A stretch of DNA of 64,000 nt from Allosphingosinicella sp. (GTDB lineage: Bacteria; Pseudomonadota; Alphaproteobacteria; Sphingomonadales; Sphingomonadaceae). Shown one piece after another: positions 1-64,000 of the stretch. Under the pieces are notes generated by a model that made no database searches, had not been told where the DNA came from, and worked only from the letters and a program-made list of their open reading frames with translations. The position numbers and the translations under genes were made by a program. The stretch covers positions 4,711 through 68,710 of the forward strand of contig DASTFN010000044.1 of the NCBI GenBank assembly GCA_035719905.1. Direction: 5' to 3'. How positions within the stretch are numbered: position 1 is the first letter of the stretch; each line of letters begins with the position of its first letter.

Positions 1-179
1 GCGATTACAATGCCGACGGCCTCGAGATCGGCTTCAACGCCCGCTATCTGCTCGACATACTCGGCCAGATCGAAGGCGACGTCGTCGAGGTCCACCTCGC
101 CGACGCGGCCGCGCCGACCCTCCTGCGCGAGAATGAAAAGGCCGCCGCGCTCTACGTGCTGATGCCGATGCGGGTGTGA
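1..179 (+). CDS. dnaN: DNA polymerase III beta sliding clamp, C-terminal part (5' truncated by window)
   Basis: Manual translation from position 3: DYNADGLEIGFNARYLLDILGQIEGDVVEVHLADAAAPTLLRENEKAAALYVLMPMRV*. IGFN..YL and YVLMPMR are the DnaN C-terminal signature; recF and gyrB follow. Confidence 0.97.
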   Translation, partial: DYNADGLEIGFNARYLLDILGQIEGDVVEVHLADAAAPTLLRENEKAAALYVLMPMRV

Positions 180-616
180 TGATCGAGCCCGAAGCGCCCC
201 GGACGTGGGCCTATGCGGCGGCCTTGCCCATCACGATCGTCTGCCTCGCCCTCGCCAATTTCATCATTGCCTATCTCGGCGGCCAGGCGAACGTCGAAGC
301 GGCCAGGCTCGGTGCCGTCGCTATCGGATTCGTGCAGGGCGTGGCCGGGGCGGTGATCGCGGGCGTTGCCTCCAGCCAGCTGCTCAAGTCGCACCTCCCC
401 GCCGATTTCTGGCTCAAATGGATAGTGTTGGTGGCGGCAGCCCTGTTCGCGATCGTGATCGCCTGGGCAATGGTCATAGGCAAGGCCGACAAAGCCTTGA
501 CCTGGATGACATTCGCCGGAGTCGCCTCGCTCATCGGCACCGAGGTGGGGCGCAGGATGGCAAAGGCTTTGGGGCGCCGGCCGGGCTACGAGGGGCCTGC
601 CGACTCGCCTTCCTGA
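176..616 (+). CDS. Hypothetical membrane protein (about 4 TM)
   Basis: 146 aa ORF overlapping the dnaN stop (GTGA), with several hydrophobic stretches and backbone-like codon usage. Confidence 0.7.
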   Translation: MMIEPEAPRTWAYAAALPITIVCLALANFIIAYLGGQANVEAARLGAVAIGFVQGVAGAVIAGVASSQLLKSHLPADFWLKWIVLVAAALFAIVIAWAMVIGKADKALTWMTFAGVASLIGTEVGRRMAKALGRRPGYEGPADSPS

Positions 617-653
617 TTGAAATACGGGTTCGGGGCGTGCAACACTGACACTG

Positions 654-1424
654 TTGTCAGCAGCGGAGTCGGTCATGGCGAGCCAGAGCTTCAATCCCGC
701 AGTGCCGATGAAGCGCCAGTGGCGCACCGCGTTCCTGGCGCTTCGCCGGCTGCTCGCGAACGGCGACGACACGGTCCAGGTCTTCCGGATCATGCGCGCC
801 CTCAACGCCGACACGTCGCACCGCAATTACCGCCGGCTGATCGGCAGCGCGCAGGGCGGCCGGCTCGCTTACGCCCGGGTCGAGCTCGCGCCCCGGCTGT
901 GCGACCGCGCCTGGATCGATTCCTTCCCGGAAGGCAGCGTCGGCGCGGCCTACCGCTTGTTCCTCGATCGCACCGGCTATTCGGCCGACGGCCTCGCCGA
1001 AATGAGCGTCGCCGACACCGACATTCCCGCCAATCTCGAGCATCCCTACGCCTGGTTCGGCCGGCGCGAGCGCGACGTCCATGACCTCTGGCATGTCCTC
1101 ACCGGCTACGAGGCCGACGAGCCGCTCGGCGAGGCCTGCCTGGTCGCTTTCTCTTTCGCCCAGACCGGCGGCCTCGGCTGGGCCTTCATCGGCGCGGGTG
1201 CGGCTCTGAAGAGCCTCAAGATCACCGGCAACACCGCTTTCGCCCGAGCGGTCTGGGAAGGCTGGCGCCACGGCCGGCGGGCGGAGTGGCTGCACGGCGA
1301 GGATTATGAGGCGCTGATGGGCGAGCCGCTGGACCAGGCGCGGGCTCGGCTGCGCATCGACGAGCCGGTGCGCTACCGCGAGGCGCAGCAAAGGCTCGCT
1401 GAAGCCGGTCTGAAAGGGATCTAG
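654..1424 (+). CDS. Coq4-family (ubiquinone biosynthesis) protein
   Basis: HDLWHVLTGY (HDxxHxxxGY) followed by GEACLVAF; LPEGS(V)G..Y..F motif; 256 aa. Confidence 0.85.
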   Translation: MSAAESVMASQSFNPAVPMKRQWRTAFLALRRLLANGDDTVQVFRIMRALNADTSHRNYRRLIGSAQGGRLAYARVELAPRLCDRAWIDSFPEGSVGAAYRLFLDRTGYSADGLAEMSVADTDIPANLEHPYAWFGRRERDVHDLWHVLTGYEADEPLGEACLVAFSFAQTGGLGWAFIGAGAALKSLKITGNTAFARAVWEGWRHGRRAEWLHGEDYEALMGEPLDQARARLRIDEPVRYREAQQRLAEAGLKGI

Positions 1425-1431
1425 CCCTTAT

Positions 1432-1524
1432 CGTCATTCCGGCGAAAGCCGGAATCCATGAACACCGCCGCATGCACTTCCCGCCGTCCGTGTTCATGGA
1501 TCCCGGATCAAGTTCGGGGTGACG
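1432..1524. repeat. REP/RPE-like palindromic intergenic element
   Basis: cgtcattccggcgaaagccggaatccatgaacac...gtgttcatggatcccggatcaagttcggggtgacg: hairpin TTCCGGC-GAAA-GCCGGAA plus 12-bp inverted arms ATCCATGAACAC/GTGTTCATGGAT; this pattern is typical of alphaproteobacterial REPs. Confidence 0.8.
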
Positions 1525-1534
1525 TAGAGCGTGA

Positions 1535-5488
<3,954 letters not shown>

Positions 5489-5499
5489 GCGCCCCTCTA

Positions 5500-5562
5500 G
5501 AATAAGCCGATTGCGTAGCTACGTTAAGTGATTGCGTGGCTCAAAACATCGATTGCGTGGCT
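5500..5562 (+). repeat. Three direct repeats GATTGCGT(A/G)GCT at 21-bp period; putative transposase-binding sites at the island end
   Basis: Copies at 5509-5520, 5530-5541 and 5551-5562, starting 21 bp after the gyrB stop codon. Confidence 0.8.
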
Positions 5563-6013
5563 AATAGCGGCAAATAACATGTAGGAAGCCCCCTGAAGAG
5601 GTTCGAGGGACGCGTCAGGTGGCGTCGCATACCTTTCGAGACCTCAAATGGCAGGCCGTTCCTGATCGAGCTCCCAGCACTGTCCGACGAGGGGTCGCCA
5701 AATGCGCTTCGCGACATGCCGGCGTTTCGGCCCCCCAAGCGAGGAAAATCAGCCTAGCCTTGGATGATTGTGAGGCTTGGTCGTCGGCCACTGAAATTCG
5801 GCCAAGTCGAACCAACGAATGACAAGGCGGTCGTATTAGACGGTGGCGTGACCTACGAAGCGGTTCGTTTCGGGGCCGCGGCGCTCAATGAGTTTGCTCA
5901 TTCGTTCATAAAACTGATGGACGGGCTTGTTGTTTTGAAAAGCAGCCTCCTGCCGTCTATTTGAGGTTGCAGCAGCAGATACCCTAGTTAGGCTCTCTGC
6001 GCGGGAGGTCTGA

Positions 6014-6931
6014 ATGGCAAATCGGCGCGAATGGAAGGGCGAGGAGTGGCAGGATTTTGCGCTGCAGCTCGTGCAACGCCGCCACGGCGCCGAAAATGTT
6101 CAGAGGGTGCCGGATACGGTCAAGGGCGATGCCGGTCTCGAATTTTTCACCACCTGCGGCTGTCTTTATCAATGCTACGCGCCCGAAGAGGTCTCGGACG
6201 TTAAGAAGGCCGCCAGTGCCATGAAGGCAAAGGCGGGTCGCGATCTGCCGAAGCTTGTAAAGAACCAGACGGTTATCGAAAATCTACTTGCGGGCACGAA
6301 GGTTCATCGCTGGATCCTTCTCTGCCCCTTTCTCGACGACAAGGAGGTAGTTGCATCGATCAGGGCGCGCGGCGTCACGATCAAAGCGAGCAACCTCTCG
6401 TTTGTACTTCCTAATTTCGAGGCGCTTTGCCATTCGCAAGACGATTTCCAGGCGGAGATCGACCAGCTGAAATCGATGTCGCTTGGCCCTCCGCTCAGCG
6501 TGGTGGCCCCGACAGCGCAACAAGTCACCGACGCTGGCAGCACCGAGATAGGAACGCGCATCGACGAGAAGCTCGGCCGTGCCCTCGGGAGGCGCGCGCG
6601 GCCCGATCAGATTGCCTCGAAGCGTAATGAATATGTGAGGGCCCATCTTCATCGCGAGAATGCGCTCGATCAGCTTCGCGACAATCATGCCGTGCTCTGG
6701 GAGCGGGCCTTCGAGGCGATCGAGGCAGAGGAGGCGCGGCTCATCGCGGTGGGGGCGATTTCGACGCTGCCTGGTCAGCAGCTTCAGGAGAGCATGAGTC
6801 GGATCGAGGCGTCCCTCACTGAGGCATTGCCGACGGTGAGCCCTGGCCTGCGAACGCGAATTGCTCTGGGCACGATCAGCGACTGGCTCATCCGTTGCCC
6901 CCTCGATTTTCCGGACGGCACTGTTTCGTGA
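6014..6931 (+). CDS. Lamassu/ABC-3C effector component (PD-(D/E)xK-like nuclease plus C-terminal domain)
   Basis: GDAGLEFF...YQCYAPE nuclease-like motif; C-terminal DWLIRCPLDF; first gene of a 3-gene coupled operon ending in an SMC-like ATPase. Confidence 0.75.
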   Translation: MANRREWKGEEWQDFALQLVQRRHGAENVQRVPDTVKGDAGLEFFTTCGCLYQCYAPEEVSDVKKAASAMKAKAGRDLPKLVKNQTVIENLLAGTKVHRWILLCPFLDDKEVVASIRARGVTIKASNLSFVLPNFEALCHSQDDFQAEIDQLKSMSLGPPLSVVAPTAQQVTDAGSTEIGTRIDEKLGRALGRRARPDQIASKRNEYVRAHLHRENALDQLRDNHAVLWERAFEAIEAEEARLIAVGAISTLPGQQLQESMSRIEASLTEALPTVSPGLRTRIALGTISDWLIRCPLDFPDGTVS

Positions 6932-7407
6932 CAGATCCCGAAATCACCGATGGACGCTTCTCGTTCCAGCGTCGACCGACCCCCGTGCCGGGTGATCTGC
7001 GAATAGCTTGGAGGGTCTCTCTGATCCTGCTGATGCTGGCGGCCTCGCGGTCGAGTCGGGCGTCGCTCGCCAAGCTGCACATCCTCAACGATGCGATCCG
7101 TTCCAATCAGGTCCATCGGCTGAAGGCCGCGACCGACGCCGATGCTCGAACGCTTCCATGGAATCTCCGCGTCGAACCCGCATTTGCTCGGGCGATCGAC
7201 TTCGTGGTGGGTGAACGTCTTGCGGCTTGGACGAAGGCCGGAGGGCGCGCTTCGCTACAGCTCACCGCCAGCGGGATAGCGGCAGCGGCAGGGCTTGAAC
7301 AATTCCAGGACGCACTTCAGGAGGAGCGAGCCATTATCGCAGAACATGCAAGGAAGCTGACCGAAATCCGTGTCACCGCCCTCCTGGGAGAAAGGCCTGA
7401 CGCATGA
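6928..7407 (+). CDS. ABC-3C middle component (LmuC-like), 159 aa
   Basis: GTG start overlaps the upstream stop (GTGA); small protein between effector and ATPase with R.EPAF.RAIDF motif. Confidence 0.7.
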   Translation: MTDPEITDGRFSFQRRPTPVPGDLRIAWRVSLILLMLAASRSSRASLAKLHILNDAIRSNQVHRLKAATDADARTLPWNLRVEPAFARAIDFVVGERLAAWTKAGGRASLQLTASGIAAAAGLEQFQDALQEERAIIAEHARKLTEIRVTALLGERPDA

Positions 7408-9482
7408 TCAGATTTCGGCATCTCCGGCTTCGGTCCTTTACTGCAACGCGCGCTTTCGGAGCCGACATTCCGTTCGGCCCGGGGCTGAACATAATTCAAG
7501 CGCCGAATACGTCCGGAAAGTCCACTTGCCTGCAGGCGGTGATTTATGCGCTCGGGCTTGAGCGATCGCTTGGTCCGCAGCTCGCTATCCCGCTACCATA
7601 CGCAATGCGCGAGCGCATCCATGCGGCAGAGAGTGAGCCTTACGAGCTCGTCCTGCAGTCGTTCGTTGAACTGGAAATTGAAAACGAACGTGGCGAGATT
7701 GTTGTCCTTCACCGTGATGTCGTCGGTGAGAAGAGCACCAAGCTGGTCCAGGCCTCCTTCGGCGCTGGCTTGAGCGAAGAGGCAGCGACGACACGCCAAC
7801 AAGACTTCTACGTCCTTGATGGCGGCGCTGCCGTTCAGGAAGACGGCTTTCATTACTTTCTGGCTAATTTTCTGAGGTGGAACCTGCCAACGGTCGCCCG
7901 TTACGATGGGACGGAATGCCCGCTCTATTTGGAAGCCATCTTCCCGATGCTCTTCGTTGAGCAGAAGCGAGGCTGGTCGACGATCCAGGGACCATTTCCC
8001 ACATACTTCCGGATCCAGGACGTCGCGCGCCGGGTAATGGAGTTCCTCCTGAACCTAGACGTCGCCCAATATCGCCGGGAACGGACTGATCTACGGCACG
8101 CGATCACGGAACTGAACAGCCGATGGGGAAGCGAGCGTGCAAAGCTTGCGGAGGCTGCCAACCGGATCGGTCGTGTTCGTGGGCTGCCGCAGTCACCCAC
8201 GGCAGAGTTCGCCTTGCAGCCTCAAATCGACCTGCAGCTGTTCCACGAGGGCGAATGGGTCCGGCTGTCGGAGTTGGTCGCCGAGGTGGAGAGCCGGATT
8301 GCTGAGCTGGAAGCCGCGCAATTGCAGACGGTCGAGGACGTCGCGCCGCAACTTGAAGCGCGCATCACCGTATTGCGCGAACAGATCGATCGCGAAACGG
8401 CCGTGCTGGAAGCCGTTCGCGGCGAACATGCCTCTGAAACCCAAGACAGCCAAGCCTTGACCTCGCGGGTCAGAACACTCGAGGTCGACCTGCGCCGTAA
8501 CCAGGACGCGCAGAAGCTGCAGCGTATGGGTTCCGAGCTCGGCAAGGCGTCCTCGGAACATTTGTGCCCGACGTGCCACCAAGGGGTATCGAACGAGCTG
8601 CTGCCGACCGTCGATGCGGTTGGCATGGGGCTCGATGAGAATGTCGCGTTCGTAAAATCGCAGCTGGAGCTTTATCGATCCGCATTGGCCTCATCTCGCG
8701 AACGGTTGCAGGAGATCGCTGGACGATTCCGAGGTGTCGAACGCAATCTGCAGGACAGGCAGCAGGAATTGCGAACCCTTCGGCAGGAATTGCTCAGGCC
8801 AGGAGCTTCCCCATCACGTGCGACGATCGAGAATCTCGTCCGCCAGCAGAGCTTCGTCAATCAGCTGCGCAGCATCGATGACCTTGCCATCTCGTTGATG
8901 GACGAACTCCAGGGCATCGCATCGGAATGGGCGCAGGCGACCGAAGCACTACGGAAACTCCCCGACGACAACCTGACCCCAAATGATACGAAGAAGGTTG
9001 AGGAGCTGACGCGGCGGATTTGCGAACAGCTTACGTCTTACCGGTTTCGGTCGTTCCAGCCGACGGAGATCTCGCTGTCGATGGACAATTTTCGTCCACT
9101 CGTCCGTGAGCGCGACGGCCTCGAAGTCATCGAAAAGGAGATCAATTTCGAGGTATCGGCGAGTGACGCGATCCGCCTGAAATGGGCGTATTTGCTCGCT
9201 ACGTTCGAACTCAAAAGCTCGCAGGACACGCACCATCCCGGCATCGTCATATTTGACGAACCGGGGCAGCAGGAGATCGATTCCGAGAGCCTGTTCGCTT
9301 TCCTGAAGCGAGCCGGCACAGCCAGCCGGAACGACGGTCAGATAATTGTCTCGACCTCGGAGCCGCTGCCTCTCGTTGAGGTCGAAATGCGCGACCGCGC
9401 CCGGATCATCGACTTTCCGGGCTTCATCCTGCAGCCTCTGGAAAAAGAAGTTCCTAATAGCCTTGAGGAGCTGCTGGGGTGA
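7404..9482 (+). CDS. SMC/Rad50-like ABC ATPase (LmuB-like)
   Basis: Walker A APNTSGKST, long coiled coil with CPTC zinc-hook-like motif, SASD signature, Walker B IVIFDEPGQQ; 692 aa. Confidence 0.88.
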   Translation: MIRFRHLRLRSFTATRAFGADIPFGPGLNIIQAPNTSGKSTCLQAVIYALGLERSLGPQLAIPLPYAMRERIHAAESEPYELVLQSFVELEIENERGEIVVLHRDVVGEKSTKLVQASFGAGLSEEAATTRQQDFYVLDGGAAVQEDGFHYFLANFLRWNLPTVARYDGTECPLYLEAIFPMLFVEQKRGWSTIQGPFPTYFRIQDVARRVMEFLLNLDVAQYRRERTDLRHAITELNSRWGSERAKLAEAANRIGRVRGLPQSPTAEFALQPQIDLQLFHEGEWVRLSELVAEVESRIAELEAAQLQTVEDVAPQLEARITVLREQIDRETAVLEAVRGEHASETQDSQALTSRVRTLEVDLRRNQDAQKLQRMGSELGKASSEHLCPTCHQGVSNELLPTVDAVGMGLDENVAFVKSQLELYRSALASSRERLQEIAGRFRGVERNLQDRQQELRTLRQELLRPGASPSRATIENLVRQQSFVNQLRSIDDLAISLMDELQGIASEWAQATEALRKLPDDNLTPNDTKKVEELTRRICEQLTSYRFRSFQPTEISLSMDNFRPLVRERDGLEVIEKEINFEVSASDAIRLKWAYLLATFELKSSQDTHHPGIVIFDEPGQQEIDSESLFAFLKRAGTASRNDGQIIVSTSEPLPLVEVEMRDRARIIDFPGFILQPLEKEVPNSLEELLG

Positions 9483-9752
9483 CCTTCGCCAGGGAATGCT
9501 AAGATAGATAGAGCGGAACGGCTCATGCCATCCAATGCCGACACGTGCTTATTTACCGGGAGCGGGTGCCCAAGATGGCTGAGTTCAGCCCTTCAAACAC
9601 AACGGTAGCATGGGCAGTTCAGACGCATCGCTAATTAACAGGTCGACCATTGATCTTTCGAACGCATTGTCGGTAACCTTCCGGTAGGCACCGCAGGCAG
9701 GTGATGGCGGCGATGGCTGATCGTTTCGGTCGGTCGTGAAGAGGAGGCTGCA

Positions 9753-10124
9753 ATGCGACTGAGCATCATCTGCTTCTGCGCTTCGGCGCTTGGCGGCTTG
9801 GCCTCCGCAGCGGCATTGAGCCAAGAGCGCCGGTATTCGGATCCAGTTACCTTCTGCGCCGCCGTTCGGACGACGAGTGACATTGTCGATAGCGGCAGCG
9901 ATCGCCGCTATCGCGGACCGGCTGCGCCGGATTGGATGCTTCGGGCCGTCGATGTAAGCCGCGAGGCGCAATGGGGGTCGCCGGTATATTGGCGATGCCG
10001 GGGCGGACGGGTGCTCGCTTGCGTCGCTGGCATGAGCGGCCTCAACGCTCAGGTTTGCTTCAAGGAGTTCAACAACGGTCGCTGGGACGAAGCGATTTGG
10101 CAGGACGTAACGCCGCGGCGATAG
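9753..10124 (+). CDS. Secreted Cys-containing hypothetical protein
   Basis: RBS GAGGAGG, signal peptide (..LASAAALS), YWRCRGGRVLAC. Confidence 0.7.
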   Translation: MRLSIICFCASALGGLASAAALSQERRYSDPVTFCAAVRTTSDIVDSGSDRRYRGPAAPDWMLRAVDVSREAQWGSPVYWRCRGGRVLACVAGMSGLNAQVCFKEFNNGRWDEAIWQDVTPRR

Positions 10125-10239
10125 AGGCTTGATCAGGCCCTGCACGATACCGGCGCGGTCCGCTATGATGACAATGTAGCATATCGAGATCTGGCGGCAC
10201 GAATGGATTGTTCACGAATAGAGCACGGGCCTGCCGGCC

Positions 10240-10650
10240 TTAACGCTGACAGTGAGGGCCGGGTCCATAAAACTTAATTGATCGACAAAGTGTAGTTTCT
10301 TCGAACCATTGTCCTTTAGTGAGGTCCTCCCCGCCAGCGGTCACAAGTAGCCATCGGCTTCCACGTCTCCATGCGTAGTGGCACCAAGAAACCGAGGCGC
10401 CGCAGGTAAGAACTTCGGGATGAGGAGGACAGCTGTCCCATCCGCAGGAGTTTTTGGGTGCAAGCGCGACAGGCTGCCACCCTGAGCGAATCAGCGCTGC
10501 GCGTACAGCCGGGTATCGCATCGATGTTGAAAGGCGCGGCATTGGTACACCGGCGCCTGAGGTTGCCGTTCGTGATTTCGGATGTTGAGCTATCAGGCTC
10601 GTGACCGGCATTGCGGTAATGAAAAGAAGAGCGACCAGTTTCCATTGCAT
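10240..10650 (-). CDS. Secreted Cys-rich hypothetical protein (paralog of 11072-11518)
   Basis: Probable start MQWKLVALLF at 10650; Y..VR..LIRSGWQP..CG..SCP..EV..C..C.YAW motif. Confidence 0.7.
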   Translation of the reverse strand: MQWKLVALLFITAMPVTSLIAQHPKSRTATSGAGVPMPRLSTSMRYPAVRAALIRSGWQPVALAPKNSCGWDSCPPHPEVLTCGASVSWCHYAWRRGSRWLLVTAGGEDLTKGQWFEETTLCRSIKFYGPGPHCQR

Positions 10651-10718
10651 TGCAGTCTCCCTGCGAGTTGCAGCTTTTCTGCGGCTCAAGTCCCACGATG
10701 CAGATGGCATGAACCTCG

Positions 10719-11030
10719 TCACTGAATTTCGGCGACTTCCGTAACTGTAGTGCGCTTGTCCATGATACAGACGAAGCGCCTGATGCTCCTCCGATCCGTA
10801 GCTTGCACGAGGGCAACGCCGTGACTTTCGGAGCCGAACGAGGAAACCTGCACTTCGATTCGATCGCCCATGCTGACAGCAGACGACCTCTTGAGCGCTT
10901 CCAGGCATTTTTGGCGTGTTTCCGCTCTGAAGCGCTCCCATTCCCCTGGAGGCGAGGCGTGGCTGGCGACTGCGCCAAAAAGCAGGATTGCGCCGGCCAG
11001 CGCCGATAGCCATGCTCCTGCTGTCACCAC
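10719..11030 (-). CDS. Small secreted hypothetical protein
   Basis: Signal peptide ending ASHA; two Cys; FGSE...CIMDKRT..EV. Confidence 0.65.
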   Translation of the reverse strand: MVTAGAWLSALAGAILLFGAVASHASPPGEWERFRAETRQKCLEALKRSSAVSMGDRIEVQVSSFGSESHGVALVQATDRRSIRRFVCIMDKRTTVTEVAEIQ

Positions 11031-11071
11031 ATTTTTCCCATTTCCCTATCCAGCACGCACATCCCACTCTC

Positions 11072-11518
11072 TCAGTTGCAGTGCCAAACCGCTGTGTACT
11101 GTCGATCCCGGGTAATCGAGGAGCAGCGCTTCAACCTTAAGAAGGTCTGCACCTCTCCCTCCCCGCCACCGGTAACCATCAAATAAGTGTTCGTCTTCTT
11201 CCAGGCATAGAAGCAGGGAGCCTCGGCTCCCACACCGGTGCACCAGATCACTTCCCGGAACGAAGGGCAGCTCCCCAAACCGCACTTACCGCCGGACAGG
11301 GGCAAGGGCGTCCAGCCCTGTCTGATGAGGCTTGATCGCACACGATCATAGCCCATGCCGCTTGGGAATTTCGGGAGCGCGGATGCCGTGGCTTGAGTGC
11401 CGCCGCGCCGCATCTGAGCCTGACTGGGGTCGGGTGAGCCTGACACCAACAGGCCGATCGTACCCAGCACCGTCGTCAGCCCGCCCAATTTGCCCGGAGC
11501 TCCCGCCATTTTCCGCAT
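11072..11518 (-). CDS. Secreted Cys-rich hypothetical protein (paralog of 10240-10650)
   Basis: Y.RVR..LIRQGWTP..CG..SCP..EV..C..C.YAW. The start could alternatively be 11578. Confidence 0.7.
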   Translation of the reverse strand: MRKMAGAPGKLGGLTTVLGTIGLLVSGSPDPSQAQMRRGGTQATASALPKFPSGMGYDRVRSSLIRQGWTPLPLSGGKCGLGSCPSFREVIWCTGVGAEAPCFYAWKKTNTYLMVTGGGEGEVQTFLRLKRCSSITRDRQYTAVWHCN

Positions 11519-11639
11519 CCTATCTCCGCCCGAACGTGCCGTCCGCTTCATATCGATGAACGATTGCAGCCTTCTCATGATCGCTTCCTCAGCCCCTCCG
11601 GGCCCGCATCGGCCCAAGCCGCCAAGGTCAGCTCACGGC

Positions 11640-12188
11640 TCACTCGGGGAAAACTTCCACGAAGCGCCCTGAGCGAAACAGGTAGCCCGTTCGCCCATCC
11701 GTCTCGCAGCCAGCGACGAAGGGAGCGTCGAGCGGCAGCACCTTGGTTGCGCCCGGATCAACGGTCCCGTCTCTGAGAATGGTTCGATAGGCGGTGCCCC
11801 GCCGAGCCACTCCGACGGCCTCGCTTAGCCGAGCCTCCGGCGACAGCGTGTGAATTCGGAACGTTGCCGCCTGAGCGATTGCCGCAACAATGCGCATCTG
11901 CCCGGTTCGAAGCCGCAGCTTCAGCACATAATCTCTTCGGCCGTCGCCGTTGAAGTCTCCTCCCCTGATGCCTTTCTGATATTCGGACGAGCATCCCTCG
12001 GCGACATCGATCCGTCTGGAACCGGGGAAATCTCGAACGATGGCTCGGTTCAGGGGCGTAAGGGGGTCGGCTCTGGGCAATTGAAGGGCAGCCGCCGGAG
12101 TCGGCGTCATGCCCATTACCGCGATAGCCGCCAGTCCAGCGAGGGCTGCCCGATCGCGAACAGGCCCTGCTGCTAAATCAGTTCTCAT
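11640..12188 (-). CDS. Secreted protein with FG-GAP-like Ca-binding motif
   Basis: RBS GGAGG, signal peptide, GDFNGDGRRDYV. Confidence 0.65.
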   Translation of the reverse strand: MRTDLAAGPVRDRAALAGLAAIAVMGMTPTPAAALQLPRADPLTPLNRAIVRDFPGSRRIDVAEGCSSEYQKGIRGGDFNGDGRRDYVLKLRLRTGQMRIVAAIAQAATFRIHTLSPEARLSEAVGVARRGTAYRTILRDGTVDPGATKVLPLDAPFVAGCETDGRTGYLFRSGRFVEVFPE

Positions 12189-12268
12189 CCTCGATCGCCT
12201 CCGTAATGAATGAGTTCGAGAACCGGTTTTGGTGGGCGCGCAGCGCGGTCGGATCCGACGAGGATCAC

Positions 12269-12682
12269 CTACAAGCCCGTGCACAGACGATAGCGGGTTT
12301 GCCCGTACTCATTAGCAACCATGAACTCGGTACGGCTTATGATCGTGTACCGTTCGGGTGTGGGGCTATCCTCGGAGCAGGAAGCGCGGACGGAATAGAC
12401 GTTTCTCGTCACGCTCGTGACCCGATAGCGACACTGGCCGAATTGCGGCGAGTGGAGCGGGAGCCCCTTTGAGATAACGGTCCTGTCGGCCATCGGGGCG
12501 GAGTCGCAGGAACCCGCACGCCACGCAGCAGCGCTGGCATCCACATATCTACCGCTTTGTAGCGGAAGCGTGGCCGCAGCTGAGCGACTTCTTTGTTGAG
12601 CGAAGGACGTGCTTTGCGAGGTGAAGGCGACAGCTGAGGTCAACAGGGCCAGGAATATGAGAGAGTGTCGTTGAAGCTTCAC
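12269..12682 (-). CDS. Secreted hypothetical protein
   Basis: Signal peptide, LPLQSGRYV..C, four Cys; coupled to the upstream gene. Confidence 0.65.
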   Translation of the reverse strand: MKLQRHSLIFLALLTSAVAFTSQSTSFAQQRSRSAAATLPLQSGRYVDASAAAWRAGSCDSAPMADRTVISKGLPLHSPQFGQCRYRVTSVTRNVYSVRASCSEDSPTPERYTIISRTEFMVANEYGQTRYRLCTGL

Positions 12683-12685
12683 GGC

Positions 12686-13258
12686 TCAGTCTCCTCCGAA
12701 TTCGTCCATGCCAGAAAATTCGCGCTGTGGGTTGCGGACCCACGCCGTCTTTCTCCCATCCAGCTGCACGCGCACCCACCAAGTCCAACGGAGGGGCGCC
12801 ACGCTGAGTGGTCGTTCGTAGCGAAGGTTGAGGTCGAGTGATCCTTGGATGATCCGTCCGCCATGCCGAACGACGATCGTGCCTTCGCCGCCGGGATGAA
12901 GCACGTCGACGATACTTCCGACGCGCAACCCCGCCGCACGGTCGGAGTCCCAGACCTTGATGACCATAGCTCTTCGTGGCACCGCCCTTACCTCGCCTCC
13001 TAAGGCAATGATCCTGGTCCCAGCGCGCAACGTGCCTGTTGGCGCTCCATTGATGGCCTGGAACAGCCGCACTGTCTGGCGAGCCCTCCAGGGGCCGAAC
13101 CTGCAGCCCTCGAACGGGCAGGCGTTCGGCACCCGCACCTCGCCGGATCCGGCCTGTAAGGGCCTTGCTGCCTTGCTTTTCGGCAGTTGTGCACCGACCG
13201 GCGGCGGTGAGCCCAAGAAGCCTGCGACCAAGGCAATTCCCAGCACGATCCTTTTCAC
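12686..13258 (-). CDS. Secreted hypothetical protein
   Basis: GTG start with AGGAG RBS, signal peptide ending VGA, CPFEGC motif. Confidence 0.65.
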   Translation of the reverse strand: MKRIVLGIALVAGFLGSPPPVGAQLPKSKAARPLQAGSGEVRVPNACPFEGCRFGPWRARQTVRLFQAINGAPTGTLRAGTRIIALGGEVRAVPRRAMVIKVWDSDRAAGLRVGSIVDVLHPGGEGTIVVRHGGRIIQGSLDLNLRYERPLSVAPLRWTWWVRVQLDGRKTAWVRNPQREFSGMDEFGGD

Positions 13259-13307
13259 GCGACAACTCCTTGATGGCAGGGCCCGAACTTGCGAGTGAGC
13301 CTTGAGA

Positions 13308-14399
13308 TCATCTGCCGGCAATCTTCCAGCCCGACTGCCAGCGCTGGGCATCGAAGCGGAATCGGATGGGTATGGCGGTTTGCGTTGACCACGCCGCATC
13401 CGGCGCCCTGACGCATTTGTCCACCATAGCCCGCTGCTGCCCGCGAAACCGCTTCATGTCCGTGACCCTGATCCAGGCCACCGCCTCTACCGGTACCATT
13501 CCGAACACCGCATCGCGCCCGATGTCCGTGACAGCGACTTTTTCGACGTCCATTATTTCCGAGCATGGGACCGTGCGCATCTTGATCGATCCGCATGTGA
13601 GACGCCCAGGCGGAGCCTGTCCGTTCTCGTCGCACCCTTCGTTGCTCGTGTCGAAGATGATCTTTTTTTGATCCATCAGATGGCTTCGAATCTGTGCCTC
13701 GAGCTGGCCGTTCTCGTCGGTGGGCTGGGGGGCCGGCGGTGCGGACGGAGCCGATGGGGCAACCACCTGTACGATCCGCAGCTCGGGTGTCCGGTAGTCC
13801 ATGGAGAAAGTACCGTGGTCGGTCGAACCCCGGATCTTCCAGGTTCCGGCGATCCGCTTCGCGCCGCTTTCGATGGTGCCGTCATAATCGATGATGAGGT
13901 CCGAACCGTAGGTCTTGCTAAAGTGCACTTTCGAACCCTGTATCTTGCCTTCCGCTTTGACGCTGTGCTTGGGCGCGCCTGCGGCGTCGAGCGAGTGGGG
14001 CTCCATCACTGTGCCGCTAAGTCGGTCCCCTTCGACGGAGGCAGCGAAAGTGAAGGGTGTTGGCGGGTCGTCGCTTCCGGCGTAGCTATAGGACCCTTCC
14101 CATGTGCCGCTCAGTGACCCGGCCTGCGCAGACGGTGCGGGGGGCGACGCCGCAGCGGCTTCGGGGCTAGTCCCACCTGCTTTCCAAGTCACTACTGCGG
14201 CCGCGGCCACCGCAACGGCCAGGCAAGCACCAATCGCGGCTGGCACGGGGAGGCGGCGCTTCTTCGGGGCCTCCGCAGCCTCTTCCTTTTCGACGGTAGC
14301 GACGGAAGTATCGTCTGGCGCAGTTTTCTGGCCACAATGCCGGCAAAAGCGATCCGACTGTTCGACCTTTTCTCCGCACTGTCCGCAAAATCCCGGCAT
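13308..14399 (-). CDS. Zinc-ribbon membrane-anchored protein with a beta-barrel-like periplasmic domain
   Basis: FCGQCG..FCRHCG double CxxC, one TM, then LSGTWEGSY..SGTV..GTW..GTFSM. Confidence 0.7.
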   Translation of the reverse strand: MPGFCGQCGEKVEQSDRFCRHCGQKTAPDDTSVATVEKEEAAEAPKKRRLPVPAAIGACLAVAVAAAAVVTWKAGGTSPEAAAASPPAPSAQAGSLSGTWEGSYSYAGSDDPPTPFTFAASVEGDRLSGTVMEPHSLDAAGAPKHSVKAEGKIQGSKVHFSKTYGSDLIIDYDGTIESGAKRIAGTWKIRGSTDHGTFSMDYRTPELRIVQVVAPSAPSAPPAPQPTDENGQLEAQIRSHLMDQKKIIFDTSNEGCDENGQAPPGRLTCGSIKMRTVPCSEIMDVEKVAVTDIGRDAVFGMVPVEAVAWIRVTDMKRFRGQQRAMVDKCVRAPDAAWSTQTAIPIRFRFDAQRWQSGWKIAGR

Positions 14400-14479
14400 C
14401 TGGCTATCCTGGACCGAGGTCACTGCCTGCTCTGAAGGACCCAACTCTCAAGCGAGCGCAGTCCATATTCGCGGTCAGA

Positions 14480-14764
14480 CTAGCGTCGACTGCCGTTTGG
14501 AAGGTTAGGCCACGGCTCGCACACCTTTTTATCCCACATCATGCGCCGAACCTCGAACCAGCACTTTCGGCATTGGGTCAGGGTCCGTCCGGTGGGCGTC
14601 GAGGGTTTAACACCCCCTCCGAATATGCCTTGTTGCCTGTAATCGCGACACTCATCCGGAGCGGGACGAGTTTGTTGTGCCGCAGAGCTGCTATATTCGG
14701 ATAGATTTACTGGGAAGCTCATGGCGAGGACGGAAAGAGCGATCCACAGGCACCTATACGTCAT
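14480..14764 (-). CDS. Small secreted Cys-rich hypothetical protein
   Basis: Signal-like N terminus, 5 Cys, RBS GGGGA. Confidence 0.55.
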   Translation of the reverse strand: MTYRCLWIALSVLAMSFPVNLSEYSSSAAQQTRPAPDECRDYRQQGIFGGGVKPSTPTGRTLTQCRKCWFEVRRMMWDKKVCEPWPNLPNGSRR

Positions 14765-14911
14765 GTCGGTTCCCCACTGCAGAGATTGAACTGCACTCGA
14801 CTCGTACGCAAACCGGAAAGCTACTTGTTATCTAGCCCCTCGTAAAGCGCTCCTCATCACGTTCTCATTTACATTTATTCTCAAATCACGGCGTACATAG
14901 CGGTCAGGGGG

Positions 14912-15367
14912 TCAGCCGGCCCTCTGGCCTTTGCGGACGCGGATCAGGCGATCCCGGTGCGCCTTCAGGACTAACGCACCGGCTACCTTCCAGCCGATAA
15001 ACGTGAAGATCGCGAACGCGAACATAAGCCACGTTAGGTCGAGTTCAGATCGGGCGGTTGTGAGTTCACGTTGGAAGAATGCGAAAGTGTAGCAACCTCC
15101 CACATACCCGGCGATGGCTGCTCGAGCGATGCCCGGCGGCACTGAACGGATTAGCATGCCACCTAGTCTCCAGACGGCCCACACTGCCGCCCCGGTAAGG
15201 ACAATCACAATCGCCGGATGCAAGGTGGTCACACCTGTGAGGATAGCCAGCTTGTACAAAACGTAGGCGGGAAAGAAGGCTGGTATGAGCACAAGCGCAG
15301 TTGCAAACAGCAGAAGGCCAAGGCCGCCCGCGGTGCTGGAGACTTGCTGATCCGGATCACGGGTCAT
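14912..15367 (-). CDS. Integral membrane hypothetical protein (about 4 TM)
   Basis: Hydrophobic segments; RBS GGAG. Confidence 0.65.
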   Translation of the reverse strand: MTRDPDQQVSSTAGGLGLLLFATALVLIPAFFPAYVLYKLAILTGVTTLHPAIVIVLTGAAVWAVWRLGGMLIRSVPPGIARAAIAGYVGGCYTFAFFQRELTTARSELDLTWLMFAFAIFTFIGWKVAGALVLKAHRDRLIRVRKGQRAG

Positions 15368-15398
15368 TCGATTCGCTCCTGCAGGACGTCAATCGGCC

Positions 15399-15914
15399 TC
15401 AGTCGCTGGTCCAGCGGACCGCAGGCTTGCCATTGCGCATCTTGAAGAGCGCGGAGCTCGACTCCGGACAGGTGAAAGCCACGGCAGTGCGATCGGTTCG
15501 GTCAGGTTCGATGTAGCAGCTGCCTGTCCAAGGTCCCTTGAAGCTGGCGATCGTCAGAGGCCGCCGTTTCGGCTTGCCGGCGAACTCTACGACCAGGGCG
15601 CTGACGGCGCGGCCATCGACCATCCGCACCAAGTCCGCCGTGCCGTTTCGGTCGTAGTCGACCCGGGCAGCAAAGGTGCACTTGTTGTAATCGGCCTTGT
15701 CGCATCGTGCAGCCGGAACCGGGCGCAGCCTGTCCCTGACGAGATCAGGTGTGCCGGCTTGAAAGGGTGACTCCCAAGTACTCGCGGGGGAGGTGGCGAC
15801 AGCGAACTGCGGCCAGAAAAGAGCGACCAGCGGTAGCCATTGGAGGCCCCATCTGGATCGGGCTAGGCTTTGATCGCCCTGTGCTTGTGAATTCCAGCCC
15901 TTGTTTTTGGCCAC
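15399..15914 (-). CDS. Secreted hypothetical protein with FG-GAP-like motif
   Basis: GTG start with GAGGAG RBS; VDYDRNGTADLV; TCPESSSALF. Confidence 0.65.
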   Translation of the reverse strand: MAKNKGWNSQAQGDQSLARSRWGLQWLPLVALFWPQFAVATSPASTWESPFQAGTPDLVRDRLRPVPAARCDKADYNKCTFAARVDYDRNGTADLVRMVDGRAVSALVVEFAGKPKRRPLTIASFKGPWTGSCYIEPDRTDRTAVAFTCPESSSALFKMRNGKPAVRWTSD

Positions 15915-16499
15915 GCGCGGTCTCCTCTAACGCCAGCCAGACAGCCGGCGGCATCTCCCCAAAAAGGGGCAAATGGGGAAAGGAGCTTTTATGTGACGCG
16001 CCCGACCCCGTGCTCAGCACCGCCACCCGGGAGCCGGGCGGTTTGAACACGTGCGAGCACGGATGCAGCACGCCCCACGTATTCGCCGTGAGGCTGTTGT
16101 ATTTCGTGGGCCGCCCGACATGAGCGGACCGTGCTCGGCACGCGTGGTGCACCGACGAAGCTGTTCAAGACTCCGGCGGCGAGGAGGAAACTACGCTGAT
16201 GTTTCCGCCTCGGCAAGCGAGACGACGTTACCTTCGCTCCTCAGGGTGCTGAGACTGCGTTGGAGGTAGCGACTTGCCGGGCGGCAGGCCTCGGCGTATC
16301 CCCATTGCGCGTTCCCGATCGTGGATGTGAGGGAGCGCCCGCCTTAGGGCGCGTGGACCACAGGCACCGGCTTCGGTCGGGTGGCCTGCCGAATAAAACA
16401 CCCTTCGGGGGAATAAGCAGGGCGCACACCCCTGTGGTCCATGCGCATCCAACCACCCGGCTAGGGGCTGGGTGAGGCGGTGGCCGCAGGGGAAGCCGC

Positions 16500-16610
16500 A
16501 TGCCGAATCAACCCAGTCGCACCGAGCTCACGCTCGTGGCGCTGTCGTGGGCGATGTTCGCCTTCACGCTCTTGGTCGCGCTTAGAAACTGGTCTGGCTC
16601 CCCTCGCTAG
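16500..16610 (+). CDS. Putative 36-aa single-TM peptide (below ORF-track cutoff)
   Basis: Manual translation MPNQPSRTELTLVALSWAMFAFTLLVALRNWSGSPR*; purine-rich GGGGAAG upstream. Confidence 0.4.
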   Translation: MPNQPSRTELTLVALSWAMFAFTLLVALRNWSGSPR

Positions 16611-16729
16611 GCCGGTTGCCCCCGCCGTGGACGCTTCCTCCAGCGGGGGCGGGGGCCGGAGTATGCGAACGCAGGACTCCGGCCCCCAAGCATCATCTTA
16701 CGCGGCTTGATACGAGAGCCGTCCGGCCA

Positions 16730-18043
16730 TCAATTGTTCGTCATCACCCGGATCGCAACTTCGTCATCGATATAGTCAATCGGCATGTAGACGATCTGGC
16801 TGGCGCCGCCGCTGGTCGCGCCGCCTGCGGTGATGATCCCATAGGCCTTGATGTTGCCGGCCGAATCCGCCGGCGAGAAGACCGCGCCGCCGCTGTCGCC
16901 GGGCGCGGCGATCAGCGACCCCGAGTTCCGGACCGCGTGGATCCAGCCTTTGACCCCGTTATAGGTGTAGGCGCCGTTGTCGATCGTCCCGCAGACGAGC
17001 CCGGTCTTCCACCCGGACTTGCAGATCGCCATGCCCGACGTCTGACCGTAATAGCCGACGGTGCCGGTCACATAGAAATAGCCGCCGCGCGGATAAGCGG
17101 GTTCGGTCGAGTAATTCTCGTAATAGACCCACGAGCCGGTATCCATGCCGGTCGTCTCATGGAACTGGTAATCGTATTTCGTGCCGTAGGCCCAGCGCGC
17201 GATGGTCGGGCTGGGCAGTTGCACCCAATGGCCCTCGACCGAATACCAGTACTTGCCGTCGGGACCCGGTTCGCAGTGGCCTGCGGTGAGGATGCCCTTC
17301 GTCGTCCCGAGCGTCGCCGGGAAAGCGAAGGAGCAGCCCTTGTACGGGTCGGGGTTGACCGGATCGATCTGGTTGGTCTGCCAATAGTTGAACCCGCCGT
17401 AGATATAGTCGCCGAGCTGCACGCCCACCGGCGCCGCCGTCGGCGTCGGGATTGGACCGACCTCCACCCTCGGCGCGGGCGAGATGCCGGCGAGCGCGGT
17501 CCTCACCTTGTCGGCCTCCGCGGCAGTCTCGACCCGCACCGCCAGCGTCCCCGTCTCCTCCTCGATCCAGCTCGTGAACTTCTTGATCCCGGCCGCCTGG
17601 ATGCGCTTGTTCACGTCGTCCTGCTCGGCGAGCACCGCCTTGCGCGGCCGAGGCATCTTCTTGAGCTGGACGTAACGCCGGATCTTCGGATCGATCTGGT
17701 ATTTGAGAAGCTTGCGGTCGTCGGGATCGGTGAAGCCGATCACGATCTTGAACACCGGCGTCTGCTGGACCCAGATTCCCGCAAACGACGGGTCGTCGTC
17801 CTTGAACACCTGCGCCACCAGCGCGGATATCTCGTCCTGCAGCCGAATCCGCTCGGCCGCGTCCGCGACGCTGATCCCATAAGTGGAAGCGAGATAGCTC
17901 GCTCCGGGTGGAACGTCCGATTTCGTCGCCGCCTTTGGCTTGGGCGGCGCTTTCGGCGCCTCGGCAGTGGGTTGGGCAAGGCTCGCTGTCCCAAGCAGAG
18001 CCAGAGCTGAAATGAAGCAACGCACCACGGGAAACCGGTTCAT
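16730..18043 (-). CDS. Secreted S1-family serine protease (alpha-lytic/streptogrisin-like, with pro-region)
   Basis: Signal peptide; ILTAGHC (catalytic His), YDY, CKSGWKTG..CG, GDSGG (catalytic Ser). Confidence 0.9.
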   Translation of the reverse strand: MNRFPVVRCFISALALLGTASLAQPTAEAPKAPPKPKAATKSDVPPGASYLASTYGISVADAAERIRLQDEISALVAQVFKDDDPSFAGIWVQQTPVFKIVIGFTDPDDRKLLKYQIDPKIRRYVQLKKMPRPRKAVLAEQDDVNKRIQAAGIKKFTSWIEEETGTLAVRVETAAEADKVRTALAGISPAPRVEVGPIPTPTAAPVGVQLGDYIYGGFNYWQTNQIDPVNPDPYKGCSFAFPATLGTTKGILTAGHCEPGPDGKYWYSVEGHWVQLPSPTIARWAYGTKYDYQFHETTGMDTGSWVYYENYSTEPAYPRGGYFYVTGTVGYYGQTSGMAICKSGWKTGLVCGTIDNGAYTYNGVKGWIHAVRNSGSLIAAPGDSGGAVFSPADSAGNIKAYGIITAGGATSGGASQIVYMPIDYIDDEVAIRVMTNN

Positions 18044-18052
18044 GTCACATCC

Positions 18053-18598
18053 TCACGTTCCGTTGATCGCATAGAGATCCTTCGGGCAGCCCTGCCCGGG
18101 AGCGGCGCTGAGCCGCAGATCGGTCGCGCCCGGCCGGCCGAAGAGTCCTCCGGGGAGGTTGACGGTCGCCCCCAGCTCGAATTCCGTGCCGTTCGGCAGA
18201 CGTATCCGCGGACGCTCCGCCGTGCCCGCCCATCGCGTCCCCGCCGGCCACACCGGCGTCGATCGTCGCTCGCCCGACTTGAAGACCAGGCACGTCCCCT
18301 CGATGCCCAGCGTCCCCATCTGAAGCGCCAGCGGCAAGGGATGGTCGGAGCGTTCGTTGAATATCAGGGGGACGGGGTCACGCACGGCCTGAGTACCCAC
18401 CGCCGAAGGCTGGGCGGCGGCCGGGTCGGGAGAACTCACATTGGCGGGCGGGGACTCGTCTTCGCGGTTCACCGAATCGGGAGCCGAGCTGCACGAGGCC
18501 AGCAGCAGAACGCCAAGCGTACAGTACGCATGTTTCACAGACATCTGTTTCGACACAACGCTACAAACTAGGCCGATTCTACGCTTGGCGATCGACAT
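18053..18598 (-). CDS. Lipoprotein co-transcribed with the S1 protease
   Basis: Lipobox LLASC; GTL..EGTCLV..PVWPAG; AGGAG RBS; ends 9 bp before the protease start. Confidence 0.7.
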   Translation of the reverse strand: MSIAKRRIGLVCSVVSKQMSVKHAYCTLGVLLLASCSSAPDSVNREDESPPANVSSPDPAAAQPSAVGTQAVRDPVPLIFNERSDHPLPLALQMGTLGIEGTCLVFKSGERRSTPVWPAGTRWAGTAERPRIRLPNGTEFELGATVNLPGGLFGRPGATDLRLSAAPGQGCPKDLYAINGT

Positions 18599-18823
18599 CG
18601 TTCCGACTCCTTTCATTCGTCTTCTTTCGCAAAGCACCCTCGGGCCGTGTGCTGACTCCGCTTTGGAGCGGAAATTTCATCGTCATCCTTAACAGTCCCG
18701 ACGGTAACTTACTCGACAGGAATCTGTAGCCGCTCGCATGCTCTAGGTCGTAGATGGGGCCGACTACGAGACCCGCCGGTAGGACGCGCCCTTATCCAGT
18801 GCACTGGATCGCACCACCACCTT

Positions 18824-19243
18824 CTAGGTCTTCTTGGCCTTGAGCACGAAGGCGGCGCAGCCTTCGACGAATTCCCAGCTGGAACCACGGCAATCGCGTG
18901 GACTCGTCACCTTGCGCGCCTCAGCCCAGCGATAACCTGCCTCGTGGCGCTCGCAGCCGCCCGGGCAGCCGAAACCGCGGAAGCCGGCTTGTTCCTCTGT
19001 GTGCCGCCTTGCATCATAAGCCGAATAGGTCTCGCCGTTCTTCACGCCGTCAATAGGAACGCCGGTGTGGAACAGGGTGCGGCTACCGGACGCTTCGTCC
19101 GAGTGAGGGCCGCCATAGCCGAATAAGTCGACCACCGAGCGCCGGAGCCCATCATCCATCGAGACAAGTGCGCCTATGAAGGCAAGGACCACGAGCGCCA
19201 TTGCTGCGAGAAGCAGCCCGGGGCGGTCGGTGCGAATCCCCAT
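18824..19243 (-). CDS. Membrane-anchored Cys/His hypothetical protein
   Basis: One TM, then C..GC..HEAGYRWA..C.G.S..FVEGC; ATG overlaps the CDF stop (TGATG). Confidence 0.7.
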   Translation of the reverse strand: MGIRTDRPGLLLAAMALVVLAFIGALVSMDDGLRRSVVDLFGYGGPHSDEASGSRTLFHTGVPIDGVKNGETYSAYDARRHTEEQAGFRGFGCPGGCERHEAGYRWAEARKVTSPRDCRGSSWEFVEGCAAFVLKAKKT

Positions 19244-20157
19244 CAAACCGTCTCCGGCGGCGCCTGCTCGCAATCCTCGTGCGGCGCCGTCTCGATCTGG
19301 ATCGTCGAATGCTCAATGCTGTAGCGCTCGTGGAGCATCTTTGCAGCCTCGCGCAGGAAACCATCGTCCGGACGGCCCCCAGGCATAACCAGGTGGCAGG
19401 TGAGCGCCACCTCGGTCGTGCTCATCGGCCAGATGTGGAGATCGTGAACCCGCTCGACCCCGGTCAGGGCAGCGAGGCTCGCCTCGACGTTGGCGGGCAC
19501 GATCCGGGACGGCACCGCGTCGAGCGACATCGAGAGGGACTCGCGCAGAAGTCCCCAGGTGCCGACGAAGATCACCGCGACGATGACGATGCTGACCAGC
19601 GGATCGATCCAGTGCCAGCCGGTCTTCCAGATGATCAATCCGGCCACCACCACTCCGGCCGACACCGCGGCGTCGGCCGCCATGTGCAGATAGGCGCCAC
19701 GGATGTTGATATCGCCCTTCCGGCCGCTCGCGAACATCCAGGCGGTGATGCCGTTGACGACGATGCCGATCGCCGCGACGATCATCACGGTCCCGCCCTC
19801 CACTGGATGGGGATGGGTGAAGCGGCGCGTCGCCTCGACCGCGATCGCGCCGATGGCGACGAGCAGGAACACCGCGTTGAACAAGGCGGCCAGCACCGAG
19901 GACTTGCGCAGGCCGTAGGTGAAGCGCTCGCTGGGAGGCCGCTTCGTCAGCCTTACGGCGCCCCAGGCGACCAGCAGGCCGAGGACATCCGAGAGGTTGT
20001 GCCCGGCGTCGGCCAGCAGCGCCATCGAGTTGGCGAGGAAGCCGTAGCCCGCCTCGACCAGGACGAAGCCGATGTTGAGGATCGCGCCGATCAGGAAGGC
20101 GCGGCCGAAATCCTGCGGCGCGTGGCTGTGGCCGGAATGGTCGTGTCCTGCACCCAT
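19243..20157 (-). CDS. czcD: Cation diffusion facilitator (CzcD/ZitB-type) transporter
   Basis: His-rich N terminus, LLADAGHNLSD, AYLHMAAD, VHDLHIW. Confidence 0.92.
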   Translation of the reverse strand: MGAGHDHSGHSHAPQDFGRAFLIGAILNIGFVLVEAGYGFLANSMALLADAGHNLSDVLGLLVAWGAVRLTKRPPSERFTYGLRKSSVLAALFNAVFLLVAIGAIAVEATRRFTHPHPVEGGTVMIVAAIGIVVNGITAWMFASGRKGDINIRGAYLHMAADAAVSAGVVVAGLIIWKTGWHWIDPLVSIVIVAVIFVGTWGLLRESLSMSLDAVPSRIVPANVEASLAALTGVERVHDLHIWPMSTTEVALTCHLVMPGGRPDDGFLREAAKMLHERYSIEHSTIQIETAPHEDCEQAPPETV

Positions 20158-20209
20158 GATCAACACTCCTGCCTTTTCATAACGCCGCCGTCACCCACGA
20201 ACGGTCCCA

Positions 20210-23200
20210 TCACTTCGCCTCCGCCGGGCGGCCGAATATGCTCTCGCCCTCGTAATCGCCCCTCAGATGCGGCTTGCGCACCCGGAGCAGCAGCCGGCTG
20301 ATCGCCGGAAGCACGAACAGGGTGAGCAGGGTTGCGACGATTAGCCCGGCGATGACGACAATCGCGAGCGGCTTCTGGACCTCGGCGCCGCGGCCCGTCG
20401 CCACCGCCATCGGGACGAAGCCGATGGCCGGGACCACTCCGGTGATGATGACGGCGCGCACCCGCTCCATCATGCCGTCTACGATCGCGTCGGCGACCGG
20501 CACGCCGTCGGCCATGCGCTGGCGGATGCTGGTCATGACAACGAGCCCGTTCAGCACCGTCACTCCGGAGAGGACGATGAAGCCCACCGCCGCCGAGATC
20601 GAGAAGGAGAGGCCGGCGAGGAACAGTCCGAAGACTCCGCCCGCCAGGCCCAGCGGCACCGCCGAATAGACGGCGAGCGCCGCCGAGACGCTGCGCAGCG
20701 CCATGAACAGAATCCCGAAGATGAGGAGGAAGACGAGCGGGATGACCAGCGTCAGGCGAGCCGAGGCGGCCTGGAGGTTCTCATACTGGCCGCCCCAGCG
20801 GATGAAGACCCCCGGGGGAAGCTGGACCTCGCGGCCGACCCTCGCTTGCGCCTCCTCGACGAACGAGCCGAGATCGCGGCCGCGAACATTGGCCTGGACG
20901 ACGACCCGGCGCTGGCCGTTCTCGCGGCTGACCTGGTTGACCCCTTCCGAGACCTGGAAGCTGGCGAGCTGGCTGAGCGGGACCGATTGGCGCACGCCTA
21001 CGCCCTCCGGCAGCATCACCGGCAGCGCACCGACCGCCTCCAGGTCATCGCGGGACCGATCGTCGAGCCGAACGACGATGTCGAACCGCCTGTCGCCTTC
21101 GAAGACGAGACCGGACTCCCGCCCACCCAGCGCAGCGGCGACGGTGTCGCTCACCTCCGTCATCGACATGCCGTAGCGGGCGATGGCGTCGCGGTTGAAC
21201 TGGACGTCGAGCGTCGGGAAGCCGGCGGTCTGCTCGACGCGAAGGTCCGAGGCGCCCTCGATCCGACCGACGATGCTTCCGATCCGGGCCGCCACCCGCT
21301 CGAGCTGGCCCAAATCGTCGCCGAAGACCTTGATCGCGACGTCGCCGCGAACGCCCGCGATGAGCTCGTTGAAGCGCATCTCGATCGGCTGGCTAACCTC
21401 GTAGGCGTTGCCGGTAAGGCTCGCCATCTTCGCCTCGATCCGCTCGACCACCGCCTCCTTGCCGTCGACCCCGTCCGGCCACTGGTCCTCGGGCTTGAGA
21501 ATGACGAACGAATCCGAGACATTCTGCGGCATCGGATCCGTGGCGACCTCGGCGGTCCCGGTCTTCGAATAGACGAATGCCACTTCGGGAAGCGACGAGA
21601 TCGCCCATTCCACCCGCCGCTGCATGTCGAGCGACTGGTCCAGCGATGTCGACGGGACCCGGATCGCCTGTACGGACAGATCGCCCTCGTCGAGCTGGGG
21701 GATGAACTCCTGGCCGAGCGTCAGGAACAGGATGCCGGCCGCGACGAAGGTGCCGACACCGGCGCCGATCCACGGCCAAGGCCGTGCGATAACCCGCCGC
21801 AGCAGCGGTTCGTAGCGCGCCTTGACCCAGAGGATGGCCTTGACCTCCTTTTCCGCCACCTTCCCCCGGATAAGGATCGCCACCATCGCAGGGACGAACG
21901 TCAGCGAGAGGACGAAGGCCCCGACCAGGGCCAGCATCACCGTCACCGCCATCGGCGTGAACATCTTGCCCTCGACCCCCGTGAAGGTGAGCAGGGGCGC
22001 GAAGACGAGCAAGATGATTGCTTGGCCGTAGACGGTGGGACGGACCATCTCCTTCGAGGCCTCGAAGACCTCGTGGAGGCGTTCCGGCAAGGTCAGCAGC
22101 CGTCCCTCTCCATGCTGCCGCTCCGCGAGCCTTCGCAGGCAATTCTCGATGATGATAATCGAGCCGTCGACGATCAGCCCGAAGTCGAGCGCCCCGAGGC
22201 TCATCAAATTCCCGGAAACGCCGTACTGGTTCATCCCGATCGCCATCGTCAGGAACGAGAGCGGGATGACGAGCGCGGCGATGATCGCCGCCCGGATGTT
22301 GCCGAGCAGCCAGAACAGCGAGGCGATCACCGCCAAGGCGCCGAGGACAAGATTTTCCTCAACGGTCGAGATCGTCGCCTCGACCAGTGCCGAGCGGTCG
22401 TAGACGGGAGTGACCCGCACTCCGGGCGGCAGCGAGCGGGAGACCTCCTCCAATCTCTCGGCGACCGCCTTGGCGACGATCCGGCTGTTGCCACCGGCCA
22501 GCATTAGCGCGGTGCCGACGACCGTCTCCCGGCCGTTGATCGACGCGGCGCCGGTGCGCAGCTCGCCGCCGACCTGGACGGTGGCGACATTGGCGACGGT
22601 CACTGGAACCCCGCTACGAGTGGCGACAGCGGTGCGACCGATCTCGTCGATATGACGGATGCGGGCGTCGGCGCGGACGAGGAAAGCTTCGCCGCCCCGC
22701 TCGATGAAGTTCGCGCCCACCGAGATGTTCGCCCGCTCCAGCGCCTCGGCGAGCTCGGAGAAGGAGATTCTGTAGGCGGCGAGCCTGCTTGGATCGGGCT
22801 GGACGACGAACTGCTTCTCGTACCCCCCGATCGAATCGATGCCGGCGACGCCCTTGACGGTGCGGAGCTGCGGGCGAACAACCCAGTCCTGGACGGTCCT
22901 CAGATAAGCGAGGCGCGAGACCTCATCGCTCAATTGCTCGCCCTCGGGCGTCAGGTAGGAGCCGTCCGGTTGGAAGCCGGGGCGGCCGGCGATCTTCGGA
23001 TTGCGGGCCGTGGCCGTGGGCGCGAAGCCGACCGTCCACATCAGGACCTCGCCGAGGCCGGTCGAGACCGGCCCCATCTGCGGCTCGACGTCCGCCGGCA
23101 GGCTCTCGCCGGCCTGGGCGAGCCGTTCTGCGACCTGTTGCCGCGCAAAATAGATGTCGACGCCCTCGTCGAACACGGCCGTCACCTGGGCGAAACCGTT

Positions 23201-23461
23201 GCGCGAGATCGAGCGGCTATGGTCGAGGCCGGGTATCCCAGCCAGCGACGTTTCGAGCGGGAAGGTGACCAGCCGCTCCATGTCGAGGGGCCCGAACTGG
23301 GGCGCCGAGACGTTCACCTGCACCTGCTTGTTGGTGATGTCCGGCACCGCGTCGATCGGCAACCGATAGAGCTGGAACGCGCCGTAGGCGGCGACCAGCA
23401 GGGTGACGAACAGCACGGCCCATCGGAAGCGGACGGCGGCGTCGAGAATTCGGTCGATCAT
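20210..23461 (-). CDS. czcA: CusA/CzcA-family heavy-metal RND efflux pump
   Basis: IDAVPDITNKQVQVN, GNLMSLGALDFGLIVDGS, GAEVQKPLAIVVI; 1083 aa. Confidence 0.95.
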   Translation of the reverse strand: MIDRILDAAVRFRWAVLFVTLLVAAYGAFQLYRLPIDAVPDITNKQVQVNVSAPQFGPLDMERLVTFPLETSLAGIPGLDHSRSISRNGFAQVTAVFDEGVDIYFARQQVAERLAQAGESLPADVEPQMGPVSTGLGEVLMWTVGFAPTATARNPKIAGRPGFQPDGSYLTPEGEQLSDEVSRLAYLRTVQDWVVRPQLRTVKGVAGIDSIGGYEKQFVVQPDPSRLAAYRISFSELAEALERANISVGANFIERGGEAFLVRADARIRHIDEIGRTAVATRSGVPVTVANVATVQVGGELRTGAASINGRETVVGTALMLAGGNSRIVAKAVAERLEEVSRSLPPGVRVTPVYDRSALVEATISTVEENLVLGALAVIASLFWLLGNIRAAIIAALVIPLSFLTMAIGMNQYGVSGNLMSLGALDFGLIVDGSIIIIENCLRRLAERQHGEGRLLTLPERLHEVFEASKEMVRPTVYGQAIILLVFAPLLTFTGVEGKMFTPMAVTVMLALVGAFVLSLTFVPAMVAILIRGKVAEKEVKAILWVKARYEPLLRRVIARPWPWIGAGVGTFVAAGILFLTLGQEFIPQLDEGDLSVQAIRVPSTSLDQSLDMQRRVEWAISSLPEVAFVYSKTGTAEVATDPMPQNVSDSFVILKPEDQWPDGVDGKEAVVERIEAKMASLTGNAYEVSQPIEMRFNELIAGVRGDVAIKVFGDDLGQLERVAARIGSIVGRIEGASDLRVEQTAGFPTLDVQFNRDAIARYGMSMTEVSDTVAAALGGRESGLVFEGDRRFDIVVRLDDRSRDDLEAVGALPVMLPEGVGVRQSVPLSQLASFQVSEGVNQVSRENGQRRVVVQANVRGRDLGSFVEEAQARVGREVQLPPGVFIRWGGQYENLQAASARLTLVIPLVFLLIFGILFMALRSVSAALAVYSAVPLGLAGGVFGLFLAGLSFSISAAVGFIVLSGVTVLNGLVVMTSIRQRMADGVPVADAIVDGMMERVRAVIITGVVPAIGFVPMAVATGRGAEVQKPLAIVVIAGLIVATLLTLFVLPAISRLLLRVRKPHLRGDYEGESIFGRPAEAK

Positions 23462-23462
23462 C

Positions 23463-24671
23463 TCAATGCTCCGCTTCGCTGGCGCCGAGCTGCGACTTCA
23501 GGACGAAGGCACCTTCGGTGACGACCGTGAGGCCGGGCTTCAGGCCCTCGAGGATCTCGACTCGCCCACCCGTGCGCCGGCCAACGGTCACCGGCACTGC
23601 CTGAAAGCCGCCTTGGGCCTGAACGAAGACGACGTCGCGTCCCTCGACCTGCTGCACCGCCGCTTCGGAAAGCACGACGCCGCGGGTGACACTGCCCTGC
23701 GGCACGATCCGCACGCGCACGGCCTGGCCTTGGGTGAGCGCGGCAGGCGTGCCCAGCGGCTGGAGGACGACCGTTGCGGCGCGGCTCTCCGGATTGAGGG
23801 CTGGCGTCGAAGAGCGGACTACGGCCTCGACCGTGGCCCCGCCCGGCAGCTCCACCACCGCGCGGTCCCCGGGCCGGATACGTTGCGCGTCGGCGGCGGG
23901 TACGGCGGCATTGATCTGGACCCGGCGCGGATCGGCCACGTTGAAGAGTTCGGCCCCCGCCGAGACGAAGGCGCCGAGCTGGGTATCGACCTCGGTAATC
24001 CGGCCCGAGATGGGGCTGCGCACGGCAAGGTAGCGGCCGTTACCCGTCACCCCCGCCGTCTGGACCGCCACCTGGGCCCGTTGGACCTCGATCTCGGTGG
24101 CATCATGGGCGGCCCGAGCCGCCTCGAGCGCCTCGCGGGACGTGACCTTTTGCTGGAACAATCGCTCCTCGCGCGACCAGGAGGCATGGGCCGCCCGCTC
24201 GCGAGCCACGGCCGCATTCCGCTCGGCGATCAAGGCGGCGGCCTGGCGGCTTTCGAGAAGGGCGACCGTCTCACCAGCGCCTACGGGGTCTCCGAGCCGC
24301 TTGTTGATCCGGACCACGGCGCCGTCGGCCCGCGCGGTGAGCAAAGCCTGGCCTTCGGGCGGCGCCGCCACCGTAGCCTGGGCGATGATCTCGGAGGCCA
24401 AGGAGCCTGCTTCGATCCTCGTAGTGGCGATACCGCTGGCCTGAAGCCGGGCGGGCGTCATCTCGACGAAGCCCTCGCGGCCGTGACCCTCCTCCCCGGC
24501 ACGGCCCTCCTCGCTCTCTCCGGCAGTGGCCGTGACCGCGACGTCGGTGCCGCCCTGTGGCGCCGTGGACCGTCCGATCAGCACCCCGCCCACCCCGGCG
24601 GCCAGCGCAACGGCGGCGACCCCGGCGAAGAGTTTGCGGCGGTCCTCCATGACGATGTCGATGATTTTCAT
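23463..24671 (-). CDS. czcB: RND membrane fusion protein
   Basis: N-terminal TM, barrel-sandwich VRSPISGRI, VVTEGAFVLKS; upstream of the RND pump. Confidence 0.9.
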   Translation of the reverse strand: MKIIDIVMEDRRKLFAGVAAVALAAGVGGVLIGRSTAPQGGTDVAVTATAGESEEGRAGEEGHGREGFVEMTPARLQASGIATTRIEAGSLASEIIAQATVAAPPEGQALLTARADGAVVRINKRLGDPVGAGETVALLESRQAAALIAERNAAVARERAAHASWSREERLFQQKVTSREALEAARAAHDATEIEVQRAQVAVQTAGVTGNGRYLAVRSPISGRITEVDTQLGAFVSAGAELFNVADPRRVQINAAVPAADAQRIRPGDRAVVELPGGATVEAVVRSSTPALNPESRAATVVLQPLGTPAALTQGQAVRVRIVPQGSVTRGVVLSEAAVQQVEGRDVVFVQAQGGFQAVPVTVGRRTGGRVEILEGLKPGLTVVTEGAFVLKSQLGASEAEH

Positions 24672-24682
24672 GGCATGGATCC

Positions 24683-26023
24683 TTATTGGGCCGCAACGCG
24701 ACCGAGCTCGGCGGTGGCGAGAGCCTGGGCGAGACGGGCTTCGACCAGAGCGAGCTGGGTGGCGCGGTAGGCGTTCTGGGCATCGAGCAGCTCGAGCATC
24801 GTCGCCCGGCCCTCGCGGTAAGAGATTTCGGTGAGGCGAAGCGCCTCTGCCCCCTCGGGCACGGCAGCCCGCTCCAGCGCCTCTACCCGTGCCGCGGCCG
24901 CCTCGACCGCGATGATGGCGTTGCGGGCCCGAACCCGCGCCGAGGCGGTGACGCTCGCGAGGTTCGCTTCGGCGGCTCGGACGCCGGACCTCGCGGCGGC
25001 GATATTGCCCTGGTTCCGGTCAAAGATGGGCAGGGGCATCGAGACGCCCGCAACGAGACCGACGTCGCCGCTCTCGCGGACGTGGCGAACCCCAAGGCCC
25101 ACGGCGGGGTCGAGTCTCCCGGAGGAGACTTCCCGCCCGACCTCGGCTTCGGCCCGCAGGCGCTCGGCCTCGGCTAGCCTCACCTCGAGGCTCAGCTCCG
25201 GATTGACCGTCACTGGTTGAAGATCGAGCAGGTCGCCCGTCACGGTTTCCGGCGGCTCGGTCACGCCGAACAAGGAGGCGAGCGTTCCCCGCGCGGCCTG
25301 CTCCTCGGCACGAGCGGCCTCGACCTCGGCCCCAGCCTGGGCCGCGGCCGAGCGGGCCCGGACCGCGCGCAGCGGCGGATCGCGGCCTTCCTGGACCAGG
25401 ATCGTCTCGACCCTCGCCAGCTCGCGGGCGACCCCTTCGTTCTGGATCGCGATCCGAAGCCGCTCGCGCGCCGTCACCGCCCGGGCGAACTGCTGGCGGA
25501 TGGATTGAGCGAGATCAGCTCTTGCTATGGCGAGCCGCAGTTGTTCGGCGATCAGGTCGGCGCGGGCGGCGGCGACCCGGGGGCGGCGCCGCCCGCCGAG
25601 ATCGAGCCGCTGGTTGACCGAAAGCGTCGTCTCGGTCGACTTGAGCCCCGATAGCTCGCCGGTGCCGAGGAGATTCTCGACCTCCAGGCTCAATTCCGGA
25701 TTGCTGCGGAACCCCGCCTGACGGATCCGCGCCTCCGCCGCTTCGACCCGCGCTCGCGCCGCGACTATCGCCGGGGAGCGCGCTTCCGCCTCCCGAAGCG
25801 CCTGGTCGAGCGTCAGGGAGGCCGGAAGCGGACCTTCAACCGGGGCGGGGCCGGGAAGCCCTCGGGACCATAGCGGCGGCGCGGGCGGGCCGGCAGGACG
25901 AGGTGCGCTCGGCGAGCCTACTTGCGGCGTGGCGGGCGTGCTGACCTGCGCCTCGCCCACGGTGGCGAGCATTAGGCAGGCGGACGCGCCCGCGGCGCGT
26001 GCCCAGCATGGTGATAACGGCAT
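24683..26023 (-). CDS. czcC: TolC-family outer membrane factor
   Basis: NPELSLEVEN, PLPIFDRNQG, YREGR..LELLDAQ. Confidence 0.9.
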   Translation of the reverse strand: MPLSPCWARAAGASACLMLATVGEAQVSTPATPQVGSPSAPRPAGPPAPPLWSRGLPGPAPVEGPLPASLTLDQALREAEARSPAIVAARARVEAAEARIRQAGFRSNPELSLEVENLLGTGELSGLKSTETTLSVNQRLDLGGRRRPRVAAARADLIAEQLRLAIARADLAQSIRQQFARAVTARERLRIAIQNEGVARELARVETILVQEGRDPPLRAVRARSAAAQAGAEVEAARAEEQAARGTLASLFGVTEPPETVTGDLLDLQPVTVNPELSLEVRLAEAERLRAEAEVGREVSSGRLDPAVGLGVRHVRESGDVGLVAGVSMPLPIFDRNQGNIAAARSGVRAAEANLASVTASARVRARNAIIAVEAAAARVEALERAAVPEGAEALRLTEISYREGRATMLELLDAQNAYRATQLALVEARLAQALATAELGRVAAQ

Positions 26024-26082
26024 GATTCATCCTGAAATCCGACAGCTTCGAGGTCGCCTGCGAACAGGCGGCGAGGCGGATT

Positions 26083-26457
26083 TCAGGCCTGGGGAGGGTG
26101 GTAGGGCCCGTCGCGGGCGAAAGCGGCCAACGGTCGGGCCAGCGCCATCTCGAACGTCTGACGACGGCCTTCGTGGGTCACACTACCGCTGGGAGCGGGC
26201 GGAACCGCGAAGCCATGCGAGGCGTGGCTGAACCCGCAATGGGGCGCCTTGTCGCTGGAATCGTCGCCGTCCTGCCCCGGCGCCGGGTTTTCGAGGCGAT
26301 GTCCGTCCTCGTCGTAGACGGCGGCGGTCTGCGAATGGCCCGCTTCGTCCTCGATGCATCCGAGCTCGGCAAGCGCGGGCGTTACCGACGCGAACGCTAT
26401 GAAAAGCGTCACGGCAGCATGCAGAATCATACGGGACCAGCGGGCCAGAACGGGCAT
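26083..26457 (-). CDS. CzcI-like periplasmic His/Cys protein
   Basis: Signal peptide, HCGFSHASH; first gene upstream of czcCBA. Confidence 0.55.
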   Translation of the reverse strand: MPVLARWSRMILHAAVTLFIAFASVTPALAELGCIEDEAGHSQTAAVYDEDGHRLENPAPGQDGDDSSDKAPHCGFSHASHGFAVPPAPSGSVTHEGRRQTFEMALARPLAAFARDGPYHPPQA

Positions 26458-26526
26458 TGCTTTGCCGAATAGCCGAAAGTCGAACAAGCCGATAGCCTTG
26501 TGATCAATGCACTATGGCCCGAACCA

Positions 26527-27141
26527 CTACAGCCACCGCCGGGTGGCGCGGCGATAGTCTTCATATTCGGATCCGACTGCTTCGCTCAGATGCGCTTCCT
26601 CCAGACGGACTTGGATCTGCATCAGCGCCTCGCCCAGCATCATGACGGCCAAGGTCGCGCCGGTCGGCAGGACGAGGAACAGGCCGAGCAAGGCCAGCCT
26701 CATACCGAGGAAGATCGGATTGCGGCTCAGCGCGAACAGGCCGGTCCTGACCAAAGGCGGCTGGGACGCGGCATCGATGCCGATACGCCACGACGCTCCC
26801 ATCTGAGCCTGCGCCACGACCACCAAGACCAGGGACGCGGCGAGAATGGACCAACCGACCAAAGGAAAGACCGGGCTATCGAGCCACAGCAGGCGACCCA
26901 TAGCCTCGATTGGCAGGCCGAGCGCGATTGGAACGAGGACGATCGGGATGGCCAACAGCGTCAGGCGGAACCACCGCCCGACCAGCCCCTGGGCGCTGTC
27001 GTCGCGAGGCAGCACCAGAGCATTGGTCCCGTGCCGCCGCCACAGGCGCCAGGTCGGCCAGAAAAATGCCGCGAGGAAGAACAGGGCGAAGTAGGCGAGC
27101 AGCGCCATCGCTATCGAAGGGCTGCCACCGGCCGTCATCAT
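26527..27141 (-). CDS. Isoprenylcysteine carboxyl methyltransferase / PEMT-family membrane protein
   Basis: QMGASWRIGID, LVRTGLFALSRNPIFLG, EEAHL..G.EY..Y...RRWL. Confidence 0.85.
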   Translation of the reverse strand: MMTAGGSPSIAMALLAYFALFFLAAFFWPTWRLWRRHGTNALVLPRDDSAQGLVGRWFRLTLLAIPIVLVPIALGLPIEAMGRLLWLDSPVFPLVGWSILAASLVLVVVAQAQMGASWRIGIDAASQPPLVRTGLFALSRNPIFLGMRLALLGLFLVLPTGATLAVMMLGEALMQIQVRLEEAHLSEAVGSEYEDYRRATRRWL

Positions 27142-27144
27142 TTG

Positions 27145-27858
27145 TCAGTCTTGCGAATTGCCGGTAGGCTCGGCCGGTGCCGGTTTGGCTTCCGCCGGTG
27201 CCGGCGCCGAAACTCCAGCCCCGGTCAGTATCCCCTGTAGCTCGGCTAATTCCGCCTGCTGGTCCGCGATGATCCTGCGGGCGATGGCCGCCACTCGCTC
27301 GTCATTCCCCTGCGCCAGCACGATCTGCGACATGGCGATCGCGCCCTGATGATGCGGGATCATCTTGCGGACGAAGGTGTGCGACGTGTCCGAGCCCTTG
27401 GCGGCCATCATCGCCTCGTGCATCTCCTTTTCGGCGGCGCGATAGGGCTGTGCGGACGCGGGATCGGGCGCGGCGTCCTGCCGGATCAGGCCCTGCAATT
27501 CCTCGACTTCCTGCTGCTGCTTTGCAATCACCCGCCGGGCGATGGGGATGACCCTGGTGTCGTAGCCATGGGCGACCTCGATCTTCGCCATCGCGATCGC
27601 GCCCTTGTGGTGCTCGATCATCTTGCGCACCCAGGTGTCGGAGACATCCGCGCCGACCGCCGATACCATCACGTCGTGCATCTTGATCTCGGAAGCCAGA
27701 TACGGGTCGTTGCCCTCGCCGATATCGGAGTCGCTGACTGATTGAGAATTACCGTGACCGGCGGCCTGATTGCCGCCTCCATGGTCCGGCTGTCCGCAGG
27801 CAGAAAGGCTGGCCGCCAGAGCGAGCGCCAGGGCCCACCCCGGAATCGCGTTCTTCAT
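27145..27858 (-). CDS. DUF305 (CopM-like) lipoprotein
   Basis: Lipobox LSAC; two MIEHHKGAI/MIPHHQGAI helical repeats. Confidence 0.85.
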   Translation of the reverse strand: MKNAIPGWALALALAASLSACGQPDHGGGNQAAGHGNSQSVSDSDIGEGNDPYLASEIKMHDVMVSAVGADVSDTWVRKMIEHHKGAIAMAKIEVAHGYDTRVIPIARRVIAKQQQEVEELQGLIRQDAAPDPASAQPYRAAEKEMHEAMMAAKGSDTSHTFVRKMIPHHQGAIAMSQIVLAQGNDERVAAIARRIIADQQAELAELQGILTGAGVSAPAPAEAKPAPAEPTGNSQD

Positions 27859-27942
27859 CTCTCGTCGCTCCGATCTCGCCGGCAAAGGCTGACGGCAACC
27901 TGCGGCCCAAAGACCGTCCGCACCCTCGCTTAGATGCCTTCG

Positions 27943-28146
27943 TTACTGCTGGTGCTGGCCCATGTCGTGGCCGGCATGCTCGTCCTGGCTGGCCTTGCCC
28001 TTGCCGTGCATGTCGCAGCACTTCATTGGCTTCGACTTGTCCTTGCAGCAGCACTCCATCTTCGGCTTCTCGCCCGGCGCGGCCTCGGCATGGGCGATGC
28101 CGGGAACGGCGATCGAGAGGGCGATCGCAGCCATCATCATTTTCAT
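27943..28146 (-). CDS. Secreted Cys/His-rich metal-binding microprotein
   Basis: Signal peptide ending AHA; ECCCKD..KCCDMH..EHAGHDMGQHQQ. Confidence 0.75.
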   Translation of the reverse strand: MKMMMAAIALSIAVPGIAHAEAAPGEKPKMECCCKDKSKPMKCCDMHGKGKASQDEHAGHDMGQHQQ

Positions 28147-28349
28147 TTTTCAGATCCTCCGCAGTCGCTGCGAGATAGGCCGGAATGGCCGATCGTGCAA
28201 CGCATGATGCGAACCGTTCGCAACTAGCCTTGTCCCGGCGGCAGCGCAGGCTTACGTCCCGGTTTCTACCATTCGAGGACCGCCGTCATTCACTGGGCAC
28301 ACCCACAAGGTCGACGCGGCCACCGCCGGCCCGAGGCAGGGCACTGATC

Positions 28350-28640
28350 GTGCCGGTGCCTTCCGAGAGAACAGGTCTTCCTTTGCGTTGGCAGGGCACG
28401 CCCGACGGCAGGAGCCTGGGGAAGCCCATCCAATTCGCCAGGGACTATCTGGCCGCGCGACCCGAGGGCGTCCCTTTTCACGAGCTCGAACACGCCGTCC
28501 GATCCCAGATGGGTGTCCGTAACCGCAGATCTGTGACCAGGCTCCGCTACGAGTTACTGAAGCATGGGGAGGCCATCGAAGTTGGCGACAAGCTCGTGCC
28601 GCTGCGGCTAAGCCGAACCACGCGAGGTGCCCGTGCATAG
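28350..28640 (+). CDS. Small basic hypothetical protein
   Basis: 3' part of ORF 28185-28640 from the GTG at 28350; overlaps the next gene. Start uncertain. Confidence 0.35.
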   Translation: MPVPSERTGLPLRWQGTPDGRSLGKPIQFARDYLAARPEGVPFHELEHAVRSQMGVRNRRSVTRLRYELLKHGEAIEVGDKLVPLRLSRTTRGARA

Positions 28641-29007
28641 ATTCTGCCGGCCAATGCTGCTCTCCCTCTTGCTCGCGGCCGCCTGCTCCGATGGGACGCC
28701 GGAGGCGCTCCCGCCCAGGATCCTCTGCGCCGCCGAGTCCCTCCACCAGGCCCGCGATGCGCCGTCCCGAGCCGAGGAAGACCTGCTGAGGGCGCGATCG
28801 GACATCTTCGCCCGCAAGCTGCCCGCGGACAAACGCCAGCGCTGGTGGACGGAGATCGACCGGCTCTCGGACCGGCGCGGCACGCAGCCGCTGATCGAAG
28901 CCTCGATCTGCGAGGCCCTGCTCACCGATGAGGACCGACGAGGACTCGCTGCCTCGGCGGTTACAGAGGCGAACACCCACCAGGATGCGATCGGAAACCG
29001 CCAGTGA
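28627..29007 (+). CDS. Hypothetical lipoprotein
   Basis: Lipobox LAAAC; GTGA-coupled to the next ORF. Confidence 0.5.
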   Translation: MPVHRFCRPMLLSLLLAAACSDGTPEALPPRILCAAESLHQARDAPSRAEEDLLRARSDIFARKLPADKRQRWWTEIDRLSDRRGTQPLIEASICEALLTDEDRRGLAASAVTEANTHQDAIGNRQ

Positions 29008-29420
29008 ACCAGGCTTCGCCTGCGCCCCGATCTCTCGTCGACATCTTCCGCAAGGGCCGGGAAGAGCAGCGTCTCCATCTCGTGGCCGCGCTCGCCGTCG
29101 CCGCTTATGCCTGGACGCTTCATGGTCTGATCGGCGGCATCCTAACTTTCAGCACCATCGTGATCGCAGCAGCCCTCACCAACCTCGCCATCGCAGCCGT
29201 CGGCGGCGGCCCGAAGCTGGCTCGGATCAGCCGCTGGGCCTGGCTGCTGGCGGTGCTTGCGGCGCTGGTCATAATCGGGCGTCCCGCCGCGGAACGGGAC
29301 TGCGAGATACAAGCCTCGCCCTTCTGGAGCCTGCCGCAGCTCGCCTTTTGCGATGAGGACAAGGAAGCCGCCCGAAGGGCTGCGCATCCAAGGCCAAGGC
29401 CGCACGAACATCTTCCATAA
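29004..29420 (+). CDS. Hypothetical membrane protein
   Basis: Three hydrophobic segments; coupled start. Confidence 0.5.
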   Translation: MNQASPAPRSLVDIFRKGREEQRLHLVAALAVAAYAWTLHGLIGGILTFSTIVIAAALTNLAIAAVGGGPKLARISRWAWLLAVLAALVIIGRPAAERDCEIQASPFWSLPQLAFCDEDKEAARRAAHPRPRPHEHLP

Positions 29421-29458
29421 CCGAGCCGTCGCTACCGTTCAGTCACGCAGGAGGCGGA

Positions 29459-30217
29459 TCAGGAGCTTGGAGCACGCTCTGCTCGAGCGCGACGCCGGCG
29501 CTTCCAGGCATTGTAGCCGAGGCGACTCGGGAACATGACGATCCCGGTTACCATCACCACCAGCGCCAGAGCCGTGGCGACGATCAGGAGCGGTGTGTTG
29601 AAATCCTCATGGTTCCTGAAATCCATGATGTGGAGCGACCAGAGGAAGTCGTAGACCCGCCACAGGGTCGAGCGCCGCGCGGTCACCGCGCCGGTGTCGG
29701 CGGCGACGTAGACGGAACGCTTGGCGCCGTCCTCGAAGTCGACGCGCCAGGCGGGCAGGGCTCCGCGATATTCCGGCGATTCCTCAGTGACGAGAGCGGT
29801 ACGGACCGCGCGGGCCTCGCCGGCCTGGTCGCGTTCGGCCACAGTTACTGCCGTCGCACGAGGGAGGGGCGAGAGGAGGCGGCCGGTCGAGAGGTCGTAG
29901 AGTTTCGGGCGGTCCTTGCCCCTGGACACCAGAGCGACGGGCTTGCCGAGCATGGCGCGAAGCTCGACCTTGTCCCCGGCCGCAGTCCCGCCAGCGCCGA
30001 TCCGTGCGAGGCCCGCGGAGGCAATTTCGAACGGTATTTCGACCGGCGGCACCGCGGCGACGCTATGCTCGCTCCTCACCCGCTCGATCGGCACGACCGC
30101 GAAGAAGAGCCCGCTGACGAACCAGAAGAGGATCTGGATCGCCATCAACAGCGCCAGCCATTTGTGGATCTTGCTCGACAGCTTCGTCACCGACACCGGC
30201 ACACCCCTTATTCTCAT
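29459..30217 (-). CDS. PepSY-domain membrane protein
   Basis: HKWLAL...W..SG, VYVAADTGAV, WRVYDFLWSLHIMDF. Confidence 0.85.
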   Translation of the reverse strand: MRIRGVPVSVTKLSSKIHKWLALLMAIQILFWFVSGLFFAVVPIERVRSEHSVAAVPPVEIPFEIASAGLARIGAGGTAAGDKVELRAMLGKPVALVSRGKDRPKLYDLSTGRLLSPLPRATAVTVAERDQAGEARAVRTALVTEESPEYRGALPAWRVDFEDGAKRSVYVAADTGAVTARRSTLWRVYDFLWSLHIMDFRNHEDFNTPLLIVATALALVVMVTGIVMFPSRLGYNAWKRRRRARAERAPSS

Positions 30218-30256
30218 TCGACAGGGGGCGGGGTCTCGCCCGCCCCCGACAAGCCT

Positions 30257-31099
30257 TCAGTTCGACATGTTCCCCATGTCGTGGCCAGCGTGCGGATCGG
30301 CCTTCTCGGGAGGTGTCGCCTTCGGCTCTACCTTGGGCGCGGCCTTGGGCTTCGGAGTCGCCTTGGGCTGGACAGGCGGCACCGGGGCGATCTTGGTCAC
30401 AGGCCCGGTAGCCGCATCCGTAACGGGCTCCGCCGCAACGGGCCCGGCAGGCGCCGGTTGCCCGCTCAGCATCCGCTCGAGCTCACCAATCTCCTTCGTC
30501 TGGTCGGCCTTAGTCTTCTCGGCCATTCGCCGGACCTCGCCGGTCGCGCCGTTGGCCAGGACGGCATTCGACATCTCGACGCCGCCGCGATGATGCTCGA
30601 TCATCTTGCGGATCCAGATCTCGGACGCGTCGGCGCCCTTGGCCGCCATCATCCGCTCGTGCATCTGCTGCCCGCCGGCCCGATAGGGCTCCCCCGACGC
30701 TGGGTCGGCCGCCCCCTGCTTCGCGAGCTTCTGAAGGTCCTGGATGTCGCGGGTTTGCTTGGCGATCGTCCGCTCCGCCATTGCCCGGGCCTCCGGGGTC
30801 GGGCTCTGCGATAGAAGGACGTTGGACATGTCGACGGCGCCGCGATGGTGCTCAATCGTCTTCTTGACCCAGGTGTCGGAGACGTCGGCGCCGACCGCCG
30901 CCGTCATCGCGTTGTTCATCTTCATCTCGGCCTGGGCGTAGGGGTTCGAGGGATCGGACATCATCCCGTTCTCCATGGCCATGTTGTCCATCATGGCGTG
31001 ATCGTTCGCCATCGCGTCGTTGCCTGAATCAGGCTGGCCACAGGCCGCAACGCCGGCGAGAAGGGCCGCGGCTAGGGTCGTTTTCCAAATCCTCTTCAT
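30257..31099 (-). CDS. DUF305 (CopM-like) lipoprotein with His/Met tail
   Basis: Lipobox VAAC; IEHHRGAV twice; C-terminal DPHAGHDMGNM. Confidence 0.85.
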   Translation of the reverse strand: MKRIWKTTLAAALLAGVAACGQPDSGNDAMANDHAMMDNMAMENGMMSDPSNPYAQAEMKMNNAMTAAVGADVSDTWVKKTIEHHRGAVDMSNVLLSQSPTPEARAMAERTIAKQTRDIQDLQKLAKQGAADPASGEPYRAGGQQMHERMMAAKGADASEIWIRKMIEHHRGGVEMSNAVLANGATGEVRRMAEKTKADQTKEIGELERMLSGQPAPAGPVAAEPVTDAATGPVTKIAPVPPVQPKATPKPKAAPKVEPKATPPEKADPHAGHDMGNMSN

Positions 31100-31141
31100 C
31101 ACTCTCTCCTTCGAAACCAAATTCAGGAAGCCAATCAGTCT

Positions 31142-31786
31142 TCACCAATTCATGTGGTCGATGCCGTGGACCAGCGCGCCGCCGAACCAGCCCTGGACGA
31201 TTATCGCGGCGGTGATGCCGGCCAGTGCTGCGATCATCCCCGGCCGCCGGTCCTCCTCGGGCCGCTTCCAGGCCCAGATCGCCAGCGCCAGGCCGGAAAG
31301 GCCGATCGCCGTGCCAAGCCAACGGTGGACTCGAAGCAGCGGATCTGTGTCGGTCAGCGTCAAGCTGCCGGCGAACCAGCCAAGCACCATCGCCACCGGG
31401 GCAATAAGGCCGCCGGCCACCACGAGGAACTGCACCGGTTTGCCGAACGCCGGCCGCCTCCTGCCGACGACCGCGGTGAACAAGGCCGCCGGGAAGAAGG
31501 CCAGCGGGAAGTGGATGATGATCGGATGAAGCCGGCCCATCCAGTCAAGCAGACGCTCGAACGTGGACATCTTCGTGCGATCCTCATCCATTTTCTCCAT
31601 CATCCCGCCCATGTCGTGGCCGGCCATGGGATTGTTGCCCGTCGCCGCAGCTTCCAGCGATGCACTCTGCTGAGCCGCAGCCGCGGGCTGATCGCGCTCC
31701 TTCCTGTGGCCGAGCGCCGGCGAGGCGACGAGGGTGAAGGCCAGCACCCATAAGGCGAGCAGCGAGGCGATCCGTTTCAGAACCAT
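31142..31786 (-). CDS. DUF2231-type membrane protein of copper clusters
   Basis: LHPIIIHFPLA..HRWLG..GWFGGALVHG. Confidence 0.8.
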   Translation of the reverse strand: MVLKRIASLLALWVLAFTLVASPALGHRKERDQPAAAAQQSASLEAAATGNNPMAGHDMGGMMEKMDEDRTKMSTFERLLDWMGRLHPIIIHFPLAFFPAALFTAVVGRRRPAFGKPVQFLVVAGGLIAPVAMVLGWFAGSLTLTDTDPLLRVHRWLGTAIGLSGLALAIWAWKRPEEDRRPGMIAALAGITAAIIVQGWFGGALVHGIDHMNW

Positions 31787-32925
31787 GCCCTCACTCCCAG
31801 CAGCAGGTTCCAGCCGCCGCGGCGCTCGCCAACCGCTCGCCGGAAGTCAGCCGTGTCGCCAAAGGCGCGTTCGTAGGCGACGCCGACATAGGGCGCGAAC
31901 TCACGCTTGATCTCGTAGCGGAGACGGAGCCCAAGCTCGGCTGTGGAGAGACCCGATCCAATGCCGATCTCCGGCACGTCCTGAGCGGCCAGGTCTAGCT
32001 CGATACGCGGCTGGAGGATCAGCTTCTGGGTGAGGCGCAGATCGCTCTCCACCTCGAAGCGCGCCGAGACATCGCCCTTGTTCGACACGATCGCCGCGGC
32101 ATCGACTTCGAGCCAGTAGGGCGCGAGCCCCTCGATGCCGAGCACGAGATAAGCCCGCTCCGGGTCCGGCCGAAGGTCGTAGCGAACACCCGCCTGCAGG
32201 TTCCACCAGGGATCGATCGCCCGGCTGTAGAGCGCCTGGACCTCGGCCTGCTCAGGCTTGCGCCCGAAATCGCCCTCGATCTCAGTCTTCAGCCAGAGCT
32301 TGTTGATGTCGCCGCCGTACCAGGCTTCGGCGTTCAGGAAGTAGCCGTCGCGGCCGCTCCTGATCCGCGCCTCGAGTTGGTCGATCAGGATCTTCGACGT
32401 CACGATCGAGCCGTGCTCCCGCCGGAGCTCCTCTCGCGCCTCGGCCATCGCCTCCTGCCCGAAGAGTGAGTCCGCCGCGTGATCTGGCCCGGATAGCGCG
32501 CCAGGCGGCGGAGGTGCGACGGGCGGCGCCGGTCTCTGCTCGGCCATCGCGCTCATGTCGTGCCCCGCGTGAGGATCGCCGGCTGGCGGCGTTGATGCGG
32601 GCGGCATCGCATGGCCCGCGTGCGGGTCTGCCGCAGGCGCCGGAGCAGGCACCGGCATGACGTGGCCGGCATGGGGATCAGCGGCGGGCGACGGAGACGG
32701 CATCGGCATCGGCGTCGGCGGAGCAGGCATGACATGGCCCGCATGCGGATCAGCGGCGGGCGCGGCAGCCGGAGCAGGCATGACATGGCCCGCGTGAGGG
32801 TCGGCCGCCGGCTCGGCCGGCTTGGTCTCCTCCTTCGGCGGCGCCGGCATCGTGTGGCCCTCATGTTGGGCGAGCGCGGGGGCCGAGACGGAGGCCGCAA
32901 GAGCGAGGATCAAGATCTTCTTCAT
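31777..32925 (-). CDS. copB: Copper resistance outer membrane protein B
   Basis: Start MKKILIL at 32925; His/Met repeats; W.GGD.NKLWLKTE, GLRLRYEIKREFAPYVG, GVRAWF terminus. Confidence 0.93.
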   Translation of the reverse strand: MKKILILALAASVSAPALAQHEGHTMPAPPKEETKPAEPAADPHAGHVMPAPAAAPAADPHAGHVMPAPPTPMPMPSPSPAADPHAGHVMPVPAPAPAADPHAGHAMPPASTPPAGDPHAGHDMSAMAEQRPAPPVAPPPPGALSGPDHAADSLFGQEAMAEAREELRREHGSIVTSKILIDQLEARIRSGRDGYFLNAEAWYGGDINKLWLKTEIEGDFGRKPEQAEVQALYSRAIDPWWNLQAGVRYDLRPDPERAYLVLGIEGLAPYWLEVDAAAIVSNKGDVSARFEVESDLRLTQKLILQPRIELDLAAQDVPEIGIGSGLSTAELGLRLRYEIKREFAPYVGVAYERAFGDTADFRRAVGERRGGWNLLLGVRAWF

Positions 32926-34751
32926 GCCGCGTCTCCGTCGAGCGGCCGGACCGTCACGACACGCATCATCCCGGCGTGCATGTGGAGCAGCAGGTGGCAG
33001 TGGAACGCCCAGTCGCCGGGCGCATCGGCGGTCATGTCGAAGCTTAGCTTCGCCCCGGGCAGCACCATCACCGTGTGCTTGACCGGCTTGGCCTCCTGCC
33101 CGTTCACGACCTCGAAGAAGTGGCCGTGAATATGCATCGGGTGGGTCATCATCGAATCGTTGATCATGGTGACCCGCACCCGCTCGTTCCGCTCGAAACG
33201 GATCGGATCGGGATTCTCGCTGAACTTCTCGCCGTCGATCGACCACATGAAGCGCTCCATGTTGCCGGTCAGATGGACCTCGACGGTCCGAGTCGGCGCC
33301 CGGGTGTCCGGGCTTGGCGTCAGCGCCATGAGGTCCCGATAGGTCAGCACCTTGTGCCCAACGTCCTCGAGCCCGAGGCCCGGATCGCCGGTCCGGTCCA
33401 CAGGCGCCATCGCGATCGCGTCGACGCCCACCCCCACCTTGACGTTCGGCGGCACCTTCGACTTGTCGCGCATGTTCATGCCGCTCATGTCCATGCCGCC
33501 GCTGGAGCTCGGAGCGGCGGAGGCCGAGGCGGGATCTGAACCGTGATCCATGCCCGCCATCGCGCCTGTCGCGGCGGCACCTGCGCCGGCTCCATGGTCC
33601 ATTCCCGGCATCGAGCCGTGGTCCATGCCGCCCATGCCCATGTCCTTCATGGTCAGGACAGGCCGCTGCCGGAGCGGCGGCACCGCGGTGGCCATGCCCA
33701 TCCGAGGCGCCAGCGTTGCCCGGCCCTTTCCGGACCGGTCCATCGACTCGGCAACGAAGGTGTAGGCCTGGTCGCCGGGGGTCACGATCACGTCGTAGGT
33801 CTCGGCATTGCCGATCTGGAGCTCGTGGACGTCGACCGGCATCACGTTCTGCCCGTCGGCGCTCACTACCTTCATATCCAAACCGGGAATTCGGATATTG
33901 AATATGGTCATCGCGGCGGCGTTGATGATCCGAAGCCGCACCCGCTCGCCCGGCTGGAACAGCCCGGTCCAGTTCTCAGCTGGGCCGTGGCCGTTGATCA
34001 GATAGGTGTAGGCGGCGGCCGTCACGTCGAGAATGTCAGTAGGGTCCATCCGCATCTTCGCGAACATCGCCCGGTCGGCGGCCGGCATCTGCTGCTCGGG
34101 ATCGCCGCTAAGGCGCCCGAGCAGGGTCATCTTCTGCCGGTTGAAATAGCCGCCCTCCTTCTTGAGCTTGGTGATGAGCTCGTGCGGATGCCGGAAGGTC
34201 CAGTCGGAGAGCACGATCACATGCTCGCGGTCGTAGGCGACCGGGTCGGCGTCGGCGGGATCGATCACGATTGGGCCGTAATGGCCCATCTGCTCCTGTA
34301 GACCCGAGTGGCTGTGATACCAGTAGGTGCCCGACTGCCGGATCGGGAACTCGTAGACGAAGGTCGACTTCGCCTTGATGCCGGGGAAGCTCACCCCCGG
34401 CACGCCGTCCATCTGGAACGGCAGGATGAAGCCGTGCCAGTGGATCGAGGTATCCTCGTCCAAGCCGTTCTTCACCGCGATCCGGGCGTTCTGGCCCTCT
34501 CTGAGCCGCAGCAGCGGGCCCGGGATCGTACCGTTGATCATCACCGCCTTGCCGGTGCGGCCACCGACTGAGAAAGGCTTCATACCGATCTCGAGGGCGA
34601 TATCCTCGCCCGATAGCGTCGGCAGGGTCGGCGCGAGGCCGGGCGTGCCGCTATGTGCCCAGGCCGGGAACAGCCCCTGCATGCCGAGGCCAAAGGTGCC
34701 GAGCGCTCCGGCGCGGAGCAAAGTCCGGCGGTCAACTGAAATCTGATTCAT
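32922..34751 (-). CDS. copA: CopA/PcoA multicopper oxidase (Tat-exported)
   Basis: RR Tat motif, IHWHG, YWYHSH, HPMHIHGH, WAFHCHLLLHMHAGM. Confidence 0.96.
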   Translation of the reverse strand: MNQISVDRRTLLRAGALGTFGLGMQGLFPAWAHSGTPGLAPTLPTLSGEDIALEIGMKPFSVGGRTGKAVMINGTIPGPLLRLREGQNARIAVKNGLDEDTSIHWHGFILPFQMDGVPGVSFPGIKAKSTFVYEFPIRQSGTYWYHSHSGLQEQMGHYGPIVIDPADADPVAYDREHVIVLSDWTFRHPHELITKLKKEGGYFNRQKMTLLGRLSGDPEQQMPAADRAMFAKMRMDPTDILDVTAAAYTYLINGHGPAENWTGLFQPGERVRLRIINAAAMTIFNIRIPGLDMKVVSADGQNVMPVDVHELQIGNAETYDVIVTPGDQAYTFVAESMDRSGKGRATLAPRMGMATAVPPLRQRPVLTMKDMGMGGMDHGSMPGMDHGAGAGAAATGAMAGMDHGSDPASASAAPSSSGGMDMSGMNMRDKSKVPPNVKVGVGVDAIAMAPVDRTGDPGLGLEDVGHKVLTYRDLMALTPSPDTRAPTRTVEVHLTGNMERFMWSIDGEKFSENPDPIRFERNERVRVTMINDSMMTHPMHIHGHFFEVVNGQEAKPVKHTVMVLPGAKLSFDMTADAPGDWAFHCHLLLHMHAGMMRVVTVRPLDGDAA

Positions 34752-34845
34752 GATCGTCCTCACAGGCGCACGCCTCCTCGGCGCGCACGGGGCGTCAGCG
34801 AGAGCCGGAGGCGGCGCACGCAGCGCCGCCTCCGCTCCTCATTGC

Positions 34846-35067
34846 TTACTGATTGGGCTGCTGATGCTGGCTCATGTCGTGGCCGGCATGCTCGCCGCTA
34901 CCGGGCTTGCCTTTGCCGTGCTCGTCGCAGCAGTCCATCTTCATGCCCATCTTCTCGCAGCAGCACTTCTTCTTCGCCTGCGTGGGGGCTGGCGTAGGCG
35001 CCGTCTGGGCGTGGGCGACACCGGGAATCGCGATCGCAAGCGCGAGCGCAGCAAACATCATCTTCAT
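34846..35067 (-). CDS. Secreted Cys/His-rich microprotein (paralog of 27943-28146)
   Basis: MKMMFAALALAIAIPGVAHA..KCCCEK..DCCDEH..EHAGHDMSQHQQ. Confidence 0.75.
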   Translation of the reverse strand: MKMMFAALALAIAIPGVAHAQTAPTPAPTQAKKKCCCEKMGMKMDCCDEHGKGKPGSGEHAGHDMSQHQQPNQ

Positions 35068-35098
35068 CGAATCTACTCCTGAAAAATCGAGAAAAGTC

Positions 35099-35566
35099 TC
35101 AGATCTTCAGGAGGCCTCGGGGAGGGGGAGTTGCGGCCTCGGGCACGAGGCCGTGCGGCACCGAAACCAGGGTCGCCACCCGTTGCGGGCCATGGTCGAG
35201 AAGCTGCGGCCCGAGCTGGCCGCCGACGGCCGGAATCGCCGGGACGGCGGCGCAAGCCTTGACGCAGTCGCGGGAATCGGAACCGCAAGGCTGATCCTTC
35301 GACTTGCCGTCCATATCCTGGCAGGCGGCCCTGGAGGCGTCGCCGGCCATGTCGTGGCTCATCATCTGATGGTCAGCCGTCTGCGAGGCGGAGGCGGTCA
35401 TCCCTGCGTGGTGCGCCGCGGCCGAGGCCGGCGCAACGCCGATCGCCGCGAGCGGCGACATGGCCAGCGCGAGGATGGCCAGGAACCGGATGAGGCGCGT
35501 CAGCAGCACGGGGCGCAAATAGGCCGCCGGTCCGCCGGTTGCAATGGTCCGAAACCGGATGTTCAT
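35099..35566 (-). CDS. CopL-like Cys/His/Met periplasmic protein
   Basis: Signal/TM segment, AHHAGM..HQMMSHDM, C..C..C..C; start overlaps the cueR stop. Confidence 0.55.
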   Translation of the reverse strand: MNIRFRTIATGGPAAYLRPVLLTRLIRFLAILALAMSPLAAIGVAPASAAAHHAGMTASASQTADHQMMSHDMAGDASRAACQDMDGKSKDQPCGSDSRDCVKACAAVPAIPAVGGQLGPQLLDHGPQRVATLVSVPHGLVPEAATPPPRGLLKI

Positions 35567-35958
35567 GACGCTTTCCCTTCGAGGCCGCCCAGGATCGGGC
35601 AGTCGGGGCGCTCGTCACCATGGCAATTGGCGGCAAGGTGCTCGAGCGAGCGCCGCATGGCGTCGAGCTCCTTCGCCTTGCGCTTCAGCTCGGCCGCCCG
35701 AGCCAGCGCCAGGGCCTTCACGTCGGCGCTGGCCCGTCCGCGGTCCTGCCACAGTTCGAGGAGCTTGCCGATTTCCTCGATCGGGAAACCCAGATCCCGG
35801 GCCCGCCGAATGAAACGAAGCGTATGGATGTCGCGCTCATCATAGTCCCGGTAGCCCGAGTCCCGCCTCGCCGCCTTGCCGATCAGCCCGATCGACTCGT
35901 AGTGGCGGATCATCCGCTGGCTGACGCCGCTTTCGGTCGAGGCCTGCCCGATCTTCAT
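35563..35958 (-). CDS. cueR: Cu(I)-responsive MerR-family regulator
   Basis: [24 protein letters not shown]-terminal CHGDERPDC. Confidence 0.92.
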
Positions 35959-38312
35959 AGCCGCACTCCCCTCAGCCGGAGCGAGTTGCCGATTACCGCG
36001 ACCGAGCTCAAGGCCATCGCCGCGCCGGCTATCATCGGGCTGAGCAGCAGGCCGAAGAGCGGGTAGAAGACCCCGGCCGCGATTGGCACGCCCGCCCCGT
36101 TGAACACGAACGAGAAGAACAGGTTCTGGCGAATGTTGCGCATCACCGCCCGGCTGAGGCGCCTTGCGCGGACGATTCCGCCGAGATCACCCTTCACAAG
36201 CGTCACCGCCGCGCTCTCCATGGCGACGTCAGTCCCGGTCCCCATAGCGATGCCAACATCGGCGGCCGCAAGCGCGGGAGCGTCGTTGATGCCGTCCCCG
36301 GCCATGGCAACCCGCCGGCCTGAGGCCTTCAGACGCTCGACCACCGCTTGCTTCTGATCCGGGAGGACGTCGGCGATGACCTCGTCGATGCCGCCGACCT
36401 GGCGCGCCACCGCCTCAGCGGTTCGCCGATTGTCCCCGGTGAGCATCACCACCCGGACACCGTCCCGGCGCAGTTCGGCAATCGCCTCAGCCGCGCTCTC
36501 CTTGATCGGGTCGGCGACTGCGATGAGCCCCGCCAGCTTGCCGTCGACGGCGACGAACATCACGCCCTGACCCTCGGAGCGAAGCTCGTCAGCCTGACCC
36601 ATCAGGGGGGAGGGGTCTATGCCGAGATCGGCCAGCAGGACCTTATTGCCCAGCGCCACCGGCCGGCCCTCGACCGAGCCGCTGACGCCTTTGCCCGTAT
36701 GCGAAGCGAAGTCGGTGGTTCCAGCCAAAGCGAGGCCGCGCTCCTCGGCCCCTTCGACGATCGCGGCAGCCAGCGGATGCTCGCTGCCGCGCTCCAGCGA
36801 GGCTGCAAGGCGCAGCAGATCGGCCTCGTCGACACCGGCCGCCGGGATGACCGCCGTGAGCTTGGGCTTGCCCAGCGTCAGGGTGCCGGTCTTGTCGACG
36901 ACCAGAGTATCGATCCGCTCCATCAGTTCGAGCGCCTGGGCGTTCTTTACCAGCACGCCGGCCGTGGCGCCGCGGCCGGTCCCGACCATGATCGACATCG
37001 GCGTGGCAAGGCCAAGCGCACAGGGGCAGGCGATGATCAGCACCGCCACCGCGTTGACGATGGCGAAGCTCATTGCCGGCTCCGGTCCGAAGATCGCCCA
37101 GACCCCGAAGGAAATGATTGCGATGAGGATGACCGCGGGCACGAACCAGGCGGACACCTTGTCGGCGAGCGCCTGGATCGGGGCGCGAGAGCGCTGCGCC
37201 TCGGCGACCATCCGGACGATCTGGGAGAGCATCGTGTCCTGACCGACCCGCTCGGCCCGCATCAGCAGGCTGCCGGTGCCGTTGACGGTGGCACCCGTCA
37301 CCTTCTCTCCCGGCACTTTTTCCACCGGAACCGGCTCGCCGCTGATCATCGACTCATCCACTGACGAACGGCCCTCGACGACCACGCCGTCGACCGGCAC
37401 CTTTTCGCCCGGCCGCACCCGAAGCAGATCGCCGGCATGGACGTGACCGAGGTCGATATCCTCCTCGCGCCCGTCGTCGCGGACGATCCTCGCCGTCTTC
37501 GGCGCCAGCCCGAGCAGCGCCCGGATCGCCTTGCCGGTGGCCGAGCGGGCGCGCAACTCCAGCACCTGCCCAAGCAGAACCAGGGTCGTAATCACCGCCG
37601 CGGCCTCGAAATAGACAGGCACCACGCCGCCCATCGTACGGAAGGAGGGCGGGAACAGGTTTGGAGCCAGGGTCGCGACGAGGCTGTAGGAATATGCCAC
37701 GCCGACGCCGAGGCTGATCAGAGTGAACATGTTGAGGTTGCGGCTCTTCAGCGACGCCCAGCCCCGCTCGAAGAACGGCCAGCCGCCCCAGAGCACGACC
37801 GGCGTTGCGAGCGCGAGCTGCACCCACACCGAGGTCCTCATGGGCAACCAGTGCCAGCCCAACAGCTCCGAGCCCATTGCCAGAACGAACAGCGGCAGCG
37901 ACAGGGCCGCGCTCACCCAGAAGCGGCGGCTCATGTCGATCAGCTCGGGATTCGGGCCCTCGTCGAGGGTTGGCATCTCCGGCTCGAGCGCCATGCCGCA
38001 GATCGGACAGCTGCCAGGGCCAATCTGGCGGATCTCCGGATGCATCGGACAGGTCCAGATCGCGCCCTCAGGCACGTCCTCCGCCCCGGCCGCCTCGGCT
38101 TTCGGATGTAGATAGCGATGCGGATCGGCGATGAACTTGGTCCGGCAGCCCGCGCTGCAGAAATGATAGGTCGCGCCGTCGAGCTCGTGATGATGCGCCG
38201 TCGCCGCCGGATCGACCGTCATCCCGCAGACCGGATCCTTCACCGTGGCCGCCTCCGGCTGGGCGGTATGATCGTGATGGCAATGTCCGGCATGGTGATT
38301 CTGGGCGTCCAC
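35955..38312 (-). CDS. P1B-type copper-translocating ATPase with YHS domain
   Basis: [41 protein letters not shown]. Probable GTG start at 38312 with GAGGAGG RBS. Confidence 0.96.
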
Positions 38313-38370
38313 AGCTCGATCCTCCTCGACGAAGCCGCCGATTCGGCTCCCGTGGACCCTCACATGGTGT

Positions 38371-38391
38371 TTGACACTATGTCAGAGTCAA
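38371..38391 (-). promoter_or_regulatory. Putative MerR-type promoter/operator of the ATPase-cueR operon
   Basis: Minus-strand TTGACT (38391-38386) followed by the perfect palindrome TGACA-N3-TGTCA (38372-38384) in the spacer region. Confidence 0.5.
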
Positions 38392-38455
38392 GCGGCGTCT
38401 GTTCGCCCCAGGCCCTCTCGGGCGGATGCGCGCCCGATGCTCGCACCTCCGTTGT

Positions 38456-39349
38456 CTACCCCAGCCTCTTACGGCAGACCCGCTCCACGCGCCGCTGAAG
38501 CTCCGTAACCCGCTCCGTCAGCCAAGTGATCTCGTTTCGGGAGATCCTGTAGTGCGGCGAGTAACGGGCGTTTACATAGGCCTGTCGCAGCAGTTCGAAG
38601 GCCCGCCGCTCGAATTTTCCTTCCCTGGGCCAGGCCTCGATCAACTCCGGAGCTATCTGTTCAGCCTGGGACCGCAGGAAGTTCAGCTTGTGCGACTTGG
38701 GGCTGTAGAGGGTCAGAACGAGCAGGACGCAGTGATACAGCCGCTCTGCCGTCTGATGGAGGTCGAAGGCAGCCTCCTTCCAATATTCCTTGCCGGCGGC
38801 CGTGCGGGCCAGATCGAAACGGCGCTCGGCGCTTGGATACCACTCGTTGAAATAGGCCTCCGCTTCGACCCTCGCCTGTTCCTCCGGCAGCTTTCTCGGC
38901 GTGGTGAAGGCGAAGCCCTGAGCCTCGTAGAGGACCGCCCCGTGCTCCACGATGTCCACGAAGAAGGGGCGGCCCCGCTCGAGCTGGCTGTTCACGTCGG
39001 AAAGCGAATGGACGATAAAGTTGACGGGCGCGCTGAGGCTCCCGGCAATCGATGTCTCGCGCATCAGCCTGTCGTCGGCGACCGACCAGAAGTCGATCAC
39101 GTCCGTCAGACGATCGTCGCTGACGACGACGAGGATATCGTAGTCCGATCTGTAGCCACCGACCGGATCATCCACCCAGTCTCCTCGGGCATAGGAGCCG
39201 TAGAGCACCACCTTGAGGATGCGTCCGCCCTTTTTCCATTGCTGGCTCGCCCGCGCCGTGACCGACTCGAACTCCTCAAAGAGAATCCGAACCACCGAGG
39301 CGAGCTCTCGCTGCTTGCCGTCCGGCAGATGATCCAGGCTCGTTTTCAT
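38456..39349 (-). CDS. Fused minimal nucleotidyltransferase-HEPN protein
   Basis: Start MKTSLDHLP at 39349; LYGSYARGD..SDYDILVV; HEPN-like AAFDLHQ.AE..HKL..YVNARY. Confidence 0.88.
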   Translation of the reverse strand: MKTSLDHLPDGKQRELASVVRILFEEFESVTARASQQWKKGGRILKVVLYGSYARGDWVDDPVGGYRSDYDILVVVSDDRLTDVIDFWSVADDRLMRETSIAGSLSAPVNFIVHSLSDVNSQLERGRPFFVDIVEHGAVLYEAQGFAFTTPRKLPEEQARVEAEAYFNEWYPSAERRFDLARTAAGKEYWKEAAFDLHQTAERLYHCVLLVLTLYSPKSHKLNFLRSQAEQIAPELIEAWPREGKFERRAFELLRQAYVNARYSPHYRISRNEITWLTERVTELQRRVERVCRKRLG

Positions 39350-39876
39350 CCCGCCCCATGTCGTCGCGCCGGCGCGGAATGCCAAGCGCATTTCATCGCT
39401 GTGCGTCCGCCGCGGCTCGCGTGAGCGGCCGTCCCGACGGCTCCCGCCCGTCGATTGAAAAGAGTCACAGTCTTTTCCCTCGAACATCCCCATAAATCTT
39501 TTCGGTCCGGATCGGACCTTCCTGCGAGCGTTCCGAATGCTCAACCCGTTGAACATCCATGGAGTCCGCTCGGCGCACCCTCCCTTGCTGCCAGCACCGT
39601 CCGTCCCAATCGGGTTCCCAATTCAGGAATCCAATGCAATACGCGGATTGATCGGCTCGAGCAGAGATGCAAACACTCGCAGGACGTCGACAGCACGACT
39701 CGCACGGAGCACCCAAGGTGGAAGTGCACACACCGCCACTTGAACATCTCCACGCAGCACCGACGTAGTCGTCACAACAATCGCATACCCAACCGTCGCC
39801 GCTTCACTGCGGAGGCGGCTTTACAAGCAGGATCGGAATAAGTAGCGTGGTGGACGACGCACGGCAGGGGGCAAGC

Positions 39877-40500
39877 ATGGCGAGTACTGTGGACGCATCG
39901 TCCGATGCGGTATCTCGCGACTCCCGTGCAGCCCAGTTCCACTCCTTCCATCGATTTCAAAGCCAGCAGTCCGATTGGGTACCCTTCGAACCAACGAAGC
40001 CCAGCGGCATGTCGACGCCCCAGATCGAAACTTTGGCCGAAGGCCTCGCATCCGAGCTGAACTATGTTCCGGGTACGGACATCCGCGAACTCGTCGTTCG
40101 TATAGGCGGCAAACTCTTGTCGACACCGGTACTCGGCGTGTCGGATGGCACTGACGGCACCCTGCTGCTTCGCCCGGACTCAACAAATTTCGTGATAGTT
40201 CTTCCAGTCAGAGCGAGCTCGCGCCAGGATCAACTGGCAGTAGCCAAATTACTGGGGCACTATTTTTTGCATTATCGGTTTTTCCAAATCGAAACCGAGG
40301 GCAAGGCCAGTCGTCCAACGCCGGCGCGAGCACAGCGCGAAGCGCTGCTATTCGCACTTGCGTTCCTTATGCCAGCAGAGGCATTTTCTCGCGCCTATGA
40401 ACTGGCACACGGGAAGATGGACGTGGTAGCAGCGTCTTTCGGCGTGCCGTTCGAAGCGGCGGAACTGCGTCACCGGAGGCTCCAGATCCGAGCCAAGTAA
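39877..40500 (+). CDS. ImmA/IrrE (DUF955)-like protein with degenerate HExxH
   Basis: AKLLGHYFLH where AHELGH is expected; EALLFALAFLMP where EANxFAAxxLMP is expected. Confidence 0.7.
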   Translation: MASTVDASSDAVSRDSRAAQFHSFHRFQSQQSDWVPFEPTKPSGMSTPQIETLAEGLASELNYVPGTDIRELVVRIGGKLLSTPVLGVSDGTDGTLLLRPDSTNFVIVLPVRASSRQDQLAVAKLLGHYFLHYRFFQIETEGKASRPTPARAQREALLFALAFLMPAEAFSRAYELAHGKMDVVAASFGVPFEAAELRHRRLQIRAK

Positions 40501-40518
40501 ACCGCCATCGGGGGGCTA

Positions 40519-41718
40519 GTGGCGCAACTTCCAGACCATATTCCCGAGATTCTGAAACCGCGCCTGCGCCTCTTCATGAGCGTGGATGTCGTCGGCTCGA
40601 CGAAGCTGAAGCAGCCCGAGTTTCTCAGCAAGCAGATCGATTGGCTCGACATTCTGCAGCGGTTCTACGGTGAGACTGTCGAGGCCGTGCAGACTGAATG
40701 GCTCGCCCTGCGAGCGCTTTTCCCGGATCCTGCCACCCACCCGGACTTCCTTGGCGATCCGCCGCAATTCTGGAAAACGGTCGGCGACGAGGTCCTCTAC
40801 TACAAGGACCTCACCGACAGCCGGCAGCTGGCCCTCGCCCTCGAATGCTGGAAGAAAGCGCTGACGCGGGTCAGGACCTTCCTCTACAAACAGAACGAGG
40901 GCGCGCTCAAAGACGCGGTTCCGGAGGTTAAGCTCGACGTCAAATCGGCCGTATGGACTGCCGGCTTCCCCTGGCGGAACAAGACGATCGTGAGCCCGTC
41001 CGGATTGCTCAACGAGCTGTGCAAGGGTGACTACGCCGAGGTGTTCCAGAACGCCCACGAGAAGGCTCACCGCGAACCAGCGCCAGGAGACGGAACGGGC
41101 GCGCGGGTCGAATTCGATTTCATCGGCCCAGGCATCGACATCGGGTTTCGCCTCTGCGGATTTGCGACGGTGCAAAAAATGGTGCTGAGCATGGATGCCG
41201 CCTACATCCTAGCGGCAGTTCGCGGCGCCAACGCCTTCCTTCTACCGGAACCTCTATATTATGACGGGCGCATTCCCCTCAAAGGCGTCTTCGCCGGCCG
41301 GGAATATCCGCTTTTTTGGATCGACAACTCCCATCCCGACTCCTTCGAAGCCAAGGAGTCGCGCGCTCGGCATCCCATCAGCGACACCGATGTCCTCAGA
41401 TTCTGCGAGACGTTTTACAAGGAATTCTACAACCTCTTCACGCACCGCCCCTTTATCGTCGGCGACCATGGCGGCCTCACCGCGATACCCGACGATTTCG
41501 ACCGCTGGATGGGTGTCCAGGTTGCCCAGTACGAAGAGCGCCGGAAAGAAGGCGAGCGCCGCCAGCAGGCCGAGCAGGAACTGACGAGAGCCGGCGCTTC
41601 GCGCGGAGGCGGCGCACGGCAGCCGGCCGCAATCGACGTCAACGAACTCAAACAGAGACTCACTCGGGATATCGCACCCCAGGCCGAGGACGAGCCTGAG
41701 GCTCCCAAAAAAACCTAG
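40519..41718 (+). CDS. Class III nucleotidyl cyclase-like protein
   Basis: LFMSVDVVGST, WKTVGDEV, DFIGPGIDIGFRL match the D-xx-GST / GD / GxxV(N/D)xAxR layout. Confidence 0.65.
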   Translation: MAQLPDHIPEILKPRLRLFMSVDVVGSTKLKQPEFLSKQIDWLDILQRFYGETVEAVQTEWLALRALFPDPATHPDFLGDPPQFWKTVGDEVLYYKDLTDSRQLALALECWKKALTRVRTFLYKQNEGALKDAVPEVKLDVKSAVWTAGFPWRNKTIVSPSGLLNELCKGDYAEVFQNAHEKAHREPAPGDGTGARVEFDFIGPGIDIGFRLCGFATVQKMVLSMDAAYILAAVRGANAFLLPEPLYYDGRIPLKGVFAGREYPLFWIDNSHPDSFEAKESRARHPISDTDVLRFCETFYKEFYNLFTHRPFIVGDHGGLTAIPDDFDRWMGVQVAQYEERRKEGERRQQAEQELTRAGASRGGGARQPAAIDVNELKQRLTRDIAPQAEDEPEAPKKT

Positions 41719-41758
41719 CGCATTTCCGATGCCGCATCTCCAGCCCTGGCAGGCCGCG

Positions 41759-42838
41759 CTACCGTTCCAAGGCTCCGCGGAACGCGTCGGGGAAAACATC
41801 GATCGCATCAAGCACCGCCGAAAGGGCCAGCGCCGGGCGTTCAGCGAGCTCTTCGACCGATAACGGCGGGATCATCGACAAGAGATGGAGCGCCCTGGGA
41901 TCGTCTGGGACCGGCTCGCCAGCGGCCTGCCCTACCACCCACGGCAAGAGCGCGAACAACGCCAGCTCGTGAGCACGCCTGTAGAAGCAGGCTTCGCGCA
42001 CATCAGGGTGATCGATGCTGCGAGCGAACTCATCGACGGTCCAGGCAGTCGGATGGCGCTCCCGCCAGGCTTTCACCCAGGCATCCTCGCGAGGAAAGCC
42101 TGATGTCGCGAAGTGAAGCGCCGGCTCCTCGATAATCCTCCTCCTGGACGACTCCGCCTGCGCTGGGTTCACCCGGATCTTCACCGCTCCGTAGCGCAGC
42201 CTCGCCCGCAGGAACAGACGAGTGGTCTCGGCGTGAACGGTACCGCCCAAGCGATCCTGCTCTCGAAAATGTCCACCCCAGCGGACATAGTCGGAAAGCA
42301 AGTAGCCGCACGCTTTGTCGTCGACGATTACCTCCTCATTGTCGCCGACGCCGGCGGCCTCCATCGCATCGACGATCGACCTTTCGAGCGCCCGATATTC
42401 GGGATGAGCCGCATCGAACTCTGCAGATCGGCGAATCGCTCCCTCGAGCAGGAAGCCCCGACGGCCGGCCAGCGCTTCCCACATACGCTGCGAATACCCG
42501 GGCAAGTAAAGCGTGTCGGCGTCCGCCTGAAGGATCAAGAGTTCCTCAGGCGCAATGCCAAGGTCGGCTGCTAGATCGGCCGCCGCGAAAGCGCCCCGTC
42601 GCCTCGGCGGAACGAACCCGCGCTCAGGCTCGACGAGGATCCGGACGGATCCCGGGCGGGACGCGGAGGCGATCCGTTCCATAACCGCCGGCGTCCGGTC
42701 GGTTGAACCGTTGTCGATAAGGAACAGGAATACATCATCAGCCGCCGCAACACCGCTTACGCCAAAGCCGAGCGATGAGGCTGCAGCTTCGATGTATCCT
42801 TCCTCGTTGAGGCAGGGGATGACGATGGCGACTGCCAT
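41759..42838 (-). CDS. GT2 / GT-A glycosyltransferase, last gene of the RiPP operon
   Basis: AIVIPCLNEE, LIDNGSTDRT, LQADAD; starts 1 bp after the upstream stop. Confidence 0.88.
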   Translation of the reverse strand: MAVAIVIPCLNEEGYIEAAASSLGFGVSGVAAADDVFLFLIDNGSTDRTPAVMERIASASRPGSVRILVEPERGFVPPRRRGAFAAADLAADLGIAPEELLILQADADTLYLPGYSQRMWEALAGRRGFLLEGAIRRSAEFDAAHPEYRALERSIVDAMEAAGVGDNEEVIVDDKACGYLLSDYVRWGGHFREQDRLGGTVHAETTRLFLRARLRYGAVKIRVNPAQAESSRRRIIEEPALHFATSGFPREDAWVKAWRERHPTAWTVDEFARSIDHPDVREACFYRRAHELALFALLPWVVGQAAGEPVPDDPRALHLLSMIPPLSVEELAERPALALSAVLDAIDVFPDAFRGALER

Positions 42839-42839
42839 C

Positions 42840-43418
42840 TCAAGGTCGAGCCGGACGAACGGCCACCGTTCTCCTCGCCGCCCGCCGACTCGCGCCTCCG
42901 CCGTTGGGTTTTTGCGGCAACAAGGCCCGAGCCATCCGCAACGACGCTGCGCATCGCGGCGAGCAGGGCACATGGCTGATCCTCGTGCGTCCCTCATTAT
43001 AGCCGCTCGGGTCGATCATCCTAAAAAGGCCGACAAAGCGCCGCGATGCGATCGTCTGTCCCCAATCGTCTAGCCCTTCATCATTGCGACGCCCGGCTGC
43101 AATGCAACAACACGCCGGATACCCTAGGGCCAGGCCCAGGGCGATGGTATGCCTCCCGGCCCTGGCGTCGATGCGCAAGACCCGCCGGGCTGAGCCGGCG
43201 ATGGGAGCGATGGAGAAAAACCCGTCTTTGTCTACAGCCGCGAAGAGCCCTTGCCGACGGGCCCACCGGCGAACCTCATGGCGATCCGCCCGATACACCA
43301 GCTGACTTCGCATTACCGGCCTGACCGACCCTCGAAGCTGAGCGAGATCGACTTCCGCCGAAGCGCGCATCCAACGCGGCCTGGCGCTCGATCCGGTCAA
43401 GACCGTTTCCTCGTCCAC
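42840..43418 (-). CDS. Cys-rich DUF483-like hypothetical protein
   Basis: LGLALGYPACC and SHVPCSPRC..S motifs; overlaps the GNAT stop. Confidence 0.6.
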   Translation of the reverse strand: MDEETVLTGSSARPRWMRASAEVDLAQLRGSVRPVMRSQLVYRADRHEVRRWARRQGLFAAVDKDGFFSIAPIAGSARRVLRIDARAGRHTIALGLALGYPACCCIAAGRRNDEGLDDWGQTIASRRFVGLFRMIDPSGYNEGRTRISHVPCSPRCAASLRMARALLPQKPNGGGASRRAARRTVAVRPARP

Positions 43419-43867
43419 TTCATGATCAGCTGATTGGTCGGCAAACCGGCGTCGACATAGCCGGCTTCCTCGGCGGCGCGGCGGGAAGCCACATTGATCT
43501 TCCGCATGTGGGCGTAGACGACATCATACTGGCTCGCCTCGCTTGCGAGCCGATAAGCTATACGACCAACGCCTCGGCCTTGGGAGGACTGGTTCAGATA
43601 GATTTGAATCGAGGCGTGCTTTCCGACCGGCGCCTCATCGATCCAATTGATGTAAATCACTCCTGCCCGCTTGCCGGCCGCGCGGATCACCCAGGCATGA
43701 CCGCCGGGACCGCCGCCCTTTCCGGGCGTCCCCTTGGTAGGAACCAACTCCACCTCGGCCGCAGTGACCTTGGCTAGGTCGGGTCTGGGTTTCGATGCCT
43801 TCGGCTTGGGTGTCGGCCGCGTCGGCGACCTCGGCCGCGAAGGCGGTTTGCGCTTGGAATCAGGCAT
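43397..43867 (-). CDS. GNAT-family N-acetyltransferase
   Basis: SQGRGVG (Q/RxxGxG), N.ASRRAAE.AGY; ATG at 43867 overlaps the upstream stop. Confidence 0.85.
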   Translation of the reverse strand: MPDSKRKPPSRPRSPTRPTPKPKASKPRPDLAKVTAAEVELVPTKGTPGKGGGPGGHAWVIRAAGKRAGVIYINWIDEAPVGKHASIQIYLNQSSQGRGVGRIAYRLASEASQYDVVYAHMRKINVASRRAAEEAGYVDAGLPTNQLIMKWTRKRS

Positions 43868-44855
43868 AGAGCTCCTCCAGCCCCGCCTGCAGACGCCGGT
43901 CGGACTCGTCCCACAGCTCGGCCGGGAAAAACCCCGGCGAAAAGGCGATGACAGCGTCCTCAATCCTCGGCACCAGCTGCGCGTTCCTTAGAACGGAGGT
44001 CAGCCGATCCACCTGCCGAAGGACGTCATCCGCTCCCGGGTCGAGCACTTCCGGGCGCTCGCGCCAATCCCCGTCACCATCATATCGGTTGTTGAAATAA
44101 TCCATGTCGACGTGGAGCAGGACGGGCCCAGGCCCGATATTCTCAACCCACCGGTCGAGATCGTCAGTGATCCGATATTTGCCTGGGCCAGTGCCGGCGC
44201 TCGCCTTCACGAGCTTCACCGCCGGCCGTGACGCGCCAGGCTCGAGAAGATCGTCGGGTTCGTGGCCAAGTTCAATCGTGTAGTCCGTCGTCTCGCGTAT
44301 CTTCGGCGCCTGACCGAGCTGCCGCACATCCGCCTGTGGAAAGCGATGCAGGAAGGGCGTCAGGAAGCTGCCCATACCCACGGCCCCGCTTTCCAGCGCG
44401 GAGCGAACACTGCCTGGTGATGCCACGTCGAAAACCTCACCGCTGATCGGGTCGACCAACTCGCCGTCGCGCGTGAACAACCGGGGCGATGCAAGGTCGC
44501 GATGATCGTCAACATGGAGAATTGTCAGCGGATCGCGCGGAGAGCTGCCTGATCGTGCAACCCACTCGCTCCAGCTGTGCAGCGTCCAAGTATCGTACAG
44601 CGCCCGAAGCACTCGGCCCGTACGTCGCCTTGCTAGTGCCATCTCGCCGCGGCCGATACCACCCCACGACCCGAGGCCGGTGTCCAGCGCCGGATCGACA
44701 TGGCGATCCTCGCCGTCAGGCCAGCCAAGCCTCAGTTCCCAATGATCGCCGTGCCGAACGGCCGTGGCGTCCTTGTCGCAGAAGTAGTCCCTGAGGGCGC
44801 CGTGGCGAGCGGCCTCGTTCTCCGGCAGCCGCTCCAGGGGCACATTCAGCGACAT
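43860..44855 (-). CDS. Arginase/ureohydrolase-fold (UPF0489-like) metalloenzyme
   Basis: LHVDDHRDL (HxDxHxD), LHVDMDYF (DxD), SPGFFP; TGATG-coupled to the radical SAM gene. Confidence 0.72.
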   Translation of the reverse strand: MSLNVPLERLPENEAARHGALRDYFCDKDATAVRHGDHWELRLGWPDGEDRHVDPALDTGLGSWGGIGRGEMALARRRTGRVLRALYDTWTLHSWSEWVARSGSSPRDPLTILHVDDHRDLASPRLFTRDGELVDPISGEVFDVASPGSVRSALESGAVGMGSFLTPFLHRFPQADVRQLGQAPKIRETTDYTIELGHEPDDLLEPGASRPAVKLVKASAGTGPGKYRITDDLDRWVENIGPGPVLLHVDMDYFNNRYDGDGDWRERPEVLDPGADDVLRQVDRLTSVLRNAQLVPRIEDAVIAFSPGFFPAELWDESDRRLQAGLEELYA

Positions 44856-46990
44856 CAGGCAGCCAGCGACTGGTGCGTCGCCTGACCCTCCAGCACTCCG
44901 GCCAAAGCCCGGCCAACCTCGGTGAGTGGACATCCCCGCAGGGTGGCGAACGCCTCCTCCAGGTTGCGATCGGTGTCGGCAAGCTGATTGAGGGCACGCA
45001 TCCTCAGACGCTCCGGCCCGCGATCCCGAACATGCTCCCAGAATCGCCGCAGCTCGATGAACACGAACACCGCATGTAGGACCCCGGACGCCGGGCGAAG
45101 ATCCTCCCGCCATGGAGACACTACAAGGCCTCCCGGCTCCGTCATCGGGAAACGCCGCTCGAGTAGGTAGAGCTTTTGATGGCGATGCTCATGGATGAGC
45201 GAGTCGGCGAGATCGTAGGGATCGATGATCCGATCGCCCTGAACGACGGATACGAACAAGGCGCCGGGCACCGAGTTGTCGCTGAAGGAGACAATCTTCT
45301 CCGGGTGCGCCGACGGGTCGCGAACAAACTGAACGGCTCGACAGATTCGGCCTATCTCTTCCCTGAGGGCTGGCCGCCATTCCCCGATGATATCGAGAGC
45401 CTCGCTCACCACCGGTGCGGCCGATGCCGCGACCTCCGGCCCCTCAAAGGCAATGGATGCGCCGAACGGTGCGCGCAGCCAGGGATCGTCAATGCCGACC
45501 GACAATCCGTTTGTCGCTATCGGCCGACTTAGCACCTGCTCGAGATACGACACATTGGGGCTAAGCGGCGCCCCGTCGACGTCGTAGACCGTGCGGCCCT
45601 CACGCTGAGCTATAAATGCCCTCTGCCACGCCGTCAGGCCGGGATTGCCAGCCAGGATCAATTTCTCTTCAGAGCTGAGGCCATCAATGAGTTCGTGCAG
45701 CCGCTGATCGCCGAGACCGGCTCCGACGACTTCGCTCAATGCCTTGTCGAGGTCCGCGGCATTCTCTTGGCAAGTTTCGTCCCATAGCTCCGCGACGATA
45801 GGCGCCGCGCGCTCGGCAAGCTCGTAGGCCGCCAGATCGACATCGAGCTCACGCGGCGCAGGAGCGGCCGGACCAGCCAGCCCGCCCTCCAGCCGTCGTC
45901 GGACGTGGGCGACAAGGCTTTGCATCTCGCCGCAGTAGACGGTGGGATTGGCAAAGCCATCGGCACCGAAGCGATGGGGCACGGAACCGCCGCCGCAAAT
46001 GTCGACGATCCCGCAGGCCTGGCAAACCGGGCTTAAGCCCTCTTTCGACAGCAAGCGGCGATGGGCTTCGATCGCGTCTGAGGAAGCGACGACAGAAATT
46101 GGAGTATCGCGAACCGAACCCGCAAGACGCGTCGCTCCGTCCCCCACCACCTTCAGTACGTCGAGGTCATGATAGGTGCCGTCAGTCTCAATGGTGATCA
46201 GGCTGACGTCGCCCAGACCGAACGCATCGGTTCCAGATGAAAGCCCCATGATCGCGTCGAGCAGGGATTCAAAAGTCCGCACTCGCAGCTCAGGATATTG
46301 GTCGAACCATATATCAAACGCTTCGATCAGCCATCTCTCGTAGCGGCCGGGGTCAAGATCCCGGCCGGGTGGCGGCTGATTGTGGTGCGAGTCCGGAAGC
46401 AGGAAATCGAGCTTGGGAGGTGCGTGGCCGGAAAAATATTCAAAGAGCGTCGCCGGCGGCACGCTCGCATCGATTACCGAGATAACGCCCGCGAAAGTAT
46501 TGGGCCTGGCCTTCAACCGCTCCAGGGCCGCCTCGACTTTATCGAAGCTCGATCGCCCACGCCGCGTGGTCCTGTGGAGATCGTTCACCTGCCGAGGCCC
46601 ATCGAGGCTCAACGAGACCGAAATCCGCTCCGCCTCCAAGGCGTCGAGGACTTCGTCCGTGAGGAGCAGCCCATTGGTTTGCATGCCGACTTCAAGCTCG
46701 ACATCAGGGCCCACGGCCGAGCGTAAGTCACGCGCGAACTCGACGATGTGATCACTGCCGGCGAGCAGCGGCTCCCCGCCGTGGAAAATCACCGCAGCGC
46801 GCTTCAGGCCGACTTCAGACGCGTATTCCGCAAGCCGGTTCGCAAAAGCCGCGCGGTCGTCAGCGGAAAGATGGCGTGGCATCGACCGCCAGGCCTGGTC
46901 CGCATGATGATAGACGTAGCAATAATCGCAATCGAGGTTGCACCTCGATGCGACCTTGACGAGGAACGACGTAATCCTCGCCGCTGTCAT
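44855..46990 (-). CDS. yhhB: Radical SAM/SPASM peptide maturase fused to HExxH domain (FxsB/YhhB-type cyclophane synthase)
   Basis: KVASRCNLDCDYC, IFHGGEPLL, SPASM CQAC...CGGG..HR..YC, C-terminal LIHEHRHQKL; 10 bp downstream of the precursor. Confidence 0.88.
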   Translation of the reverse strand: MTAARITSFLVKVASRCNLDCDYCYVYHHADQAWRSMPRHLSADDRAAFANRLAEYASEVGLKRAAVIFHGGEPLLAGSDHIVEFARDLRSAVGPDVELEVGMQTNGLLLTDEVLDALEAERISVSLSLDGPRQVNDLHRTTRRGRSSFDKVEAALERLKARPNTFAGVISVIDASVPPATLFEYFSGHAPPKLDFLLPDSHHNQPPPGRDLDPGRYERWLIEAFDIWFDQYPELRVRTFESLLDAIMGLSSGTDAFGLGDVSLITIETDGTYHDLDVLKVVGDGATRLAGSVRDTPISVVASSDAIEAHRRLLSKEGLSPVCQACGIVDICGGGSVPHRFGADGFANPTVYCGEMQSLVAHVRRRLEGGLAGPAAPAPRELDVDLAAYELAERAAPIVAELWDETCQENAADLDKALSEVVGAGLGDQRLHELIDGLSSEEKLILAGNPGLTAWQRAFIAQREGRTVYDVDGAPLSPNVSYLEQVLSRPIATNGLSVGIDDPWLRAPFGASIAFEGPEVAASAAPVVSEALDIIGEWRPALREEIGRICRAVQFVRDPSAHPEKIVSFSDNSVPGALFVSVVQGDRIIDPYDLADSLIHEHRHQKLYLLERRFPMTEPGGLVVSPWREDLRPASGVLHAVFVFIELRRFWEHVRDRGPERLRMRALNQLADTDRNLEEAFATLRGCPLTEVGRALAGVLEGQATHQSLAA

Positions 46991-47000
46991 GAAACCGCTC

Positions 47001-47174
47001 CTACGAGCGGCTGTGACGGTGATGCATCCGGTCGTAGCTGGTGATCACCTCGCTCGCCTCAGCTTCGGCCAGCACACGCTGCTGAAGCCGCTGGAGCGCA
47101 GGATTGGCAGGGCGCGCGCCGAGAACGGCAGAGCGGAGAGAGGCAGACGACTTGGAAGCCAATGCGGCGGACAT
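47001..47174 (-). CDS. yhhA: RiPP precursor peptide, 57 aa (YhhA-type triceptide precursor); absent from ORF track
   Basis: Manual translation MSAALASKSSASLRSAVLGARPANPALQRLQQRVLAEAEASEVITSYDRMHHRHSRS*; strong RBS AAAAGGAG; directly upstream of the radical SAM gene. Confidence 0.88.
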   Translation of the reverse strand: MSAALASKSSASLRSAVLGARPANPALQRLQQRVLAEAEASEVITSYDRMHHRHSRS

Positions 47175-47358
47175 GCTTCGTTCTCCTTTTCGAGACCCAA
47201 CCGTAGCCGTTCGCCCCGGTCACTTCAACAGGACCAGCCGACTTTTTACGTGAATTTCGGATATTCTGGATCGTGGGCGCGCCGGCTGAAACCGTCCTTG
47301 CACCACAGCGCCCGTTCAGCCTAGCCTGACCGCCTTCGCGCCCGCGAGTCTCAACGAA

Positions 47359-49056
47359 ATGTCTTCTCCCCTCGAAGCTTATCGAATCTTTATCGCTTCA
47401 CCGAGCGGACTAAAGGCCGTGCGAGAGCGCTTTCGAGCCACAATAGACAAGTACAATGAGACCGATGCCAACCGGCGCGGCGTGATGTTCATGGCGGTAG
47501 GGTGGGAAGCCACCCTTCCCGGAATCGGGCGGCCGCAGAAGATCATCAACGACGATCTCCATGGCTGCGATTACTTCGTCCTTGTCCTCCATGATCGGTG
47601 GGGGACTCCCGCCTCCAACGAACCTGATGCGGAAACGGGATCGGAGGAGGAATTCCGCATCGCGCTCGAGTTGCAGCAAGACAGCGACAAAGCGATGCGG
47701 GACGTGGTCGTCTTCTTCGTCAGCGTCGACCCGGGAAAAATGAGCGACCCAGGCCCGCAGCTCCAGAAGGTGCTCGATTTCAGGAAAAAGATCGAGGCTG
47801 ACAAGAAGCTCCTCTACCGCCAGGTCGAGAATGCGGACGACTTTGCCGACGCCTTGCGCGCCCATCTCGCCCGTTGGCTTCATAACCACGAGCAGGGCAA
47901 GGCCGGCGGGAACGGCGCCGAGGCCGAAGTCCCAGCCGAATCCGAAACCATTGCCCTCGCGCCGGAACCGGCTGAGGTTGGAGCGCCGGGCCCGGACGAT
48001 CAGGGAACGGCGTCGCCGGCGGCACCCAACAGCGGCGACGACCTCGTCGCGAGAGCGAACCAGCTGATCGCCGAATCTAAACCCACCGAGGCCGAAAGCC
48101 TGCTCGCCACGGCTGCCGAAAAGAGGAACAATCCCGCCCACTTGCTGGCCTACGCCGAGCTCTTGGCCCGCCTCAGTCGTCCCCGAGCAGCCGTGACGGA
48201 GTACGAAGCGACCGCGGACTTGGCCCAGGACGCGGGCGAAGCCGAAATCGCACTGCGCGCCCTCTTGGCTCTGGCCTATCTGCAGGATGATCTCGGCCGC
48301 GGCGATAAGGCGGAAGAGGCGGCCGCAAGAGCCATCGAGATTAGCCTCGCCACAGACGAGCTCCCGGGCGCCGCGCGAGCTCGGATCCTGCTTGGCGAGC
48401 GGCGACGGCGAGCGGCCCGATTCGCGGAGGCCGAGGAGGAGTATCGCCAGAGCATCGATCTCGCCGCTCACGGAGGCGACCCCCTGGCCGAGGCTGACGC
48501 ACGGATCGGCCTCAGCGAGGTTTTTCGCGATCAGGAAAGGCTCGATGAGGCGCGCGAGTCCCTCTGCAAAGGCATCGCCTTGAAACAGCAGGGCGGAGTC
48601 ACGGATCTCGGGGACGCTTATGCTGCGCTTGGCGCTATCCTCGAGACGATGGGCGACGAGGACGGCGCCGAAAAGCACTACGGAATGAGCCTCGAGCTTT
48701 TCAAACAGAAGGGCGACCGGTCCGGACGGGCAGATGCGGCCGATCACCTCGGCCAGGTCCGGCTTAGACGAGGCGACCTTGAAGGTGCCGAAGACGCCTT
48801 CCGCGACAGCGCCTCACTCTTCGAGGGAATGTTCAACTTCGAAGGCGCTGCCGACGCCTATCTCAGCCTGGGCCGGATTCAGACCGAGAGAGGCGATTTA
48901 GGAGCTGCGGAGGAATCGTTCCGCTCAGCACTCTCCCTGGCCGAACGCAAAAAAGACCCGGCGGCACGCTCGCTTCGCGAGGATATCCTCAACTATCTGG
49001 AGAGCATTATCGCGCGCGCCGGCGCCGTGGTGGATCAGCCCCCTCCGGCCGGTTGA
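47359..49056 (+). CDS. DUF4062-domain plus TPR-repeat protein
   Basis: RIFIASPS..ER..GWE..QK.IN..L..CD.FV..L..RWGT..EEEF..A; C-terminal helical TPR-like repeats. Confidence 0.8.
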   Translation: MSSPLEAYRIFIASPSGLKAVRERFRATIDKYNETDANRRGVMFMAVGWEATLPGIGRPQKIINDDLHGCDYFVLVLHDRWGTPASNEPDAETGSEEEFRIALELQQDSDKAMRDVVVFFVSVDPGKMSDPGPQLQKVLDFRKKIEADKKLLYRQVENADDFADALRAHLARWLHNHEQGKAGGNGAEAEVPAESETIALAPEPAEVGAPGPDDQGTASPAAPNSGDDLVARANQLIAESKPTEAESLLATAAEKRNNPAHLLAYAELLARLSRPRAAVTEYEATADLAQDAGEAEIALRALLALAYLQDDLGRGDKAEEAAARAIEISLATDELPGAARARILLGERRRRAARFAEAEEEYRQSIDLAAHGGDPLAEADARIGLSEVFRDQERLDEARESLCKGIALKQQGGVTDLGDAYAALGAILETMGDEDGAEKHYGMSLELFKQKGDRSGRADAADHLGQVRLRRGDLEGAEDAFRDSASLFEGMFNFEGAADAYLSLGRIQTERGDLGAAEESFRSALSLAERKKDPAARSLREDILNYLESIIARAGAVVDQPPPAG

Positions 49057-49064
49057 CCCGAGAC

Positions 49065-50624
49065 TTAGAATTTCCAGCGGTCTTCCCAGGTGGAAAGCGT
49101 CATCTCACCCACCAGGCCGGGGCTGGCCTTTTGTCCGCGCCGGCGTTCTTCCTGCTCAACCGCCAAAGACAGGTAGATCAGCGCGGCTCGGGCCTTCTTC
49201 ATCACGAGCATCGCCTTTTCCGCGAAGTCGTCTCGCGACAAAGAAATCCGCAAGCCGTCGGAGGACAGCTCGAGCTTGTGCGCATGCTCGGCCCGCCATG
49301 CCCATCCCTCGTGAAGCTGAAGATATTTGTGTTCGAGGTGGTTGCGAAGGTCCGCCAAGTCCCTCGCCTCGGGTTCGAGGGCTTGGCGTGCCTGCTCCTC
49401 GAAGATGTCCTTGGAGAGCCAGAACAAGCCTCGCAGCGGCCAGTTCTGCAGCAGGGAAAATTGCGTAAGGAGCGGCTTGGGAGGCTTCCCCTTCACCTCA
49501 TACCAAACGCTCCTGAAGCTGACCTGCGTCGGCTTGTGGCCGACGCTCCAGTAGGAGTTGATGAAGTAGGCGATCTTATCGAACAGCGAGTAGGCCGCCC
49601 GATAGCCAAGCCGCAGCAGCTCCGTCGCCCGGCTGAGCGAGGGATAATCGAACGTGTTGTACTGGAGGACCCAGCGATCCGAGAAGTGCGGCTTATCGGC
49701 CTGAAGGCCCTCGAAGAGGGCGTATCGCGCCGACACATATTCCTGCTTCAGCTGATTGAAGAAGCCGATCACCACCGGCATCCCAGGATCGGATGTGCTG
49801 ATCGAGGGGAGGGTCAGCACATCGTGCGCCGCGATCGGAGCCTGCACCACGTCGTTGAGCGGGTTTAGAAACAATCGGTTGGCGAGACACCATGACCGGT
49901 AATCCCGCTCGAGACGGCTCCGTCCGAGGCTGCCCCGCTCAGGCTTAAAGTCGCTGCGGATCTCGTCGAGTGGAAAATAGCCGGCGATCTCCTCCCGGTG
50001 CCTGGTGAAATAGGCATCGGCATCCTCGACCGCGGCGCTATCGATGACTGCGCCCTCCTCCGCCGACCGCGCCAGGCTGTCATGGGCCTCCAGTGCGAAG
50101 ATCCCGACATGTCCTGAATCGTACAGAGATCGCGCATAATGGGAGAGGCCGACGCCGCGGTTTCCGAGCGCCATGGCGAACGTCGGAATGATCCGCAGCG
50201 CCCGGTCCCAGACCTCAAGCGCCTCAATGAACCTGCCGATCGTATCGAGGCATCCGGCGAGATTGGTCAGAATCTGACATTGGCGAACAGGGTCTAGTTT
50301 CGGAAACTCATCATGATTGACTGCCTTTCTCAATGCCAGGATCTGAGCTTCGAGACAGGCGTCCTCCCAGGCCCAAGGGTCTGGCTGGGCGATCGCGCGC
50401 CGGGCTGCCAGCAAGTTTGCCTGGAAATAATGGACCAATATTTCGTCGGCGGCCGCGAGGGTACGAGTTCCTAGCTCGGTGAGGACCTGCTCAGCTCGAT
50501 CGAGGCCCGCCGCAATACCGCCTTCATGCGATAAATCGATCAATGTCGCGGCGGCCGACAAGGCCTGATCTGTCGGCAGACGCTCGATGGGTGCATCGAT
50601 CAGGCGTTTTAGAAATGCATCCAC
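49065..50624 (-). CDS. TPR plus LA2681-type HEPN protein (putative RNase toxin)
   Basis: N-terminal TPR (LTNLAG..GRF.EA..WDRAL), NRLFLNPLND, LRGLFWLSKD, RNHLEH (Rx4H). Confidence 0.8.
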   Translation of the reverse strand: MDAFLKRLIDAPIERLPTDQALSAAATLIDLSHEGGIAAGLDRAEQVLTELGTRTLAAADEILVHYFQANLLAARRAIAQPDPWAWEDACLEAQILALRKAVNHDEFPKLDPVRQCQILTNLAGCLDTIGRFIEALEVWDRALRIIPTFAMALGNRGVGLSHYARSLYDSGHVGIFALEAHDSLARSAEEGAVIDSAAVEDADAYFTRHREEIAGYFPLDEIRSDFKPERGSLGRSRLERDYRSWCLANRLFLNPLNDVVQAPIAAHDVLTLPSISTSDPGMPVVIGFFNQLKQEYVSARYALFEGLQADKPHFSDRWVLQYNTFDYPSLSRATELLRLGYRAAYSLFDKIAYFINSYWSVGHKPTQVSFRSVWYEVKGKPPKPLLTQFSLLQNWPLRGLFWLSKDIFEEQARQALEPEARDLADLRNHLEHKYLQLHEGWAWRAEHAHKLELSSDGLRISLSRDDFAEKAMLVMKKARAALIYLSLAVEQEERRRGQKASPGLVGEMTLSTWEDRWKF

Positions 50625-50736
50625 GATATCTCACTTTCCACACAAGCATTCCCGCTCGCCCGGCAGATAGCCTATCCTGGCGAAATGGCAGACGTCTCGG
50701 GACCGCCAATCGGATTTCCGGTTCTGCCCGCGTCGG

Positions 50737-51306
50737 TCATCCGCATATGCTTTCGCATGGGACACCGTCCCCATCCCCGTCCAGCCGCGATACGCCGCAC
50801 TCGTCGAGATAGAAATTGGCCTCCGCACAGCTGTTCATTTCCCCGCAGGTGCGCTTCCCACCGCATTGCTGACGTCGCTCCCGCTTCGGTCGAACCGCCG
50901 CCCGCGGCGCAGGCCTGTAAGACCTCGGCTCCGATGACCGCACCGGGTAGCTTTCCGACAAATAGCGGCTTGCTATCCAGCAGGGTGTGCCCCCCGCGTC
51001 GACCTGCGACCAGCCGTCCTTCTCTTCCCGAACGGATACGCTGTCGGCGAATGCGAAGCGCGATACCACCTTGGCAGACACGCGCGCGGCGCTTCGGCAG
51101 TTTAGAGAGTTCGATGAGACGAACCGCATTTCCGTAGCGGACGAGGCGGGCCCACGCCCGCTGGCGGCGTTGTCGGGAGCCGCCCCGTCGTCGCCGCCAG
51201 TGCCGCTGCTGCATTTTCCGATCGCGAACAAAATAATCAGGATGATGACCAGCAGACCGCACCCTCCGGGGTCTTGCTTGGTCGGTCGCCGGCCACGCCT
51301 AGCCAC
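50737..51306 (-). CDS. SH3b plus excalibur Ca-binding domain protein
   Basis: One TM, LNCRS..GWS.V..CWI.S.YL (SH3b), C..MNSCAEA.FY..CG..RLDGDGDGVPCES.C. Confidence 0.85.
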   Translation of the reverse strand: MARRGRRPTKQDPGGCGLLVIILIILFAIGKCSSGTGGDDGAAPDNAASGRGPASSATEMRFVSSNSLNCRSAARVSAKVVSRFAFADSVSVREEKDGWSQVDAGGTPCWIASRYLSESYPVRSSEPRSYRPAPRAAVRPKRERRQQCGGKRTCGEMNSCAEANFYLDECGVSRLDGDGDGVPCESICG

Positions 51307-51457
51307 AAAGACGACTCAATGCGATCCTGCCAGCCCCTAGCATCCTTGCATACTTTACGACTTCCATGGCTCTTTCAATCTGGACGGCGCTGGGAAATAC
51401 AGATGGTCCGATAGGTCGCCCATGTTCGGCCTCGAGTCATTCGCCTATACGTGAACC

Positions 51458-52411
51458 GTGCCTCCCATCCTCTATCTGGATCAGAACGCCTGGGTGGCGA
51501 TCGCCCGGGGTGCCTGGGACAAAAGCGCGTATCCAAGGGAGCACTCGGCGCTGGCCGTTCTGGTCGAAGCCATCAAGGCGCATGGGCTGATCGTTCCGCT
51601 CACCTTCACGAATCTCTACGAGACCATGAAGATCAACGATCACTCCCGCCGCAGCGCCATGGCGTACGCCCAGGCGACGGTTAGCCGCGGGCAAGTCTTT
51701 CGCGGCCGCCGCCGCATTTTCCAGGAGACGCTTTCATTTTATCTCGCGAACCATTTTGGACTGCCAAAGGCCGGGTCCTCCGAACATTGGTTCCTGTCAG
51801 ACGTCTGGTTCGAAAGCGTGGCCGATCTTTCCTCCGGCGCCTTCGAAACAGTCGTGTCACAGCGGGTGGTCGACCTCATTCGAGCCAGGCCTGCCGAGCT
51901 TCTCTTCGATCACCTGGTCTCGACGGACGAAGAGGTGCGGCGGGAAGGGGTGCGGCGCTACAGCGCCAGCTCCGCCGAGCTCCTCTCGGGCATTGAAGCT
52001 CGCCGTGGCTTGGCGGCAGGATAAAGTCTCGCGCTTCGCAGACGTGCCTACAGCGCCCAGCTCATGATCGATGAACTCGAATTCATCCTGGCCACGGGCC
52101 GCGGCCTCGGCCTCGACTGGCGGAACGTGAGAGACATCGGCTCTCCACTGATGCGAAAGCTCACCGCCGAGGTGCCCGTTCTCCATATCGAAAGGGAGCT
52201 TGCCGTCAGGATCGAGGATCAGACGCGTCGGATCTCGGAAAACGACCTCCGCGACATGTCAGCCTTCACAACCATCTTGCCATTCGCCGACATCGTCGTT
52301 GCGGAGAAGCCCTTCGTGAACCTCGCGCGGCAAGCGAAGCTCGGAGAGCAATACGGGACAAAGCTGTTCACATCGATCTTCGACCTCTCGCCACTAGTGA
52401 TTGGCAGTTGA
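51458..52411 (+). pseudogene. PIN-like domain gene interrupted by an in-frame TAA at 52022-52024
   Basis: ORFs 51458-52024 and 52064-52411 share a frame and read through as ..AAG*SLALRRRAYSAQLMIDE..; ILYLDQNAW and NDLRD..AD..V.EK are PIN-like motifs. Confidence 0.7.
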
Positions 52412-52563
52412 AGGGCGACCCCCATGCGGAACCGTTCCGCGCAGTTAGCGATTCCCGCTGGAACGATCCGCGAGACGTACTCCTCAGGGACGAAAACTGC
52501 GCGCTAAGACGCAAGGTCACTGAACTCAGGTACGAGCGGCAACCCTACAATTCAGGCAGTGCG

Positions 52564-53919
52564 ATGAAGCCTTTTCCCATTCAGACGCTTACCGAGGCGG
52601 ATCTCGACAGCATCGTCGAGGCGGCCGGGGGCATGCGCGCCCACCCAGACGCTGACCGACGCGACAAGGTCGGTGCCGACTACGTCCTTGGAAAGACCGT
52701 CATTGAGCTGAAAATTCTTAACGAGGAGGGGTTCGACAAACCGACACGGCAGGCAAAGCTGGCGGAGCTGTTCCGAGCGCATCAGCCCGATCGGCCCGTC
52801 GTGGTCGTCGATCCCGAACTACTTCCTGACGGCGATCGCCGCCGCTACCGCAATATCGTCGAGCAACCGATCAAGCGGGTCATCGCGAAATCGAGGCAGC
52901 AGCTCGAGCAAACACGGGAGGAGTTCGGCGAGACCACCGGCTCCGTCCTGTGGATCGTCAACAACGGCTATACCGCGCTCGATCACGATATGCTCGAGGA
53001 GCTGGCCGCCAATCGCGTTCGCCAGGACACGAGCAGCATCGACGGGATAATCGTGTCGGGATGCTACTATCATAGCGACGGGTTCGACAGCTTTTTCCTG
53101 TGGCCATGCGACTACGTTCCAACCCGCCTCGATCATGGCTTTCCGGAATTCGATCGGCTGCAGGGCGAGTTTCAGGCCTTTGCCGAGTCCTTCATGACGA
53201 ACCTCATGAGGCAGACGCAGCCGGCGGGCGATAAGTTCGAGGTACGTGACCTCGTCTTCGACGTGGACGGCGTACGGTTCGTCCGGCCGGCCCCGGTGAT
53301 GGGACAGCCCTCCGAATTCTACGTGGGCGGGCGGCCGCGCGCAAACAGCTCCGGGATCGAAGCATGCCCTCCCGTCGGGCTAATCGTCCCAGGACTGAAG
53401 CGCGCGGACTTAGAGCTCATCGCCGGCGTCATCGGCGAACCAGAGGGCCCTCTCGGCAATTGGCCAGCTTGGCAGCGTCATCTGGAAGGAGCGGCCGCCG
53501 CCGCAAATCCCAAAAAGCCGCTCATTTCCATTCCCATTGATGCCGAAGAGTGGCTGCGATGGTGCAGGGCCGAAGATGAGAGCCCATCCCTTCGAACCCT
53601 CGGTCACTTCGCTCATACGATCTTCGAGGAGCGAATCCGCGCCATTCTCAAATCAGCGCGTGAACGCACCGAGGGCGGGATCATCCCCAGCGCCTATGTC
53701 CTCGCCGTCACTCAGGAGATCGGTCAAGATCGCGCAAACGATGTCTCCGACATCGCTGCCCTCCGCGAACGCGCCACCGACGGTCCAATTATCCGACCGC
53801 TCGCGGAGAACCTTCGCATCTTCCATGAACACGCCATCGCCTTGGCGGCAGCCTACGCATTGCGTGAGGGTCTCGACGTGGTTCTGTGGAGCCGGAATAG
53901 CCGGTACGGCTGGATTTAG
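52564..53919 (+). CDS. Hypothetical protein with PD-(D/E)xK-like motif
   Basis: ADYVLGKTVIELK; the start could be as early as 52408. Confidence 0.55.
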   Translation: MKPFPIQTLTEADLDSIVEAAGGMRAHPDADRRDKVGADYVLGKTVIELKILNEEGFDKPTRQAKLAELFRAHQPDRPVVVVDPELLPDGDRRRYRNIVEQPIKRVIAKSRQQLEQTREEFGETTGSVLWIVNNGYTALDHDMLEELAANRVRQDTSSIDGIIVSGCYYHSDGFDSFFLWPCDYVPTRLDHGFPEFDRLQGEFQAFAESFMTNLMRQTQPAGDKFEVRDLVFDVDGVRFVRPAPVMGQPSEFYVGGRPRANSSGIEACPPVGLIVPGLKRADLELIAGVIGEPEGPLGNWPAWQRHLEGAAAAANPKKPLISIPIDAEEWLRWCRAEDESPSLRTLGHFAHTIFEERIRAILKSARERTEGGIIPSAYVLAVTQEIGQDRANDVSDIAALRERATDGPIIRPLAENLRIFHEHAIALAAAYALREGLDVVLWSRNSRYGWI

Positions 53920-53984
53920 GCTCCCCATCATCCCCGGCGGTTGGTCAGCCGGGCCTCCTTTGTAGGTCTCAGAAGGCGTTCGTA

Positions 53985-54335
53985 TCATGGGCGATCGCTC
54001 AGAAGGCGTGTCATTTGGTCGAATGCGCGCTGTGATATGGTGATGATCGCTCGGCCCATCTCGGTGCCAGGATAAAGCCGCTCTACCATGCCGTGTTCCT
54101 CCAGAAGGGTTAGCCAGCCTGCTGTCTCATCTGTCGACACGCAGTCTGCAATGGAGGCGCTGATGACCGAGACCAGCCGTGGGTCGCTCGCAGCGATGTA
54201 GAGATCGAGGAGCAGGTCCCACGCGGGTTCGCCAAAGAGAGTAGCGCCGAATTCCTGATCGCGCAGGCGTCGGAGGCGATAGAGGCGACGGGCTTCTTCG
54301 ACCGCCGTGGCGGGAGCATCTGGAGATCCCGGCAT
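53985..54335 (-). CDS. Winged-helix (MarR-like) protein
   Basis: R.RRLR...F..LFGEPAWDLLLDLY...L...G.V.R pattern. Confidence 0.7.
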   Translation of the reverse strand: MPGSPDAPATAVEEARRLYRLRRLRDQEFGATLFGEPAWDLLLDLYIAASDPRLVSVISASIADCVSTDETAGWLTLLEEHGMVERLYPGTEMGRAIITISQRAFDQMTRLLSDRP

Positions 54336-54503
54336 TTGAGCATCCCGGCGAAAAGGTCCGTTTTGGATTATACAAATCCATCAACCTGTCGAGTAGAAAC
54401 CATCGCTAATGCAATAATAGGATATGACGGTTGGGACGACGCAGCCAGCGGGCCTGCCATGGCTTTTTTCAGGCGGTGACCGGACTTCCCCGCCCTTTCA
54501 AAT

Positions 54504-54800
54504 CTACGTTTGCGACGTGGCAGTCCCACATGCCTTGGTAAGAAAGGCGCAGAGTTCGCGGACTGCATCCGGACAGGCAGTATAGGTGACGACGCGGCCC
54601 TTCTTCGAGGAAGTGACGAGGCCGGCCCTCGAGAGAATCGCCAGGTGCGCGGACATCGTGTTCGCGGGAGTATTCGACTTGGCGGCTATCTCACCTGCGG
54701 AGAGGCCCTCCGGCTGCTGTCCGGCCAAAATAGTGAAGACGTTCAGGCGGGTCGCCTGGGCGAGAGCGCTCATCATCTGCATTGCTGTCATCTTTTCCAT
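54504..54800 (-). CDS. ArsR/SmtB-family repressor
   Basis: ALAQATRLNVF..L..GLSAGEIA..NTMSAHL..L.RAGLV...GR...Y. Confidence 0.92.
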   Translation of the reverse strand: MEKMTAMQMMSALAQATRLNVFTILAGQQPEGLSAGEIAAKSNTPANTMSAHLAILSRAGLVTSSKKGRVVTYTACPDAVRELCAFLTKACGTATSQT

Positions 54801-54900
54801 CCCTCTAGAATAATCGAACTAGGGGTGTCGTCAATTCGCCCTGGCCGTTTTCTGCCCCATTTTGACTCATATAATATTCGATGGTTCTGGAACCGTTGAA
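54795..54900. promoter_or_regulatory. Two related 24-bp palindromic boxes, putative ArsR operators
   Basis: TTCGATGGTTCTGGAACCGTTGAA (54877-54900, +) and TTCGATTATTCTAGAGGGATGGAA (54818-54795, -, overlapping the arsR ATG) share TTCGATnnTTCTrGAnnnnTnGAA. Confidence 0.55.
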
Positions 54901-54979
54901 ATATATTAACGTCGGATTATGTCAGGTTCAGCCGTGCTGCTCTCGTTGCCAAGCAGGCGGACTTAGGACCACAGGCGAC

Positions 54980-55702
54980 ATGGAGTTCGCTATGAATGCG
55001 ATGACCATTTCTCGAATGAAGGCTGCTTGCGCGGGTGCGCAGGCTGTAAAAGCTAGCCCCGGCGATCCGCTGGACGCTGACTCTCCCTTCGATGACGTCG
55101 TAATCACCACCAGCCGAGCATTGTGCCGGCTTGCGCTGATTGCGACTGAGACAGGTGCTCGCTTTCAGCGAGAGGCCGAACCACACGATCCGATGTCTTG
55201 GTTGATGTCTCCGCGCAGGATGTTCGCCGGCTCGACGGCATTGGAGGCATGTCTTGAGCGCGAGCACTTTCTGCGGGCCCTTCTGCTGCATGGCTTATCG
55301 CTTGGGCTCGATGCCGACCCCGAGGAGATCGACGGCCTCCTGGACGATCCTGTAGACGATCATGTTGTCAGCCGGTGTCGCCGAGGTACCTCGAGAGCAG
55401 TCGCACGATTGAGGCTCTATACGGCAACCGTGCTTCGCTCGACTTCCGGAACCATGCTTCAGGCGTTCCATGCCTCGGTCACGTCCTCGGTGGAAGAATT
55501 TCGGGGCAAGCTCGAAGAAAAATTTGGTCCGGCCGCGGCTGAACGTGCCGAGATCCGCGTCGGCTTTGATCCTGCAGCGCCCATCGTTCTCGCCCTGGTG
55601 CCGGCAGCCGTCGCCAAGGTGCTTCGGAAGGTCGAGCGGGAGAGTGCTGCGCCGGCTTACGGCAACTTCGCAGTGACAATCGAGCACTGTCTCGAAGCCT
55701 GA
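54980..55702 (+). CDS. Hypothetical protein (paralog of 56768-57529)
   Basis: RLAL.A.ETGARFQRE..HDPMSW..PR..F.G..A..ACL.R...LHGLSLGLDADP shared with the second copy. Confidence 0.75.
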   Translation: MEFAMNAMTISRMKAACAGAQAVKASPGDPLDADSPFDDVVITTSRALCRLALIATETGARFQREAEPHDPMSWLMSPRRMFAGSTALEACLEREHFLRALLLHGLSLGLDADPEEIDGLLDDPVDDHVVSRCRRGTSRAVARLRLYTATVLRSTSGTMLQAFHASVTSSVEEFRGKLEEKFGPAAAERAEIRVGFDPAAPIVLALVPAAVAKVLRKVERESAAPAYGNFAVTIEHCLEA

Positions 55703-55799
55703 GGTCGTCACCTCACCAGAAGATCACCTCACCAGAACAGATGCCCCGCGCTCCCGTCCCGGACGGCGATGTGAGCGCGGGGGGTAGGGAGCTTGCGCC

Positions 55800-56684
55800 A
55801 TGAGCAATGGAAAACCCAATGGGTATGTCTCGCCATCCGGTGCGGACGACAGTCGGATTTTGCGCCGTGTTGATATTCGTGAGGGGCAGACCGGCGAAGG
55901 AAATCAAGCGGACGCTCCGTTCGTCGGTATCGCTGTAGACGTTGAAACGACGGGATTGGATCGCACGTCCGATCGCATCATCGAGCTCGCGCTGAGGCGG
56001 TTCCGGTACGACCGTAATGGCGTGATCACGAACATCGACATTCCATACAGCTGGCTGGAAGATCCCGGGAGACGCATTCCCCCGGAGATATCTAAGCTGA
56101 CGGGTCTCACCGACGCCGATGTGGAGGGGCAATCCATAGATGATGGTGACGCCGTACGCTTGCTGGGCACCGGTACGCTGATCATCGCCCACCATTGCCG
56201 GTTCGATCGCCCATGGGTCGAGGCACGGCTCCCCGGTGCCACAGGACTCGCCTGGGCGTGCTCGATGGAGGGGATCGACTGGCGGGCTCAGGGCCTCGAA
56301 GGGGGTAAGCTCGGCTTTCTCCTTACGCAGGCGGGATGGTTCCACACGGGCCATCGTGCCGGTGCCGACGTGGATGCCGTCATTCAGTTGCTGCGCCACC
56401 GGTTTGAAAACGGGCGGACCGCTCTGTCAGCTTTATTGGAAAAGGCGGCCCAGCCGAGCTGGATTGTTCGCGCGGTCGGCGCCGACTTCGGCGTCAAAGA
56501 TCTGTTGCGCTGCCGCGGGTACCGCTGGGACGCCGGTCGCAAGGTCTGGTGGCGTGAGGTGGCCGACCCGGATCGTACCCCGGAGGAGTTCTGGTTGGCG
56601 GCCAATGTCTACTCCGGGCACGCAAACCCGAAGGCCCTCGGCCCCACCTTCGAGGAAGTATCTGCCTTTACGAGGTTCCTGTGA
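55800..56684 (+). CDS. DEDDh 3'-5' exonuclease (DnaQ-like)
   Basis: AVDVETTG, IIAHHCRFDR, HRAGADV. Confidence 0.9.
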   Translation: MSNGKPNGYVSPSGADDSRILRRVDIREGQTGEGNQADAPFVGIAVDVETTGLDRTSDRIIELALRRFRYDRNGVITNIDIPYSWLEDPGRRIPPEISKLTGLTDADVEGQSIDDGDAVRLLGTGTLIIAHHCRFDRPWVEARLPGATGLAWACSMEGIDWRAQGLEGGKLGFLLTQAGWFHTGHRAGADVDAVIQLLRHRFENGRTALSALLEKAAQPSWIVRAVGADFGVKDLLRCRGYRWDAGRKVWWREVADPDRTPEEFWLAANVYSGHANPKALGPTFEEVSAFTRFL

Positions 56685-56767
56685 TTGCTGCCTCCATTGG
56701 GCCGCCGACCAAGATCGAGGGCGGGGGAGCATCGCAATCAACCAGCGTAGAATTAAGGAGAGGTAAA

Positions 56768-57529
56768 ATGGAAGCGCACACCGAAACCAGAGAAGCTAGC
56801 TTGCTAATCGACGGCCCAATGGCGGCAGATTCGAACTACGGCTGGGTCTCGGAGGCGCTCGCGCGATACGACGATCCGCTGGATTTTGACGTCCCGACTG
56901 ACGTGGCGGTTACCACGACTCGTCGCGGACTGGTTCGCCTTGCTTTGGTCGCCGCCGAAACCGGAGCTCGCTTCCAGCGAGAGGGCATGTCTCATGACCC
57001 AATGAGCTGGATGCTGGCCCCTCGTGCGTTGTTCGACGGTGCGAGCGCGATCGACGCATGCCTCGAGCGGAACGGCTGCATGCGCGGCCTTATGATCCAC
57101 GGCCTGTCGCTCGGGCTGGATGCGGATCCTGCCATAATCGATGCACTGGCCGCTGATGGCGACGAGGAAGAGCTTGAGGCTCAGCCGCGTGGTCCGGGCG
57201 CGGAGATCCTTCCGTTCGCTCGCCAGCCGGAACCCCAACTCCGTCTCTTCACCGCGACCGTCGTCTCCCACGACCGGGGCGAGACGGTCCACGCTTTCCA
57301 TGCGTCGCTTGCAATCGATGAGTCAGAGGTAAAAGGGCGCCTCTACTGCCGCATCGGCGCCGCCTCGGTCCACGCCCGGATCGTGGCGGGCTTCAATCCC
57401 GCAGACCCGCTGGTCGAAGCACTTGTCGCGCCTGCTATGTGCGATACTTTGGAGTTGGTCGACGGGGACCCCGGTTCGCCGCTCGCGGCCGGTCTCGACC
57501 TCAACATCGAGCAGCGCTTCTTCGGGTGA
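56768..57529 (+). CDS. Hypothetical protein (paralog of 54980-55702)
   Basis: Same conserved blocks; GGAGAGG RBS before the ATG at 56768. Confidence 0.75.
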   Translation: MEAHTETREASLLIDGPMAADSNYGWVSEALARYDDPLDFDVPTDVAVTTTRRGLVRLALVAAETGARFQREGMSHDPMSWMLAPRALFDGASAIDACLERNGCMRGLMIHGLSLGLDADPAIIDALAADGDEEELEAQPRGPGAEILPFARQPEPQLRLFTATVVSHDRGETVHAFHASLAIDESEVKGRLYCRIGAASVHARIVAGFNPADPLVEALVAPAMCDTLELVDGDPGSPLAAGLDLNIEQRFFG

Positions 57530-57627
57530 CCCGCCCAGTTGTGACCGACGCCGCTCCACCAAATCATGGTCGTGATGCCTAAGCCGATTGCGAGTTCCTT
57601 ATCTCATTAGTGGTCATGAAGATGAAC

Positions 57628-59109
57628 TTAGCTCTCGCCTGCTCCGAGTACATCTACATGGACCACGACAGGGACGCTGTGGGCCTCAGAGACTTCCATG
57701 GCGCCTTTGGCGAGCTGCAGGAAGGCGGCATCCCGGACGGAAGCGTCCGCTACTGCAACAGTGAGATGCCAGACATGATCCTCGGCCTGCCGAACCTGCA
57801 CGTTAGCCGCTCCCCCGGGCGTGCTGCATTCGGCGACTCTCTCGAGCAGGTGGCGCACGTCGCCATGCCCTTTGATTGTTGGCCGGCCACCGCGACTACG
57901 GGCCGGAGGAGGGCTATTAGCGTCCGTAAAGATATCCTCCCCGAGAGCAGCCATCAGCGGCGCGACATCGAGGGGGATAGCGGTAGCCCATGCAGCCTTC
58001 GGTACCCTCCGGTTGGCCATTTCATCCACGGCCTCCGAGAGCATGCGTTCAATAGTTGCCAGCGGCTGCACGGCAGTGACCCGGGGATCGTATCCGAACG
58101 CGTCACCACGATCTGCGCGGCGTTCGAGCCGAAAGGGGCCAAGTCCCATGCCCAGAAGGCGTCGCGTCGGGCCGCCCTGATGCAGGAAGATGTCGCGACG
58201 CTCTATTATTTCGTAGCTTTCTGCTAGCAGGGCATCAGTTAGGTACTTCCACTGCTTGGCGAATGTGGTGGCAATCACGATCTTGGGTTTGGGCTGCGAA
58301 GACGTTTGGGACACTACGTCATCTTCACGCGCCAGGCTGATCCGTCGGTTAACATCCTGAAGCGCGAGAAGGACTCCGCGTGGTTCAGCCGATCCGGCTA
58401 TCACAGCGGCACCAAGCGGGCTGCCGGACCACAAGTCGATGGCAAGGGTAATCGTGGGGGGCAGGCCGTCTTCTTCAGCGACCAATCTCTTGATGGAGGT
58501 ATGGTCGATGACGAGGGTTTCTACAAACCGCTCCGCGACGACGTCGCGCTCTTGCGCCTGACGTCCCAGGTTCAGCGTCAGGGTGCCCGGAGTCGGATTG
58601 GCTGATCGTAAGGCGCGCTCGTGGAACACTCGCAGCGCAGTGTCGCTCGGCAGGTCACCCGGCCCGGTCCAAGTTTGCCGCACGTGCGAGATAATCTGAG
58701 CGGTGGAGGCGAGGGGATCGCGCTCCAGAAGACTTTTGATTGAGGCGGAGATGGCGCTGGCCGTTTCTTCGGCGGCCAGGCGCGTTGGTCGCTCCATGCC
58801 GAGCTTCTGGTGAGGCACTAGCGAGAAGGGCGATCGGTCATGCGCCCTCCAGTGCGCCACCAACTGGTAGAATCGTGCGATTGCGAGCCCCGCCTCTTTC
58901 GCGGCGCGCAGTGTGTCCGCCGACGTGGGGCTCTCCAGTTCGTCGTACGCACGGAGAGCCTTAAGGCGGCGCAACGCCACCTCCTGCTTGGCAATCGGAA
59001 GCAGAAGCCACTCGGTTTCAGAGAGAAATGGCTCGTCTTTCAATAATGCTTCCATGCTACGCACACGCGCGAGGATAGCGCGTGCGACGTCCTTCGACGA
59101 CGGCGTCAT
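57628..59109 (-). CDS. TnsB/TniA-like protein with degenerate DDE triad
   Basis: N-terminal HTH block, then LVIDHTSI..TITLAIDLWSGSPLG; second Asp and Glu positions appear replaced (IVIATTFA, HQGGPTRRLLG). Confidence 0.7.
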   Translation of the reverse strand: MTPSSKDVARAILARVRSMEALLKDEPFLSETEWLLLPIAKQEVALRRLKALRAYDELESPTSADTLRAAKEAGLAIARFYQLVAHWRAHDRSPFSLVPHQKLGMERPTRLAAEETASAISASIKSLLERDPLASTAQIISHVRQTWTGPGDLPSDTALRVFHERALRSANPTPGTLTLNLGRQAQERDVVAERFVETLVIDHTSIKRLVAEEDGLPPTITLAIDLWSGSPLGAAVIAGSAEPRGVLLALQDVNRRISLAREDDVVSQTSSQPKPKIVIATTFAKQWKYLTDALLAESYEIIERRDIFLHQGGPTRRLLGMGLGPFRLERRADRGDAFGYDPRVTAVQPLATIERMLSEAVDEMANRRVPKAAWATAIPLDVAPLMAALGEDIFTDANSPPPARSRGGRPTIKGHGDVRHLLERVAECSTPGGAANVQVRQAEDHVWHLTVAVADASVRDAAFLQLAKGAMEVSEAHSVPVVVHVDVLGAGES

Positions 59110-59270
59110 GGCTCTTTCTCCCTATTTTGGTCAACGTGGAGGATGCGCACCGATGTTCTTGACATCGGACTTCTGCATCCTAGATTATTTCGTAATCTTA
59201 CAGAAAAGGCGGTTGCGTTGAGCTACTCGGATGTGCTGGATCATGAGCGATCCCTGATCGGAACCTCACC

Positions 59271-59933
59271 TTGAGGCGGAACCGCGGTCCCAACGTGGCG
59301 GTGCCGGTGCGGGAAGTACGGAGGCGCTCCTCCGCCTGCACGACCGGCAGCGTTCCAGTTCCGGTCATCGGCACTTCGCTGCATGGCGAGGGCAGGCTCG
59401 ACGTCGACCTGCACGTCCTCGTGTCAGTGCTGCCCTGGGTGCGCGAGTATAAGGCGCAACCCATGCGGTTGCCGATCTGGGTGGAAGGGCGGTGGTCCAC
59501 CTATGTCCCGGACGGACGACTGCTCGGCTTGGCGCGGCCGCTCTGCGTCGAGGTCAAGCCACTGAAGAAGCTGCGGGTCTCACCCGACCTGGACGGCAGG
59601 AAAATTGCTATTGAGCGGGCTCTAGATCTGCGCGGCGAGGACTTCGTGATCTGGACCGAGCTTGAAATTCGGGCTGAGCCCCTTTTCCCCAATGCCAAGC
59701 TGGTTTGGTCTCATGCCCAAAACGCTGCCCCTACTGAGATCGTGGAGACCTGCGCGAAGCTGCGGAACGTCGCCTTCTCAATCATGGATGAGGTCGTCGC
59801 CGCTTTTGGGGGGGGGCAGCACGGCTGGCGGTTGGCGTTGGCGCTGGTCGGCATGAAGGTCCTCGCGCTCGACCTCAACCAGCCCATCGTCGGCTCGTCA
59901 CGCGTGCGGGTCGGCACTCGCGGATGGATTTGA
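59271..59933 (+). CDS. tnsA: TnsA-like endonuclease
   Basis: VREYKAQP..YVPD..VEVKP (PD-ExK), WTELEIR; directly upstream of tnsB. Confidence 0.8.
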   Translation: MRRNRGPNVAVPVREVRRRSSACTTGSVPVPVIGTSLHGEGRLDVDLHVLVSVLPWVREYKAQPMRLPIWVEGRWSTYVPDGRLLGLARPLCVEVKPLKKLRVSPDLDGRKIAIERALDLRGEDFVIWTELEIRAEPLFPNAKLVWSHAQNAAPTEIVETCAKLRNVAFSIMDEVVAAFGGGQHGWRLALALVGMKVLALDLNQPIVGSSRVRVGTRGWI

Positions 59934-59943
59934 GGAGCGACCA

Positions 59944-62241
59944 ATGGCGCAGACTACCTTCAGATTAGCTCGGGGCGACACCATTGCAATGCCCGACGGT
60001 ATAGCCGGGACTCAACTCTGGCGCGTCGAGCGACGCCTTCAGAAGGGCTATTTGACCTCGTCCAGCCACGCCCCGGATCGCGTTTGGACGCACGATGAGA
60101 TCATGGCGGCCTGGTGCGACCACCGAATGGAGCATTGGGCAGCCGATCTGTCGGGACTGGACGAGGCTCTCGCGGAGATGCTGCAGAGCGATCTTGACCG
60201 CTGGTCACCAGAGAAGATCTTCGAGGCGCGTTGCCGAGAAACTTATGCCAGACGAGTTGACGAATTGCGTGGCGCCGGCGTCCGCAAATACAAGGCGTAT
60301 CGGCGAGCAGCGGCGGAGATCACCGCGGAGTTCGGGGATGAATGGGCAAAGAGGGCGGCGGAGCTCCGGGGGGCCGCCGATGCGCTGGCTCCAAGGCGCC
60401 TGAAGACTCGGTCGATTGCATTGGCCCAAGCTCCCATTCCTCCACTCACGCTGGGCTGGAGCGCGGTGAAGAAGTGGTGGCTGAGGTGGGACAAAGCTGG
60501 ACGGGATCTGCGGGCGCTCATCTCGCAAGATCACCTTCGTGGCGACCACAGGCCTCGCTTCGACGACAGGAGGGGCGAGCAGAAGGACGACGCGGACGTG
60601 CGCTGCGTCTATGGCGCCATGGCCTGGCTCGCACGGACCGTCTACATGGGTCAGACGGACCAAGACGGCGACGGTAAAGCATCTGGCCATACTGCCACGT
60701 CCACCAAGAAATATGCTCACGAGCGGCTCAAGGAGAAGCTGAAGTCGCTCCGCCTTCCGACCGTGTCGATCACCACATTCTCGAAGTTCCTTCGCGATCG
60801 CTACGATGCATACGACGAATACCGGGCGCGCTTCGGGCCGAGGGCCGCCTATCTGAAGTTCCACATCTTCGAGAGACGCGCACTCCCAGACCGGGCCATG
60901 GAAGAGGTGGAGGTAGACCATTGTCTCCTCGACGTGTTCGTCATGGACCGCCACGGGCGGGTCGCTCGTCCTTGGCTGACAGTGCTGATCTGTCGCGCCA
61001 CGAAGATGATCGTCGGGATCCACATCGGGTTCGATCCCCCCAGTTCCGAGACGCTGGCTCGCGCGGTCCTGCACGCGATCCTTCCGAAGGTGCTCGATGG
61101 CACTGGTGCCAAGCACGATTGGCCCTGCATGGGGGGCTTCGACATGCTGATCACTGATCGGGGCCTCGAACTCATGAGCGAGGCCTTCCAGCGCGCCGGC
61201 AACCGTCTTAAGTTCGCGATCGTCAACCTTCCGGGAAGGTCTCCGTGGTTGAAGGCGACCGTCGAGCGTTTCTTCGGGACGCTTGGTGTGCGCGTCCTGT
61301 CGCGGCTAGAGGGGACGACCCGTGCGCGGGCGCCAGACTGGTATGATCCACAGGCCCGAGCGCGGTGGGGATTGGCGGAGCTCACCGCTGAAATCGTCCG
61401 GTGGATCGTAGACGATTATCACGAGGCGCATCACGACACGCTCGGCACATCACCCCGACGCCGTTGGCAGGAGCTCGCCGAGGATGCGCACTGCGGCGGT
61501 GTTCGGGTGCCGCCGCCCTTTAAGGAGGTTTTCCGGATGCTGGGTGAGGGTGGGATCACCCGCGTCATCGGCAATAGCGGCATTCCCTTCGACAACAATC
61601 ACTACTCAAGCCCCGATGTGGAAAGATACAGGCGCACTCACGACGGTAAGAAACCGGTTGAGATCATTGCCGAGTATTTCGATCGGAGCTTCATCTGGGT
61701 GAAGCTCGGTAACGATTGGAAGGAGGTGCCGGCGGTCGGCGGCGTCCGCCTGCAAGGGCTAAGTCGCTACGCTAACCGAATCGTCAATCGACTCGCCCGC
61801 AAACTCACGCCGCAGGGTGAGGAGGTCACCGAGGACACATTGGAACGCGCCCGCATTCAGTGTGAGGAAGAGGCGCGCACGATGAAGGGGCGCCGCGCTA
61901 TACGCTTCGGGTCCGAGGGCGCGCTAGCCACCGACGTCCTTGGTAACAACGGGCGGCTCGCGGTGTTGGCAAACGGATTGGAAACGCCGTTAATCGAAGA
62001 CTCGGCTCAGGCGCCAACCGATAAGGCACCGACGTTCACGATCGAGCAGAAGTCCTCCGCCGAACGGGAGGCGGATGCCCCATCCGTAGATGCGCCTGAG
62101 CATGGCGCCGCCACCGATCAAGGCAATGATCTTGAGCAGAACGAGCCGAACATCGCTGGGCTCGCGATTATGACTGCACCGAAGCAGGATCTGGACTCCA
62201 TTCTGGCCGAGCTTTCCGGCGCCCATAGGGTGCTACGATGA
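59944..62241 (+). CDS. tnsB: DDE transposase TnsB (Mu-transposase-like C terminus)
   Basis: EVEVDHCLLD, RPWLTVLIC, LITDRGLE, KATVERFFG, YH...H..LG.SP...W. Confidence 0.92.
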   Translation: MAQTTFRLARGDTIAMPDGIAGTQLWRVERRLQKGYLTSSSHAPDRVWTHDEIMAAWCDHRMEHWAADLSGLDEALAEMLQSDLDRWSPEKIFEARCRETYARRVDELRGAGVRKYKAYRRAAAEITAEFGDEWAKRAAELRGAADALAPRRLKTRSIALAQAPIPPLTLGWSAVKKWWLRWDKAGRDLRALISQDHLRGDHRPRFDDRRGEQKDDADVRCVYGAMAWLARTVYMGQTDQDGDGKASGHTATSTKKYAHERLKEKLKSLRLPTVSITTFSKFLRDRYDAYDEYRARFGPRAAYLKFHIFERRALPDRAMEEVEVDHCLLDVFVMDRHGRVARPWLTVLICRATKMIVGIHIGFDPPSSETLARAVLHAILPKVLDGTGAKHDWPCMGGFDMLITDRGLELMSEAFQRAGNRLKFAIVNLPGRSPWLKATVERFFGTLGVRVLSRLEGTTRARAPDWYDPQARARWGLAELTAEIVRWIVDDYHEAHHDTLGTSPRRRWQELAEDAHCGGVRVPPPFKEVFRMLGEGGITRVIGNSGIPFDNNHYSSPDVERYRRTHDGKKPVEIIAEYFDRSFIWVKLGNDWKEVPAVGGVRLQGLSRYANRIVNRLARKLTPQGEEVTEDTLERARIQCEEEARTMKGRRAIRFGSEGALATDVLGNNGRLAVLANGLETPLIEDSAQAPTDKAPTFTIEQKSSAEREADAPSVDAPEHGAATDQGNDLEQNEPNIAGLAIMTAPKQDLDSILAELSGAHRVLR

Positions 62242-63353
62242 CATATCAGCACAGCAATCTAGATCCAGCCATGGGTGCGGTCGCGGACCTCGAACTCGCG
62301 ATCATGTCCCACCAGATGTTGGATCAGGCGATCGAGGCGATGACTATCTTGCTCGCTCGTTCGAGGCACCGTCGCGGGAGACAGCACCTGCGTGCCCGCG
62401 GTATGCTTCTGGTCGGCGACGCGGGAGCGGGCAAGTCCACCATCATCCAGCACTTCTTGGATCTTAACCCCCCGGAGCAGACGCTGGACGGGATCGTAAT
62501 GCCTGTCGCTGTGGTGGAGGTGCCCCCAGCACCGACACTGCGAGCAACCGTAGATGCGATCTATGCGGCGCTCGGCTATCGCGCCGAGAAGGCGCTGTCT
62601 GCCGAGGACATAGTCAGGGATCTCACTGGCAAGGTAGACCTGCTCGGCGTCGGAGCGATGCTTCTCGACGAATCCCACCACATTCTTGCTTCGCGTCAGT
62701 CCGCCGACGTGACCGAGTTCCTCAAGTCGCTGCTGAACAGGCTGGGCTGCAGCATGATCTTTGCTGGACTCCATGAGCTGAAGGACCTTCGTGGCTCCCT
62801 GCAGCTCAACCGCCGCCTTTTCCCTGACGCCGTGCTCCGCCCTTACAATTTCCTCAACACGGCCGAGCGCCTCGAGTTCATGGCCTTCCTCAATGCCCTC
62901 GAGCTTCATGCGATCAAACTTCCTGAGCCCTCCGGGCTTGCCAATCAGGAGATGGCGCGCCGGCTCTACGCAGCGTCGGGAGGGCTGCTCGGCATCGTCA
63001 CCAAGTACCTGTCACATGCCCTGCTTCTGGCGCACCTGCGCGGACTAAGGTGCATCGACCTCGATCTTCTCGCCGAGATCGACGCGAGTTGGTGCGGTCT
63101 GGCCGCGGCACCCGATGATATCCGCTTCGACGATGACATCTCCTTGGACCAGGGTGTGGACGTTGCAGGTCTCTTGGCCCAGGTCGGACGCGCGCGGATC
63201 GACGTCCCTTCCAATCCTTTCAAGTGTGATGCCGGTCTGGTCTTCGACATTTACAAAACGCGCGCAGCTCAGCAGGTCGTCGAGCCGCCGAGGCGTCGCC
63301 TCGACCGCCGGATGAGAGGCACCGGACCGGATCCCCAGAAGGCCTTTCAGTGA
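62238..63353 (+). CDS. tnsC: TnsC/TniB AAA+ ATPase
   Basis: LVGDAGAGKST, LLDESHH, LKSLLN, QL.RR; ATGA-coupled to tnsB. Confidence 0.92.
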   Translation: MTYQHSNLDPAMGAVADLELAIMSHQMLDQAIEAMTILLARSRHRRGRQHLRARGMLLVGDAGAGKSTIIQHFLDLNPPEQTLDGIVMPVAVVEVPPAPTLRATVDAIYAALGYRAEKALSAEDIVRDLTGKVDLLGVGAMLLDESHHILASRQSADVTEFLKSLLNRLGCSMIFAGLHELKDLRGSLQLNRRLFPDAVLRPYNFLNTAERLEFMAFLNALELHAIKLPEPSGLANQEMARRLYAASGGLLGIVTKYLSHALLLAHLRGLRCIDLDLLAEIDASWCGLAAAPDDIRFDDDISLDQGVDVAGLLAQVGRARIDVPSNPFKCDAGLVFDIYKTRAAQQVVEPPRRRLDRRMRGTGPDPQKAFQ

Positions 63354-64000
63354 CTCTTCCACTGCAATTACGCATGCGTTTGCAGGAACCGGGTCATGGC
63401 GCCCTGCTCAGGCTGTGTGCTCGAAACGGCCGAACGGTGGTGCAATCCTTCGCAACATCGATTGGTGTGCAGCTACGAGCGGCACTGGCTGGTCGCGAAG
63501 TAGCCCTAATCGCGGAGCTGGCGGGGCTCTCGCTAAACGCGACTACCTGGTGGTCACCTGTCGTTGCGTCTGCGGACCGCATCGTTTCGATTGCGGGCGA
63601 GGAGTTGTCACTGGGCGACTGGTCCGTCGCGACTCGCCGCCACTGTCCGGAGTGCCTACGCTGCGATGCCGAAGAGGCGAAAGCGCGGAAGCTTCCAGCC
63701 GACTGGGTTGCTAGCCACCGGTCGTGGTGGGATCTCCGTTCGATCGCCGCGTGTCCCGAACATGGCGTCGCGCTGATCGACGCCTGCCCAAGTTGTTCTT
63801 TGCCTCTTGGCTGGCGGGATGCCCGGCGCCTCGTCTGCCCGGGTTGTCAAGGAGATCTCATCGTCGACTCCTCCCCACTCGACGATCCGCTGGGCCGATA
63901 CGTCGCGGCTCGGCTGGGTATCGGACGATCCGATCGGCCGGCTGTTCTGGAGGACCTGCCACTTCGGCAGGCTGTGCGGCTCTGCGGCAAGCTCGGACGG
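63350..64000 (+). CDS. tniQ: TniQ/TnsD-family target selector (3' truncated; absent from ORF track)
   Basis: Manual translation from GTG 63350: MTLPLQLRMRLQEPGHGALLRLCARNG...RHCPECL...WWDLRSIAACPEHGVALIDACPSC...CPGC, the TniQ zinc-finger pattern; open to the window end. Confidence 0.9.
   Translation, partial: MTLPLQLRMRLQEPGHGALLRLCARNGRTVVQSFATSIGVQLRAALAGREVALIAELAGLSLNATTWWSPVVASADRIVSIAGEELSLGDWSVATRRHCPECLRCDAEEAKARKLPADWVASHRSWWDLRSIAACPEHGVALIDACPSCSLPLGWRDARRLVCPGCQGDLIVDSSPLDDPLGRYVAARLGIGRSDRPAVLEDLPLRQAVRLCGKLGR

Follow-up and report, generated by a model that had tools for sequence, protein, structure and literature searches.

Predicted TnsB-binding boxes at the gyrB-proximal end of an apparently intact Tn7-like transposon from Sphingomonadaceae

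Insertion of Tn7 (E. coli) at attTn7, through TnsABC together with TnsD, takes place about 25 bp after the stop codon of glmS, and the two ends of this transposon are unequal, with four sites at the packed end and three at the spread end. The type I-F3 CRISPR-associated transposons, which include PseCAST/Tn7016 and Tn6677, have TniQ proteins of about 400 aa, while Tn5053/Tn402 (TniABQR) has no TnsA, carries TniR and inserts at res sites. The TGT/ACA termini of Tn7-like elements are not universal: about 20% of one cyanobacterial Tn7-like set was without TGT/ACA (PMC9881144), and functional non-TGT ends include TAC/GTA in the type I-D McCAST and TGA/TCA in some I-F3 elements (Hsieh and Peters 2022, PMC9881144).

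In the window analyzed here, the whole stretch of 64,000 nucleotides (C44:4711-68710), gyrB was directly followed by three near-identical 12-mers, which a preliminary description had taken for the end of a Tn7-like element whose tns genes lie 54 kb away. This proposal was supported by an inverted array at the distal side, matching tips and a GCCCC duplication. It is highly probable that the boxes are TnsB-binding repeats, their binding being predicted from sequence, and that they mark the end nearest gyrB of a 61,580-bp Tn7-like transposon that is apparently intact. The end itself is an ordinary one for a Tn7-like element homing to gyrB. Moderately new are the use of gyrB as a homing site by a Sphingomonadaceae clade and termini that read TCT. 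The Tn7-like hallmarks that can be read from sequence were all found, apart from TGT tips and a TnsA with more than a weak profile match.

Box arrays, tips and boundaries

The features at the two ends were as follows.

2993..5488, plus strand: gyrB, 831 codons, ATG at 2993, stop TGA 5486-5488; presumed attachment-site gene
5491..5495, no strand: target-site duplication, left copy GCCCC, identical to the 5 nt after the distal tip
5496..5563, plus strand: gyrB-proximal end module (terminus and three phased boxes), conserved with the G168 sister element
5496..5508, plus strand: terminal 13 nt of the gyrB-proximal end, TCTAGAATAAGCC; TCT terminus, not TGT
5509-5520, plus strand: Box 1, GATTGCGTAGCT, predicted TnsB binding site; sister-element weight matrix score 20.2
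5530-5541, plus strand: Box 2, GATTGCGTGGCT, predicted TnsB binding site; sister-element weight matrix score 20.7
5551-5562, plus strand: Box 3, GATTGCGTGGCT, predicted TnsB binding site; sister-element weight matrix score 24.9
C44:71662-71785 (window-equivalent 66952-67075), minus strand: distal end, four boxes
C44:71786-71790 (window-equivalent 67076-67080): target-site duplication, right copy GCCCC

The sequence ran from the gyrB stop codon TGA (5486-5488) through GC, GCCCC and the 13-mer TCTAGAATAAGCC to the three 12-mers. Their positions as first described, at 5509, 5530 and 5551, and their 21-bp period were reproduced: the start-to-start spacing was 21 + 21 bp, about two helical turns, with offsets of 14, 35 and 56 from the tip. 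The spacers of 9 nt each were mutually unrelated, which is why Tandem Repeats Finder reported nothing in 5300-6100; Rfam gave no match in the same interval. Exact copies of GATTGCGTRGCT numbered three in the 64-kb window against 0.02 expected, and none of 100 dinucleotide shuffles reached three. The whole 3.88-Mb genome, searched on both strands, contained four, the fourth of them inverted at C44:71693-71704 (window-equivalent 66983). The genome was also scanned in full with a weight matrix built from 11 sites, all of them from sister elements in other genomes. The six highest scores in the genome fell on the two tips: on the plus strand the three gyrB-side boxes, and on the minus strand three of the four distal ones. 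Scores below these were clearly lower and scattered across the genome.

The preliminary description also contained a weaker copy, matching at 10 of 12 positions, at 5766-5777. Such a copy is present, but it does not belong to the array. Matches with at most two mismatches numbered 14 against 10.5 expected, which is the chance level, the copy fell below the threshold of the sister-element weight matrix, and the DNA around it was not conserved between sister elements, whose conservation was limited to the first 68 bp. Separately, a single weak box, GGTTGCGTTGAG, was observed at 59207-59218 (plus strand), where it precedes tnsA by about 55 nt. No obvious counterpart was seen in G168, and the box might serve TnsB in autoregulation or simply be a chance match.

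Inverted copies downstream of tniQ and a 5-bp target duplication had been suggested as checks on the original proposal, and both were found. Four boxes lay on the minus strand at C44:71662-71772, directly after the second tniQ-family ORF and about 3 kb past the end of the window. They comprised the exact copy of GATTGCGTRGCT and three boxes sharing the ATTGCGT core, at offsets of 14, 61, 82 and 113. Read inward, the distal tip was TCTGCCATAAACC followed by the first box, which mirrors the gyrB side: both tips consisted of 5'-TCT, 10 nt and then the first box, and outside each tip stood GCCCC. The 13-mer TCTAGAATAAGCC could be aligned with TCTGCCATAAACC and with the sister tips of G168, G169 and G376, and the likeness ended exactly at TCT. 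Since the tips matched and the same GCCCC was present on both sides, one element of 61,580 bp was bounded, from window position 5496 to window-equivalent 67075, with its start 7 nt after the gyrB stop. The GC content was 0.634 within the element and 0.68 in both flanks. A caveat raised at the outset, that no 5'-TGT terminus stands before the first box, holds true; the tips are 5'-TCT...AGA-3' and are shared by members of the clade.

Transposition genes, target gene and cargo

The distal 7.8 kb of the element contained five genes in the order tnsA-tnsB-tnsC-tniQ1-tniQ2, and all five ORFs were open and of full length. The 54-kb separation of the boxes from these genes is explained by the cargo, which sits between the target-proximal end and tnsA.

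5564..59270, no strand: cargo, about 53.7 kb, with Pfam matches and the GC difference from the flanks given above
59271..59933, plus strand: tnsA-like, 220 aa; directly upstream of tnsB
59944..62241, plus strand: tnsB, 765 aa, DDE transposase; presumed reader of the boxes
62238..63353, plus strand: tnsC, 371 aa, AAA+ regulator; PF05621 TniB 79.6 bits vs cut-off 22.4
63350..64000, plus strand: tniQ1, 5' part in the window; full gene 585 aa, to window-equivalent 65107
Beyond the window, ending at window-equivalent 66985: tniQ2, up to 668 aa

The TnsA-like ORF gave weak matches to PF08722 (E=0.002; 19.1 bits, cut-off 26.5) and to NF033179 TnsA_like (E=8e-4, also below cut-off). Its product was 73% identical to that of the gene at the same position in G168, and this position was kept in the sister elements. 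TnsB had no Pfam match, and a phmmer search against the PDB matched it to PseCAST TnsAB (1.3e-39), Tn6677 TnsB (1.3e-27) and Tn7 TnsB (2.1e-11); its catalytic triad of D, D and E aligned with that of the solved TnsB structures. Both TniQ proteins exceeded the PF06527 TniQ cut-off of 27 bits, TniQ1 scoring 36.3 bits and TniQ2 53.1 bits. When modeled with AF2 (pLDDT 71.8), TniQ1 was matched by Foldseek to TniQ structures determined by crystallography and cryo-EM with a probability of 1.0 (E=1.5e-5), and its C-terminal extension showed a weak helix-turn-helix resemblance. No cas genes or CRISPR array were noticed in the ORF lists of the tns region.

The two TniQ proteins differed in how they were conserved. 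TniQ1 was conserved over its full length between the gyrB-targeting lineages at 35% identity, the same as TnsB, whereas conservation of TniQ2 was confined to the N-terminal TniQ domain. TniQ2 also diverged faster among close relatives (47% vs 70% identity). Because of its full-length conservation between lineages that target gyrB, TniQ1 appears to be the better candidate for the gyrB selector, and TniQ2 may serve another targeting pathway. A sample of 400 genomes from across the Alphaproteobacteria, nearly all of them outside the family, yielded no TniQ1 homologue. Among 5.8 billion proteins searched, only 22 relatives came up, and none of these had a functional name.

The identity of the target gene was established by NCBIfam TIGR01059 (968.6 bits vs cut-off 882.4), by the Pfam gyrase B domains and by recF upstream; the gene flanking the element is thus gyrB, not the glmS of attTn7. 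The 3' 45 nt of gyrB were near-identical across eight element-bearing genomes, and this conserved stretch of about 45 nt is likely to be the selector binding site. Nineteen genomes from the genus and the order had DNA after gyrB that was different in almost every case and contained no ATTGCGT boxes. The comparison with gyrB loci of relatives, another check proposed in the preliminary description, therefore favored its reading, with the boxes absent in the 19 relatives lacking the element and present with the sister elements. The first 800 bp beyond the right-hand tip were not matched in the 1.5 kb after gyrB of any of these 19 relatives (one genome per species). Only a gene that starts about 0.7 kb further right was syntenic with gyrB, in G009, G005 and G017, at 0.9-4.5 kb, and this comparison yielded no clean empty site. 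Since the DNA after gyrB varies among relatives while the right-hand gene is still syntenic, the interval is a variable hot spot. In G003 (L008), a single box-like AAATAAGTC-GATTGCAT followed the gyrB stop, and in G009 (L004) the DNA 6 nt after the stop began with TGTATAAGATCG. The post-gyrB DNA in L004, L007, L008 and other relatives could stem from further elements at this hot spot, as their ends or remnants. No paper linking Tn7, TnsD or TniQ to a gyrB attachment site was found in the Tn7 literature searched, and gyrB and gyrase were unmentioned in the text and supplements searched of the two large Tn7-like surveys.

The cargo included a metal-resistance block at 20210-38363, with an RND pump and its membrane-fusion and outer-membrane partners, copper resistance of the CopA/CopB type (a multicopper oxidase plus CopB) and a heavy-metal P-type ATPase. 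Defence-like candidates were located at 44855-50624 and 7404-9482, namely an LA2681-type HEPN protein, a DUF4062-TPR protein, a 711-aa radical SAM protein and an AAA_23/SMC_N ATPase. An ORF of 493 aa at 57628-59109 on the minus strand stood head-to-head with tnsA within the cargo. The idea that it is a dead TnsB/TniA paralogue was not supported by sequence, as BLASTP against the TnsB of the element gave E=1.3 and Pfam and NCBIfam gave nothing.

Related elements in Sphingomonadaceae

Seven other Sphingomonadaceae genomes contained related elements that started 6-9 nt after their own gyrB stop, four of them with perfect 5-bp duplications that differed from each other, and the eight element-bearing genomes spanned at least five genera. 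The tns genes lay on the gyrB strand, downstream of gyrB, wherever the contig allowed this to be seen. Insertion at this site and in this orientation has thus occurred repeatedly and independently. The layout was common to the clade, with cargo from the gyrB-side end up to tnsA and with the last tniQ next to the distal end.

The element of G168, a Sphingomonas MAG, was about 99 kb long and encoded a TnsB with 78% identity. Its end started 9 nt after the gyrB stop with TCTGAAATAAACC and continued with three boxes at 21-bp spacing; the distal tip mirrored it, and AGAAT flanked both tips. When the first 1.6 kb of the present element was compared with that of G168, only the first 68 bp were conserved (positions 6-68, 82.5% identity); conservation stopped after the terminus and the three boxes, which delimits the functional end. 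The asymmetry of the ends, with inverted arrays, also held in G168 and G169. In G376, which belongs to another genus, the end was 99.87% identical to that of G168 over 1.5 kb, whereas the gyrB genes were 84.7% identical and the flanking 5-mer differed. This difference indicates a recent horizontal arrival at the same site. The genome of G376 is 99% complete and contained the end with no TnsB.

Distant members were found by a TniQ1 search of the family and a TnsB search of the genus. In G162, G797, G318, G743 and G816, TnsB was about 33-40% and TniQ1 29-37% identical to those of the present element, and the elements lay at the same place and in the same orientation, again starting 6-9 nt after the gyrB stop. 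Their gyrB-proximal ends mostly had phased boxes 21 bp apart with another box sequence, and G816 was without clear boxes. The duplications that were checked on both sides were GTGGA, CCGGT and GGCCG (5/5 each) and CGGCC/CGGCG (4/5). The tip at gyrB was TCT in six genomes (the present element, G168, G376, G162, G797 and G318) and TGT in G743 and G816, and TCT...AGA was found at all five close-family ends examined as well as at the ends of three more distant members. Judged from these tips, the missing TGT is a trait of the lineage.

Several other observations were made in the course of these comparisons. At the distal end of the G162 element (L053 reverse complement ~8810-8870; G162:C45 ~68130-68190), two AATTGCGTCC boxes were oriented like the gyrB-side boxes and not inverted, and a clear inverted repeat was limited to the terminal 25 nt. 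In the MAG G169, a close relative of the element, with 67-72% identity in TnsB, was located on an 8.9-kb contig (L036, JANMJZ010000051.1; L040). No transposon end followed gyrB in this MAG, and the relative was not beside the gyrB contig, so that either a second insertion site, possibly through a TniQ2 pathway, or mixed strains in the bin would account for its placement. The element of G743 measured 8 kb, and it was considered as a minimal complete transposon. Pfam analysis rejected this, as tnsABC was absent and tniQ1 truncated; the element is decayed, with cargo remaining. In this element (L058, G743:C4:89700-104000, 1744-4863), an aGPT-Pplase3/ADDT gene stood beside a thymidylate-synthase-like gene and an IrrE-like M78 peptidase gene, a cargo that by its gene content is a putative DNA hypermodification-type module.

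The sole metagenome match to the three-box end pattern, L047 (OLFV01000314.1, 3178-3219), was an unrelated 21-bp tandem repeat with no tns genes. Genes for a HAD hydrolase and a nucleoside phosphorylase flanked it on this low-GC contig, an IS200-like Y1 transposase gene was close by, and the repeat unit equaled the terminal 21 nt of the G169 element end, probably by coincidence or as a REP-like repeat. Matches to the terminal pattern with one mismatch in G181, G271 and G505 were also discarded, since no box arrays accompanied them and a reversed-pattern control was equally frequent.

Interpretation and comparison with known systems

Other explanations of the boxes were weighed against these data. 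Twelve-mers phased at two helical turns are also typical of cooperative repressors, and the boxes might be operators of a host transcription factor in the gyrB 3' region or before the downstream gene, or a short repeat that arose by chance. However, they were absent after gyrB in 19 relatives and present only together with the element, in three hosts; with 0.02 copies expected by chance and no Rfam match, such an origin is scarcely credible. It is also very improbable that the boxes belong to another element than the tns genes, either as arm-type sites of a tyrosine integrase or as an older end, which would make the 61.6 kb a composite. The ORFs scanned beside the boxes contained no integrase or recombinase domain, and the same box type, inverted, occurred only at the tns-proximal tip. 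A composite would fit the 54 kb between the boxes and tnsA and the hot spot downstream of gyrB, where nearly every relative has different DNA, but identical 5-bp duplications and matched tips bracketed exactly this interval, and the same ends were paired with tns genes again in G168, G162, G318 and G816.

A genuine transposon end could still be a fixed fossil in which the machinery or the TCT tips are inactive. We consider this unlikely, although the clade includes decayed or non-autonomous members (G743 without tnsABC and the G376 end without TnsB) and the tips are without the usual CA-3'. The five tns ORFs are open and of full length with aligned DDE residues, and the target duplication is perfect. 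Furthermore, TCT tips were found in several separate insertions with different duplications (the present element, G168 and G318), and one end arrived recently, with 99.87% identity between two hosts that share 84.7% in gyrB. The preferred reading is therefore that of TnsB-binding repeats at the end of an apparently intact Tn7-like transposon, for which we infer that TnsB would bind the boxes, that TniQ1 would read gyrB and that this copy would still be mobile.

By analogy with Tn7, TnsB would bind the three head-to-tail boxes, which are phased at 21 bp with the first of them 13 nt from the tip, and also the four inverted, wider-spaced distal boxes, so that the ends would be paired in an asymmetric transpososome. 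The terminal box would place the active site of TnsB at the tip, and the unequal number and spacing of boxes at the two ends would give the complex its polarity. TnsA and TnsB would then excise the element at the TCT...AGA tips. A long selector of the TniQ/TnsD type, with TniQ1 favored, would bind the last ~45 nt of gyrB and recruit the TnsC ATPase, leading to insertion in one orientation 6-9 nt after the stop with a 5-bp duplication. A broader proposal is that the post-gyrB stretch near the replication origin is a safe harbour read by a new TnsD-type TniQ1, that several unrelated lineages converged on it and that transposition proceeds with AGA-3' ends. This is put forward tentatively, at slightly below even odds.

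With these results, a previously unexplained repeat marks the exact limits of a 61.6-kb island of metal-resistance and defence-like genes, and gyrB joins the conserved genes whose 3' flank is a homing site of the Tn7 type. For genome annotation, insertion at the gyrB site explains the hypervariable DNA after gyrB in the genus. The coding sequence of the GyrB C-terminus is conserved very widely, and thus a selector reading it could serve in many bacteria. If TniQ1 does read gyrB, it would offer protein-guided, single-copy integration in a fixed orientation near oriC, in the way that attTn7/glmS is used. The natural occurrence of TCT and TGT tips on similar ends in one clade also provides a comparison for why TGT/ACA is common and for the role of the terminal CA.

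Compared with Tn5053/Tn402, the element differed in having a TnsA-like ORF before tnsB, a tns module without a resolvase ORF and the gyrB 3' flank as its target. The type I-F3 CRISPR-associated transposons were closer: PseCAST/Tn7016 and Tn6677 provided the closest solved TnsB structures (1.3e-39 and 1.3e-27), and the closest TniQ folds were also of this type (Foldseek E=1.5e-5 to 5e-4). Unlike the TniQ proteins of about 400 aa in those transposons, TniQ1 with 585 aa and TniQ2 with up to 668 aa have C-terminal extensions with weak helix-turn-helix resemblance, which would be expected for protein-guided targeting of the TnsD type and not for RNA-guided targeting. Functional Tn7-like elements without TGT have been published (PMC9881144), and therefore the TCT tips do not exclude Tn7-like membership. 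The present tips differ from those published in being a TCT/AGA variant that coexists in one clade with TGT members (G743 and G816), and the transposase here is not a TnsAB fusion.

The element resembled Tn7 in its gene set, with a protein weakly resembling TnsA, a DDE TnsB, an AAA+ TnsC and a long selector of the TniQ family, and in its directly repeated sites, packed at one end and spread at the other in inverted arrays. Both are flanked by a 5-bp duplication and are inserted in a single orientation a few bases past the stop of a gene that is essential and highly conserved. In both, the packed end adjoins this gene and the tns genes are transcribed in its direction. The differences from Tn7 lay in the target, which was gyrB instead of glmS, in insertion 6-9 nt after the stop throughout this clade, in the TCT/AGA tips, and in the number of sites, three where they are packed and four where they are spread. 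In addition, TnsB was only distantly related to that of Tn7 (2e-11), and the second selector was a TniQ paralogue and not TnsE. The cargo was located between the target-proximal end and tnsA, with the tns operon abutting the distal end, also unlike the arrangement in Tn7.

What the first reader, a model, noticed from the sequence alone, without database searches (positions are those of the whole stretch)
39877..41718. Pseudo-IrrE metallopeptidase coupled to a class III nucleotidyl-cyclase-like gene
Seen: a two-gene operon with an 18-bp gap. The first protein has the IrrE/ImmA scaffold but HExxH is replaced by KLLGH, so it is probably not a protease. The second keeps both metal-binding Asp motifs and a GxxIDxxxR motif of class III cyclases. 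Known: IrrE-like proteins sense ssDNA or damage (CapP, ImmA), and class III cyclases make cyclic pyrimidine signals in Pycsar. Inference: a dead-peptidase sensor may control a cyclase in a signalling or defence system with no adjacent canonical effector. Candidate effectors in the island include the HEPN and DUF4062-TPR proteins.
Basis: partly seen in the sequence, partly recalled or inferred. Interest (0 to 1): 0.62.

Follow-up and report, generated by a model that had tools for sequence, protein, structure and literature searches.

The report
Dead-peptidase plus divergent nucleotide-cyclase operon
Two tightly coupled genes encode a zinc-peptidase look-alike that has lost its catalytic residues and a very divergent nucleotide cyclase. 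They are a derived copy of a widespread, apparently undescribed peptidase-cyclase module of phages and mobile islands that sometimes sits beside a known antiviral membrane effector.

Summary
Gene A (39877-40500, +) is an M78/IrrE-fold protein that reads KLLGH where the family has HExxH. Gene B (40519-41718, +) starts 18 bp later.

B matches no Pfam, NCBIfam or PADLOC model. Its AlphaFold model (pLDDT 91.8) matches only class III cyclases. Both metal Asp, a Lys/Asp base-pair signature, the Arg and the LKG lysine are invariant in 85 loci. Asp replaces the usual Asn.

The pair is a real module:
- B lies within 60 nt of A's stop in 54/56 genome loci and 27/27 prophage loci.
- It occurs in Leptospira phage LE1 and in Clostridioides phage phiC2.
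- Seven loci carry a PycTM-type Pycsar effector next to it.

Most partners keep HExxH. The loss is not a local mutation: it marks a Sphingomonadales clade of at least six lineages (K/Q-x-L-G/A-H/N), with a rough dN/dS of about 0.12.

The HEPN and DUF4062-TPR genes are not conserved partners.

My best reading is a Pycsar-like, peptidase-gated cyclic-nucleotide conflict module, present here in an effector-less form with a pseudo-peptidase. The mechanism is inferred, not shown.

The scan has already noted this module on other genomes. I found no paper describing it.

The parts
39877..40500 (+). Gene A: 207-aa M78 (ImmA/IrrE-fold) pseudo-peptidase
   Evidence: Pfam PF06114 E 3e-11 and PADLOC capP E 7e-9. 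The AF2 model has pLDDT 88. The best Foldseek matches are M. tuberculosis regulator 6cz6 (E 2e-5) and IrrE/PprI 8sln and 3dti.
40246..40260 (+). KLLGH, the degenerate HExxH site of A (K124 L125 L126 G127 H128)
   Evidence: The translation was verified. In the alignment of 51 partners this column reads HELGH in 90% or more. H128 and H132 are invariant. Clade relatives read KALGH, KALGN, KALAH, QALGH and KQLGH.
40501..40518 (+). 18-bp spacer with a GGGGGG ribosome-binding-like run before the GTG start of B
   Evidence: Read directly from the sequence. The tight coupling is conserved across loci.
40519..41718 (+). Gene B: 399-aa divergent class III cyclase-homology-domain protein with a helical C-terminal extension
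   Evidence: No Pfam, NCBIfam or PADLOC match. The AF2 model has pLDDT 91.8. All top 50 Foldseek PDB matches are class III adenylyl, guanylyl or uridylyl cyclases, for example CyaC 1wc4 at E 1.4e-8 with TM 0.72-0.78 on the target.
40573..40602 (+). B residues 19-28, FMSVDVVGST: first metal-binding Asp (D23) and the phosphate-binding GST loop
   Evidence: F19, D23, S27 and T28 are invariant. The motif aligns to the MFTDIVGST motif of Rv1900c. It sits at the end of strand 1 in the model.
40771..40791 (+). B residues 85-91, WKTVGDE: Lys86 at the base-specifying position and the second metal Asp (D90)
   Evidence: W85, K86, G89, D90 and E91 are invariant in 85/85 loci. They lie on the strand 2-3 hairpin of the model.
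41116..41151 (+). B residues 200-211, DFIGPGIDIGFR: Asp200 at the base-specifying position, Asp207 where canonical cyclases have Asn, and Arg211
   Evidence: D207, G209, F210 and R211 are invariant, and D200 is present in 82/85 loci. The segment aligns to the TDVAGVAVHIGAR segment of Rv1900c.

Best explanation
The pair is a derived member of a widespread, so far unnamed two-gene conflict module: a small ImmA/IrrE-type zinc peptidase gene translationally coupled to a very divergent class III nucleotide cyclase.

B is most likely an active, homodimeric cyclase that makes a cyclic mononucleotide. The Lys86/Asp200 signature suggests ATP as the substrate.

In the ancestral module the peptidase probably acts as the input or gating subunit of the cyclase, by analogy with the stress- and DNA-damage-activated peptidases CapP, ImmA and IrrE. 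The nucleotide then acts on an effector such as the PycTM membrane protein encoded beside some copies.

In this window's Sphingomonadales clade the peptidase has lost the catalytic His-Glu but is still under purifying selection. It probably regulates B by binding rather than by cleavage. No effector is encoded next to it, so the signal would act in trans or the output would differ.

Shown: the folds, the residue conservation, the coupling, the distribution and the effector adjacency. Inferred: enzyme activity, product, the A-B contact, the trigger and the output.
For: Fold and active site of B:
- B has the cyclase fold, and every catalytic-position residue is invariant in 85 loci.
- A weak profile match to the class III cyclase Rv1900c aligns both motif blocks.

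Fold of A:
- A has the M78 fold.

Pair conservation:
- The pair is conserved and tightly coupled in 54/56 genome loci and 27/27 viral loci.
- One natural in-frame fusion exists (L015).

Distribution:
- The family is sporadic and mobile. B is found in 202 of about 185,600 species genomes and in 3 of 201 genomes of the same family.
- It lies beside the CI repressor in phage LE1, on Leptospira plasmids, and in the accessory region of phage phiC2 between AbiF/endolysin and the integrase.
- It is also found next to restriction-modification, Druantia, Mrr-STAND and type IV secretion genes.

Effector adjacency:
- A PycTM-type effector lies directly next to the pair in L034, L044, L016 and L082 (Pfam).
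- The same holds in L036, L116 and phiC2 (hhalign probability 93-95%).

Dead peptidase:
- It is conserved as an intact ORF in at least six lineages with the same K/Q substitution. The window-L126 pair has dN/dS 0.12 for A against 0.16 for B.
Against: - No activity, product, A-B contact or phage phenotype has been measured.
- Asp207 replaces the transition-state Asn of canonical cyclases in the whole family.
- PF00211 and the PADLOC Pycsar models do not recognise B.
- Only about 7 of roughly 115 loci have an adjacent PycTM, and none of them is in the dead-peptidase clade.
- About 23 Caulobacterales genomes keep B alone, next to spoT, with all catalytic residues. B therefore does not need the peptidase, and not every copy need be a defence gene.
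- The dS values are saturated, so dN/dS is only rough.
Confidence: 0.5

Rival explanations
1. Toxin-antitoxin-like pair. B is a growth-arresting enzyme, through NTP depletion or a toxic nucleotide. A, encoded first and coupled to it, neutralises it by binding. The dead peptidase is then a pure antitoxin.
For: - The gene order is antitoxin-first with tight coupling.
- M78 domains are common in antitoxin-type regulators. There is a weak NCBIfam match to the spr1629 repressor/antitoxin family (E 2e-4, far below its cut-off).
- Loci are mobile and sporadic.
- A natural fusion implies physical association.
Against: - B persists alone, with all catalytic residues, in about 28 loci. These include a vertically inherited Caulobacterales clade, which is hard to reconcile with an unneutralised toxin.
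- An antitoxin would not need the HExxH that most partners keep.
- The adjacent PycTM effectors suggest signalling rather than direct toxicity.
Confidence: 0.17
2. Induction switch of a mobile element. A is an ImmA-type anti-repressor peptidase that cleaves an HTH repressor of a prophage or integrative element. B is its accessory sensor, in the way RapI or RecA serves ImmA.
For: - In phage LE1 the pair lies beside the CI repressor and is annotated as an immunity-region protein.
- In a Leptospira plasmid and in phiC2, HTH regulators lie within a few kb.
- Three of 104 upstream neighbours are XRE-type HTH proteins.
Against: - No HTH gene is a conserved neighbour.
- Many pairs sit alone between housekeeping genes such as uvrA, uvrB, secA and nusG.
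- In the window the peptidase is catalytically dead and no repressor gene is adjacent.
- B is retained where A is lost.
Confidence: 0.1
3. Decaying or domesticated remnant. The defence module has lost its trigger (dead peptidase) and its effector. B survives here as an ordinary physiological cyclase or has no function.
For: - The Sphingomonadales clade shows progressive decay of the partner, from dead to degenerate to absent.
- No effector is adjacent.
- Solo B has been fixed in Caulobacterales.
Against: - The dead A is kept as an intact ORF with the same substitutions across at least six lineages, and its dN/dS is about 0.12.
- The pair still travels on mobile islands: type IV secretion genes in L001, and a TniB-bearing island in the window.
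- It is absent from the two same-genus genomes searched.
Confidence: 0.18

Closest known systems
Pycsar and its purine offshoot Pucsar (PycC/PucC cyclase plus PycTM or CNBD-TIR effector; bioRxiv 10.64898/2026.08.12.744502 and the work it cites)
   Same: - B has the class III cyclase fold.
- The context is mobile or defence-related.
- A PycTM-type 3TM effector lies directly next to seven relatives.
- A Pycsar uridylate cyclase (8jsz) is among the structural matches.
   Different: - B is not recognised by PF00211 or by the PADLOC models.
- The family always has Asp at the Asn position.
- It is coupled to an M78 peptidase, which that paper does not mention for any clade.
- The window copy has no effector.
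- The base-specifying residues look like the adenine type.
CapH/CapP regulators of CBASS and other defence operons, including a CapP/CapH + DUF2188 + guanylate cyclase + cNMP-binding-TIR operon of Tsuneonella flava (bioRxiv 10.1101/2022.04.27.489752)
   Same: - An M78 peptidase is encoded upstream of a nucleotide-signalling defence enzyme.
- A matches the PADLOC capP profile (E 7e-9).
- The cited example is also from a sphingomonad.
   Different: - There is no CapH-like HTH substrate gene.
- A matches only positions 4-150 of the 242-position capP profile, and there is no sign of the C-terminal GAF domain.
- The peptidase is coupled directly to the cyclase gene.
- It is catalytically dead here.
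ImmA/ImmR (ICEBs1, phage phi105) and IrrE(PprI)/DdrO
   Same: - A has the size and fold of a minimal ImmA-type peptidase.
- IrrE/PprI structures are among the best structural matches.
- Phage copies lie in the lysogeny or immunity region.
   Different: - The conserved partner is a cyclase-fold enzyme, not an HTH repressor.
- HExxH is lost in the window's clade.
M. tuberculosis regulator in PDB 6cz6/6cyy/6d2s (from memory: PrpR, a non-proteolytic M78-like ligand-binding domain)
   Same: It is the best structural match to A (E 2e-5, 25% identity). It is a precedent for an M78 fold used as a non-catalytic sensor domain.
   Different: That protein is fused to a DNA-binding domain and regulates transcription, whereas A is a stand-alone 207-aa protein. 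The identification as PrpR and its ligands come from memory and were not checked here.
Leptospira phage LE1 gp81/gp80 (ORF2/ORF1) and Clostridioides phage phiC2 p42/p41
   Same: These are members of the same two-gene family, found by tblastn and confirmed by annotation.
   Different: - Their peptidases keep HExxH.
- phiC2 p41 is 528 aa. Its phiCDHM19 counterpart is annotated as a putative Nudix hydrolase.
- phiC2 has a PycTM-like p40 next to the pair.
- Both pairs are annotated only as hypothetical, metallo-protease or regulator.

Membership tests
Class III nucleotidyl cyclase (cyclase homology domain) superfamily | Cyclase homology domain fold | tested here: met
   The AF2 model has pLDDT 91.8. 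All top 50 Foldseek PDB matches are class III cyclases, with E down to 1.4e-8 and target TM 0.72-0.78.
Class III nucleotidyl cyclase (cyclase homology domain) superfamily | Two metal-binding aspartates (end of strand 1 and the strand 2-3 hairpin) | tested here: met
   D23 and D90 are invariant in 85/85 loci and lie on the expected elements of the model.
Class III nucleotidyl cyclase (cyclase homology domain) superfamily | Transition-state Asn-x-x-x-Arg pair | tested here: not met
   Arg211 is invariant, but the Asn position is Asp207 in all 85 loci. The aligned position in the active cyclase Rv1900c is His, so the substitution need not abolish activity.
Class III nucleotidyl cyclase (cyclase homology domain) superfamily | Sequence match to Pfam PF00211 (Guanylate_cyc) | tested here: not met
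   No match at E up to 1. hhalign against three PF00211 domains of the same genome found nothing. The profile against PDB gave only E 1.2 to Rv1900c.
Class III nucleotidyl cyclase (cyclase homology domain) superfamily | Cyclisation of an NTP by a head-to-tail dimer | not testable with these tools
   This needs an enzyme assay and a dimer structure.
Pycsar / Pucsar | Cyclase recognised by Pycsar cyclase models | tested here: not met
   No PADLOC family matched B.
Pycsar / Pucsar | Adjacent cNMP-activated effector (PycTM or CNBD-TIR) | tested here: not met
   - There is none next to the pair in the window.
- The genome's only PycTM-like gene is on another contig among housekeeping genes. That gene type is common in the family (62/201 genomes) irrespective of B (3/201).
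- The feature is met in seven relatives.
Pycsar / Pucsar | Phage-triggered synthesis of cCMP, cUMP or cGMP and protection from phage | not testable with these tools
   This needs LC-MS and phage challenge.
M78 (ImmA/IrrE) metallopeptidases | M78 domain by sequence and fold | tested here: met
   PF06114 E 3e-11, above its cut-off. Foldseek matches 6cz6 and IrrE/PprI.
M78 (ImmA/IrrE) metallopeptidases | HExxH zinc-binding and catalytic motif | tested here: not met
   The motif is KLLGH. The first His is Lys and the catalytic Glu is Leu. E153 is Gln and N157 is Leu. H128, H132 and E155 are kept.
CapH/CapP, ImmR/ImmA, DdrO/IrrE regulator pairs | Cognate HTH repressor gene next to the peptidase gene | tested here: not met
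   There is no HTH ORF between 39557 and 39876 or after 41718. HTH neighbours occur in only a few relatives.
CapH/CapP, ImmR/ImmA, DdrO/IrrE regulator pairs | C-terminal GAF-like domain (CapP, IrrE) | tested here: not met
   A is 207 aa. The capP profile is matched only over positions 4-150 of 242. After the M78 core the model has only short helices.

The most novel reading that the evidence does not exclude
The conserved pseudo-peptidase is the infection- or damage-sensing subunit. It allosterically switches a cAMP-type (purine) cyclase without any proteolysis. The signal acts in trans on effectors encoded elsewhere, such as the orphan PycTM-like protein found in this genome and in about a third of related genomes. 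That would make it a split, peptidase-derived sensor version of Pycsar/Pucsar.
Probability: 0.12. Interest if true: 0.75.

Novelty: new variant of a known kind. Interest (0 to 1): 0.55.

Why it matters
How cyclic-mononucleotide defence cyclases sense infection is still unclear. A family of roughly 2,000 sequence clusters in which the cyclase is hard-wired to an ImmA/IrrE-type peptidase offers a testable sensor-enzyme pair. Model temperate phages such as LE1 and phiC2 carry it.

The family also contains a natural series: active peptidase, conserved dead peptidase (this window), and no peptidase. Comparing the three can separate proteolytic from scaffold roles.

It also shows that current Pfam, PADLOC and NCBIfam models miss a whole branch of class III cyclases.

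Tried and rejected
- **Sequence methods on B.** phmmer against PDB gave nothing. The profile against PDB gave only E 1.2. hhalign against three canonical cyclase domains of the same genome gave nothing. Only the structure comparison gave an answer.
- **Conserved third gene.** Clustering of all neighbouring ORFs, BLAST of long upstream genes and Pfam tallies of 210 neighbours found none. The only recurrent specific neighbour is PycTM.
- **Orphan PycTM as the in-trans effector.** The gene is present in 62/201 genomes of the same family, against 3/201 for B. One of the two other B-carrying genomes lacks it. There is no specific link.
- **HEPN and DUF4062-TPR as effectors.** They are not found beside any relative. 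A RiPP operon separates them from the pair in the window.
- **Modelling the A-B contact through the natural fusion L015.** The mixed alignment came out misaligned, so I abandoned it. No A-B complex model was made.
- **Other dead ends.** A look-up of a Phenylobacterium protein by exact sequence failed. The promoter and terminator scan was uninformative. Burroughs et al. 2015 (NAR) could not be opened, so I cannot exclude that it mentions this association.
Full report
**1. Observation**

Two same-strand ORFs occupy the stated coordinates.
- Gene A starts at ATG 39877, with GGGGG 7 nt upstream, and ends with TAA at 40498-40500.
- After an 18-bp spacer containing GGGGGG, gene B starts at GTG 40519 and ends with TAG at 41716-41718.

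**2. Gene B**

Sequence libraries do not recognise B.
- It matches no Pfam, NCBIfam or PADLOC model and no PDB sequence.
- It has 54 relatives in the 90%-clustered protein collection, none with a Pfam domain.
- A profile search of 1.84 billion representatives finds 1,981 clusters at E of 1e-10 or better. It does not run on into the canonical cyclases.
- A profile against PDB gives only a weak top match (E 1.2), but that match is the class III adenylyl cyclase Rv1900c, and both motif blocks align.

The structure settles the question.
- The AlphaFold model built on the family alignment is confident (pLDDT 91.8, pTM 0.87).
- All top 50 Foldseek matches in the PDB are class III adenylyl, guanylyl or uridylyl cyclases. 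CyaC 1wc4 scores E 1.4e-8, and target-normalised TM is 0.72-0.78.
- The order of secondary-structure elements places the conserved residues where cyclases have their catalytic set:
  - D23 at the end of strand 1.
  - K86 and D90 on the strand 2-3 hairpin.
  - D200, D207 and R211 at the start of the helix after strand 5.
  - LKG (K255) before the last strand.
- D23, K86, D90, D207 and R211 are invariant in 85 of 85 loci, and D200 is present in 82.
- There are two departures from the textbook set. Asp207 replaces the transition-state Asn in the whole family. The Lys86/Asp200 pair is the adenine-type signature rather than a pyrimidine one. That signature reading comes from established knowledge of class III cyclases and was not tested here.

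**3. Gene A**

- A matches Pfam Peptidase_M78 (E 3e-11) and the PADLOC capP profile over its peptidase part (E 7e-9).
- Its model has pLDDT 88. The best structural matches are the M. tuberculosis regulator 6cz6 (E 2e-5) and IrrE/PprI 8sln and 3dti.
- In an alignment of 51 partners the motif column reads HELGH in 90% or more. H128 and H132 are invariant.
- The window's protein has Lys for the first His, Leu for the catalytic Glu, Gln for E153 and Leu for N157. It keeps H128, H132 and E155.
- It cannot be a normal metallopeptidase.

**4. The pair is a module**

- In 80 loci from one-genome-per-species contigs plus nine from metagenomes, about 60 have an M78 gene directly upstream on the same strand.
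- The N-terminus of B lies within 60 nt of A's stop in 54 of 56 genome loci, with the median overlapping. The same holds in 27 of 27 prophage loci.
- One locus (L015) is a natural in-frame fusion.
- No third gene is conserved.
- The family is sporadic. It is found in 202 of about 185,600 species genomes and in 3 of 201 genomes of the window's own family. It is in neither of the two same-genus genomes searched.

**5. State of the HExxH motif**

- HExxH is intact in about 49 genome partners and in all 27 phage-borne partners.
- It is lost in the window (KLLGH), L126 (KALGH), L127 (KALGN), L001 (KALAH), L010 (QALGH) and L011 (KQLGH). It was lost independently in Dokdonella (QMLGH).
- On the tree of B, the window, L001, L010 and L011 form an all-dead clade with support 97. 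That clade sits inside a Sphingomonadales clade whose other members have a degenerate partner or none.
- Caulobacterales lost the partner altogether. There B sits in conserved synteny, convergent to spoT-rpoZ.
- The dead A is not a pseudogene. It is an intact ORF in all six lineages. Window against L126 gives dN/dS 0.12, against 0.16 for B, although dS is saturated.
Most homologous pairs keep HExxH, yet the loss is clade-wide and maintained.

**6. Context**

- The pair lies in temperate phages:
  - LE1 gp81/gp80, beside the CI repressor.
  - phiC2 p42/p41, between AbiF/endolysin and the integrase, together with phiCD27, CDKM9 and phiCDHM19.
- It lies on Leptospira plasmids beside a PIN-type toxin-antitoxin pair.
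- It lies next to type IV secretion genes and an Mrr-STAND gene in the closest isolate relative.
- It lies next to type I, III and ISP restriction-modification genes.
- DruA, nSTAND and AbiEii-like ATPases appear among the neighbours.
- A PycTM-type Pycsar effector lies directly beside the pair in L034 and L044 (upstream, same strand) and in L016 and L082 (downstream, convergent), all by Pfam.
- The same holds in L036, L116 and phiC2 p40, by a profile built only from the Pfam-verified proteins (hhalign probability 93-95%).
- These seven loci belong to at least five separate lineages.
- Excision-repair genes also flank the pair: uvrA twice, uvrB twice, and uvrC once. A gene that looks like recQ from its N-terminal sequence alone, not checked against a family model, flanks L030. 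This may echo the DNA-damage theme of IrrE-type peptidases, or it may be chance.
The gene before A is a fused NTase-HEPN on the other strand. A TniB ATPase at 62238-63350 fits a transposon-borne island.
- None of the HEPN or DUF4062-TPR genes recurs beside relatives.

**7. How it most likely works**

- Shown: a cyclase-fold protein with a fully conserved active site. It is encoded with an M78-fold partner, is mobile, and is sometimes next to a cNMP-gated membrane effector.
- Inferred:
  - B makes a cyclic mononucleotide, probably from ATP.
  - The ancestral peptidase gates it in response to infection or DNA damage, as CapP, ImmA and IrrE respond.
  - The nucleotide activates PycTM or another target.
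- B keeps its active site where A is dead or absent. Proteolysis therefore cannot be obligatory for B's activity, and A is better seen as a regulatory input than as an essential activator.
- In this window the conserved pseudo-peptidase would act by binding.
- The rivals are a toxin-antitoxin pair, an ImmA-type induction switch, and a decaying or domesticated remnant. They are weighed in their own sections.

**8. Comparison with known systems**

- The closest systems are Pycsar/Pucsar and the CapH/CapP-regulated defence operons.
- The CapH/CapP paper lists a CapP/CapH + DUF2188 + guanylate cyclase + cNMP-binding-TIR operon from a sphingomonad.
- The 2026 survey of immune cNMP cyclases describes Pycsar-1 to -3, Pycsar-like-4 and Pucsar. 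It does not mention an M78, ImmA or Nudix association.
- Full-text searches for Pycsar with M78, and for PycC/PycTM with metallopeptidase, returned nothing.
- Phage annotations call the two genes only 'similar to LE1 ORF1/ORF2'.
- I could not open Burroughs et al. 2015.

**9. Earlier notes of this scan**

- After my own neighbourhood analysis, a look-up showed that the scan has already flagged the same module on other genomes. One of those cases is a dead-peptidase copy, and others are cyclase-Nudix fusions.
- Those notes agree with what I found. They are not independent evidence.

**10. Verdict**

- This is a new variant of a known kind.
- It is of moderate to good interest, mainly because of the family as a whole and the natural series from active to dead to absent peptidase.

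Noticed in passing
own genome, contig C32:22082-22702 (L094:5083-5703): An orphan PycTM-like gene (Pfam E 6e-27) lies between an aminotransferase and mpl/ldcA-type genes, with no cyclase beside it. A single such gene occurs in 62 of 201 genomes of the same family.
   Followed up: partly
L037, L039, L046, L055-L056, L060-L062, L064-L066, L068-L069, L072, L075, L078-L079, L081, L084, L086-L089 (around 5900-7000): About 23 Phenylobacterium/Caulobacterales genomes carry the cyclase-like gene alone. All its catalytic residues are kept. It sits in conserved synteny between a phosphoribosyltransferase gene and a convergent spoT-rpoZ.
   Followed up: partly
L015:5452-7086: A natural in-frame fusion of the peptidase and the cyclase-like protein in an uncultured alphaproteobacterial genome. 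A sequencing error is not excluded.
   Followed up: partly
L013, L018 (uvrA); L012, L017 (uvrB); L005 (uvrC); L030 (recQ-like): Excision-repair and helicase genes directly flank the pair in several unrelated genomes. The L030 gene is called recQ-like from its N-terminal sequence only.
   Followed up: no
L125 (phage phiC2, NC_009231.1 29538-32203): phiC2 p42 (metallo-protease), p41 (528-aa cyclase-like protein, whose phiCDHM19 counterpart is annotated as Nudix) and p40 (PycTM-like, hhalign probability 92.6%) form a three-gene set in the accessory region near AbiF.
   Followed up: partly
window 38456-39556 (-): A single 366-aa protein joins a nucleotidyltransferase domain (Polbeta/NTP_transf_2) and a HEPN domain. 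It is divergent from gene A and is not conserved beside relatives of the pair.
   Followed up: no
window 62238-63350 (+): A TniB-type ATPase follows a 765-aa ORF that has no Pfam match. This fits the Tn7/Tn5053-like element proposed in earlier notes on this window. GC content is lower (0.57-0.65) from about 38 kb onwards.
   Followed up: partly
L028:1689-2297 (-), L053:4344-5018 (-), L059:4170-5033 (+): Three Bradyrhizobium loci have a second M78-like ORF just upstream of the pair.
   Followed up: no
L073:4725-5213 and L058:4702-5268: A GTA-type 3TM holin gene in L073 and a LigT-type 2H phosphoesterase gene in L058 lie directly upstream of the peptidase gene. They may be alternative effector or nucleotide-degrading partners.
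   Followed up: no

What the first reader, a model, noticed from the sequence alone, without database searches (positions are those of the whole stretch)
41759..47174. Six-gene triceptide-type RiPP operon with an unusual tailoring set
Seen: precursor, radical SAM/SPASM-HExxH fusion, arginase-fold enzyme, GNAT, Cys-rich DUF483-like protein and GT2, all on the minus strand with overlaps or gaps of 10 bp or less. Known: FxsB/YhhB-type radical SAM enzymes form three-residue cyclophanes, and HExxH domains of this class act as alpha-KG-dependent beta-hydroxylases. Inference: the product could be a tri-cyclophane peptide that is further hydroxylated, de-guanidinated, acylated and glycosylated. I do not know of a characterised triceptide cluster with this combination, but cannot check novelty here.
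Basis: partly seen in the sequence, partly recalled or inferred. Interest (0 to 1): 0.85.

Follow-up and report, generated by a model that had tools for sequence, protein, structure and literature searches.

The report
Conserved six-gene YhhA cyclophane-peptide operon
This is a real six-gene operon of the already known YhhA/YhhB (ChlA/ChlB) family of ring-stapled ribosomal peptides. Its four "extra" enzyme genes are the family's regular but still uncharacterised companions, not an unusual addition.

Summary
Six minus-strand genes (47174-41759) are packed with a 10-nt gap, a 1-nt gap and three overlaps. The precursor and the fused radical SAM/SPASM-HExxH enzyme pass NCBIfam's curated cut-offs for YhhA and YhhB. 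They match the crystallised ChlB and ChlH of Chlorogloeopsis, so the core is a known system.

The four downstream genes are not an unusual add-on.
- In 80 genome loci from six phyla, the arginase-fold gene and the GNAT follow yhhAB almost always.
- In 80 metagenome loci fetched with the arginase-fold protein, yhhB lies upstream in 58 of 58 and a GNAT downstream in 68 of 68.
- The DUF483-like gene and the GT2 are optional modules. All six genes occur in 29 of 76 loci.
- The published chl locus itself carries the first three accessory genes.

The arginase-fold protein is closest in fold to the peptide arginase OspR and keeps five of its six metal ligands. About 10% of its family is fused to the GNAT. 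An Arg-to-Orn-to-acyl-Orn relay is therefore plausible but unproven.

The core SYDRMHHRH[S/N]RS is nearly invariant, and no exporter or protease is conserved. An earlier follow-up in this scan called the yhhA/yhhB pair known on other DNA.

The parts
47001..47174 (-). yhhA precursor peptide, 57 aa. The leader carries a conserved NPALQRLQxRV stretch. The core is ITSYDRMHHRHSRS, with three ring motifs: YDR (47-49), HHR (51-53) and HSR (54-56).
   Evidence: NF041705 scores 64.1 bits against a cut-off of 36. The RBS AAGGAG lies 8 nt upstream. The same core is found in 103 of 120 loci.
44855..46990 (-). Fused maturase, 711 aa. Residues 1-~370 are a radical SAM/SPASM cyclophane synthase (C17xxxC21xxC24, SPASM CQACGIVDIC at 323). 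Residues ~384-706 are an alpha-KG-HExxH beta-hydroxylase domain (H600-E-H-R-H604).
   Evidence: TIGR04269, NF041707 and TIGR04267 are all above their cut-offs. PDB matches: ChlB rSAM domain 9gm3, E 3.8e-134, and ChlH 8s5f, E 6.1e-76. Motifs were read.
43860..44855 (-). g3, 331 aa: an arginase/ureohydrolase-fold protein distantly related to PF12640 (UPF0489) peptide arginases. Motifs are H114-V-D-D-H118-R-D120 and H248-V-D250-M-D252-Y-F. The first peptide-arginase motif is replaced by LYD88TW90.
   Evidence: The AF2 model has pLDDT 95.8. Foldseek's top hit is OspR 8brp, E 4e-10, TM 0.52-0.57. The family profile matches 8brp at E 1.5e-7. 33 of 39 homologues weakly match PF12640. Invariant residues are listed.
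43397..43867 (-). g4, 156 aa: a small GNAT acyltransferase with a basic, Pro-rich N-terminal stretch of about 35 aa. That stretch corresponds to the linker in g3-GNAT fusion proteins.
   Evidence: PF13302 scores 30.6 against 25.4 and PF00583 scores 27 against 20.7. g3-GNAT fusions occur in L034, L064, L078 and L079, and in 15 of 150 family representatives.
42840..43418 (-). g5, 192 aa: a DUF483-like Cys/His protein. Motifs are LGYPAC103C104 and SH149VPC152SPRC156, with H90 invariant. Function unknown. Optional module.
   Evidence: Alignment A2 gives the invariant residues. 21 of 28 homologues weakly match PF04467. The AF2 model has pLDDT 89 but no PDB fold match at E<=0.001. It is present in 45 of 76 evaluable loci.
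41759..42838 (-). g6, 359 aa: a GT-A fold family-2 glycosyltransferase (D106-A-D108) with a family-specific C-terminal half. Optional module.
   Evidence: PF00535 is above its cut-off. It is present in 47 of 76 evaluable loci. Three distant homologues (35-39% identity) all lie in yhh-type clusters.

Best explanation
The six genes are one operon of the YhhA/YhhB (ChlA/ChlB-ChlH) triceptide family, together with that family's own accessory module.

Steps known from characterised homologues:
1. The 57-aa YhhA is bound through its leader.
2. The rSAM/SPASM domain forms three three-residue cyclophanes: Tyr47-C3 to Arg49-C-beta, His51-C2 to Arg53-C-beta and His54-C2 to Arg56-C-beta.
3. The fused Fe(II)/alpha-KG HExxH domain beta-hydroxylates ring residues (Asp48 and a His).

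Steps inferred here:
4. The arginase-fold protein g3, a divergent relative of the peptide arginases, hydrolyses the guanidino group of one or more of the three invariant ring Arg residues. This gives Orn and releases urea.
5. The GNAT, always adjacent and sometimes fused to g3, acylates the freed delta-amine.
6. Where present, the GT2 glycosylates a hydroxyl: Ser/Thr of ITS, the C-terminal Ser, or a newly made beta-OH.
7. The DUF483-like Cys/His metalloprotein acts as a further accessory of unknown chemistry.

No dedicated exporter or protease is part of the conserved unit.
For: Family membership:
- NF041705, NF041707, TIGR04269 and TIGR04267 are all above their curated cut-offs.
- PDB ChlB matches at E 3.8e-134 and ChlH at E 6.1e-76.
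- Published chemistry: YhhB links Tyr-C3 and His-C2 to Arg-C-beta (PMC11002830). YhhC/ChlH hydroxylate Asp and His on the cyclophane scaffold (PMC12186529; PMC12636437).

One functional unit:
- The genes are translationally coupled.
- yhhA + yhhB + g3 + GNAT occur in essentially all of 80 genome loci from six phyla.
- In the reverse test, 58/58 loci have yhhB upstream of g3 and 68/68 have a GNAT downstream.
- Clustering of flanking ORFs finds only these six families conserved.
- The GT2 and DUF483-like subfamilies were found only in yhh-type clusters.

Arginase and GNAT relay:
- OspR is the top fold hit, and the family profile matches it at E 1.5e-7.
- The counterparts of OspR ligands D39, H41, D43, D165 and D167 are invariant in g3: D116, H118, D120, D250 and D252.
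- The core holds three invariant Arg residues.
- g3-GNAT fusions make up 15 of 150 family representatives. One g3-ATP-grasp fusion also exists.
- There is a direct precedent. In the selidamides a PF12640 arginase makes Orn, which a GNAT then acylates (PMC8784127).
Against: - g3 is only 17% identical to OspR.
- g3 scores below PF12640's cut-off (13.9 against 27 bits) and far below NF052474 (16.5 against 350).
- The motif EEH(N/H)EAF, which holds Mn ligand His12, is replaced by LxD88xW90 with no conserved His. Metal stoichiometry and chemistry may therefore differ.
- The target Arg residues would be beta-cross-linked inside strained rings, a substrate no known peptide arginase has been shown to accept.
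- The acyl donor, the sugar, the acceptor sites and the order of steps are all unknown.
- The key papers on this family (Sugiyama 2022, Morishita 2024, Ruel 2025) were not held. I could not check whether they already assign these genes.
Confidence: 0.6

Rival explanations
1. g3 is not an arginase. It is another arginase/deacetylase-fold amidohydrolase, for example a mono-metal deacylase. With the GNAT it would form an acylation/deacylation (protect/deprotect or self-resistance) pair, or it would hydrolyse some other amide on the peptide.
For: - The His12-bearing first motif of the peptide arginases is missing, and no conserved His replaces it.
- g3 fails the PF12640 and NF052474 cut-offs.
- The fold is shared with HDAC-type deacylases, which appear among the weak Foldseek hits.
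- From my own knowledge, not tested here: the HDAC zinc site corresponds to the arginase Mn-B site.
Against: - OspR beats every deacetylase by many orders of magnitude in Foldseek (4e-10 against >=0.02).
- All five other binuclear-site ligands, including the Mn-A ligand equivalent D120, are invariant.
- Fusing two opposing activities into one polypeptide, as in 15 of 150 representatives, would make a futile cycle.
- The three Arg residues are invariant in the core.
Confidence: 0.25
2. The biological role is not a secreted antibiotic. The product would be an intracellular or cell-associated factor: a His/Orn-rich metal-binding or cofactor-like peptide, or a component of inter-genomic conflict carried on mobile islands.
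For: - The core is nearly invariant across six phyla, 103 of 120 loci being SYDRMHHRH[S/N]RS, while the enzymes diverge to 41-60% identity.
- No conserved exporter or protease was found.
- The distribution is sporadic: 1 of 401 sampled genomes of the class.
- The cluster occurs on conjugative plasmids.
- It lies next to defence genes in several lineages: HEPN and PDC-S60-like genes here, Septu and Ietat components, SIR2-TPR, pAgo-SMEK and AbiEi.
Against: - None of the six proteins matches a PADLOC model beyond generic rSAM similarity.
- The neighbours are heterogeneous: 122 Pfam families among 131 flanking proteins.
- Island co-location is expected for any mobile cargo.
- Exporters and proteases of RiPPs are often encoded elsewhere.
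Confidence: 0.15
3. The four downstream genes are unrelated neighbours that merely abut the yhhAB pair.
For: None beyond the absence of any published assignment in the papers I could read.
Against: - Co-occurrence holds in both directions.
- g3 and the GNAT are found fused.
- The GT2 and DUF483-like genes belong to dedicated subfamilies.
- The genes are translationally coupled.
Confidence: 0.02

Closest known systems
ChlA / ChlB-ChlH of Chlorogloeopsis sp. (cyanobacterium PCC 7702). Structures: 9gm3/9gmc (rSAM domain) and 8s5f (alpha-KG-HExxH domain).
   Same: The fused rSAM/SPASM + HExxH architecture is the same, at about 47% identity. The core SYDRMHHRHNRS differs from SYDRMHHRHSRS here by one residue. 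The chl locus (L055) carries g3, GNAT and DUF483-like homologues in the same order.
   Different: The chl locus has no GT2. The accessory proteins are only 32-48% identical to those in the window.
YhhA/YhhB/YhhC (Sugiyama et al. 2022, JACS; NCBIfam NF041705 and NF041707).
   Same: The precursor and rSAM enzyme pass the equivalog cut-offs. The chemistry is Tyr-C3/His-C2 to Arg-C-beta cyclophanes plus erythro-beta-OH-Asp.
   Different: In the characterised yhh system the hydroxylase is handled as a separate protein, YhhC. Here it is fused to the rSAM enzyme.
Selidamide pathways (KspR/KspN, PhaR/PhaN; PMC8784127) and landornamide OspR (PMC10028609).
   Same: A PF12640-type arginase-fold enzyme paired with a GNAT in a RiPP cluster. 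There, Arg is converted to Orn and the Orn is then N-delta-acylated. g3 shares the OspR fold and the DxHxD and DxDYF motifs.
   Different: Those pathways belong to a different RiPP class (proteusin/Nif11 lanthipeptides). g3 lacks the EEH(N/H)EAF motif and carries an extra N-terminal region of about 85 aa. The putative substrate Arg residues are cross-linked ring residues.
Minviopeptin (mic cluster, PMC12912966).
   Same: A triceptide with three cyclophanes that is tailored after cyclisation.
   Different: Its tailoring enzymes are an ADP-ribosyltransferase and a classical alpha-KG oxygenase that cleaves the peptide. Its rSAM enzyme is PasB-like, and its core differs.
GT2 peptide glycosyltransferases of glycocins (SunS/ThuS type). 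This comparison rests on my own knowledge and was not tested here.
   Same: GT-A fold, family-2 enzymes encoded in RiPP clusters.
   Different: No detectable specific similarity. The best PDB sequence hits of g6 are GpgS-type enzymes at E about 0.03.

Membership tests
YhhA/YhhB (ChlA/ChlB) triceptide system | The precursor matches the YhhA equivalog model. | tested here: met
   NF041705 scores 64.1 bits against a cut-off of 36.
YhhA/YhhB (ChlA/ChlB) triceptide system | The rSAM/SPASM maturase matches the YhhB/FxsB models and has CxxxCxxC plus SPASM cysteines. | tested here: met
   NF041707 scores 487.7 against 445 and TIGR04269 scores 510.4 against 370. C17/C21/C24 and CQACGIVDIC were read. 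ChlB 9gm3 matches at E 3.8e-134.
YhhA/YhhB (ChlA/ChlB) triceptide system | The core holds three aromatic-X-Arg motifs (Tyr, His, His). | tested here: met
   YDR at 47-49, HHR at 51-53 and HSR at 54-56.
YhhA/YhhB (ChlA/ChlB) triceptide system | The alpha-KG-HExxH hydroxylase is present. | tested here: met
   TIGR04267 scores 142.8 against 40. HEHRH lies at 600-604. ChlH 8s5f matches at E 6.1e-76.
YhhA/YhhB (ChlA/ChlB) triceptide system | Cyclophane formation and beta-hydroxylation actually occur on this peptide. | not testable with these tools
   Needs co-expression with MS/NMR.
Peptide arginases (PF12640; NF052474 FlmR/OhkR) | Scores above the curated family cut-offs. | tested here: not met
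   PF12640 scores 13.9 against 27 bits. NF052474 scores 16.5 against 350.
Peptide arginases (PF12640; NF052474 FlmR/OhkR) | Arginase alpha-beta-alpha fold, closest to OspR. | tested here: met
   Foldseek against 8brp gives E 4e-10, probability 1.0 and TM 0.52-0.57.
Peptide arginases (PF12640; NF052474 FlmR/OhkR) | Central DxHxD motif and the LDIDLDYF-type motif (five of the six Mn ligands). | tested here: met
   D116/H118/D120 and D250/D252 are invariant in 39 sequences. They align to OspR. The ligand list comes from PMC10028609.
Peptide arginases (PF12640; NF052474 FlmR/OhkR) | N-terminal EEH(N/H)EAF motif, with Mn-A ligand His12 and Glu11. | tested here: not met
   The corresponding stretch is LYD88TW90TL. 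Only D88 and W90 are invariant, and no His is conserved there. The residue mapping is by spacing and the Pfam alignment, not by superposition.
Peptide arginases (PF12640; NF052474 FlmR/OhkR) | Converts peptidyl-Arg to Orn with release of urea. | not testable with these tools
   Needs an enzyme assay.
GNAT acyltransferases | Pfam GNAT models above the gathering score. | tested here: met
   PF13302 scores 30.6 against 25.4 and PF00583 scores 27 against 20.7.
DUF483 (PF04467) | Pfam model above the gathering score. | tested here: not met
   The window protein has no hit at E<=1. 21 of 28 homologues match weakly, best E 3.5e-6. Some database homologues carry a precomputed PF04467 annotation.
Glycosyltransferase family 2 | Pfam PF00535 above the gathering score, and a DxD motif. 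| tested here: met
   PF00535 scores 34.7 against 23.3. DAD lies at 106-108.

The most novel reading that the evidence does not exclude
The near-invariant tri-cyclophane core is a conserved functional molecule, such as a metal-binding, cofactor-like or conflict-related peptide, rather than a variable antibiotic. It is spread by horizontal transfer on islands and plasmids. Its universal g3-GNAT pair performs new chemistry: a divergent UPF0489 hydrolase, with an altered Mn-A site, de-guanidinates beta-cross-linked Arg inside strained rings, and the product is then N-delta-acylated.
Probability: 0.3. Interest if true: 0.7.

Novelty: new member of a known kind. Interest (0 to 1): 0.4.

Why it matters
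The rSAM and HExxH steps of this family have been solved structurally. In the literature I could reach, however, no mature natural product, biological role or accessory enzyme has been described.

This work adds three things:
- The arginase-fold/GNAT pair is an obligate part of the pathway, and is sometimes a single fused polypeptide.
- The GT2 and DUF483-like genes are dedicated optional modules.
- The core peptide is almost invariant across six phyla.

Together these define a clear, testable route to the real end product. They also point to possibly new peptide-arginase chemistry on cross-linked arginine. For this window on its own, the finding is an ordinary member of that family.

Tried and rejected
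- The papers by Sugiyama 2022, Morishita 2024 and Ruel 2025 are not held. I could not check whether the accessory genes are already named or tested there.
- Searches of the held literature for arginase + cyclophane + rSAM gave nothing on this family.
- The promoter and terminator scan found nothing above the shuffles. The stretch after the GT2 does not fold better than shuffled sequence, z = 1.02.
- Rfam gave no match in 41000-48000.
- PADLOC gave no model for g3-g6.
- A Foldseek search of the DUF483-like model found no match at E<=0.001, and a PDB sequence search found none.
- A search of 401 genomes of the same class with the g3 profile found only the window's own genome. This shows rarity but gave no comparators.
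- The idea that the DUF4062-TPR neighbour is a pathway member (weak HaaT-like score) was rejected. It recurs in only 6 of 80 loci, four of them Allosphingosinicella loci, and it looks like a PDC-S60-type defence candidate.
- N-terminal extensions of some g3 representatives gave no Pfam domain, apart from one ATP-grasp and one GNAT.
- A residue-level superposition of g3 on OspR could not be done, because model coordinates are not exposed.

Full report
**Anatomy**

Six minus-strand ORFs fill 47174-41759.
- yhhA, 47174-47001, 57 aa, with AAGGAG 8 nt before its ATG.
- A 711-aa fused maturase, 46990-44855.
- g3, 44855-43860, 331 aa.
- g4, 43867-43397, 156 aa.
- g5, 43418-42840, 192 aa.
- g6, 42838-41759, 359 aa.

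The junctions are a 10-nt gap, TGATG (1-nt overlap), ATGCCTGA (8-nt overlap), a 22-nt overlap (4 nt if an in-frame TTG is used) and a 1-nt gap. G+C is 0.60-0.65 across the operon, against 0.68 a few kb upstream. No consensus promoter, terminator or Rfam element was found.

**The core pair is a known system**

- The peptide passes NCBIfam's YhhA equivalog (64.1 bits, cut-off 36).
- The enzyme passes YhhB (487.7/445), FxsB (510/370) and the alpha-KG-HExxH hydroxylase domain model (142.8/40).
- It matches the crystallised ChlB rSAM domain (9gm3, E 3.8e-134) and ChlH (8s5f, E 6.1e-76).
- It has CNLDCDYC at residue 17, SPASM cysteines at 323 and HEHRH at 600.
- The core ITSYDRMHHRHSRS holds YDR, HHR and HSR.

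Papers I could read state the chemistry of the homologues. YhhB links Tyr-C3 and His-C2 to Arg-C-beta (PMC11002830; PMC11499958). YhhC/ChlH beta-hydroxylate Asp and His on the pre-formed cyclophane scaffold (PMC12186529; PMC12636437). RefSeq already annotates yhhA and yhhB by name in related plasmids. An earlier follow-up of this scan reached the same verdict on other DNA.

**The four downstream genes belong to the pathway**

*Forward test.* A scan of 185,579 species genomes with YhhB gave 171 relatives. The best 80 loci come from Alpha-, Beta- and Gammaproteobacteria, Acidobacteriota, Cyanobacteria, Planctomycetota, Actinomycetota and Bacteroidota.
- g3 follows yhhB in 79 of these loci and is cut off by the contig end in the remaining one.
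- The GNAT was found in 76 of 80.
- Of 76 evaluable loci, 29 have both g5 and g6, 16 have g5 only, 18 have g6 only and 13 have neither.
- Clustering all flanking ORFs found no other conserved family, and in particular no transporter or protease.

*Reverse test.* Eighty metagenome loci were fetched with the g3 profile, at 33-68% identity.
- All 58 with room upstream carry yhhB.
- All 68 with room downstream carry the GNAT.

*Dedicated subfamilies.*
- The g5 subfamily is small, with 121 database proteins. Several of their longest-contig lengths coincide with contigs of the yhh-type loci fetched earlier, for example L007, L024 and L123.
- Three distant GT2 homologues (35-39% identity) all lie next to an rSAM gene of about 700 aa and a g3-sized gene.

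*The published locus.* Locus L055 encodes the very proteins crystallised as ChlB and ChlH (839 and 756 bits). It carries g3, GNAT and g5 homologues directly downstream.

The 'unusual tailoring set' is therefore the family's normal accompaniment. The six-gene version is one of four recurrent architectures.

**What the accessory proteins are**

*g3.*
- It has no Pfam hit above threshold. Even so, 33 of 39 family members weakly match PF12640/UPF0489, the peptide-arginase family (PMC12703449).
- Its AF2 model (pLDDT 95.8) has the peptide arginase OspR as its only strong Foldseek hit (E 4e-10). Other ureohydrolases follow at E >= 0.02.
- The family profile hits OspR at E 1.5e-7. HVDDHRD aligns with HVDEHSD, and HVDMDYF with LDIDIDYF.
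- OspR's Mn ligands are H12, D39, H41, D43, D165 and D167 (PMC10028609). The g3 counterparts of the last five, D116, H118, D120, D250 and D252, are invariant.
- The first peptide-arginase motif, EEH(N/H)EAF, is replaced by LxD88xW90, with no conserved His.
- g3 is therefore a divergent relative. By the curated criteria it is not a member of the peptide-arginase family.

*g3 and the GNAT.*
- The g3 family comprises 486 50%-identity clusters among 1.84 billion representative proteins.
- Of the best 150, 15 are g3-GNAT fusions, and four fusions occur among the genome loci.
- One representative carries an ATP-grasp domain.
- The window's GNAT begins with a basic, Pro-rich stretch that corresponds to the fusion linker.
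- The selidamide pathways give a direct precedent. There a PF12640 arginase makes Orn, and a GNAT acylates it only afterwards (PMC8784127).

*g5 and g6.*
- g5 has invariant H90, C103, C104, C152 and C156, and a nearly invariant H149. It resembles DUF483 weakly, gives a confident model, and has no fold match in the PDB.
- g6 is a GT-A family-2 glycosyltransferase with a DAD motif.

**Most likely mechanism**

Steps 1-3 rest on characterised homologues: leader-guided formation of three cyclophanes, followed by beta-hydroxylation.

Steps 4-5 are inferred: Arg to Orn by g3, then N-delta-acylation by the GNAT. The inference rests on fold, ligands, invariant Arg residues, obligate adjacency, fusions and the precedent. 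I put it at roughly even odds.

The main rival is a different amidohydrolase activity of g3, given the altered first motif.

Glycosylation by the GT2 is a reasonable guess with no site evidence. The role of g5 is open.

**Other features**

- The core is SYDRMHHRH[S/N]RS in 103 of 120 loci, while YhhB falls to 41-60% identity.
- The g3 profile found a match in only 1 of 401 sampled genomes of the class, the window's own.
- The cluster occurs on conjugative plasmids.
- It often lies beside mobile or defence genes, but the neighbours are otherwise heterogeneous.
- This fits a horizontally spread module with a conserved target or function. It does not show what that function is.

**Limits**

The primary papers on this family were not held. 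I could not superpose the g3 model on OspR.

**Verdict**

The window holds a new member of a known kind. The open and interesting part is the uncharacterised but conserved arginase-fold/GNAT (± DUF483-like, ± GT2) module.

Noticed in passing
window 47359-49056 (+): A DUF4062 + TPR protein is transcribed divergently from yhhA. It matches the PADLOC candidate PDC-S60 (E 3e-19). Homologues lie beside the yhh cluster in L002, L004, L016, L022 and L054 only, so it is probably an island neighbour and not a pathway member.
   Followed up: partly
window 38456-41718 and 49065-50624: Conflict-type genes flank the operon: a nucleotidyltransferase-HEPN fusion (38456-39556), a CapP/ImmA-like protein (39847-40500) followed by a 399-aa protein with no Pfam, NCBIfam or PADLOC match (40519-41718), and an LA2681-like HEPN protein (PF18733, E 5e-72).
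   Followed up: partly
window 20210-38363 and 62238-63353: Upstream of the operon lie metal- and efflux-type genes: an AcrB-type RND pump (20210-23461), a multicopper oxidase (32922-34763) and an 802-aa ORF (35955-38363) whose sequence looks like a copper P-type ATPase (not scanned against any family library). A TniB-type ATPase lies at 62238-63353 and gyrB at 1889-5488. The whole stretch looks like cargo of a Tn7/Tn5053-like element, as other first-reader notes suggest.
   Followed up: no
L167 (Novosphingobium pentaromativorans plasmid pLA4), L166 (Rhizobium etli plasmid pRetMIM1e): The same cluster sits on conjugative plasmids. In pLA4 it lies directly beside a Piwi-domain (pAgo) gene and a SMEK-domain gene, with a DNA methylase nearby. 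RefSeq names yhhA and yhhB but calls the arginase-fold gene 'hypothetical protein'.
   Followed up: partly
flanks of L001-L080 (alignment A3): Among 131 immediately flanking proteins, three match Septu PtuA, three match PtuB and three match Ietat IetA. ArdC-N, rve integrases and a SIR2-TPR protein also occur. This suggests island and defence neighbourhoods, but related genomes are not independent and no baseline was computed.
   Followed up: partly
L040, L042, L043, L046, L080; L050, L052, L073, L129: Gammaproteobacterial versions lack g5 and g6. Instead they carry a second GNAT-like gene (L040, L042, L046) or an elongated GNAT ORF of about 400 aa (L043, L080). A small 2OG-Fe(II) oxygenase lies in or near the cluster in four loci.
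   Followed up: partly
P0277 (representative library, 978 aa): One g3 homologue is fused to an ATP-grasp (RimK-like) domain. This would fit ligation onto an amine freed by g3.
   Followed up: no
L162, L163: Gene order varies. In a Bacteroidia contig the GNAT precedes g3. In a Planctomycetales contig no GNAT was called between g3 and the GT2.
   Followed up: no

What the first reader, a model, noticed from the sequence alone, without database searches (positions are those of the whole stretch)
43860..44855. Arginase-fold enzyme next to an Arg-rich core: candidate peptide arginase
HxDxHxD and DxD are the binuclear metal ligands of ureohydrolases. All three predicted ring-closing residues are Arg, and RiPP peptide arginases that make ornithine are known from other classes. 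The adjacent GNAT could then acylate the freed amine. The Arg-Orn-acyl-Orn relay is inference.
Basis: inference. Interest (0 to 1): 0.62.

Follow-up and report, generated by a model that had tools for sequence, protein, structure and literature searches.

The report
Divergent peptide-arginase-like enzyme in triceptide operon
The gene encodes an unnamed, widespread relative of the enzymes that turn arginine into ornithine inside ribosomal peptides; it is always found beside the machinery that staples a small His/Arg-rich peptide, so the known stapled product is probably not the final one.

Summary
Window 43860-44855 (minus strand) is a real 331-aa gene carrying H114-V-D116-D-H118-R-D120 and D250-M-D252.

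- **Family:** These residues are invariant in 101 of 101 family representatives. Pfam and NCBIfam do not recognise the protein (PF12640 13.9 bits against a cut-off of 27).
- **Closest relative:** A profile hits only the peptide arginase OspR in the PDB (E 2.6e-7). hhalign against PF12640 gives 98.9% probability. A confident AlphaFold model (pLDDT 93) matches OspR best (E 9e-10).
- **Sixth metal ligand:** OspR His12 is Asp88 here, and OspR Asp163 is His248. The two positions covary without exception (D/E+H in 98, H+D in 3), so the His-carboxylate pair is inverted, not lost.
- **Context:** The gene is translationally coupled between a ChlBH/YhhB-type radical SAM-HExxH enzyme and a GNAT. It lies downstream of a YhhA precursor (core YDR-M-HHR-HSR-S). 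The family sits next to such a radical SAM gene in 76 of 76 evaluable loci from several phyla and is repeatedly fused to the GNAT.

Best reading (about 0.55): a peptidyl-arginine ureohydrolase makes ornithine, which the GNAT then acylates, as in selidamides. No activity data exist. It is a new variant of a known kind. The scan noted the same family earlier on other DNA.

The parts
47001..47174 (-). YhhA-family precursor peptide, 57 aa, with core ITSYDRMHHRHSRS carrying three aromatic-x-Arg motifs (YDR, HHR, HSR). An AAGGAG ribosome-binding site lies upstream.
   Evidence: NCBIfam NF041705 at 64.1 bits against a cut-off of 36; the core is near-invariant in 70 loci
44855..46990 (-). Fused radical SAM/SPASM cyclophane synthase (YhhB/ChlB type, residues 1-370) and aKG-HExxH beta-hydroxylase domain (ChlH type, about residues 385-706)
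   Evidence: NF041707 at 487.7 bits (cut-off 445) and TIGR04267 at 142.8 bits; PDB 9gm3 ChlB at 452 bits and 8s5f ChlH at 260 bits
43860..44855 (-). The finding: a 331-aa arginase-fold enzyme from an unnamed sister family of PF12640 peptide arginases
44496..44516 (-). HVDDHRD (H114-D120). D116, H118 and D120 are equivalent to OspR D39, H41 and D43, the Mn ligands.
   Evidence: 101/101 conserved; aligned to OspR by HMMER and hhalign; OspR ligand roles from PMC10028609
44100..44114 (-). HVDMD (H248-D252). D250 and D252 are equivalent to OspR D165 and D167. H248 occupies the position of OspR D163.
44592..44594 (-). Asp88, at the position of OspR His12 (Mn-A ligand). It covaries with residue 248.
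   Evidence: Register anchored on W95=W19 in hhalign; D92/E6/H3 of 101; exceptionless pairing with position 248; it follows strand 82-85 in the model
43397..43867 (-). GNAT acyltransferase, 156 aa from the ATG at 43867, which overlaps the arginase-like stop (ATGCCTGA)
   Evidence: PF13302 and PF00583; junction; fused to the arginase-like domain in many clusters
42840..43418 (-). DUF483-like Cys-rich protein (LGYPxCC ... HxPCSxxC) of unknown function, co-conserved with the arginase-like gene even in Clostridia
   Evidence: PF04467 in 13 of 17 members, best E 2.7e-4; AF2 pLDDT 88 with no significant PDB fold match
41759..42838 (-). Family-2 glycosyltransferase, with its likely start one base after the DUF483-like stop
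   Evidence: PF00535 E 3e-8; junction; present in 51 of 79 loci

Best explanation
The gene encodes a metal-dependent ureohydrolase of the peptide-arginase lineage. It works on the YhhA-type peptide of its own operon.

- **Shown:** it has the arginase fold, it is closest to OspR, it keeps a complete set of metal-binding residues, and it is locked into this operon type.
- **Known from the literature for homologues:** the radical SAM domain links Tyr-C3 and His-C2 to the beta-carbon of the Arg two residues on, and the oxygenase partner hydroxylates Asp.
- **Inferred:** the enzyme hydrolyses the guanidino group of one or more of the three Arg side chains that project from the rings. This releases urea and leaves ornithine (-42.02 Da each).
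- **Inferred:** where a GNAT is present or fused, it acylates the newly exposed delta-amine. The DUF483-like protein and the GT2 then add further steps.

The metal site is a variant of the OspR site. The His12/Asp163 pair at Mn-A is inverted to Asp88/His248.
For: - **Homology:** The A1 profile finds only 8BRP (peptide arginase OspR) in the PDB, at E 2.6e-7. hhalign of 101 family representatives against 110 PF12640 proteins gives probability 98.9% and E 1.3e-17 over residues 93-329.
- **Structure:** Foldseek places OspR first at E 8.8e-10 (TM 0.51-0.57). Other guanidine or amidine hydrolases follow at E 4e-3 to 0.1, and HDAC-type enzymes are weaker.
- **Metal ligands:** D116, H118, D120, D250 and D252 are invariant. 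Position 88 is D, E or H, and it pairs without exception with H or D at position 248. PF12640 has H12 and D163 in 110 of 110 sequences. A compensated swap of this kind argues for selection on an intact site.
- **Operon context:** Start and stop codons overlap on both sides of the gene. The family lies next to a YhhB-type radical SAM gene in 76 of 76 evaluable loci, from Proteobacteria, Bacteroidota, Cyanobacteria, Acidobacteriota and Clostridia.
- **Precursors:** All 70 recovered precursors carry aromatic-x-Arg motifs. This includes a different core in Streptomyces, YDR repeated three times.
- **GNAT coupling:** C- or N-terminal GNAT fusions occur in 15 of the 25 longer-than-usual representatives I tested.
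- **Precedents:** All characterised PF12640 enzymes are peptide arginases (PMC12703449). KspR/PhaR followed by GNAT KspN/PhaN is a proven Arg-to-Orn-to-acyl-Orn relay (PMC8784127). PbsE deguanidinates Arg inside a three-residue aromatic macrocycle motif (PMC12257519).
Against: - There are no biochemical data for any member.
- The protein fails the PF12640 and NF052474 thresholds and shares only about 17-23% identity with true peptide arginases.
- The EEH motif is absent. OspR Glu11, proposed to hold the guanidinium, has no conserved counterpart: position 87 is variable.
- I could not inspect model coordinates, so the role of Asp88 and His248 as ligands rests on alignment and covariation.
- Strongly conserved Arg257 and Arg210 near the motifs are unexpected for a site that binds a cationic guanidinium.
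- Arg is equally conserved in YhhA cores of clusters without this gene (G528), so core composition does not discriminate.
- The GNAT is missing from 12 of the 79 loci. Four of these are truncated contigs, one has a GNAT about 7 kb away, and the remaining seven include the four Clostridia loci. The relay is therefore not obligatory.
Confidence: 0.55

Rival explanations
1. It is a metallohydrolase acting on the peptide, but it does not deguanidinate. It might hydrolyse an amide or another C-N bond, for example by removing the leader or follower, deacylating, or opening a modified Arg derivative. The cluster has no recognisable protease.
For: No protease or exporter is recognisable in the operon. 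The ligand swap and the lost EEH/Glu11 motif separate this family from proven arginases. Conserved Arg257 and Arg210 suggest an anionic group in the substrate. The arginase/deacetylase superfamily does include amide hydrolases (weak HDAC/APAH hits).
Against: The DxHxD plus DxD binuclear pattern is the ureohydrolase signature, not the single-Zn D-H-D site of deacetylases. All close structural hits hydrolyse guanidino or amidino groups. To my knowledge no arginase-fold peptidase is known.
Confidence: 0.2
2. It forms an antagonistic pair with the GNAT. The GNAT acylates the peptide, for example as a self-protection cap, and this enzyme removes the acyl group.
For: A GNAT lies next to an arginase/deacetylase-fold enzyme. 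HDAC-family structures appear among the weak fold matches.
Against: The two domains are repeatedly fused into one polypeptide, which is unlikely for opposing activities. The metal site is of the binuclear ureohydrolase type. The enzyme also occurs without any GNAT in Clostridia.
Confidence: 0.07
3. It acts on a free small guanidine compound such as arginine or agmatine, supplying or removing a metabolite. It does not act on the peptide.
For: Most ureohydrolases act on small molecules.
Against: The gene is strictly syntenic with precursor and maturase across phyla, with overlapping codons. Its nearest relatives act on peptides. In OspR the residues that bind the alpha-amino and carboxylate groups of free arginine are missing (PMC10028609), and this family aligns to OspR, not to classical arginases.
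Confidence: 0.05
4. It is a non-catalytic partner that binds the peptide or the radical SAM enzyme, that is, a scaffold or recognition protein.
For: It has a family-specific N-terminal domain of about 85 residues with no counterpart in OspR.
Against: Six putative metal-binding positions are invariant or compensated across 101 divergent representatives. Pseudoenzymes do not show this pattern.
Confidence: 0.03

Closest known systems
OspR-type peptide arginases (Pfam PF12640/UPF0489; OspR, KspR, PhaR, FlmR, OhkR, PbsE; PDB 8BRP)
   Same: Arginase alpha/beta/alpha fold. DxHxD and DxDYF motifs align residue for residue. The C-terminal S-x-G-(Y/F)-x-P-x-(D/E)-x-W block is shared. Both are encoded in RiPP operons whose cores carry Arg. 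Both are sometimes partnered with a GNAT (PMC10028609, PMC8784127).
   Different: It scores below the Pfam and NCBIfam thresholds, at about 17-23% identity. It forms its own clade (support 0.84). The EEH(N/H)EAF motif is replaced by L-x-(D/E)-x-W. The His12/Asp163 pair is inverted to Asp88/His248. It has an extra N-terminal domain of about 85 residues. It is tied to radical SAM cyclophane (triceptide) clusters, a RiPP class not listed among the known arginase substrates in PMC12703449.
YhhA/YhhB/YhhC and ChlA/ChlBH triceptide systems
   Same: The precursor, the radical SAM domain and the HExxH domain pass the curated models, and the radical SAM and HExxH domains are close to the crystallised ChlB and ChlH. 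The core motifs Tyr-x-Arg and His-x-Arg match the reported cross-links (PMC11002830).
   Different: The papers I could read describe only cyclophane formation and hydroxylation. The arginase-like, GNAT, DUF483-like and GT2 genes are extra. They are absent from the classical unfused YhhABC cluster that I examined (L091).
Selidamide pathways (kamptornamide, phaeornamide): arginase followed by GNAT
   Same: The logic is the same: unmask an ornithine amine, then acylate it. Acylation there strictly depends on the arginase (PMC8784127).
   Different: Those pathways use NHLP or Nif11 leaders, lanthionine rings and fatty-acyl GNATs. Here the GNAT is small (156 aa) with an unknown acyl donor, and its relation to the selidamide GNAT clade was not tested.
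Classical ureohydrolases (arginase, agmatinase, proclavaminate amidinohydrolase, N-omega-hydroxy-arginine hydrolase)
   Same: The fold and the binuclear ligand pattern.
   Different: Structural matches are much weaker (E>=4e-3, TM 0.3-0.4). There are no GGDHS or SxDxDxxDP motifs. These enzymes use small-molecule substrates and form trimers or hexamers.

Membership tests
Pfam PF12640 (UPF0489) / NCBIfam NF052474 peptide arginase | Scores above the curated HMM cut-offs | tested here: not met
   PF12640 gives 13.9 bits against a cut-off of 27, E 0.073. NF052474 gives 17.7 bits against 350. The precomputed Pfam column is empty for all 120 homologues.
Pfam PF12640 (UPF0489) / NCBIfam NF052474 peptide arginase | Central DxHxD motif (OspR D39, H41, D43) | tested here: met
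   D116, H118 and D120 are 101/101 and align to the OspR motif.
Pfam PF12640 (UPF0489) / NCBIfam NF052474 peptide arginase | LDIDLDYFSC motif (ligands D165, D167; second-shell D163) | tested here: inconclusive
   D250 and D252 are 101/101 and Y/F253-F254 is kept. The first Asp is His248 (98 of 101), and SC is replaced by NN.
Pfam PF12640 (UPF0489) / NCBIfam NF052474 peptide arginase | EEH(N/H)EAF motif with the His12 ligand and Glu11 | tested here: not met
   The equivalent segment reads L-Y-D88-T-W. Position 88 is D92/E6/H3 and position 87 is variable. The change is compensated by His248.
Pfam PF12640 (UPF0489) / NCBIfam NF052474 peptide arginase | Arginase fold closest to OspR | tested here: met
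   Foldseek gives 8BRP at E 8.8e-10, probability 1.00, TM 0.51-0.57. The model has pLDDT 93.
Pfam PF12640 (UPF0489) / NCBIfam NF052474 peptide arginase | Mn2+-dependent conversion of peptidyl Arg to Orn with release of urea | not testable with these tools
   This needs co-expression or in vitro assays.
Ureohydrolase superfamily (binuclear Mn arginase fold) | Six His/Asp ligand positions at the C-terminal ends of three beta-strands | tested here: met
   Five positions are identical and one is a carboxylate-for-imidazole exchange. The motifs follow strands 82-85, 111-115 and 245-250 of the model. Coordinates could not be inspected.
HDAC / acetylpolyamine amidohydrolase branch | Single Zn site (Asp-His-Asp) and closest structural similarity to deacetylases | tested here: not met
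   HDAC-type hits appear only at E 0.04-0.4 with TM below 0.3, behind all ureohydrolases. The full binuclear ligand set is conserved.
YhhA/YhhB (ChlA/ChlBH) triceptide gene cluster | Precursor, radical SAM and HExxH domains above the curated cut-offs, with aromatic-x-Arg core motifs | tested here: met
   NF041705 gives 64 bits against 36. NF041707 gives 487.7 against 445, and TIGR04267 gives 142.8 against 40. 9gm3 and 8s5f are matched.
Selidamide-type arginase-then-GNAT relay | Arginase and GNAT genes functionally linked in one RiPP cluster | tested here: met
   Overlapping codons. A GNAT lies beside the gene in 67 of 79 loci. Fusion proteins exist.
Selidamide-type arginase-then-GNAT relay | GNAT acylates the ornithine delta-amine and depends on prior arginase action | not testable with these tools
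   Inference only. The GNAT's relation to KspN/PhaN was not tested, and it has no PDB relative at E<=0.01.

The most novel reading that the evidence does not exclude
The inverted His/Asp dyad and the family-specific N-terminal domain mark a new chemistry or metal preference on C-beta-cross-linked arginine. Together with the GNAT, the DUF483-like protein and the GT2, this enzyme would then build the true end product of the ChlA/YhhA peptide. The core of that peptide (YDRMHHRHSRS) is almost unchanged from Clostridia to Cyanobacteria to Proteobacteria. Such constancy would fit a conserved physiological role, for example as a metal-binding or cofactor-like molecule rich in His, beta-hydroxy-Asp and acyl-Orn, better than a role as a variable antibiotic.
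Probability: 0.15. Interest if true: 0.8.

Novelty: new variant of a known kind. Interest (0 to 1): 0.55.

Why it matters
Triceptides of the YhhA/ChlA type have been taken only as far as cyclophane formation and hydroxylation, and PMC12257519 states that their bioactivities are not elucidated. This work shows that a large family accompanies the fused ChlBH-type clusters across several phyla, often welded to an acyltransferase. The family has 455 clusters at 50% identity, no name, and relatives in the peptide arginases. The natural product is therefore probably further processed, most likely to ornithine and acyl-ornithine.

That gives a direct and inexpensive experiment. It also adds a second, structurally distinct lineage to the short list of enzymes that install ornithine in ribosomal peptides, which are wanted as peptide-engineering tools. 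One practical point: conversion of Arg to N-delta-acetyl-Orn changes the mass by only about -0.011 Da, so low-resolution mass spectrometry could miss it.

Tried and rejected
- **Direct HMM searches** (Pfam, NCBIfam, PDB with the single sequence) gave only sub-threshold hits. Profiles were needed.
- **Arg content as a discriminator.** I asked whether Arg in the core tracks presence of the gene. It does not. The classical YhhABC cluster in G528 has YDRVHNRHNRGR and no arginase-like gene.
- **Random genome samples.** Two samples were searched: 401 genomes of the window's own taxonomic class (as defined by the genome search) and 251 cyanobacteria. They held too few YhhB genes for statistics, 3 in each including the seed genomes. 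The fused ChlBH-type co-occurred with the gene and the unfused type did not, but n is tiny.
- **Tree of the dyad.** A joint tree was built to ask whether the canonical-dyad (H/D) members are basal. The family is monophyletic against PF12640 (support 0.84), but the H/D members are scattered with no support, so I draw no order of events.
- **DUF483-like neighbour.** It was modelled with confidence (pLDDT 88) but has no significant PDB sequence or fold match.
- **Primary triceptide papers.** Sugiyama 2022, Morishita 2024 and Ruel 2025 are not in the held library. I cannot exclude that they mention this neighbour gene. Searches combining arginase or ornithine with cyclophane or triceptide found no such report.
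- **Model coordinates** are not exposed by the tools, so no ligand distances were measured.
- **ATP-grasp fusion.** The context of the ATP-grasp fusion protein (P0182) could not be looked up under the tool rules and was left.
Full report
**1. What is at the coordinates**

On the minus strand, 43860-44855 is a 331-aa ORF. Its ATG shares a base with the TGA of the upstream gene (TGATG). The next gene's ATG lies inside its last codons (ATGCCTGA). The start is supported by more than 100 homologues of 328-334 aa that cover 97-100% of the protein.

**2. The operon**

Six tightly packed genes run from 47174 down to 41759.
- A 57-aa precursor ending ITSYDRMHHRHSRS. It passes the curated YhhA model NF041705, 64 bits against a cut-off of 36.
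- A 711-aa fusion of a YhhB-type radical SAM/SPASM cyclophane synthase and an aKG-HExxH hydroxylase. It scores 487.7 bits on NF041707 against 445, and 142.8 bits on TIGR04267. It is close to the crystallised ChlB (9gm3, 452 bits) and ChlH (8s5f, 260 bits).
- The arginase-like gene.
- A GNAT.
- A DUF483-like Cys-rich protein.
- A GT2 glycosyltransferase.

According to a review I could read (PMC11002830), YhhB links Tyr-C3 and His-C2 to the beta-carbon of Arg.

**3. What the protein is**

Single-sequence searches see almost nothing:
- PF12640/UPF0489 at E 0.073.
- NCBIfam peptide arginase at E 0.0019.
- PDB 8BRP at E 0.27.

The protein nevertheless belongs to a large, well-conserved and unnamed family. 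There are 649 hits in the 90% clusters, all labelled hypothetical and with no Pfam domain among the 120 listed. There are 455 clusters at 50% identity with E<=1e-3, of which 408 have E<=1e-10.

Three lines of evidence connect the family to peptide arginases.
- A profile of 27 members finds one significant PDB entry, the peptide arginase OspR, at E 2.6e-7.
- hhalign of 101 representatives against 110 bona fide PF12640 proteins gives 98.9% probability and E 1.3e-17 over residues 93-329. The PF12640 set was collected with OspR as query.
- An AlphaFold2 model (pLDDT 93, pTM 0.92) matches OspR first, at E 8.8e-10 and TM 0.51-0.57. Then come proclavaminate amidinohydrolase, N-omega-hydroxy-arginine hydrolase and arginases at E 4e-3 to 0.1. 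HDAC-type enzymes rank behind those.

In a joint tree the family is monophyletic against PF12640 (support 0.84). I therefore call it a sister family. It is not a formal member.

**4. The metal site**

In OspR, Mn-A is bound by His12 and Asp43, Mn-B by His41 and Asp167, and Asp39 and Asp165 bridge the two (PMC10028609). Here D116, H118, D120, D250 and D252 align to five of these residues and are 101/101 conserved.

The hhalign register is anchored on the shared Trp (W95 = W19). It puts Asp88 at the position of His12. That column is D in 92, E in 6 and H in 3 of 101 representatives.

PF12640 also has an invariant Asp163, two residues before the first ligand Asp (110 of 110). Here that position is His248 (98 H, 3 D). 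The two columns pair without exception: D/E with H in 98 sequences, and H with D in the 3 that keep the canonical arrangement. One more H/D case comes from Streptomyces.

From my own knowledge of rat arginase, the equivalent pair is His101 with Ser230, a ligand and its hydrogen-bond partner. I have not checked this here.

My reading is that the His-carboxylate pair at Mn-A has been inverted, not lost. A compensated change of this kind argues for a working site. Which of the two residues touches the metal cannot be settled without coordinates, and the tools do not expose them. In the model, all three motif segments sit directly after beta-strands (82-85, 111-115, 245-250), as in arginases.

Three differences weaken a simple 'arginase' label.
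- The Glu11 of OspR, proposed to hold the guanidinium, has no conserved counterpart.
- Arg257 (97 of 101) and Arg210 (91 of 101) are conserved.
- There is an extra N-terminal domain of about 85 residues.

**5. Genomic association**

One scan of species-representative genomes returned 79 loci. They come from Alpha-, Beta- and Gammaproteobacteria, Bacteroidota, Cyanobacteria, Acidobacteriota and Clostridia.

A YhhB-type radical SAM gene lies beside the arginase-like gene in 76 of them. The other three are truncated contigs. Counts for the other neighbours are HExxH 72, GNAT 67, GT2 51 and DUF483-like 40. The usual order is precursor, radical SAM-HExxH, arginase-like, GNAT, then optionally DUF483 and GT2.

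The 70 recovered precursors have a remarkably constant core, ITSYDRMHH(R/K)H(S/N)RS. The Clostridia version is YSRMHNRHNRS.

A Streptomyces cluster has a different core, SPYDRGGYDRTGYDRTPAM. It also carries a YhhB-like radical SAM gene, a YhhC-like oxygenase and a canonical-dyad member of the family.

Every context I found therefore offers Arg at the ring-closing position. The converse does not hold. A classical unfused YhhA-YhhB-YhhC-HExxH cluster (G528) has YDRVHNRHNRGR and no arginase-like gene anywhere in its genome. Arg belongs to the YhhB substrate motif, and its presence alone is not evidence for an arginase.

**6. Link to the GNAT**

Fifteen of the 25 longer-than-usual representatives that I tested by BLAST carry this domain fused to the same kind of GNAT. 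Thirteen have it at the C-terminus only (for example P0122, P0133 and P0136), one at the N-terminus (P0179), and one follows a ParB-like head (P0189). One protein also carries an ATP-grasp domain (P0182).

Fusion makes an antagonistic acylase/deacylase pair unlikely. It fits 'unmask an amine, then acylate it'. The conserved core contains no Lys, so the available amines are the N-terminus after leader removal, or ornithine.

This relay is proven for selidamides, where no acylation occurs without the arginase (PMC8784127). A peptide arginase acting within an aromatic three-residue macrocycle motif is known from the biphenomycin-like pathway (PbsE, PMC12257519).

The Clostridia clusters lack a GNAT but keep the arginase-like and DUF483-like genes. 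The enzyme's role therefore does not depend on the GNAT.

**7. Mechanism proposed**

- *Shown:* the fold, the homology, the conserved metal-binding residues and the operon membership.
- *Known for homologues:* cyclophane formation on Tyr/His-x-Arg motifs and hydroxylation of Asp.
- *Inferred:* metal-activated hydroxide attacks the guanidinium carbon of one or more ring Arg side chains, giving ornithine and urea. The GNAT then acylates N-delta, and DUF483 and GT2 act afterwards.
- *Unknown:* the timing relative to cyclisation and the number of Arg residues converted.

I put 0.55 on peptidyl-arginine deguanidination and about 0.4 on the full relay.

**8. Rivals**

- Another hydrolysis on the peptide: 0.2.
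- A deacylase opposing the GNAT: 0.07.
- A small-molecule ureohydrolase: 0.05.
- A non-catalytic partner: 0.03.

The reasons are given in the Rival explanations section.

**9. Novelty and limits**

PMC12703449 lists NHLP, Nif11, SCIFF, 'SCCRRSCN' and 'DD(I/V)LF' precursors, plus PbsE, as known peptide arginase contexts. Triceptides are not among them. My literature searches found no report of an arginase in a triceptide pathway.

The three primary triceptide papers are not held, so prior mention of the gene cannot be excluded.

Earlier notes of this scan flagged the same family on other DNA, and one follow-up reached a similar reading. I treat those as leads, not as support.

I classify the finding as a new variant of a known kind: a divergent peptide-arginase-like lineage with an inverted ligand dyad, fixed in a different RiPP class.

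Noticed in passing
window 42840-43418 (-); also L075:8789-9268 and L057:9577-10023: A DUF483-like protein with invariant D24, R37, D84, H90, LGYPxCC, D117, Y140 and HxPCxxxC. It follows the arginase-like/GNAT genes in 40 of 79 loci and persists in Clostridia clusters that lack the GNAT and HExxH. The AF2 model is confident (pLDDT 88) but has no significant PDB sequence or fold match. Its four Cys and one His suggest a metal or Fe-S site.
   Followed up: partly
70 loci, e.g. L001:5727-5849, L059:4749-4853, L075:5503-5613: The YhhA core ITSYDRMHHRH(S/N)RS is almost identical across Proteobacteria, Bacteroidota, Cyanobacteria, Acidobacteriota and, slightly changed, Clostridia. Such constancy is unusual for a RiPP core. 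It hints at a conserved target or a physiological role, and metal binding is only a guess.
   Followed up: partly
L073:7479-9023; proteins P0178, P0182, P0189, P0198: Some family members carry an N-terminal domain of about 150 aa with a (I/V)DG(V/L)HR motif, which looks ParB/sulfiredoxin-like from memory and was not tested. P0182 additionally has a C-terminal ATP-grasp domain (PF02655).
   Followed up: no
L075:5676-6632, L076:1467-2390, L078:5612-6553: The Clostridia versions of the cluster have a second, shorter radical SAM gene (about 310 aa) directly upstream of the YhhB-like gene. They have no HExxH domain.
   Followed up: no
L087:1291-2148 and L088:1285-2142 (cyanobacteria): Two PF12640-positive proteins place the DxDYF motif at the extreme N-terminus (ILDFDLDYF) and the DxHxD motif (FDAHSD) about 100 residues later. 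This is the reverse of the OspR order and may be a circular permutation of the peptide arginase fold.
   Followed up: no
window 38456-41718 and 47359-50624: The operon is flanked by conflict-system-like genes: MNT-HEPN (38456-39556), an IrrE/M78-like gene plus an unassigned 399-aa gene (39847-41718), DUF4062-TPR (47359-49056) and LA2681-like HEPN (49065-50624, PF18733 E 5e-72).
   Followed up: no
window 32922-38363: These ORFs look by eye like a multicopper oxidase (32922-34763) and a heavy-metal P-type ATPase (35955-38363), lying a few kb from the His-rich peptide operon. I did not run them against any family library, and the proximity may be coincidental.
   Followed up: no
L093:5307-9074 (Streptomyces coeruleorubidus): An actinobacterial cluster with a different core (YDR three times), a YhhB-like radical SAM gene, and a YhhC-like 2OG oxygenase fused to DUF6817. 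Its arginase-like member keeps the canonical His/Asp dyad. It has no GNAT and is flanked by several NUDIX genes.
   Followed up: partly
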